A stretch of DNA of 24,134 bases from Macrostomum lignano. Its lineage: Eukaryota. The stretch spans positions 1-24,134 of the forward strand of contig NIVC01001042.1 of NCBI GenBank assembly GCA_002269645.1. Direction: 5' to 3'. Positions within the stretch are counted from its first letter, which is position 1; every line of letters starts with the position of its first letter. The notes beneath the pieces were generated by a model. It was not told where the DNA came from. It made no database searches and saw only the letters and a program-made list of their open reading frames with translations. Shown here piece after piece: positions 1-24,134 of the stretch. The position numbers and the translations under genes are program-made.

Positions 1-409
1 CGCTCCAGTAGGTTCTCGATGTTCTTCATCGGATACGAGTCGAAGGCCACAAGCTCATTCAGCGCCTTGAAGTTGACAGTGAACCGGACTGAGCTGTCTT
101 TCTTGGCCACCAGACAGACCGGGGACAGTAGTCACTGTCAGATGGTTCGATCACGCCCGAGGTCCAGCATGCGTTGAATCTCCTCTTGGAGCACTGCTGA
201 TGCGCCTGCGGCTCCCGTCGCGGCCGGATGCGCACTACGCGGTCAGATGTCGTCCGGATACGGTGCTCCACTAGGTCAGTCCTGCCCGGGATCTCGCTGA
301 AGACGCCCGCGAAGTCCTGCACCAAGCTGCAGGAGACGATCTCTCTCGCCGGTGTCAGATGTTCGGACAACTCAGGAGCACTCGTAGCTGCCGCTGGAAG
401 CTGCATCAA
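1..409 (-). pseudogene. pol: Linker and N-terminal part of reverse transcriptase (frameshifted, runs off window)
   Basis: QDFAGVFSEIPGRTDLVEHRI..., GVIEPSDSDY, then in another frame LVAKKDSSVRFTVNFKALNELVAFDSYPMKNIENLLER. This is the typical Ty3/gypsy RT start (LV.KKDG..R...DFR.LN.....D.YPM). Confidence 0.85.
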
Positions 410-419
410 AACCGTCTCC

Positions 420-1690
420 CGTGAATTGTACTTCTTAAGCAGGTTGACATGAAACGTGTTTGTCCGCAGGGCCCATCCGGATCCGGTAGTTCACATTTGC
501 TGGCACCTCTCCAGTACTTCATAGGGACCGCGCCCATTCAGCGTGAAGCTTCTTGGATGACGATGGCAGCAGCAGCAGCACTGATCTCCGGGCTGCAACT
601 CTCGTTCCCGCGACTGCCGGTCGTACCAGAGTTTCTGACGCTTCCGTGCTAGCTCTTCGCTGTTCCGTGCCGCTTCCTGGCAGCCCGCAGTCGGTCTCTC
701 TGGGCAGCACGAACGAGATGATGTCCTTCTTCTCTTCGGAGAGCTGCTCATCCCAGGTCTGCCACAGTAGATCTAGCGGTCCCCGCACAGTGCGTCCGTA
801 CAGCAGTTCGAATGGGGAGAAGCCAGTTGTTTCGTTGGCACCTCCCGAATGGCGAACAGCAGAAACGGTAGGTACTGGTCGCCACTTATTTTTCTCGGGC
901 GAGCTGGTAGTCTCCTCAACATATTCTTGAGAGTGCCGTGAGAACCTCTCCACCAACGCCTGGCTTTGCGGATGGTACGGCGTCGACTGATGCCCTCGGC
1001 GACCCCGGTACACCGGTACAGGGCCTGCAGGCAGTGCTGATGAAATAAGTTAGTAACCCTTATCGCTCTGGATCTCCCTCGGGAATCCGGTCCTCACGAA
1101 GCAGTCCACCAATGCCTTCGCTACAGACTCAGCGTCGATCTTTCGCAGCGGGACTCCTTCGGGGAATCGAGTAGCCGCATCGATAATCGACAGGATGTAC
1201 TGGTGACCACTCGCAGTCCTCGTATCGGTCCACTGATATCGATGATAACTTTGGTGAAGGCCTCCTCCACTCCAGGCACTTGGACTAGTGGTACCTTGTG
1301 ATAGCCTGGGACTCGAGCCGTCTTCTGACACTGTGTCGCACGTTGCTACGAAGTCCTTCACGTCCTTTGTCATCGTTGGCCACCAGAATCGCTGTTCAGT
1401 CGTTGGCAAGTCTTCCTTGTTCCCAAGTGGCCGCGAATGCACTCTCATGGGCCTGGGACAGCGCCGTAGCACGCAGAGCCTTCGGAAGCACCAGTTGGTC
1501 GTCCTCTCCAGCTGCTCGATGCCGAAACAGTCTGCCGCGGCTTTCCTTCACCAAGTCGTTGGTTTGTACCGCTGCTTGCAACTCCTTGTCGTCTTGTAGG
1601 GCCGCCTCGTAATCCAATGTTATAGGGCGCATTGCAGTTTCTTGTCTCGTTTTGTTGTACTCTTGCCGTTGTTTACGCGCTTGGGCTCTA
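420..1690 (-). pseudogene. pol: Retrotransposon integrase, split over several frames
   Basis: LVLPKALRATALSQAHESAFA/GHLG...RFWWPTMTKDVKDFVATCDT (HHCC region), DISG, YILSIIDAATRFPEGVPLRKIDAESVAKAL, EIQSDKG, TPYHPQSQALVERF, FSPFELLYGRTVRGPLDLL, GPYEVLER, FHVNLLKKY. Confidence 0.9.
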
Positions 1691-1691
1691 G

Positions 1692-3092
1692 TTATTCTTG
1701 ATTTTTTTTGCCAGCCGGCTCCGGATCGATCTGGTTAAGGCCGCTAAGCCACGATGCCCTCCGCGAAAAGCCTCTCGTCCCCCTCTGACTGGGGCATTGG
1801 CGGTGCGGCGCACCCACCCCTTCTCTCTCATTGGCTGAGAGGGGTTGGCCGTGAACCCCCTCGCGCGTCTCTCTTCCAAGCACTGTACTCGGGGCGTCTC
1901 CACCCTCCAACTTGAGCTGGCTAATCAAATCCAGTCCAACCAGCGCGCTTACGGGTAGTGAGTCAGCCACACAAACCTCAGTGGTTCTATTGTAGCCCTT
2001 TAGGTGCAGCTCCACTTTAGCGATTGGAAGACGGTGTACGTCGCCGCCAAAACAACGCAATAATGCATGATGTCCTGTCCAATTAATGTTTTCAGGCAGA
2101 CAGCTACGCCGAATCGTAGTTCGATCAGCTCCAGTATCCATCAGGAACCGCAGTTCTTTGCCATCCGCATGTCCGGTAATGAACCTGCCCGAAGCAGCAT
2201 CCATAGCTCTTTCCTCTGAGGCCAAGTGGACATTGGCGGGCTTGTTGGTACACTGAAACTTCTTGTGGGGGCCTCCGCAGTTGAAGCAGCTAATCTTAGG
2301 CTTTAGGCTTTGCGGTCTCTGAATCGTCCTTTGTTTGTCCACAGCATTGGACGCCGTCGCCCCCTCAGCGGTCTCTTGGCTCGGGTGTCCTGGTGTTCCG
2401 CCGCCCTTGTCGCTGTTTCTTGCCATTGCGTAGTCATCGGCCAGTTTCGCAGCCTCTTTGATGTCCTTCGGTTTTCTCTCTCGCATCCACACCTGGAGTC
2501 CTCTTGTCAGAGAGTCCGTAAACTGCTCCAGAAGCACTTTCTGCCTGACGATGGAGTCGCCACTTATCAGTTCCTCTCTCTGATCCTCGTCCAGCCCAGC
2601 TGTCATCCATCGGACAAACAGGTCTTCCAGCTTCGTTGCGAACACCTGGAAGGTCTCTTCAGGCGCCTTCCGCAAAGACCGAAATCGCTGTCGGTAGGTC
2701 TCCTCGCCGATGTTGTATCTCGCTAAGATGGTCGCCTTTGCCAAGTCGTAGTACGCGCTCGCCGCTGTCGTCAGACTGTGGAATGCGCTCTGCGCAACGC
2801 CCGTCAGTAGCGGTGCCAGCCGAATCGTCCACTCTGACTTTTGCCATCCACACGATGCCGCTGCCCTTTCGAAGGTCATCAGGAATGCCTCGATGTCACC
2901 AGAGTCCGTCAGCTTAAACAGCTTGGGCTCCGCTGCTTGTGGTCGTGGCTTAGACTCGGCCAGGAGCTTCGTGAACTCCGCTTGCTGACGAGCCAGTTGC
3001 TCCAGGTAGAATGCTGACTGTCTTTCTTGCGCGCGAGTCATTTCTTGTAGCTGCTGACTCTGGTGCGTCAGGAGCATCTTCATTGTCTTCAT
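1692..3092 (-). CDS. gag: Retrotransposon Gag (SCAN-like capsid region, CX2CX3HX4C zinc knuckle) plus aspartic protease
   Basis: The 526-aa track ORF starts at TTG inside the LTR; the first ATG is at 3092. It contains DIEAFLMTFERAA...WTIRLAPLLTG, ETYRQRFR...LLEQF...WMRERKP...EAAKLADDY (SCAN-like), CFNCGGPHKKFQC (2288-2250) and FLMDTGADRTTI. The reading becomes aberrant after about 1900 (frameshift). Confidence 0.9.
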   Translation of the reverse strand: MKTMKMLLTHQSQQLQEMTRAQERQSAFYLEQLARQQAEFTKLLAESKPRPQAAEPKLFKLTDSGDIEAFLMTFERAAASCGWQKSEWTIRLAPLLTGVAQSAFHSLTTAASAYYDLAKATILARYNIGEETYRQRFRSLRKAPEETFQVFATKLEDLFVRWMTAGLDEDQREELISGDSIVRQKVLLEQFTDSLTRGLQVWMRERKPKDIKEAAKLADDYAMARNSDKGGGTPGHPSQETAEGATASNAVDKQRTIQRPQSLKPKISCFNCGGPHKKFQCTNKPANVHLASEERAMDAASGRFITGHADGKELRFLMDTGADRTTIRRSCLPENINWTGHHALLRCFGGDVHRLPIAKVELHLKGYNRTTEVCVADSLPVSALVGLDLISQLKLEGGDAPSTVLGRETREGVHGQPLSANEREGVGAPHRQCPSQRGTRGFSRRASWLSGLNQIDPEPAGKKNQE

Positions 3093-3214
3093 CAGATTCG
3101 CGCCCTCCAGCGTAGCTGAATCTTGGATTCCGCTGGCTTCTTCAGCATTGTCTTCGGAGCCTTCTCCGAGCGCCCCGTCTTGGGAACGCAGGTTGTACGG
3201 GTGCTTCGAGCCCG

Positions 3215-3228
3215 CACCGCTGTCACCA
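3215..3228 (-). promoter_or_regulatory. Primer-binding site, probably tRNA-Leu
   Basis: TGGTGACAGCGGTG directly follows the ...CA LTR end. It resembles the complement of the tRNA-Leu(AAG/TAG) 3' end (TGGTGGCAGCGGTG, recalled from vertebrate tRNAs; 13/14 match). Confidence 0.65.
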
Positions 3229-3229
3229 A

Positions 3230-3388
3230 TGTTGCATTCTTGTAAATAAATAAGAATGAGATGATTGTCCAAAGGCTCCTAACGGAGCCGCAACAAAGAG
3301 AAAAACAAGTATCGCCCTCTGGCGCGCACCAGGTCTATTTATAGACTTATCAAAAATGGGGTGGCACAAAGAAAAGTCCACCGTCACA
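3230..3388 (-). repeat. Putative 5' LTR (about 159 bp)
   Basis: Minus strand starts TGTGACGG (3388) and ends ATGCAACA (3230), giving TGT...ACA termini. It contains CTATAAATAG (TATA-like, 3344-3335) and is followed after 1 nt by a TGG-initiated PBS. The partner LTR is outside the window, so the upstream boundary is inferred. Confidence 0.55.
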
Positions 3389-3773
3389 CGTACGTTTCTT
3401 GAATGTGTACAGATATTATTTATATTTATTTATTTGTTATACGTATGTTTCAGCACCAGCCCCCATGCCGATATTTTTTCAGCATCGACTCTATTTATTT
3501 AAAAAGGTTACTTTTTTGCAAAATAAGTATAAAGTTATCAACAGTCTCTCTCCAGGGAGAGTGTGCTTGGTTTTTTAGTTCGTTCTGGCTCGTAGTCTAA
3601 AAGAAAGTCTCTTATTGCGCAGAGTCAGTTTATTGCATAAATCTTCGAAACAGTCCACGGCGCCTTCCAAAGACCGAAACCGCGTCTATCTCGCGTCCCT
3701 GATAAGATGTAAAATCTACCCTGTCTTCTATATATTCTGGGTGCCTGTCTGTCTGTCTTTGATGTCACCAGCC

Positions 3774-3977
3774 TTCTGCGTCACCACCCTTCTGCGTCAC
3801 CACCCTTCTGCGTCACCACCCTTCTGCGTCACCACCCTTCTGCGTCACCACCCTTCTGCGTCACCACCCTTCTGCGTCACCACCTTCTGCGTCACCACCC
3901 TTCTGCGTCACCACCCTTCTGCGTCACCACCCTTCTGCGTCACCACCCTTCTGCGTCACCACCCTTCTGCGTCACCA
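3774..3977. repeat. 16-bp tandem repeat (TTCTGCGTCACCACCC)n, about 13 copies
   Basis: Directly visible; explains the FCVTTLLRHHPSASPP periodicity of ORF 3615..4010. Confidence 0.95.
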
Positions 3978-4108
3978 TCCCTCTGCCATGAGCATCCTCG
4001 GGCGCCATGAAGTTCCAGGTGCCTTTTGGCTGGTTGCCTGCGCTCAGACTGCAGGTTTTGACTAGTTCACCAACTGTCGCCTCATCATTTCTCACCGAGT
4101 CTCCTCAG

Positions 4109-4202
4109 GCAGTCCGACCGGAGTCGGCCCAGGCGGCTGGACGCTCTGTCGAGCTCGTGGGCGGGGACGCGGAGCTGCAGCGCTGTAGGAAGAGTTTTAC
4201 GA
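4109..4202 (+). CDS. Possible internal exon of a coiled-coil protein gene
   Basis: GC-rich block bounded by tctcctcAG and GTgagc. One frame ends in phase 0 (...VGRVLR), compatible with the exon at 4451. Confidence 0.3.
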
Positions 4203-4276
4203 GTGAGCCGTTAAAAATGTCTGGGTCGCCAAGACGGCACTTAAACTCTGCTAATGCTTCGTGAATAAGAAGCCCA

Positions 4277-4425
4277 ACCAGATCCCACCTAAGCACACCC
4301 AGATCCCACTTGAGCACACCCAGATCCCACTTGAGCACACTCAGATGCCACCCAGATCCCACTTGAGCACACCCAGATCCCACCTGAGCACACCCAGATC
4401 ACACCTGAGCACAACCAGATCTCAG
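4277..4425. repeat. 21-bp tandem repeat (CACCCAGATCCCACTTGAGCA)n, about 7 degenerate copies, probably intronic
   Basis: Directly visible; explains the repetitive ORFs 4105..4383 and 4261..4476. Confidence 0.9.
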
Positions 4426-4450
4426 CAGACCCCAGCCCCAATGCCCTCAG

Positions 4451-4814
4451 GACCAGCACGAAGAGCACCTCACTGAGTCAGTCGCCAGCTCGAGCTGTGC
4501 CAACGCCGCGGCGAGGCGAGAGTCGCCCGCCTGAACGAGAGGCTGGGCGAGGCGACGGCGAGGCTGGACCAGCAGGACGCCGTCATCGCCGCCCTGACAG
4601 CCGAGCGGGATGAAGCCCGGCTGCAGCTGGCGGCTCTGGAGGCCAGACCGGCCGATGCTCAGCTTGCTGATGACGCTTTGAGAGCCGAGCAGCTGCTGAG
4701 GCTGAGGCGCGTCGGCGACTTCCGGCAGGGACTTCGGGCGGCTCGGGAGGGCGGCGACGTGGCGGCCTGCGGCGGCGGCGAAGTCGAAGCGCCTGCGGAG
4801 GCGGCGCCGAGCGG
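4451..4814 (+). CDS. Probable internal exon encoding a coiled-coil segment (not in the ORF track)
   Basis: Acceptor ccctcAG (4450) and donor GTgagg (4815). It reads DQHEEHLTE, then with one G restored at about 4477, VSRQLELCQRRGEARVARLNERLGEATARLDQQDAVIAALTAERDEARLQLAALEARPADAQLADDALRAEQLLRLRRVGDFRQGLRAAREGG... with GC-rich codons and heptad-like L/A/E/R composition. Confidence 0.55.
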
Positions 4815-4984
4815 GTGAGGGCGGGGGCCGACGGGGTCATTTGAGGTCACGGTTAAAGAGCGGGTGAGGGAGCCGGGTCAATTAGGGTCACGTTATAATT
4901 ATTGGTTCGTTTTAGGCATATTTTCAAAATCTCTAGAGCCTTTTCTGTTTTATTGCTGTGGGGTCATATAAGGTTATAAGGTTA

Positions 4985-5345
4985 GGCTGTAGCTTACATC
5001 TGTGGTGTCATCTAGCTTCATGATTAGGTCTATGAGGTCATCTAAGGTCATGCTTACATCTGTGGTGTCATCTAGCTTCATGATTAGGTCTATGAGGTCA
5101 TCTAAAGTCATGCTTACATTTGTGGTGTCATCTAGCTTCATGATTAGGTCTATGAGGTCATCTAAGGTCATGCTTACATCTGTGGTGTCATCTAGCTTCA
5201 TGATAAGGTCTATGAGGTCATATAAGGTCATGATTAAGTTGGTGGGGTCGTCTAAGGTCAGGTCTGTTGGGTCATCTAAGGTAATGCTTAGGTCTGTGGG
5301 GTCATGCAATGTCATGGTTAGATCTGTGGGTTCATCTAAGGTCAT
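4985..5345. repeat. Tandem repeat: about 4 copies of a 60-bp unit (dimer of related 30-mers) grading into degenerate 30-bp monomers
   Basis: Unit TACATCTGTGGTGTCATCTAGCTTCATGATTAGGTCTATGAGGTCATCTAAGGTCATGCT; explains ORFs 4974..5345 and 5002..5409. Confidence 0.93.
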
Positions 5346-5533
5346 TTGTAGTTCAGGTCAATTCAGAGGCTCCAATGAGGCAGTCCATTCTTTGCAGACA
5401 TTCATTTGACACCCCTGAGCTGATTAAACAACATTTTTAATCCCGCAGCTGTCAGGGATTTTCCGAATGAGCCGCTGAGGTCACCGCCTGAGCATCCCGC
5501 ATTTCACTGACCAAGTCTGCATCCGGTGCAGCC

Positions 5534-5707
5534 AGCTGTGCCACTGCAAGTACTGAATATGGCTCGCTTGACTGCAATCTGCATGAATTTGTGTCTGACT
5601 TTGCTGCCTTCACTTCACCCAGCTGTGCTACTGCAAGTACTGAATATGGCTCGCTTGACTGCAGTCTGCATGAATTTGTGTCTGACTTTGCTGCCTTCAA
5701 TTCACCC
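5534..5707. repeat. 87-bp direct tandem duplication (2 copies)
   Basis: AGCTGTGC(C/T)ACTGCAAGTACTGAATATGG... starts at 5534 and again at 5621, with few mismatches. Confidence 0.93.
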
Positions 5708-5860
5708 TGCTGTGGCACCTCATCAATGGCACTTTGTGCTCAAATGCAGTTTAGTTATAAATTTATTAATAATTTTGCATTTGTACTCACGGCTTATTTT
5801 GCTAATCTTTATCCACAGTTTAGGTGTGCATTTTGTAATCCACCTTTGATAATCTTAGGA

Positions 5861-6000
5861 ATTATTTATCTGGTGCAACAGACTGACACAGCAGTTCTGC
5901 ATTAATCATTTTTATTCACCTGCATTGCTCAGATAAAATCATTGCTGTTTCAATTTCTCTGCCATCAATATTGGATGGCACTGCAGTGCAGCAATGTAAA
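5861..6000 (+). repeat. Dispersed repeat copy 1 (homologous to 8933-9076)
   Basis: ATTATTTATC(T/C)GGTGCAACAGACTG..CAGCAGTTCTGCATTAAT...CTGCATTGCTCA.ATAAAA..ATTGCTGTTTCAAT...GCAATGTAAA shared, roughly 75-80% identical by eye. Confidence 0.85.
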
Positions 6001-6010
6001 GTATGTGCAC

Positions 6011-6345
6011 GCAGCCATTGCTCATGTGCCATGACCCATATCTCATGCACGCAGCCATTGCTCATGTGCCATGACCCATATCTCATGCACACAGCCATTG
6101 CCCATGTGCCATGACCCATATCTCATGCACACAGCCATTGCCCATGTGCCATGACCCACATCTCATGCACACAGCCATTGCTCATGTGCCATGACCCACA
6201 TCTCATGCACACAGCCATTGCTCATGTGCCATGACCCATATCTCATGCACACAGCCATTGCTCATGTGCTATGACCCATATCTCATGCACACAGCCATTG
6301 CCCATGTGCCATGACCCACATCTCATGCACACAGCCATTGCTCAT
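6011..6345. repeat. 40-bp tandem repeat, about 8.4 copies
   Basis: (A/G)CAGCCATTGC(T/C)CATGTGCCATGACCCA(T/C)ATCTCATGCAC recurs at 6011, 6051, 6091 ... 6331. Confidence 0.95.
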
Positions 6346-6364
6346 CCATGTCATGAAAGGCTTT

Positions 6365-7998
6365 GATGTAGGATGGGGGGCAGGGAGAGAGACAGGCTGG
6401 GATGTAGGGTGAGGGGCAGGGAGAGAGACAGGCTGGGATGTAGGGTGAGGGGCAGGGAGAGAGACAGGCTGGGGGGCAGGGAGAGAGACAGGCTGGGATG
6501 CAGGGTGAGGGCAGGGAGAGAGACAGGCTGGGATGTAGGGTGAGGGGCAGGGAGAGAGACAGGCTGGGATGCAGGGTGAGGGCAGGGAGAGAGACAGGCT
6601 GGGATGTAGGGTGAGGGGCAGGGAGAGAGACAGGCTGGGATGTAGGGTGAGGGGCAGGGAGAGAGACAGGCTGGGATGTAGGGTGAGGGGCAGGGAGAGG
6701 CAGGCTGGGATGCAGGGTGAGGGCAGGGAGAGAGACAGGCTGGGATGTAGGGTGAGGGCAGGGAGAGAGACAGGCTGGGATGTAGGGTGAGGGGCAGGGA
6801 GAGAGACAGGCTGGGATGTAGGGTGAGGGGCAGGGAGAGAGACAGGCTGGGATGTAGGATGGGGGGCAGGGAGAGAGACAGGCTGGGATGTAGGGTGAGG
6901 GGCAGGGAGAGAGACAGGCTGGGATGTAGGATGGGGGGCAGGGAGAGAGACAGGCTGGGATGTAGGGTGAGGGGCAGGGAGAGAGACAGGCTGGGATGTA
7001 GGGTGAGGGGCAGGGAGAGAGACAGGCTGGGATGTAGGGTGAGGGGCAGGGAGAGAGACAGGCTGGGATGTAGGGTGAGGGGCAGGGAGAGAGACAGGCT
7101 GGGATGTAGGGTGAGGGGCAGGGAGAGAGACAGGCTGGGATGTAGGGTGAGGGGCAGGGAGAGAGACAGGCTGGGATGTAGGATGGGGGGCAGGGAGAGA
7201 GACAGGCTGGGATGTAGGGTGAGGGGCAGGGAGAGAGACAGGCTGGGATGTAGGGTGAGGGCAGGGAGAGAGACAGGCTGGGATGTAGGATGGGGGCAGG
7301 GAGAGAGACAGGCTGGGATGTAGGGTGAGGGGCAGGGAGAGAGACAGGCTGGGATGCAGGGTGAGGGCAGGGAGAGAGACAGGCTGGGATGTAGGGTGAG
7401 GGCAGGGAGAGAGACAGGCTGGGATGCAGGGTGAGGGCAGGGAGAGAGACAGGCTGGGATGTAGGGTGAGGGGCAGGGAGAGAGACAGGCTGGGATGTAG
7501 GGTGAGGGGCAGGGAGAGAGACAGGCTGGGATGTAGGATGGGGGCAGGGAGAGAGACAGGCTGGGATGTAGGGTGAGGGGCAGGGAGAGAGACAGGCTGG
7601 GATGTAGGGTGAGGGCAGGGAGAGAGACAGGCTGGGATGTAGGGTGAGGGGCAGGGAGAGAGACAGGCTGGGATGTAGGATGGGGGCAGGGAGAGAGACA
7701 GGCTGGGATGTAGGATGGGGGCAGGGAGAGAGACAGGCTGGGATTTAGGATGGGGGCAGGGAGAGAGACAGGCTGGGATGTAGGATGGGGGCAGGGAGAG
7801 AGACAGGCTGGGATGTAGGGTGAGGGGCAGGGAGAGAGACAGGCTGGGATGTAGGGTGAGGGCAGGGAGAGAGACAGGCTGGGGGGCAGGGAGAGAGACA
7901 GGCTGGGATGCAGGGTGAGGGGCAGGGCGAGAGACAGGCTGGGATGTAGGATGGGGGGCAGGGAGAGAGACAGGCTGGGATGTAGGATGGGGGGCAGG
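6365..7998. repeat. Purine-rich 35/36-bp minisatellite (GGGGCAGGGAGAGAGACAGGCTGGGATGTAGGGTGA)n, about 45 copies
   Basis: Directly visible; extreme G/A strand bias; source of ORFs 6283..8091, 6569..6790, 6787..7323 and 7745..8041. Confidence 0.97.
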
Positions 7999-8367
7999 GC
8001 TGGCCAATGGGAGGGGCCAAATATCTATACTGATTGGACACCCAAATACCCCCAAAATCGCGAATAAAACAGCTGTCATCAATCCAATCACTTCATCAGT
8101 TCATAACTTTCATCACTTCTTGGCCCTATTGGGTATATAGTCGTCCAGGTCAAAAGTACTTTTAAATCTCCGCAAACAATATCGCTTACAATACGCTACT
8201 CATAGTACTCAAAAGAATATCATTTTCCATTAAAGAGAAGAGCTGCATTGTATTCTCCAGAAATTCGTTTGCACCTGAAGATTCGCTATGCGCCTTGCGC
8301 TCTTGGGGGTGGGCACTCAGTTTTGGAATTTTCCAGTGTCTCTTCGGTGCACTTCACCTTGCAACAC

Positions 8368-8405
8368 TCTCTCCCTCTCTCTCTCTCTCCCTCTCTCTCT
8401 CTCTC
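8368..8405. repeat. Interrupted (CT)n microsatellite
   Basis: ctctccctctctctctctctccctctctctctctctct. Confidence 0.85.
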
Positions 8406-8932
8406 TGCCCAGCTTTTGTTGTTTTGTTGCGCATCTGTAAAAATTCAATTCTATTGCACATTCGAGTCAGCCTTACCATCACTTTCACTGTCCTGCCTTT
8501 GGCTTATAAAAAACTGGCTTCTCAAGCATTCTGTTGCATTGAGTAGCAACTGCTCGCTCAGCTCGGGTTTCGTTTAGCTGCGAGATTGAGCAGTCCTGCT
8601 CACTGGCCTCTCTTAGCCAGCTGCGCGCATGTCAACTGACAGAATTCAGCAATTCACCCTCGCTTTGACCCACTGACCAGATGCTCCACCTTTCTTTTTG
8701 TATTTTTGTCTTCAAAAGTCCAGAAGCAACAGCCAATCAGATTTTGCTTTCGATGCATAGCTTTTTAGCGGCGATGAAAGTGAAAATTGAATACGATTTG
8801 TTATTTCGAATACGTTGGACTAACCTTAGAAAATTAGAAACAGTCCATCACAGGCGCGTGAGGTTGGTGCTGACTCACACAGCCTTTCTTCAGGTAGCTG
8901 ACTGCTCACACAGCCAGTGCAGTTACATGTAC

Positions 8933-9076
8933 ATTATTTATCCGGTGCAACAGACTGGCTCAGCAGTTCTGCATTAATAATCTAGTTTTTCATCTGCATT
9001 GCTCAAATAAAAGTATTGCTGTTTCAATGTTTCTGTCAGATCACTAATGGATGATAATGCAGAGTTGCAATGTAAA
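8933..9076 (+). repeat. Dispersed repeat copy 2 (homologous to 5861-6000)
   Basis: Same orientation as copy 1; the track ORFs end IIYLVQQTDTAVLH and IIYPVQQTGSAVLH. Confidence 0.85.
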
Positions 9077-9365
9077 TCATGGACATGTGTCATGATCATA
9101 TTTAAATCATGTGTCAATTTATGAAATTTGGTAGATAATATTGAAGTGGTAGATGAAACTTAAGTAATAGCAGCATGTGTATAGATAATATATTGTCACT
9201 TAAAAGACTCACATTTTAAAATATTTCTACATTTTCTGTATAATATGCAGTTTAATGTAGTTTATCAGAGCCTAGTCTAGTTTAGTAGGTCCGTTTTGTT
9301 AAACCTCTTTCCTGGGTTAAGATTTGATAATTTAATACCGACTGTTTTTGTTCGTCCTGCTGTAG

Positions 9366-9989
9366 ATGTCAGATGCAATTGGTAATGCGTGCACCTGCAA
9401 CCTCTGCTCCGCTCCAGACTGTCGCACAGCTGGTCATTCAAGGTGACTTTGACCAGGTGCAGCAGCTGGCAACCAGTCAGCTTGTGACGACAACCGACCA
9501 AGCCAACCGTACCGTTCTCATGCTAGCAGCCGACTCGCCAAGAATTCCAGATCAGGCTGAAACGTGCATTTTGTACTTAATTAAACTTGGCGCCGATACC
9601 AAAGCGATTGACCAGTCGGGCAACACGGCTGCGCATTTGGCAGCCCGACAGGACAACGTGCGGCTTCTGGCGCTGATGCCTTTCAATGCTAAGTGGCTGC
9701 AGAACAGCCAAGGCCTGACCCCGCTGATGGAGGCGGCTCAAACCGGAAGCTGGATCTGCGCCAAGCACCTGCTGCATCTGCTGCGGCAGTGGAGTCACAT
9801 TGAGTGGACGGAGACCGACAAGAAGGAAGCTGAGAGTTCGGACTCGCCTAAGCAGAATGGCGGCAAAGGACCCGAGAAGCCGAATAACGAACGAAAACGC
9901 CTGCTTGGCCTGAAGGACCTCAACGGTCTGACAGCTGTAGACATTGCGACGCGCAATGGGCATGAAGAGCTGGCTGGGTACATTGAGAG
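9366..9989 (+). CDS. Ankyrin-repeat protein exon (about 4 ANK repeats), part of a multi-exon gene
   Basis: RTVLMLAADS, GNTAAHLAARQDN, GLTPLMEAAQTG, GLTAVDIATRNGHEELAGYI. Polypyrimidine/AG acceptor at 9365 (or ATG at 9373) and a consensus donor AG|GTGAGT at 9990. Confidence 0.85.
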
Positions 9990-10163
9990 GTGAGTAGCTT
10001 GAGTAGCTGGCTCTTGAAACTGTACTATTAATGGCATATAGATCTGTTGACTTAAATCGAGCTGCATAATGCATGGCAGCCAATAAAAACGTTTTCATCC
10101 TACGGATCCTGCCGAATCATGCAGAAAAGTAGAAGTTTACATTAAAATTGTCTTAAATTGTAG

Positions 10164-10218
10164 GGAGATGCGCTTGGTGGTGACTATCGGTGGTCTAATT
10201 TTGGGCCTGACATCTAAG
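10164..10218 (+). CDS. Possible 55-bp next exon of the ankyrin gene
   Basis: aattgtAG| ... |GTAAGC. Joined to the phase-2 donor at 9990 it reads R-EMRLVVTIGGLILGLTSK in frame and ends in phase 0. Confidence 0.4.
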
Positions 10219-11180
10219 GTAAGCCGAAAAATTATTGAAAAAACGATAAATGTTTTTAAATAAACAACGTGCCACTATTTAACTCGGAAACTTTCGAACT
10301 AGATTAAGAATCCAGCCTTGCAGGCGCGCTTACCAGGAGAACTTGTAGCGATCGTAATGCTTTCGTTAAGTCAACTATATTGCTACTTGTTGAATAGCGG
10401 GCACTGCTTCTGTAAGATAACGGTATTATGCTACACTCGCACATTTATGATCGCAAACATGTTGATTTACAGTCACCCGCAAACGTTCTGCTTTAAATAC
10501 TCTGACAGTAGTGTGTGATGTTAGTTTCCTACTGATAACGCGGTGGTCTTGACATTTGAGGAGAGTTCAGAAAAGTCAAAGCAACGTCGCAAAACAACTG
10601 GATATAAATCGTTTATTATTTATTGTAAGTCGACTTTTCAGTACCAATGAGTGCGTGGGATACTTACGGCGACTCTTAGGGCTCTTGGTAAGAGATTAAA
10701 AATCTTAATCAAGAAGGTACAAAAAATCTAAAGCTACAAGATTAGGACAAAAGGGAAAAGAAAACAAGAGAACAAGGATCTTCATTGATCGCATTCATTT
10801 AAACAGGTTGTATAATATCTAGCTAACTCTTAAGTGCATTAAAACAAATACACAGAGTTTAATAAAATTATAGTTAATAGCTCGTAGAAGTGTGTATACA
10901 CAATAAGTCTATAAAATAATAAAACATTTTAACTTCCTAATTTTTTAAGTAGATAAATTGTAGAGCTCTGTGAATTGTGACGAATTCCGTCAGCGCACTA
11001 CTTTTGGGTTTCTTTTGTTCACTTTTATTACATCATCTTCGAAATCGTCAACGAAATCTATGATGTCTAAAATGTGGTGGAAAATTGTCGACCTTCTTGA
11101 TTTACCTACTTGCAGTAGTAGGTTTAGGTTTAATCATCATCATCATAAAACAAGTGATTGTTAGCAGCATTGAAATCTTC

Positions 11181-12508
11181 TCAAATCAAATGTTGATACC
11201 TTGAAAGAATTCTCTGCTCCACTTCATCAGCGTCGTCACGTTGAGAGATTTCCTTGAGCCAGTTGACAGCTTGGTAGTCGCCTGGTGTCAGTTCCAGTCG
11301 CAGGCACTGCAACAGGGCCTCAAAGTTCATATAGTAAAAGTTCTCAAAGTTTTCCATCGGCAACGGGAAGCATTCAGAAATGAAGTCGTAAAAATCACTT
11401 TTCACTCGAAACTGAAATTTATGTCGCTGTCCAAATTTGAAGCAAAACTTCCACGCCGAATCCTGGGTTTCTAAATGCCTCCACACGATGCTTTCAGTTG
11501 CCTCAGCAGCTGGCCTGTCACTGGGCCATGCAAGACAACGGCAAACCTGGTGAGCTCGGCAGTCCGTCAGAAACTCCACGGCGGTGCTCAGGTCGTCAAA
11601 CATAAGGCAGCTCAAAGCTTTGAGACTCTGCCGGGCTGATCGAGCGCAATCTGGCAACTTGTCTAACTGCTCAAACAGAGTAGCATGAGCCTCGCCACCT
11701 TCATAGTTAACTTCAAAGAGACTAAGTAAAGATTCCCTTACTAAATTATACACTTTATGATACGCAGGCTCGTTCGACTTTTGATCCGGGTTCCACAAAA
11801 GAATAGGTAGTATGAGGAACGGATGAAAGTAAAACATGCCTTCAGCACTGACTGGTTTCAGATATTCATTGAAGCTCATCAGCAGCTGGGGCAAGTGGTC
11901 GATCACGTCTCGAAGAACTTGCACGATCTCTTCAAAACTGCTGCGATCGGCACCCTTCAGATACAAAGCCGCATCGCTCAAGAAGAAATGCTCCATTATT
12001 CGGCCATCTGTATTGTCAGCGGAACGACTCGTCTCGACACTGTCCAACAGCATCTGCACCGATCGACGGATGAGTGTCATAAGGTTCTCCGGCTTCCACT
12101 GCTCTTCTGGTGTCTCTTCAAGCATTCGGAACGTGACCGTCTTCGCGTGATACGCCTTCAGACCATGAACTCTGCGACCGATCACCTTCTTGACCAGAAA
12201 CTTGAGCGTGACGAACAGCTGGCCCTGCAGAGTTGTGAGACTCCGTAGCAGGCGTCTCTCTAGGAAGGTGGTGCTCACTCGGAGCTGCTTGCCGGCTTGT
12301 CCAGGAGGTGCCGCGTGAACCACGTGACAGGGCGAGGCTTCGAGCTCGCTTGTGAGAGACTGCAGCACCGTTTGTGGGATGCTGGATTTGGCCAGTCGAT
12401 GAGGCTGCAGCGGCCCGATTGGAGGATAGCAGCAGAGGCGACAGGCGCTCACGCGGTCCACGGCGGGTCGGAGAGTCGAACCGTTCTCTGGCCGGGCTGG
12501 GTTTGACG
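11181..12508 (-). CDS. Gene A exon 3: remainder of Mab-21 domain plus C-terminal domain
   Basis: ctttAG|CGTCAAAC; uninterrupted frame including track ORF 11181..12461; TGA stop at 11183-11181. Confidence 0.9.
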
Positions 12509-15348
12509 CTAAAGTTGGGAAGCAGAATTACGAGTATAATATAAAGTCCTTTCTAGATGACCAAAATACTAAATTTAAGCTCATAATCATTGAACCCTCA
12601 CCAAATCCTTCACATTCTATATGCCCGTTGTAGTAACTTGTTGTTTGTCGACTGTTAGCATTCGGCATTGGCAGAAGCGTCTCACGTGATACAATCGGCC
12701 AGGCATTAGCTGAACTACGTCAATGTCGGATTCAAAATCAGTTCTACCGTCCATACGTGTTAGACTGTTGCCCCAGCCCTCGGAGTAGCTTCCCACTACG
12801 AAGACCTCATTGTCATTCAGTCGGTTTCTTAGAATTGTTTCCAGTACGTCGGCCATTGCACTCTGCATTGCGGCTCTGGTTTCGGAAAATCCCGACTTGG
12901 TTAGTGCTGCGTGTAGCTGCAGACTGAGTTCTGTGTCTTCGGGTTGTGGTCTGAAGTTTAGTGAAGTTAGACATTTCTCCTTAGTATTCTTCTCGTACAT
13001 GTGATAAAAATTACAGCTAAAATACCTGTTTCATAAAATGGAACAAAACTTACCCATACTTAGTAAGGTTTTCAAACTGTTCAAAACGTTTACTAGATAA
13101 GTTCGCTTCTGGCTGAAGAACAGGTGGAATATCAGTACTGTCTTTTATTACTTCAGAGTCTGCAGCGCAATAATCGAAATTTTCTTGAGCCCTTCTGAGT
13201 CGTCTAGCTACAGGCAGATGGTTTTGAGCGAGGGACAACTCCAAAGGCGTATTTCCATCAAGTGCGTGTGGCTGATCGTGCATCTGGCTTCAAGCAGCAG
13301 CTCAACTACTCGATCATGACCTGACTTTGCGGCAATGTGCAGCGGCGACTTGCCACTCTTGGTTCGAATATCCGAATCTGCTTTAGAGCTCAGAAGCAAG
13401 TTGGTAATGTCAGTGTGACCCTGTTGGCTAGATATCAAAAGAGGCGAATATCCCTCTCCGACTTCTTGAAGATCTACTTCGGCTTGGCCTGTCAGGAGGG
13501 AAGACACAACTCCTACGTGACCCCAGTGCACTGCCAAGTGGAGCGGCGACTCTCCAGTATCCCTCTGGACGTCGACATTGGCCTGGGCTCCGATAAGCAA
13601 GTCAACAGTTTCCTGGTGGTTCTCTTGCGCTGCAATGTGCAAAGGTGCTAGAGAAAATTTCCAGAGGACATTCACATCTGCTTGCGACTTTATCAGAGCT
13701 TTGACGACTTCGCTATGGCCAAACTGTGCGGCCATGTATAAAGGCGAGAAGCCTCTTTCGTCTTGCAGTTCAACATCGGCTTGTGCCTTCAATAACTCAT
13801 TGACAACTTTTTCGTGTCCTTTTTGGCAGGCAATGTATAAAGGTGACTGACCGGTAAGCACTCGTGTATTAATGTTTGCTTGTGCTTTTATGAGTGTCTT
13901 AACAGATTCTTGGAGACCATCCTGCGAGGCAATGTAGAGTGGTGTTGCCTGCTCCACAGCTCCGAGATTTAGGTCAGATTGAGCCGTAATAAGCAAATTA
14001 AGCACGTTGATATGATTTTCTTGCGTTGCCATGTAAGCGGCAGTAGCTCCTGACCGAGATCGAAAATTTACATCGGCGTTAGCTGAAACCAATGCTTGCA
14101 ATAACTTGCAATCACCATGCTTAGAGACTAAATGGATTGGAGCGAACCCCTGATCGTCCAGAATATCTAGATTTGAGCGTGCTGTAATTAGGAGGCTGCT
14201 CAATTCGCAAGAGGCTCTGTTTAGCGCAGCATGAAGAGCAGTTTCTCCTGATAATCCTGGAGTATTCGGATCTGCTTGCGAATTGATAAGAAGCTCAATA
14301 ATGTGACGGCTTTCAGCTTGAGTGGCAAGAATGAGAGGTGTCATTGACTGTTCAGTCCGACAATCCAAGTTTGCCATTGCCTTAATTAATATCTGTACCA
14401 CCTGTCTATGACCATTCACGTTGCTGCATGCAAAGGTGATTTTTGGTCACAAGTTTGTGCGTCCGGATCAGCTTGCGCGTTGAGCAGAAAGGTCAAAAGT
14501 TTTTGATTGCCCTTTTCTGCCGAAATGAAAAGCGCGGACCTACCATTTCGAGTCTGTAAATTGACGTCAGCTTGCGCTAGTACAAGTGCTTTGGCTATGT
14601 GATACTGACCAGCTTTTGCCGCAATGAAGAGCGCTGTTGTCTCGTCTTTAGAGAGAAGATCGACATCAGCTTGAGCTGCAATCAGCATCTGAAGCACTTT
14701 CAAATAACCCTCTTGTGACGCCATGAAAATCGGTGACCAGCCCTCGTCGTCAGGCAAATTCACATCTGCATGTGCGTCCAGCAGCTGTCTGACAATTCCA
14801 CGGTGATTGAACTGTACAGCAGCAAGCAGGGGTGTCTCACCAGACTCTGTTTGCAGGTTCACATCGACACCGGCCTTGATTAATTTCCTAACGAATTCGA
14901 CTGAGCCATCCTGGCAGGCGATGTACAGCGGCGAACAACCGTTGCTTTGTCTGAGATTCAAGTCGGCTTGAGACCGAGCCAGATGGTACACAACATCGGG
15001 CCAATTGTCTTGAGCGGCAATGTGCATCGGGCTCGCCCCTTGAAACTGCTGGATATCCAAATCGGCCTGAGCCCTGATTAGCAGATCCACCACTTTGAGG
15101 TGGCCATTCTGCACCGCAAAGAATAACGGCGATTCGTTCTGCTTGTCAACAAGTTGACATCCGCCTGCGCTTTGATGAGCCTGTCAACGACTGCGTAGCG
15201 ACCGAGATAGCAGGCTAGTGCAGTGGAGTTGTACGGCCTGAGCAATATCTGATCTCCTCATTTAGCTCTATTAGCTTCTGAAAGGTGCTTATCAATATCT
15301 GCAAATTCTCCGTCTTGATTGCGTCCAGAAATTCTTTTTTGCTTGCAT
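11181..15348 (-). CDS. Gene A: ankyrin-repeat (about 21) + Mab-21/cGAS-like nucleotidyltransferase (cGLR-type) + C-terminal helical domain; 3 coding exons, about 1325 aa after repair of about 6 frameshifts
   Basis: Exons 15348-13054, 12950-12602 and 12508-11181 with GT..AG introns (103 bp, phase 2; 93 bp, phase 1). Phases close correctly after adding back 6 nt. Motifs: VVGSYSEGWG (12793-12776), SDIDVV (12727-12719), VDRVSA, CHVVH, LRVSTTFLERRLL, LKFL, LKAYHAKTVTF, QWKPENL, MEHFF. Confidence 0.88.
11869..12501 (-). repeat. Left arm of a 633-bp inverted repeat (partner 17751-18383)
   Basis: Manual comparison with the reverse complement of the right arm gave 9 substitutions and no indels (about 98.6% identity). 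Confidence 0.95.
12602..12950 (-). CDS. Gene A exon 2: Mab-21/cGAS-like spine helix and catalytic GS...DxD
   Basis: ttcAG|ACCACAACCC; EDTELSLQLHAALTKSGFSETRAAMQSAMADVLETILRNRLNDNEVFVVGSYSEGWGNSLTRMDGRTDFESDIDVVQL; ends YNGHIECEGF-G|GTGAGG after a 1-nt repair. Confidence 0.87.
13054..15348 (-). CDS. Gene A exon 1: ankyrin array (N-cap + about 21 repeats) and linker
   Basis: Joins an untracked segment MQAKKEFLDAIKTENL...TTPLHLACYLG...SPLFFAVQNG with track ORFs 14416..15114, 13208..14419 and 13050..13283. Repeated TPLH/SPLY-xAxxxG motifs occur every about 33 aa; donor GG|GTAAGT at 13053. Confidence 0.88.
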
Positions 15349-15767
15349 GTCAGCGTTTTTTGCAAATTATTAGCAAAGTAAGACCCTCTTTGAGAATTGC
15401 GATGGCTAAAGAGCTGTAGACAGTAAGCGAGCCATGATAGTCTATTTGTACTGCATCGCTGCAAGTAATGCACTGGATTAGTTGAATTTGAAAAAAGCGC
15501 TCGGGTAAATGCACATATATGCCAGTAGTTTCTTTCTCCCTGCAATTTCTGTCTTTTTGGCGTACACTTCTGTACGCAGAAACGTGCACGACCTAGGATA
15601 GAGAGAAAAATGTACGGTGGGAGTACCTTGTTCGCGGCATTACAATTAATAAGCACTAATGGTGCAATTATTTCAGGCGTAGCTCTGAGGCCCACTTTTT
15701 TCGATAGGCTCTTGGCACAGATCAAGTGCAGAAATTAAAGAGTAAATTTTAAGAATAGGTAAGCAAC
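15349..15767. promoter_or_regulatory. Probable bidirectional promoter/5' UTR region between head-to-head genes A and B
   Basis: 419 bp between the inferred ATG of A (15348) and the ATG of B (15768); AT-rich and non-coding. No specific element is claimed. Confidence 0.55.
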
Positions 15768-17234
15768 ATGGAGATAGAGTATCTCCAGGCCCTACTATCA
15801 GGAAATCTAGTAGTTGTCGATGCCTTTATAGCTGCTGGAGTTCCCGTGGACAAAATGTTCTACATCGGCGACAACTCTGGAGCTGCCCTTCATTTGGCCT
15901 CGTCAACTGGTCAAGTTGCAGTGGTCGACCGGCTGCTGAGAGCTCAAGCCGATGTCAATAGACGTCAAGAAGCCGGCGCCACGCCGCTGTTCCTGGCCGC
16001 CGAGTTTGGGCACGCGGACGTCGCCAAGCTGCTGCTTCAAAACGGTGCAAATGCCGACCTGCCGCGCTGGGACTCAGGCGACGCGCCGCTGCATATCGCA
16101 TGCGACAAGGGCCACACGGCGGTAGTAGATCGACTCATTGCCGCTGGAGCCGACCTCAATCCTGTACAGGAGGCAGGCTGCACCCCCATCTACATGGCAG
16201 CGCAAAATGGCCACTCCAAGATTGTCGCTCGGCTGCTCAGAGCTGGAGTCGACCTTGACTGGCGTTGTCTAACCAACGGGAATTCTGCTCTGCTCGCAGC
16301 CACTCAGGAAGGTCACGCTCGCGTTGTTGCTAGCCTTATTCAAGCGGCAGCCAACGTGAATCTTACTAACAAAAAAGGTGAAACAGCGTTGCACTTTGCT
16401 GCTCAAAATGGACAACTCAAGATTACTCAGCTACTTCTCAAGAGCCGCGCCGATGCCAACGTCAAAGCAAGCAACGGCTGCGAACCGATTCACACCGCGG
16501 CTCAGAACGGAAATCTGGCAATAGTGCAAGCCCTGATCGCAGCCCAGGCGGACGTCAACACTGTCGAGGTGGACGGTGCGTCTCCAGTTTACATCGCCTC
16601 ACAGAATGGCCATCAAAGAGTTATCAAAACTCTGATTGAATCGCAGGCTAACATTGATCATCAGCGCAATGACGGCGTGTCAACGATTTACATTGCCGCT
16701 CAAGAGGGTCACAGCGAAGTGGCCAGGCTGCTAGTGCGCTCTGGAGCAGCAAAAGTGGATGCACAAACTAGGACAGGAGAGACTCCACTGCACATTACTG
16801 CTCAGAGAGGCGACCAAGCGACTCTATACGAGCTTCTTCAAGCAGCTCAAGGTAGTCCAGTGAATTCGAAGCAGAACGACGGCTGCTCGCCGATTTTTCT
16901 GGCAGCGCAGTTCGGTCATTGGAAAGCCATTGAGCGTCTTATTCACGCTGGTGCCGATGTCAACACGACAAGAGCGACTACAGGGCAGACACCTCTGCAC
17001 GCCGCAGCTGAGAATGGACATCCAGAAGCGACTAAATCGCTGCTCCGATGCTTTGCTGATGTCACTGCAACAGACAGGGATGGTCAACCCTTTAGACTTG
17101 GCTAAAAATGTAACCACAAAACAGTTGCTGAACTTCTTGGAAGGCCCTATATGGCAGGATAATTCAGAAGATGCTGGGACTGTGCAAGACGAGCCGATAA
17201 CGTCACAAGTTGATAAAAGCAGTTCCAGCTTGAG
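15768..17234 (+). CDS. Gene B exon 1: ankyrin array (N-cap + about 13 repeats) and linker
   Basis: Track ORF 15768..17105 continues in the frame of 16930..17238 (DGQTPLDLAK after a 2-nt repair at about 17087); donor AG|GTAATA at 17235. Confidence 0.9.
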
Positions 17235-19179
17235 GTAATATAACTTCATAAAGCCGCACAGTAAATATCCTTTACTCTGAAAATTCACATTAAGTTTCAC
17301 TTTCAATTTCTCGTACGTATTTCAGCGAAGAAGAATTCAGTCAGCAACTGCACAGTTCTCCAGCAGGCTGGCTTTGAGCAGACCCGAGCTGCCCTTCAGA
17401 GCTCGTGTGCGACGTCCTGCAGCGCATACTAAGACAACGCCTACGCAGCGAAGAAGTTTTTGTTGTTGGCAGCTACTCGGAAGGCTGGGGAAACAGCCTC
17501 AGCCATTTGGATGGCAGAACGGACCCAGAATCCGACATAGACGTGATGCAGCTCATACCAGGAAGGATTTATCACCTGAAAGATGTCTGCAGGTGCACTG
17601 ATCCTGACTCTGAACTAGTTGTGGAATTGACAACGGTCATATAATCTGTGAAGGATATGGTAAGCATATTTTTATTTCTCTAATCTCGAAACTCTAAAGC
17701 TCGAAGTTATAATAGTCTTCAGTAATTTACCAATCTCAATCAGCTTCCAGCCCAGCCCGGCCAGAGAACGGTTCGACTCTCCGACCCGCCGTGGACCGCG
17801 TGAGCGCCTGTCGCCTCTGCTGCTATCCTCCAATCGGGCCGCTGCAGCCTCATCGACTGGCCAAATCCAGCATCCCACAACCGGTGCTGCAGTCTCTCAC
17901 AAGCGAGCTCGAAGCCTCGCCCTGTCACGTGGTTCACGCGGCACCTCCTGGACAAGCCGGCAAGCAGCTCCGAGTGAGCACCACCTTCTTAGAGAGACGC
18001 CTGCTACGGAGTCTCACGACTCTGCAGGGCCAGCTGTTCGTCACGCTCAAGTTTCTGGTCAAGAAGGTGATCGGTCGCAGAGTTCACGGTCTGAAGGCGT
18101 ATCACGCGAAGACGGTCACGTTCCGAATGCTTGAAGAGACACCAGAAGAGCAGTGGAAGCCGGAGAACCTTGTGACACTCATCCGTCGATCGGTGCAGAT
18201 GCTGTTGGACAGTGTCGAGACGAGTCGTTCCGCTGACAATACAGATGGTCGAATCATGGAGCATTTCTTCTTGAGCGATGCAGCTTTGTATCTGAAGGGT
18301 GCCGATCGCAGCAGTTTTGAAGAGATCGTGCAAGTTCTTCGAGACGTGATCGACCACTTGCCCCAGCTTCTGATGAGCTTCAAAAACAGCCTGTACCAAA
18401 TTGGGTCAAACAATTTGTTTCATTTTCACCCATTTCTTATTCTCCCAGAGATCGATCCAAAGTTTTCAACAGGGCTGCACTTCCGCGATTATTACAGCAT
18501 CTATGACATCGTAAGAGATTCGTTTGAATCTCTGGTCGTGCCTGACTTTAGCCGTGAATTCGAAGCCTCCCTGGTGAAGAAGATTGGCAGGTTGCCAGAC
18601 TGTGCTAGATCAGCTCGCGAGAGCCTCAGGGCCCTGGTCTGCCTGAAATTTAACGATACAGTTGCCGCCTCTGATGTTTTGTTGGACTGCAACGGTCACA
18701 TAGTAAGCAGAGGCATTAAGGAATTCGCTTCTAGACCCGCAGAAGGGTCAGGGGAGTCGGCAGTATTCAACCAGCTATGCAACAGCGACCTAGCCTGGAG
18801 ATTCAGCTTCATGTTCCTAAGCCGGCCGGATCTGTCCAGCCTCCTACCGGATCATCTGGCCACCTGGTTTCCCCTGCGAATGGAGAACTACGACGCGTTC
18901 TACTATATAAACTTTGATTGCCTGCTGCTTTGTCTGAGTTGCGAGCTGCGAGTCAAAAGCGCCGAGGCTCGGAACGCTTGGCTTCTGGGTCTGCTTCTGC
19001 GCGACGAAGCAGACATTCAGGAACTGCTCACTGCCATGCGATACTGCTCAGATCACAGTCTGGCTCTATCGGTGATTAGAAAATTTCAAACAAGCATTCA
19101 AAGCCACGAGCTAACGTCTAAAGAACTGATAAGATTTCAACAGGAGCGTCTTCTAGCTGATTTACCACAGGCCTTCTAG
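15768..19179 (+). CDS. Gene B: ankyrin-repeat (about 13) + Mab-21/cGAS-like nucleotidyltransferase (cGLR-type) + C-terminal helical domain; 3 coding exons, about 1080 aa after repair of 4 frameshift sites
   Basis: Exons 15768-17234, 17326-17659 and 17744-19179; GT..AG introns of 91 bp (phase 2) and 84 bp (phase 1) at the same positions as in gene A. Motifs: VVGSYSEGWG (17468-17485), SDIDVM (17534-17542), VDRVSA (D at 17794), LKAYHAKT. Confidence 0.88.
17326..17659 (+). CDS. Gene B exon 2: Mab-21/cGAS-like spine helix and catalytic GS...DxD
   Basis: tttcAG|CGAAGAAG; reconstructed EEEFSQQLHTVLQQAGFEQTRAALQSSCADVLQRILRQRLRSEEVFVVGSYSEGWGNSLSHLDGRTDPESDIDVMQL...DNGHIICEGY-G|GTAAGC. Confidence 0.85.
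17744..19179 (+). CDS. Gene B exon 3: remainder of Mab-21 domain plus C-terminal domain
   Basis: caatcAG|CTTCCAGC; uninterrupted frame including track ORF 17791..19179; TAG stop at 19177-19179. Confidence 0.9.
17751..18383 (+). repeat. Right arm of the 633-bp inverted repeat (partner 11869-12501)
   Basis: CCCAGCCCGGCCAGAGAACGG ... CTGATGAGCTTCAA; the arms enclose about 5.25 kb. Confidence 0.95.
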
Positions 19180-19286
19180 AAGTTTGATAATTTGCTTTTT
19201 TACTTTCTACAACATCTTGCGCAACGCTTTGTACTTCGGTTAGTAGTTCGTAACAAACATAATGCCCGAAGTTAAATTTGTGTCCC

Positions 19287-19606
19287 ATAATAATACAATA
19301 ATAATAATTGATTACACTTGTCCTCGTGGCCAGATGTGCAACCGACAGCTCAGCCGCAGCTATTTCGCGCGCATCTGAAGGCTGCGTACGGCTGTTCAGT
19401 TCAAGGACTGGGGGGTGGCCACACACACCCTCAATTACCCCAACTTTTGCTGGCACCCATTTTACAGCTGGGGAACTGAAGCAATGCAGAGTTAAGTGTC
19501 TTGCTCAAATGGAACACCAATTGCTACGACTGGGTCAAAATTCGAACCCCGACCTTTCATTCGTGAGTCCGATGCTCCAACCACTAGGCTACAAACCCGC
19601 CTCCTC
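19287..19606 (-). mobile_element. tRNA-derived SINE with a CORE (MIR-like) domain and (ATT)n-like tail
   Basis: Minus strand: A-box-like TAGCCTAGTGG (19591-19581), B-box GGTTCGAATT (19548-19539), CORE-like TTGAGCAAGACACTTAACTCTGCATTGCTTCAGTTCCCAGCTGTAAAATGGG (19508-19456; compare recalled MIR core TTGGGCAAGTCACTTAACCTCTCTGTGCCTCAGTTTCCTCATCTGTAAAATGGG), tail ATTATTATTATTGTATTATTAT. Confidence 0.8.
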
Positions 19607-20534
19607 GTGCCGCATGAATATTTTTAGATTGAAATACCATCTACTACATCATGCTTCTCTATAATACAAAAAAAATTATTTCAACTGAATCAAACAGTCG
19701 GGGACCCTAGACCACTCCAACTGGAACAAGGAGGGCTTTCTAAGAAATGGCAGTCGTAACAGTGCTGCTCCTGCTGCCGCTTCTCCAGATAGAAAAAGTC
19801 CAACAAGAAAGAAGCAGCTCTTGCCTTTATCTAGTTTTCTTTTTTTATTTTAGTTGATTCTGTCTCTCAGACTCCCTGCAGTGGCGTTGCAGAGCAGTGG
19901 AGGGACAGGCGGAGGCTTCTTGAGAGAAACTAAATCGGACTTCCATCAGAGAGAGCCTCGTCCTCAATTTTCTTGTCCTTCAGGACCAGTTTTAATCAAT
20001 CAAGCAGAACAGCTGCCCCCGCTGCACCCTCACCCACTGCTGCAGCATAAGTGAGGAGCGTTGAGAGCTGAGCCGAGAATGCGGTATGAGCACACGCGAT
20101 GGTCAGTGCAGTCAAGCCCTAGCCTCAACTCCAGCAGCCAGATGCAAGTGCAGCTGCCGCATCATAATCCATCATCATTTTGTTAATGCGACAACAGCAA
20201 CCCCAGCTAATCCCCCAGCCGAACACCAAAGCCCCAGTAAAGGAAGAAAGTGCGCTATTTGGCTTCATTTTGGTTCAAACAAATCAGCGCCAGTGTGCAG
20301 TGTTAGTTTGGCTGAGCTGCGAGTGGAGCTCTGTATCTGGGGATGGGGATCAGTATGATGCTGCTGAGGTCTTAGCTATCCTGTACTCTGTGTTTTTTAT
20401 TCTTATAGGACACATTATCAATGATACTTGCTTTCTTGATGTGAGTTTCCTGTCTCAAAGAAAGTTATATAATTCTTCTGTTTCATGGTATAATATTTGT
20501 CTGAAATTTTTCTTCATTTCTTTTGGCACTTCTT

Positions 20535-20675
20535 GTCCGCTCTCCTCATCATTCTTCTCCTTATCCTCCATCTCCTCCTCCTTCTCCTTCCCCTCCTTCT
20601 CCCCTCTTTCTCCTGCTCCTCCTCCTTCTCCTCCTCCTCCTCCCCGTTCTCCTTCTTGTACTTCTCCCCTTGTCC
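20535..20675. repeat. Pyrimidine-rich low-complexity (CCT/CTT)-type tract
   Basis: ctcctcatcattcttctccttatcctcc...cctcctcctccc; source of ORFs 20497..20724, 20514..20714 and 20523..20705. Confidence 0.85.
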
Positions 20676-21227
20676 TTGTCTTCTCAAAGTCTCATCTCTT
20701 TTTGAAACTATCAAGTATTTTTAAAGGCAACACTCTGGTAATCCGTTTTGAATGACATTCCATAATGATTTTTCCCATGCAATAGCAATTTAAAAAAACC
20801 TCAATAAAGGCATTTAAAAACTTTGGCCCTACAAGACTGAAAATTTCTCCAAAGCCTCACTCAGGTTACAACGGTGCCACAGAGAAGAGCAGTCCACAAC
20901 AGCAGCGCTCAAAATACACACACTAAAGACCCGAGAAGTGTGACTGCTGCAAACTCTGACTGAGCAGCAAATGGGGCAAAGCTGTTGCAGGGCTGCGCTT
21001 TTCACGCGCTCAGGTGCCGCTGCAGCCACACAGCTGCTGGGTGGGGCGACGAAGCAGCAGGGCTTACGCAGTGGGCTCGTCTTCTGAGAGAGCGACTTCT
21101 CGCTTGAAGGAGTAACTGATAGAGAAAGTAAAACGTGCCTTATTGAACACGTGTCAGAACTCCTGTTACACAGATTGTGTCGGAGTAGAATTCTAGGTGT
21201 GGCTGTAGGTGGATAAGTATTCAGAAC

Positions 21228-22640
<1,413 letters not shown>

Positions 22641-23587
22641 TAGTACACGTATCTACATATAGTCAAAGCTACTTAATGCATACATAGGTGGAAGCCACAC
22701 TGAAAAGTGCAGCTACTTTGGATTCCGCAAGCCTCTTTGCAGCTGCTGTGTGATTGGACAGGAACCGCGAGTCCTGGACTGGAGGAAACTGGATTGGAAG
22801 GCGCGGCCATGGCATAGAAGCGGAGCAGACAGACGGGATAAAAATGATCCTATCGCGGACGCCACGCCTCCCATTTCCAACTGCCTGAGCTGGCGTCACA
22901 GATCCACTCCCAGCCGAGATCCCCAATGCCGAGAATGCGATTCCGGAGCTGCCCAGTCTGACCTCACCTTGAAAGCGGCACAGAGCGCAGCTCCGGCGGA
23001 GCCAAGCAAAGAAGAGGGCGAAGACAGAAACCCGGCATTGCGGATCTGTCTTTCTTTGCATTTGCTTTTTCTGCCGCAGCCTCACGACCCTGCCGCCGGT
23101 GACAATTTCCGTGGCGGCTCGGCTGCTTTCTACCTGATCCCTTCTCCGCCCTCCCTACTAGAAAGTGCAGCGCAGCAAGGAGAGACCGACTGAAGGGAGT
23201 AGAAGAGAGCTCAATACGTGTCTCCAAGGCTGAGACTTTAGAAAGTCTTCAAGGATTCTTCTCTCGATAAGCCTCTGTCAAGAAGCTGTCGAGTGTAGCA
23301 TCGTGTAAGTGGCTCTCGTCCAATTTGTTTGGCAAAGTGCGCAGCAAATGAATATGCTTGGCAAGCCTGCCCACATTTCACTCTTTTTTTGAGATTTTAG
23401 CATACAGACTTTTCTTAGATATAAACAGCTGCAACTCGTAGGTAGGGAATACAGGATTAAGTATAAGTCGTAGACTATTGTTAAGCGTAGACATGCAGAA
23501 GTCATTGATGCTCGAAATATATCATCTGTAGGTCCTGTTCACCATAGGTAAATAGAGACATTCCCTGATCATAATAGACGTATTTTG

Positions 23588-24134
23588 TGGTTATTATTAG
23601 GCGTCCTTAGTTATTACATACAACCTTCACACTAAGCGTCCTTAGATATTGCATACATCCTTGATCATTAAGCGTCCTTAGTTATTACATACTTGTACAT
23701 CCTTGATTATTAGGCGTCCTTAGTTATTAAATACAATCTTGATCATTAGGCGTCCTTAATATTACATACATCCTTGATTAGTAGGCAATCATTGATATTA
23801 CATACATCCTCGATCATTAAGCATCAATAGTTAGTACACAACATCCTTGACATTAAGTATCACTAGTTAGTACACACATCTCTAATCATTAAGTATCATT
23901 AGTTAGTACACATATCCTAATCATAAGTATCATTAGTTAGTACACAACATCCTTGATCATTAAGCATTATTAGCTAGTGTAAACATCCTTGATCATTACA
24001 CATTCTTGGTTATTACATACATCCTTGATCATAAGAATCCTTGGTTATTGCATACATCCTTGATCATTAAGCATTATTTGTTAGTGTACACATCCTTGAT
24101 GCATAAGAATCCTTGGTTATTACATACATCCTTG
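23588..24134. repeat. Degenerate AT-rich tandem repeat, about 36-38 bp unit, about 15 copies, running off the right edge
   Basis: Consensus approximately ATCCTTGATCATTAAGCGTCCTTAGTTATTACATAC, with variant blocks. Confidence 0.88.

What the first reader, a model, noticed from the sequence alone, without database searches (positions are those of the whole stretch)
11181..19179. Head-to-head pair of ankyrin-cGAS-like (ANK-Mab-21/cGLR) receptor genes
Seen: two paralogs point away from each other with only 419 bp between start codons. They share the architecture ANK array - NTase (GSxxEG...DxD...D) - Mab-21 helical lobe - extra C-terminal domain, and have identical intron positions and phases. Established: Mab-21/cGAS-family enzymes (cGAS, invertebrate cGLRs) are innate-immune sensors that make cyclic dinucleotides read by STING; long ANK arrays are ligand- or protein-binding scaffolds; head-to-head paired receptors are well known for plant NLRs (RRS1/RPS4, RGA4/RGA5). 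Inference: this may be a co-regulated, possibly heterodimeric sensor pair in which variable ANK arrays gate a conserved nucleotide second-messenger enzyme. I know of no characterised paired ANK-cGLR locus but cannot search to confirm novelty. No STING gene lies in this window.
Basis: partly seen in the sequence, partly recalled or inferred. Interest (0 to 1): 0.88.

Follow-up and report, generated by a model that had tools for sequence, protein, structure and literature searches.

The report
Divergent pair of flatworm ANK-cGLR genes
Two back-to-back flatworm (Macrostomum lignano) genes each fuse a long ankyrin-repeat array to a cGAS-like enzyme core. They belong to an expanded family already catalogued as cGAS-like receptors, and the back-to-back arrangement is not typical of that family.

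Summary
The observation mostly holds. Gene A (- strand, 15348..11181) and gene B (+ strand, 15768..19179) diverge from a 419-bp spacer. Both encode an ANK array (about 21 and 13 repeats), a cGAS-fold nucleotidyltransferase core with GS / DxD / D motifs, and a family-specific C-terminal domain. Both have two GT-AG introns.

- Neither gene is an intact ORF in this sequence. Twelve 1-2-nt deletions break the frames, most likely assembly errors.
- A 642-nt inverted repeat, 98% identical, covers the start of exon 3 in both genes. It looks like a recent gene-conversion tract between otherwise old paralogues.

All homologues found are from Macrostomum lignano, apart from three unnamed database entries. 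Li et al. 2023 already list ANK-cGLR fusions. They list M. lignano proteins among them and cloned five relatives of A and B (30-41% identical). None is labelled among their 15 active enzymes.

None of 11 other family loci (±10 kb) has a head-to-head family partner; one has a same-strand tandem pair. Membership in the cGLR family is supported. The paired or heterodimeric sensor idea is not. This is a new member of a known kind.

The parts
11181..15348 (-). Gene A, an ANK-cGLR. The conceptual product is 1325 aa after six frame corrections.
   Evidence: Frames were joined at about 15334, 15218, 15150, 14418, 13279 and 12641. There are no in-frame stop codons.
13054..15348 (-). Gene A exon 1: N-terminal cap, about 21 ankyrin repeats and a linker.
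   Evidence: Pfam Ank / Ank_2, E 1e-44 to 1e-69. Repeat count.
12951..13053 (-). Gene A intron 1 (103 nt, GT-AG, phase 2).
12602..12950 (-). Gene A exon 2: N-terminal half of the NTase core, with the GS motif (12764-12793) and the SDIDV motif (12716-12730).
   Evidence: Database protein P0021 reads through the frameshift here as CQCPNANSRQTTSYYNGH.
12509..12601 (-). Gene A intron 2 (93 nt, GT-AG, phase 1).
11181..12508 (-). Gene A exon 3: strand with the third catalytic Asp (PAVDRV, 12450-12467), the Mab-21 helical lobe, the C-terminal domain and the TGA stop.
15349..15767 (.). 419-bp spacer between the two start codons (41% GC). It may be a shared 5' regulatory region; this was not tested.
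   Evidence: The N-terminal motifs of A (KEFLDAIK...) and B (EYLQALLS...) resemble the N-terminal region of family member P0052 (QQEFLSAVA...), which supports these start codons.
15768..19179 (+). Gene B, an ANK-cGLR. The conceptual product is 1080 aa after six frame corrections.
   Evidence: Database protein P0015 is 98% identical over 697 aa and reads through all six corrected sites.
15768..17234 (+). Gene B exon 1: N-terminal cap, about 13 ankyrin repeats and a linker.
   Evidence: Pfam Ank_2, E 7e-90. Repeat count.
17235..17325 (+). Gene B intron 1 (91 nt, GT-AG, phase 2).
17326..17659 (+). Gene B exon 2: N-terminal half of the NTase core, with the GS motif (17468-17497) and the SDIDV motif (17531-17545).
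   Evidence: Weak NTP_transf_2 hit of 19 bits.
17660..17743 (+). Gene B intron 2 (84 nt, GT-AG, phase 1).
17744..19179 (+). Gene B exon 3: third catalytic Asp (PAVDRV, 17785-17802), the Mab-21 helical lobe, the C-terminal domain and the TAG stop.
11869..12510 (-). Inverted-repeat arm in gene A, read as a gene-conversion tract. It covers the first 212 codons of exon 3.
   Evidence: 642 nt with 12 mismatches and no indels. Differences are 8 synonymous and 3 non-synonymous. Identity in the flanks drops to 35% and 53%.
17742..18383 (+). Inverted-repeat arm in gene B, read as a gene-conversion tract.
11184..11870 (-). Gene A family-specific C-terminal domain (229 aa, mixed alpha/beta).
   Evidence: AlphaFold pLDDT 85.5. 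No significant PDB fold match; best E 0.27.
18382..19176 (+). Gene B family-specific C-terminal domain (265 aa), 40% identical to that of A.
   Evidence: No database protein matches it above 53% identity.

Best explanation
These are two real, anciently diverged paralogues of an expanded Macrostomum lignano gene family. The family fuses an N-terminal ankyrin-repeat array to a cGAS/Mab-21-fold nucleotidyltransferase core and a family-specific C-terminal domain. The literature already counts this family among cGAS-like receptors (cGLRs).

The two genes happen to sit divergently, 419 bp apart. A stretch of about 0.63 kb at the start of exon 3 has recently been homogenised between them by gene conversion across the inverted orientation. 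That stretch encodes the third catalytic Asp and the whole helical lobe.

The twelve frame breaks are most likely consensus errors in this assembly of a repeat-rich, multi-subgenome genome, not real lesions.

Inferred mechanism, not shown here: each protein is a ligand-controlled nucleotidyltransferase that makes a nucleotide second messenger. The ANK array, and perhaps the C-terminal domain, would act as the ligand-binding or autoinhibitory module. The low predicted pI of the cores (5.9-6.0) argues against nucleic acid as the ligand, because Li et al. 2023 found that nucleic-acid-sensing cGLRs have a high pI. Each gene probably acts on its own. The divergent arrangement is probably incidental, as happens within local gene-family clusters.
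For:
- Fold: the best PDB matches are cGAS, Cv-cGLR1, MAB21L1 and MB21D2. A family profile hits cGAS at 4e-5. hhalign aligns LKYLVKK..YHAKT and LRVSTTFLE with cGAS LMKYLL..SYHVKT and WRLSFSHIE.
- Active site: G49, S50, D71 and D73 are invariant and D130 is nearly invariant in 12 family members.
- Prior cataloguing.
- Real paralogues plus conversion: protein identity is 59% (NTase exon), 98.6% (tract) and 40% (rest of exon 3). Synonymous sites are saturated outside the tract, and dS is 0.05 inside it.
- Selection: omega is about 0.08 in the NTase exon. In the tract there are 3 non-synonymous against 8 synonymous differences (P = 0.0009 under neutrality).
- Frame breaks as errors: all are 1-2-nt changes, mostly deletions, and several lie in short homopolymer runs. 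Neither conceptual product (1325 and 1080 codons) has a stop codon. Near-identical database copies P0015 and P0021 read through 8 of the 12 sites.
- Near-identical extra copies are expected, because M. lignano carries three subgenomes that differ by 1.4-2.4% (PMC10733133).
- Pairing is not a family trait: 0 of 11 loci.
Against: - The frame breaks are clustered. All six in B lie within 17088-17627, and three of the six in A lie within 15150-15334. A uniform error process would not do this, so one or both copies could be decaying in this subgenome.
- No expression data were available.
- Enzyme activity is unproven. None of the five M. lignano relatives cloned by Li et al. 2023 carries an active-enzyme label in their Table S3.
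- The Pfam Mab-21 NTase model PF03281 does not hit, and Mab-21_C sits only at its threshold.
- Only 11 loci, ±10 kb each, from one assembly were sampled for pairing.
Confidence: 0.6

Rival explanations
1. A and B form a co-regulated sensor pair driven by a bidirectional promoter, possibly a heterodimer, as with head-to-head plant NLR pairs. Variable ANK arrays would gate a shared, conserved enzyme module.
For: - Divergent orientation with only 419 bp between the ATGs.
- The catalytic/helical module is kept 98.6% identical between the two genes while the ANK arrays, the NTase N-terminal half and the C-terminal domains differ.
- cGAS itself works as a dimer (established knowledge).
Against: - None of 11 other family loci is paired head-to-head. 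The one local duplicate found is in same-strand tandem.
- Both members keep the full catalytic motif set, so there is no sensor/helper asymmetry.
- Homogenisation of a 0.63-kb tract is what ordinary gene conversion between nearby inverted paralogues produces.
- There are no data on expression or interaction.
Confidence: 0.1
2. One or both genes are genuine pseudogenes in this subgenome. The twelve frameshifts would be real lesions that accumulated after whole-genome duplication made the copies redundant.
For: - There are twelve frame breaks, clustered rather than evenly spread.
- One is a 2-nt deletion in a TCTC repeat (about 17358), which fits replication slippage as well as it fits sequencing error.
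- The 17089-17232 region of B also differs from P0015 by several substitutions.
- Redundant homeologous copies exist.
Against: - No stop codons arise by substitution in 2400 codons.
- All lesions are 1-2 nt, and most fit deletions.
- Omega is about 0.1, both across the old divergence and within the young tract.
- All family-invariant residues are retained.
- Other copies read through 8 of the 12 sites.
Confidence: 0.22
3. The proteins have the cGAS/Mab-21 fold but are not cyclic-nucleotide synthases. They could act like MAB21L1, or as scaffolds, or as a different kind of nucleotidyltransferase, so the 'receptor' label would be wrong.
For: - MAB21L1 and MB21D2 are among the fold matches.
- PF03281 is not hit.
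- None of the five M. lignano relatives is labelled active in Li et al. Table S3.
- Li et al. 2023 state that most flatworms have no cGLRs beyond Mab21-like proteins.
Against: - The GS / DxD / D motif is invariant or nearly invariant across the family, whereas Li et al. describe Mab21L1/2/3 as lacking a predicted functional active site.
- Li et al. attribute the inactivity of many cGLRs in vitro to unknown ligands.
- Their constructs begin at the NTase region and so lacked the ANK arrays.
Confidence: 0.2
4. The 98% inverted repeat is an artefact of assembly or short-read polishing that homogenised two paralogues, not a biological conversion tract.
For: - Published analysis reports that 36% of the Mlig_3_7 assembly length is chimeric between subgenomes.
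- The tract begins within about 10 nt of the exon 3 boundary.
Against: - Twelve differences remain between the arms, with a bias towards synonymous changes.
- The same tract appears in independently predicted database proteins. It is attached to B-like fronts in P0010, P0011 and P0015 and to an A-like front in P0021, with the A-type and B-type variants differently distributed.
Confidence: 0.05

Closest known systems
Macrostomum lignano ANK-cGLR proteins catalogued by Li et al. 2023 (bioRxiv 10.1101/2023.02.22.529553 / PMC9980059). PAA86972.1, PAA45980.1, PAA57558.1, PAA93208.1 and PAA68676.1 were cloned for the screen. PAA86972.1, PAA45980.1 and PAA68676.1 are listed with Ank_2 domains in the stored part of Table S2.
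   Same: - Same species.
- Same architecture of an ANK array followed by a cGAS-like core.
- Same signature motifs (GS..GWG, DxD, LRVST..LE, LKxYHAKT, HFF, FHPF).
- 30-41% identity, E 1e-45 to 1e-77.
   Different: - A and B are different paralogues, and neither is in that list.
- This locus is a divergent pair that shares a conversion tract, which that paper does not describe.
- The five cloned relatives carry no active-enzyme label.
Vertebrate cGAS and invertebrate cGLRs with solved structures (for example mouse cGAS 5xzb/4k9b, human cGAS 6ct9, C. virginica Cv-cGLR1 8gjw).
   Same: - Bilobal NTase plus helical-lobe fold (Foldseek E about 1e-7).
- The same order of GS, acidic pair, third Asp, RxS..E and SYHxKT motifs along the chain.
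   Different: - 13-16% sequence identity.
- No cGAS zinc thumb is evident.
- Acidic to neutral pI (5.9-7.5) instead of basic.
- An extra N-terminal ANK array and a C-terminal domain of 229-265 aa with no PDB match.
- Ligand and product are unknown.
Head-to-head plant NLR pairs (RRS1/RPS4, RGA4/RGA5).
   Same: Two paralogous putative immune receptors in divergent orientation with a short shared upstream region.
   Different: - A different protein family.
- No sensor/helper asymmetry.
- The pairing does not recur in the family (0 of 11 loci).
- No functional evidence.
[quoted passage not shown] 2023, Figure 4C).
   Same: A cGLR core fused to ANK repeats, within a lineage-specific expansion of cGLR genes.
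   Different: A different phylum. I did not compare the sequences. Only 3 of the coral's 42 cGLRs carry extra ligand-interacting domains such as ANK repeats or death domains, whereas ANK fusion is the common state in the M. lignano family.

Membership tests
cGAS-like receptors (cGLR; animal Mab-21-fold CD-NTases) | Bilobal cGAS/Mab-21 nucleotidyltransferase fold | tested here: met
   AlphaFold model of the A core: pLDDT 84.8, pTM 0.88. The top Foldseek PDB hits are cGAS, Cv-cGLR1, MAB21L1 and MB21D2, with E 7e-8 to 7e-6, probability 1.00 and target-normalised TM 0.47-0.59.
cGAS-like receptors (cGLR; animal Mab-21-fold CD-NTases) | Predicted functional active site: a G-S loop, an acidic pair [DE]x[DE], and a third Asp on the neighbouring strand | tested here: met
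   GSYSEGWG, SDIDV and PAVDRV are present in both genes. G, S, D and D are invariant and the third D is at least 90% conserved in the family alignment. In the model they lie on or next to strands E49-52, E75-89 and E132-141. I did not inspect a residue-by-residue superposition on cGAS.
cGAS-like receptors (cGLR; animal Mab-21-fold CD-NTases) | Match to the Pfam Mab-21 models (PF03281 NTase domain, PF20266 Mab-21_C) | tested here: inconclusive
   PF20266 scores 24.8, 24.0 and 23.6 bits against a cut-off of 24.1. PF03281 is not hit even at E <= 10. A family profile hits cGAS in the PDB at 4e-5, but only over the helical lobe.
cGAS-like receptors (cGLR; animal Mab-21-fold CD-NTases) | Homology to proteins already placed in the published cGLR set | tested here: met
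   BLASTP of the A and B cores against five M. lignano sequences from Li et al. Table S3 gives 30-41% identity and E 1e-45 to 1e-77.
cGAS-like receptors (cGLR; animal Mab-21-fold CD-NTases) | Ligand-dependent synthesis of a nucleotide second messenger that is read by STING or another receptor | not testable with these tools
   This needs biochemistry. The relatives in the published screen carry no active label. I did not determine whether M. lignano has a STING gene; none lies in this window.
Paired head-to-head immune receptors (sensor/helper pairs) | Divergent orientation with a short shared upstream region | tested here: met
   419 bp between the ATGs at 15348 (-) and 15768 (+).
Paired head-to-head immune receptors (sensor/helper pairs) | The pairing recurs or is conserved across paralogous loci | tested here: not met
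   In 11 other family loci (L001-L011, ±10 kb), tblastn with the A core finds no partner on the opposite strand. L002 has a same-strand tandem copy.
Paired head-to-head immune receptors (sensor/helper pairs) | Functional asymmetry, co-dependence or physical association of the two partners | not testable with these tools
   Both genes keep all catalytic and family-invariant residues. There are no data on interaction or expression.
Pseudogene | Frame-disrupting lesions | tested here: inconclusive
   Twelve 1-2-nt frame breaks are present in this sequence. Near-identical copies read through 8 of them. Whether they are real cannot be settled without reads.
Pseudogene | Relaxed selective constraint (dN/dS near 1, stop codons) | tested here: not met
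   Omega is 0.08 in the NTase exon and 0.12 in the tract. There are no in-frame stops in 1325 and 1080 codons.

The most novel reading that the evidence does not exclude
The divergent pair could be a functional unit whose shape matters. The 642-nt inverted repeat lies in frame inside exon 3 of both genes. A crossover within it would flip the 5.2-kb segment that carries the shared upstream region and both ANK-NTase front halves. That would swap the two divergent C-terminal domains between the receptors and give four receptor combinations from two genes. Recurrent conversion would meanwhile keep the catalytic/helical module compatible, for example for heteromer formation. B-like database proteins that carry A-type tract variants (P0010, P0011) are compatible with such exchange, but simple gene conversion explains them equally well.
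Probability: 0.06. Interest if true: 0.75.

Novelty: new member of a known kind. Interest (0 to 1): 0.3.

Why it matters
Flatworms are generally described as having lost cGLR signalling, and M. lignano is the exception, with dozens of ANK-fused cGLR genes of unknown ligand and product. This locus adds two members to that set. It also shows that the family evolves by local duplication, by loss of an intron in some paralogues, and by gene conversion that homogenises the catalytic/helical module while the ANK arrays and C-terminal domains diverge. That pattern suggests the repeat arrays and the C-terminal domain are the parts free to diversify, so they are the natural candidates for ligand recognition. 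Because M. lignano is a transgenic-ready model, this can be tested. The locus does not establish a new paired-receptor principle.

Tried and rejected
- Exhaustive representative search. The profile kept about 290 ANK columns, so about 498,000 ankyrin proteins swamped the result. It says nothing about how far the cGLR core extends outside Macrostomum, although it did return more family members (P0050, P0052, P0056, P0162).
Local mode aligned only the helical-lobe motifs.
- The contig look-up for P0015 found nothing on record. I could therefore not fetch DNA of the near-identical B copy, and the frameshift sites could be compared only at protein level.
- Fold search of the C-terminal domain found no significant match.
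- Rfam and tRNA scans of the window found nothing.
- The bacterial promoter scanner was not used, because it does not apply to a flatworm.
- Assembly duplication was rejected, because the two genes are anciently diverged outside the tract.
- I considered short introns as the cause of the frame changes near the end of exon 2 and rejected them. P0015 and P0021 read straight through those sites.
- I did not search for STING in M. lignano. The word-indexed protein search would not reach a flatworm STING from a vertebrate query.
Full report
**What is in the sequence**

The region 11181-19179 holds two genes on opposite strands that point away from each other. Long ORF fragments on the - strand (14416-15114, 13208-14419, 12617-13000, 11181-12461) and on the + strand (15768-17105, 17405-17644, 17791-19179) give strong ankyrin-repeat hits, E 1e-44 to 1e-90. 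They also give a weak NTP_transf_2 hit and Mab-21_C hits at the Pfam threshold.

Reading the DNA and all frames gives two three-exon models with canonical GT-AG introns.

| | Exon 1 | Intron 1 | Exon 2 | Intron 2 | Exon 3 | Product |
|---|---|---|---|---|---|---|
| Gene A (-) | 15348-13054 | 103 nt, phase 2 | 12950-12602 | 93 nt, phase 1 | 12508-11181 | 1325 aa |
| Gene B (+) | 15768-17234 | 91 nt, phase 2 | 17326-17659 | 84 nt, phase 1 | 17744-19179 | 1080 aa |

Both N-termini resemble the N-terminal region of another family member, P0052. Intron 2 is at the identical codon in both genes. Intron 1 has the same phase but lies about four alignment columns apart in a variable linker. A has about 21 ankyrin repeats and B about 13.

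Neither gene is a continuous reading frame here.
- Gene A needs six frame corrections, at about 15334, 15218, 15150, 14418, 13279 and 12641.
- Gene B needs six, at about 17088, 17107, 17139, 17358, 17409 and 17627.

Most fit a 1-nt deletion. The one at 17358 is a 2-nt deletion, and those at 17088 and 17139 could be a 2-nt deletion or a 1-nt insertion. Several lie in short homopolymer runs.

I think these are mostly assembly errors, for four reasons:
- The corrected products have no stop codon in 1325 and 1080 codons.
- Database proteins from other near-identical copies read straight through 8 of the 12 sites. P0015 is 98% identical to B, and P0021 is 92% identical to A over the part it covers.
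- Selection is strong, as described below.
- M. lignano carries three subgenomes that differ by 1.4-2.4%, and its reference assembly is reported to be partly chimeric. Near-identical copies and polishing problems are therefore expected (PMC10733133).

The caveat is that the breaks are clustered. All six in B fall within 540 nt. Real decay of this particular copy is therefore not excluded. I give it about 0.2.

The arms 11869-12510 and 17742-18383 are 642 nt long and differ at 12 positions with no indels. The repeat starts about 10 nt inside exon 3 and covers its first 212 codons. That stretch encodes the strand with the third catalytic Asp and the whole helical lobe.

| Segment | A-B protein identity | Synonymous sites |
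|---|---|---|
| NTase exon | 59% | saturated |
| Tract (212 codons) | 98.6% | dS 0.05 |
| Rest of exon 3 | 40% | saturated |

DNA identity in the 60 nt on either side of the tract drops to 35% (intron side) and 53% (coding side).

This is the signature of a recent gene conversion between old paralogues, not of an assembly duplication. Inside the tract, 8 differences are synonymous and 3 are not (omega 0.12; P = 0.0009 under neutrality). In the NTase exon omega is about 0.08. B-like database proteins carry either A-type residues (P0010, P0011) or the B-type residue (P0015) at the diagnostic tract positions. The exchange therefore differs among gene copies and is not an artefact of this one assembly.

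**What the proteins are**

Of the 46 proteins found with the family profile, 43 are named as M. lignano proteins, usually 'Mab-21 domain-containing' or 'ANK_REP_REGION domain-containing'. Most carry Ank domains.

In an alignment of twelve members, G49, S50, D71 and D73 are invariant and D130 is nearly invariant. The motifs LRVSTTFLE, LKYLVKK..YHAKT, HFF..DAA.YL and FHPF are also conserved.

An AlphaFold model of the A core (558 aa, pLDDT 84.8, pTM 0.88) matches mouse, human and pig cGAS best, then the oyster receptor Cv-cGLR1, MAB21L1 and MB21D2. Foldseek E values are 7e-8 to 7e-6, probability is 1.00, and the alignments span about 350-400 columns. A family profile finds cGAS in the PDB at 4e-5 over the helical lobe. 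Local hhalign aligns the family's two C-lobe motifs with cGAS WRLSFSHIE and LMKYLL..SYHVKT.

The Pfam Mab-21 NTase model PF03281 does not hit. The family is therefore divergent in sequence but cGAS-like in fold and active-site layout.

The last 229 aa (A) or 265 aa (B) form a confidently predicted mixed alpha/beta domain (pLDDT 85.5). It has no significant match among solved structures.

Predicted pI is 5.9-6.0 for the cores and 6.2-7.5 for the NTase-Mab21 part alone. Li et al. 2023 found that nucleic-acid-sensing cGLRs are basic, so these proteins are unlikely to be nucleic-acid sensors.

**Comparison with what is known**

Li et al. 2023 (bioRxiv 10.1101/2023.02.22.529553, PMC9980059) built a tree of about 3,000 cGLRs and named ANK-cGLR fusion as one of the domain architectures. 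They noted that 'most platyhelminthes' have no cGLRs beyond Mab21-like proteins.

The stored part of their Table S2 lists M. lignano proteins with Ank_2 domains: PAA67649.1, PAA58690.1, PAA68676.1, PAA86972.1, PAA45980.1 and PAA68216.1. Their Table S3 shows that five M. lignano proteins (rows 89-93) were cloned from the NTase region onward for the 140-enzyme screen. The A and B cores are 30-41% identical to these five, E 1e-45 to 1e-77. Our profile also recovers a full-length protein, P0162, that contains the PAA45980.1 construct almost exactly.

The column that labels the 15 active enzymes is empty for the M. lignano rows. No product or ligand is therefore known for this clade.

The architecture and its cGLR assignment are already in the literature. 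I found no paper describing a head-to-head ANK-cGLR locus.

**Is pairing a property of the family?**

I fetched eleven other family loci with 10 kb on each side from assembly GCA_002269645.1 and scanned them with the A core.
- None has a family member on the opposite strand.
- L002 has two copies in same-strand tandem.
- L008 has a divergent neighbour with weak ANK hits but no cGLR core.
- Fused database models (P0050, P0021) also point to same-strand tandem copies.
- Intron 2 is missing in some paralogues: L004, L006 and L009 give uninterrupted matches.

The divergent arrangement here therefore looks like one outcome of local duplication and rearrangement, not a family design principle.

**Most likely mechanism**

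Shown:
- Two real paralogues with a cGAS-like fold, an intact active-site motif set and purifying selection.
- A recent conversion tract.

Inferred:
- Each protein is a ligand-controlled nucleotidyltransferase that produces a nucleotide signal.
- The ANK array, and perhaps the C-terminal domain, acts as the recognition or autoinhibitory module.
- The ligand is more likely a protein or small molecule than nucleic acid.

Not supported: obligate pairing or heterodimerisation.

Untested: expression, use of a shared promoter, the enzyme product, and whether M. lignano has a STING gene.

**The most novel reading still open**

The inverted repeat is in frame in both genes. A crossover within it would invert the 5.2-kb segment between the arms and swap the two divergent C-terminal domains between the two receptors. 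I rate a functional role for this at about 0.06.

**Verdict**

The cGLR assignment is right. The paired-receptor interpretation and the novelty claim are not supported. This is a new member of a known kind, with a tidy example of gene conversion as a side result. Interest 0.3.

Noticed in passing
window 59-3272 (- strand): Fragments of a retroelement. One 526-aa ORF has a SCAN-like gag domain and a retroviral aspartyl protease. Further ORFs carry the integrase zinc-binding and core domains. The frames are broken and no reverse-transcriptase domain was detected.
   Followed up: partly
window 3764-3986, 6006-6345, 6466-7999, 21228-22643, 23596-24134: Large tandem arrays: 16 nt x14, 40 nt x8.5, 36 nt x43 (strongly G-skewed, and the source of a spurious 602-aa ORF), GATA x355, and a 36/71-nt array that runs off the window end.
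   Followed up: no
window 9373-9993 (+ strand): A small intact 206-aa ORF made only of ankyrin repeats (Ank_2, E 2e-14), convergent with gene A. Database model P0021 merges the antisense of this region with two A-like gene copies, which suggests a different arrangement or a misassembly in another M. lignano assembly.
   Followed up: partly
window 11184-11870 (-) and 18382-19176 (+): The family-specific C-terminal domain is predicted with confidence (pLDDT 85.5) but has no significant match among solved structures; the best Foldseek E is 0.27, to TPR-like helical proteins. No database protein matches the B version above 53% identity.
   Followed up: yes
A and B cores, for example window 17590-17600, 17806-17823 and 17917-17935 in B: A set of invariant or nearly invariant Cys and His residues (CxC, ACRLCC, CHVVH) lies in the NTase core and might form a metal-binding site. 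It differs from the cGAS zinc thumb.
   Followed up: no
L004 11822-12922, L006 11577-13301, L009 11471-13216: In these paralogues the NTase and Mab-21 parts are matched without interruption, so the intron that separates exons 2 and 3 in A and B is absent. This points to intron loss or gain within the family.
   Followed up: no
L002 10001-13742 and 17434-23512; L008 5575-8510: L002 holds two ANK-cGLR genes in same-strand tandem. In L008 a gene with weak ANK hits but no cGLR core lies divergently 1.5 kb upstream of an ANK-cGLR gene.
   Followed up: partly
window 17881-17883 and 18172-18174 (B); 12371-12369 and 12080-12078 (A): The diagnostic amino-acid differences inside the conversion tract (P/T and V/M) are distributed differently among B-like database proteins. 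P0010 and P0011 carry the A-type residues (T, M). P0015 carries the B-type P at the first position and ends before the second. Conversion state therefore differs among gene copies.
   Followed up: partly

What the first reader, a model, noticed from the sequence alone, without database searches (positions are those of the whole stretch)
11869..18383. 633-bp near-identical inverted block inside otherwise diverged paralogs: gene conversion and a possible invertible cassette
Seen: 11869-12501 and 17751-18383 differ at only 9 positions (7 synonymous, 2 nonsynonymous: T/P and M/V), whereas introns are unalignable and exon 2, the ANK arrays and the C-terminal domains are heavily diverged. The block starts 7 nt inside exon 3 and ends abruptly mid-exon. 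Inference: recent gene conversion or segmental exchange is homogenising the enzyme core. Because the arms are inverted and in the same reading frame, a crossover between them would flip the 5.25-kb interval (both promoters, both ANK arrays, both exon 2s). That would give two new in-frame chimeras (ANK21 with C-terminus B, ANK13 with C-terminus A), a shufflon-like route to receptor diversity.
Basis: partly seen in the sequence, partly recalled or inferred. Interest (0 to 1): 0.8.

Follow-up and report, generated by a model that had tools for sequence, protein, structure and literature searches.

The report
Gene-conversion patch between inverted flatworm paralogs
Two neighbouring, oppositely oriented flatworm genes for ankyrin-repeat/cGAS-like (Mab-21) proteins share one 633-640 bp stretch that is almost identical while the rest of the genes is anciently diverged, which is the ordinary signature of gene conversion between paralogs; the proposed flipping of the DNA between them is geometrically possible but has no evidence here.

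Summary
Arms 11869-12510 and 17742-18383 form a 642-nt inverted repeat. The 633-nt core has 9 differences (7 synonymous, 2 nonsynonymous) and no indels. Block dS is about 0.06, while synonymous sites just downstream are saturated (pS 0.77). The introns are unalignable and exon 2 is 67% identical. The window is Macrostomum lignano. The arms lie in exon 3 of two head-to-head ANK-repeat + Mab-21/cGAS-like genes: A (minus strand, about 21 ANK) and B (plus strand, about 13 ANK). Outside the block, A and B are no more alike than either is to other family members, so they are old paralogs with one homogenised island. The island starts 7 nt inside exon 3, next to a non-homologous intron. It covers the third catalytic Asp and the Mab-21_C helical lobe, the family's better-conserved stretch. 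Best explanation: non-allelic gene conversion, in one event or several. Changes since then show purifying selection. The inversion idea is sound in geometry, with a yeast precedent for conversion-maintained inverted repeats that drive inversion. No recombinase, no specific sites and no second orientation could be found or tested, so "shufflon-like" is not supported. This is a new example of a known phenomenon, of modest interest.

The parts
11869..12510 (-). Inverted-repeat arm in gene A (near-identical core 11869-12501); 5' part of exon 3
   Evidence: 642-nt arm, 98% complementary to 17742-18383; 9 differences in the 633-nt core
17742..18383 (+). Inverted-repeat arm in gene B (near-identical core 17751-18383); 5' part of exon 3
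11181..12508 (-). Gene A exon 3: rest of the Mab-21-like domain (third Asp motif AVDRV, Mab-21_C lobe), then a C-terminal extension of about 230 aa; stop at 11181-11183
   Evidence: Pfam PF20266 on aa 96-183 of the ORF
12509..12601 (-). Gene A intron 2 (GT..AG, 93 nt), not alignable with B intron 2
   Evidence: z=1.2
12602..12950 (-). Gene A exon 2: N-terminal nucleotidyltransferase part (GSYSEGWG ... ESDIDV); one frame break near 12636
   Evidence: 67% nt identity to B exon 2
12951..13053 (-). Gene A intron 1 (103 nt, phase 2 as in B)
13054..15348 (-). Gene A exon 1: ATG at 15348 and about 21 ankyrin repeats; five frame breaks (about 15337, 15218, 15149, 14418, 13260)
15349..15767 (.). 419-bp region between the two divergent start codons; presumed shared (bidirectional) promoter region, by inference only
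   Evidence: coordinates of the two ATGs; no promoter test was done
15768..17234 (+). Gene B exon 1: ATG at 15768, about 13 ankyrin repeats and a linker; frame break at about 17088
   Evidence: 100% identical over the ANK array to UniProt models P0015/P0010
17235..17325 (+). Gene B intron 1 (91 nt)
17326..17659 (+). Gene B exon 2: nucleotidyltransferase N-terminal part (GSYSEGWG ... ESDIDV); frame breaks near 17358, 17409 and 17627
17660..17743 (+). Gene B intron 2 (84 nt)
17744..19179 (+). Gene B exon 3: rest of the Mab-21-like domain, then a C-terminal extension of about 265 aa; stop at 19177-19179

Best explanation
The block is a non-allelic (interlocus) gene-conversion tract between two adjacent, divergently transcribed and anciently diverged paralogs of the Macrostomum lignano ANK-repeat + Mab-21/cGAS-like family. 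During repair or recombination, one copy's exon-3 5' part was used as template for the other. This overwrote about 633-640 bp covering the third catalytic Asp region and the Mab-21_C helical lobe. The tract is confined to an island of pre-existing homology. On the 5' side it stops 7 nt from an intron with no homology between the genes. On the 3' side it stops where family-wide conservation drops. Either one event, dated roughly to the time the M. lignano subgenomes diverged, or repeated events with self-reinforcing boundaries would give this picture. Since homogenisation both copies have evolved under purifying selection. Shown: the tract, its boundaries, the gene structures, the old paralogy outside the tract and the selection signature. 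Inferred: the mechanism (conversion), the reason for the boundaries, the timing, and that the genes are functional.
For: A unique 642-nt inverted repeat with sharp edges. Block dS is 0.059 against saturated synonymous sites immediately downstream (pS 0.77), so the similarity is not due to protein-level constraint. The 633-nt stretch compares with a permutation maximum of 115 nt. Outside the block, A-B protein identity (0.24-0.68 per 25-residue window) equals A-other and B-other identity. Inside it is 0.96-1.0, against about 0.6 to other members, which is phylogenetic incongruence. Block DNA is only 66-73% identical to paralogs at two other loci, so about 70% is the family background. Introns are unalignable (z about 1), which explains the 5' stop. 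The block coincides with the family's better-conserved stretch (about 0.6 vs about 0.4 downstream). All differences are substitutions, 6 transitions to 3 transversions, and 7 of 9 are synonymous (P=0.0013 vs neutral), so this is real post-conversion evolution under constraint. Gene models from other M. lignano copies (UniProt P0015, P0010, P0011) join the B-type ANK array and exon 2 to the same block. Block GC is 57-58% against 46-49% in the rest of exon 3. That contrast is larger than in paralogs (-1 to +3 points) and weakly fits GC-biased conversion. Conversion between adjacent inverted paralogs is well documented (PMC3966223; PMC9731477).
Against: If the pre-conversion identity was only about 70%, as in other paralog pairs, homologous strand invasion would be inefficient. 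This favours either continuous homogenisation since the original duplication or a template-switch mechanism, and I cannot tell them apart. There is no gradient of divergence beyond the 3' edge, where third codon positions are saturated right next to the boundary. Repeated events with variable endpoints might have produced such a gradient. No independent assembly evidence exists for the A-type copy of the block: no database model carries A-type sequence. Donor and acceptor cannot be assigned.
Confidence: 0.85

Rival explanations
1. Flip/flop locus: the homogenised arms act as substrates for non-allelic homologous recombination with crossover. The 5.2-kb interval (both promoters, ANK arrays and exon 2s) then exists in two orientations among subgenomes, individuals or cells, giving four ANK/C-terminus combinations from two genes. 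The first reader's 'shufflon-like' idea is the programmed version of this.
For: The geometry is right. The arms are inverted and homologous codon for codon, so any crossover yields in-frame chimeras. There is a close precedent in yeast, where continual homogenisation of inverted paralogs maintains a recurrently re-inverting 24-kb region (PMC9731477). The B-type model P0011, from another copy, carries the A-type residues (T and M) at both informative block positions. That is what a chimera or a second conversion would give, but simple point mutation explains it equally well.
Against: No recombinase and no short specific sites exist in or near the interval. The only integrase is in a degraded retroelement 10 kb away. 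The arms are short (0.64 kb vs 4 kb in yeast) and interrupted, with a longest perfect run of 130 nt. No gene model has a B-type N-terminus with an A-type tail or the reverse, and the available models all stop inside the block. The yeast region itself is stable on laboratory timescales (section heading, PMC9731477). Nothing here shows a second orientation.
Confidence: 0.1
2. The patch was copied by a replicative template switch (microhomology-mediated, between nearby inverted paralogs) or from a spliced cDNA, rather than by classical heteroduplex gene conversion.
For: Family background identity of about 70% is low for homologous strand invasion. The 5' boundary lies within 7 nt of the exon 3 start. 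A cDNA donor would produce that, because its upstream sequence (exon 2) is not contiguous in the genomic target. The head-to-head arrangement 5.2 kb apart suits fork template switching.
Against: The same boundary is predicted simply by the lack of homology in the intron. Intron 2 is retained in both genes and exon 2 is not homogenised. No junction scars, insertions or microhomology signatures were identified. The outcome cannot be distinguished from gene conversion with the data at hand.
Confidence: 0.08
3. Assembly or polishing artefact: the near-identity was created by collapse, chimeric joining or cross-polishing in a repeat-rich, polyploid genome.
For: M. lignano assemblies are difficult. 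36% of Mlig_3_7 length is in scaffolds chimeric between subgenomes (PMC10733133). The window shows ten probable 1-2-nt indels in exons 1-2, so sequence quality is imperfect. No independent A-type model exists.
Against: Cross-polishing needs reads to cross-map, so the sequences would already have to be near-identical. It cannot turn about 70% identity into 98.6% over exactly 633 nt with in-register, in-frame edges. The 9 differences are substitutions with a transition bias and a 7:2 synonymous excess, as expected of real evolution, and the block has no indels. Foldback (palindromic) read artefacts would make the whole flanks identical, yet these are 53-67% identical. Other public gene models join B-type sequence to this block. 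Chimerism between subgenomes that differ by about 2% cannot create A/B identity.
Confidence: 0.04
4. The block is conserved at the nucleotide level by selection, for example an embedded RNA element, regulatory element or overlapping ORF, rather than by exchange.
For: Antisense ORFs of 104-141 aa overlap both arms. The block is the family's most conserved protein segment.
Against: Other family members are only 66-73% identical to the block at DNA level, so there is no family-wide nucleotide constraint. The antisense ORFs simply follow from the two arms being the same sequence and have no independent support. Seven of the nine differences are at synonymous positions, as expected if only the sense protein is constrained.
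Confidence: 0.02

Closest known systems
Interlocus gene conversion between adjacent inverted paralogs (e.g. C. elegans hsp16 modules and hsp70-7/hsp70-8; reviewed in PMC3966223)
   Same: Neighbouring paralogs in opposite orientation, a few kb or less apart, carry a segment of near-identity restricted to part of the ORF. The tract length of hundreds of bp is in the usual range.
   Different: Here the paralogs are otherwise as diverged as any two family members (about 40-50% protein identity). The tract is therefore an isolated island in old genes rather than part of a young duplicate. The 5' edge abuts an intron, whereas some C. elegans tracts extend into introns.
Saccharomyces chromosome XIV flip/flop region (Salzberg et al. 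2022, PMC9731477)
   Same: Inverted paralogous genes are kept near-identical by recurrent homogenisation and flank a segment that can invert by homologous recombination.
   Different: The yeast repeats are 4 kb and include whole genes, and inversion leaves those genes unchanged. Both orientations are documented in many strains. Here the repeats are 0.64 kb and lie inside the coding sequences, so an inversion would swap gene halves. No second orientation has been observed.
Bacterial shufflons / site-specific invertible segments (Rci- or Hin-type)
   Same: Inversion of a segment between inverted repeats inside coding sequence would swap protein ends in frame.
   Different: Shufflons use a dedicated site-specific recombinase and short specific sites, usually several of them, and switch at high frequency. 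This is a metazoan locus with a single pair of 642-bp homologous coding arms and no recombinase.
cGAS-like receptors (cGLRs) / Mab-21 family, including ANK-fused cGLRs (Li et al. 2023, PMC9980059)
   Same: Mab-21_C domain hit, a GS...DxD...D motif pattern, and a predicted fold closest to MAB21L1, Sp-cGLR1, MB21D2 and cGAS. An ANK-repeat fusion architecture is reported for a minority of cGLRs.
   Different: The relationship is very distant: E about 2e-4 to cGAS over 60 residues, no hit to the Pfam Mab-21 N-terminal domain, and a poorly modelled NTase core. The family has an extra conserved C-terminal extension of about 230-265 aa with no match. [quoted passage not shown]

Membership tests
Interlocus gene-conversion tract | Segment with far higher identity than the flanking homologous sequence, with sharp boundaries | tested here: met
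   98.6% identity over 633 nt against 53-67% in the flanks; permutation maximum 115 nt
Interlocus gene-conversion tract | Elevated identity at synonymous sites, which rules out protein-level selection as the cause | tested here: met
   dS 0.059 in the block against pS 0.77 downstream
Interlocus gene-conversion tract | Phylogenetic incongruence: the paralogs are nearest relatives inside the tract only | tested here: met
   Outside the block, A-B identity equals A/B-to-other-member identity. Inside it is 0.96-1.0, against about 0.6 to others. Block DNA is 66-73% identical to paralogs in L001 and L002.
Interlocus gene-conversion tract | Identified donor and acceptor, or independent homogenisation in separate lineages | not testable with these tools
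   Needs DNA of the homeologous copies and of sister species. Look-ups of other copies failed.
Shufflon / site-specific DNA inversion system | Dedicated site-specific recombinase encoded at or near the locus | tested here: not met
   Pfam scans of all ORFs >=80 aa across 9000-21000, which includes the interval, found only ANK and Mab-21_C. The only integrase belongs to a degraded retroelement at 1050-1472.
Shufflon / site-specific DNA inversion system | Short specific recombination sites, usually multiple, bounding the invertible segments | tested here: not met
   There is one pair of 642-nt homologous coding arms and no other inverted repeat >=30 nt in the window
Shufflon / site-specific DNA inversion system | Both orientations present in a population of molecules | not testable with these tools
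   No reads or alternative assemblies of this locus were accessible
NAHR flip/flop inversion between homogenised inverted paralogs | High-identity inverted repeats, maintained by conversion, flanking the segment | tested here: met
   The arms are short, however (0.64 kb, longest perfect run 130 nt).
NAHR flip/flop inversion between homogenised inverted paralogs | Both orientations documented among strains, haplotypes or species | not testable with these tools
   Public gene models end inside the block, and neither C-terminal tail is in the protein database
cGLR / Mab-21 nucleotidyltransferase family | Mab-21 fold (NTase core plus C-terminal helical lobe) | tested here: inconclusive
   PF20266 Mab-21_C scores at its threshold (24.0-24.8 vs 24.1 bits). 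A family profile hits cGAS at E about 2e-4 over 60 residues. The AlphaFold model of P0001 (mean pLDDT 60, core <50) has only Mab21-fold proteins as top Foldseek hits, with weak E-values and TM scores.
cGLR / Mab-21 nucleotidyltransferase family | Catalytic GS motif and acidic triad ([DE]x[DE] plus a third D) | tested here: inconclusive
   GSYSEGWG and ESDIDV in exon 2 and AVDRV at the start of exon 3 are visible in both genes. They were assigned by eye, not by structural superposition.
cGLR / Mab-21 nucleotidyltransferase family | Ligand-activated synthesis of a nucleotide second messenger | not testable with these tools
   Requires biochemistry

The most novel reading that the evidence does not exclude
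The locus is a natural module-swapping flip/flop. Conversion keeps a 0.64-kb in-frame recombination 'hinge' between the sensor-like ANK array plus NTase N-lobe and the variable C-terminal domain of two head-to-head cGAS-like genes. Both orientations would segregate among M. lignano subgenomes or populations, so two genes could encode four receptor combinations.
Probability: 0.08. Interest if true: 0.65.

Novelty: new member of a known kind. Interest (0 to 1): 0.3.

Why it matters
As it stands, this is a clean textbook-quality example of a bounded conversion tract in old, inverted paralogs. It is useful as a caution for phylogenies, read mapping and expression quantification of the expanded M. 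lignano ANK-Mab-21 family. It is also a marker whose divergence can be compared with the subgenome split. It would matter more if the inversion were found. An in-frame recombination hinge swapping sensor and C-terminal modules of innate-immune-like genes in an animal would be an unusual way to generate receptor combinations. Separately, a family of 20 or so ANK-fused, very divergent cGAS-like genes in a flatworm is of interest, because most platyhelminths are reported to lack cGLRs beyond Mab21-like proteins (PMC9980059).

Tried and rejected
1. I tried to fetch DNA of other copies of the locus, to compare orientation and the A/B block phylogeny. Exact-protein look-ups for P0015, P0011, the intact B ANK ORF (15768-17105) and the neighbouring ORF 9373-9993 all returned nothing. 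Only two paralogous loci from GCA_002269645.1 were reachable (L001, L002).
2. I looked for chimeric gene models (B-type N-terminus with A-type tail, or the reverse) in the protein database. None exist, and no model at all carries either tail at more than 55% identity. The test was therefore uninformative rather than negative.
3. I looked for the same head-to-head plus inverted-repeat layout in paralogous loci. L001 has a single gene and no inverted repeat. L002 has a tandem direct pair at about 48% identity. The layout is not a general family feature in the two loci seen.
4. I considered small introns as the cause of the frame changes in exon 2 and rejected this. P0015 reads straight through these positions.
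5. I considered long-standing pseudogenes and judged this unlikely. The five longest coding segments (232-462 aa) have no premature stops, there is a significant synonymous excess since conversion, and near-identical models read through the breaks. Very recent inactivation cannot be excluded.
6. The structure prediction of the family (P0001 with 11 sequences) gave a poor NTase core, so catalytic-site geometry could not be checked.
7. The pattern of T/P and M/V among public B-type models (P0010 = P,M; P0011 = T,M; window B = P,V; window A = T,M) was considered as evidence for repeated conversion. Two point mutations explain it equally well, so it was set aside.
Full report
**Observation**

The window contains exactly one inverted repeat of 30 nt or more: 11869-12510 against 17742-18383, 642 nt, 98% complementary, with 5231 nt between the arms. 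In register, the core 11869-12501 / 17751-18383 differs at 9 positions and has no indels. Identity collapses within a few bases on both sides.

Placed in the reading frame, 7 of the 9 differences are synonymous and 2 are not: T/P at 12371/17881 and M/V at 12080/18172. Six are transitions and three transversions. Three more differences lie in the first 7 nt of exon 3.

A permutation of the exon-3 mismatches never gives a stretch with <=9 mismatches longer than 115 nt, against 633 nt observed.

**What the genes are**

The arms lie in exon 3 of two head-to-head genes.
- Gene A (minus strand): ATG at 15348; exon 1 to 13054 with about 21 ankyrin repeats; exon 2 at 12950-12602; exon 3 at 12508-11181.
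- Gene B (plus strand): ATG at 15768; exon 1 to 17234 with about 13 repeats; exon 2 at 17326-17659; exon 3 at 17744-19179.

Intron positions and phases are shared. The start codons are 419 bp apart.

Domain content by exon:
- Exon 2 encodes a GS...DxD nucleotidyltransferase motif (GSYSEGWG...ESDIDV).
- Exon 3 begins with a likely third acidic residue (AVDRV). It continues through the only Pfam-detectable domain, Mab-21_C, which scores at its threshold.
- Exon 3 then runs into an extension of 230-265 residues that is conserved in the family but matches nothing known.

A family profile reaches cGAS only at E about 2e-4 over 60 residues. An AlphaFold model of family member P0001 has a poorly modelled core, and its top fold matches are all Mab-21-fold proteins: MAB21L1, coral Sp-cGLR1, MB21D2, cGAS and MiD49/51. 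These are therefore very divergent cGAS-like/Mab-21 proteins fused to ANK arrays. That architecture is reported for a minority of cGLRs, although most platyhelminths are said to lack cGLRs beyond Mab21-like proteins (PMC9980059).

**How the block compares with the rest**

| Region | A vs B |
|---|---|
| Block, codon level | dS 0.059, dN 0.006 |
| Rest of exon 3 | pS 0.77 (saturated), pN 0.42 |
| Exon 2 | 67% nt identity |
| 300 nt after the block | 65% nt identity |
| Introns 1 and 2 | not alignable beyond chance, z about 1 |

In a family alignment, A-B identity outside the block is the same as A-other and B-other identity. Inside the block it is 0.96-1.0, against about 0.6 to other members. 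Block DNA is only 66-73% identical to paralogs at two other loci from the NCBI assembly.

A and B are therefore old paralogs, not a young inverted duplication, and only this island has been homogenised. The island coincides with the family's better-conserved stretch, about 0.6 mean identity among other members against about 0.4 downstream.

**Mechanism**

Four features together are the standard signature of non-allelic gene conversion:
- elevated synonymous identity;
- sharp edges;
- nearest-relative status only inside the tract;
- a tract length of a few hundred bp.

Conversion is well documented for adjacent inverted paralogs (PMC3966223). The 5' edge is explained by the intron, because there is no homology into which a heteroduplex could extend. 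The 3' edge falls where conservation drops.

One caveat applies. If the pre-event identity was only about 70%, strand invasion would be inefficient. This favours either continuous homogenisation since the original duplication, with self-reinforcing boundaries, or a replicative template switch. These cannot be separated here. The absence of a divergence gradient beyond the 3' edge is compatible with a single event or with a hard homology boundary.

The block's 1.4% divergence is of the same order as the 1.4-2.4% divergence between the three M. lignano subgenomes (PMC10733133). The last homogenisation is therefore not very recent.

Since then, 7 of 9 changes have been synonymous (P=0.0013 against neutrality), so the genes have been under purifying selection.

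Block GC (57-58%) exceeds the rest of exon 3 (46-49%) by more than in the paralogs. This weakly fits GC-biased conversion.

**Are the genes intact?**

As assembled, A needs six frame corrections and B four. All are in exons 1-2 and none in either exon 3. Most of those traced look like the loss of one or two bases next to an identical base. One example is an A-run immediately after A's ATG.

Three points argue for assembly or copy-specific indels rather than old pseudogenes:
- UniProt models P0015 and P0010 are 100% identical to B across the ANK array, yet read straight through the linker and exon 2.
- P0015 has its own frame slip inside the block, so the assembly behind it also carries indels.
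- The five longest coding segments (232-462 aa) have no premature stops, and the selection signal is clear.

Only read pile-ups can settle this.

**The inversion idea**

The geometry is correct. A crossover between the arms would invert 12511-17741 and produce ANK21-tail B and ANK13-tail A chimeras, both in frame. The closest precedent is the yeast chromosome XIV flip/flop region, where recurrently homogenised 4-kb inverted paralogs drive repeated re-inversion (PMC9731477).

Several things count against an active system here:
- The arms are 0.64 kb, and the longest perfect run between them is 130 nt.
- There is no recombinase and no short specific sites. The only integrase belongs to a degraded retroelement 10 kb away.
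- Nothing shows a second orientation.

Public B-type models all stop inside the block, and no database protein carries either tail. The DNA of other copies could not be reached. P0011, a B-type model from another copy, has the A-type residues at both informative sites, but two point mutations explain that equally well. I therefore rate a polymorphic NAHR inversion at about 0.1. A programmed, shufflon-like system is not supported.

**Artefact check**

- Foldback or collapse artefacts would make the flanks identical, and they are not.
- Cross-polishing cannot turn about 70% identity into 98.6% in a 633-nt in-frame segment.
- The differences look like real substitutions under constraint.
- Other public models join B-type sequence to the block.
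- Chimerism between subgenomes that differ by about 2% cannot create A/B identity.

The residual probability of an artefact is about 0.04, mainly because no independent A-type sequence exists.

**Verdict**

The gene-conversion interpretation is supported, and the invertible-cassette interpretation is untested and unlikely as a programmed system. This is a new example of a known phenomenon, in a little-studied, divergent ANK-Mab-21 family of a polyploid flatworm. Interest is modest (0.3). It would rise if long reads or homeologous copies revealed both orientations.

Noticed in passing
window, about 15337, 15218, 15149, 14418, 13260, 12636 (gene A); about 17088, 17358, 17409, 17627 (gene B): There are ten reading-frame breaks, all in exons 1-2 and none in either exon 3. 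Most of those traced look like a 1-2-nt loss next to an identical base, for example the A-run after A's ATG. UniProt models that are 100% identical in the ANK array (P0015, P0010) read through them. They are probably assembly or copy-specific indels, but their absence from 2.8 kb of exon 3 is unexplained.
   Followed up: partly
window 17089-17160 (gene B linker after the last ANK repeat): Back-translating P0015 by eye against this linker suggests roughly 5 substitutions and 3 single-base indels in about 75 nt. The preceding ANK array, about 410 aligned residues, is 100% identical at protein level. This is a local patch of high divergence or low sequence quality of unknown cause.
   Followed up: partly
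window 11184-11868 and 18384-19176; family proteins P0001-P0009, P0021, P0022: All family members carry a conserved extension of about 230-265 aa after Mab-21_C, with invariant motifs such as FHPF and W-K-F. It has no Pfam or PDB sequence match, although it is partly well modelled as helical. It is an uncharacterised domain appended to a cGAS-like fold.
   Followed up: partly
(protein family); PMC9980059: M. lignano has about 20 clusters of this divergent Mab-21/cGAS-like family, many of them ANK-fused. [quoted passage not shown] The family may have been missed by, or fall outside, their cGLR definition.
   Followed up: partly
window 519-3272, minus strand: A degraded LTR-type retroelement. 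One ORF has a SCAN-like capsid domain and a retroviral aspartyl protease (1692-3272). Integrase zinc-binding and core fragments lie in separate frames (1050-1472, 519-1013). No reverse-transcriptase ORF was seen.
   Followed up: partly
window 3764-3986, 4274-4420, 4992-5345, 5532-5718, 6006-6345, 6370-7999: A dense run of different minisatellites, with units of 16, 21/74, 30/60, 87, 40 and 12/36 nt. It includes a 1.6-kb G-rich array (GC skew about 0.72) that creates a spurious 602-aa ORF. The run from 5966 onward is bracketed by direct repeats of about 100 nt (5861-5964 and 8933-9038, 85-92% identical), which suggests a repeat-carrying element or a duplication.
   Followed up: no
window 21228-22643: A (GATA)n microsatellite of about 355 units at 97% purity, 1.4 kb long.
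   Followed up: no
window 23593-24134: A 36/71/107-nt satellite array that runs off the end of the window.
   Followed up: no
window 9373-9993, plus strand: An intact ATG-initiated ORF of 206 aa with ankyrin repeats lies 1.2 kb beyond the 3' end of gene A. It has no Mab-21 part and is not on record as a called gene in the searchable assemblies.
   Followed up: partly
L002 7370-9283 and 9750-11831 (NIVC01000111.1): Two family members sit in tandem, in the same orientation, at about 48% identity, next to a DM9-domain gene and clathrin heavy chain. The family therefore occurs in local clusters with different orientations.
   Followed up: partly
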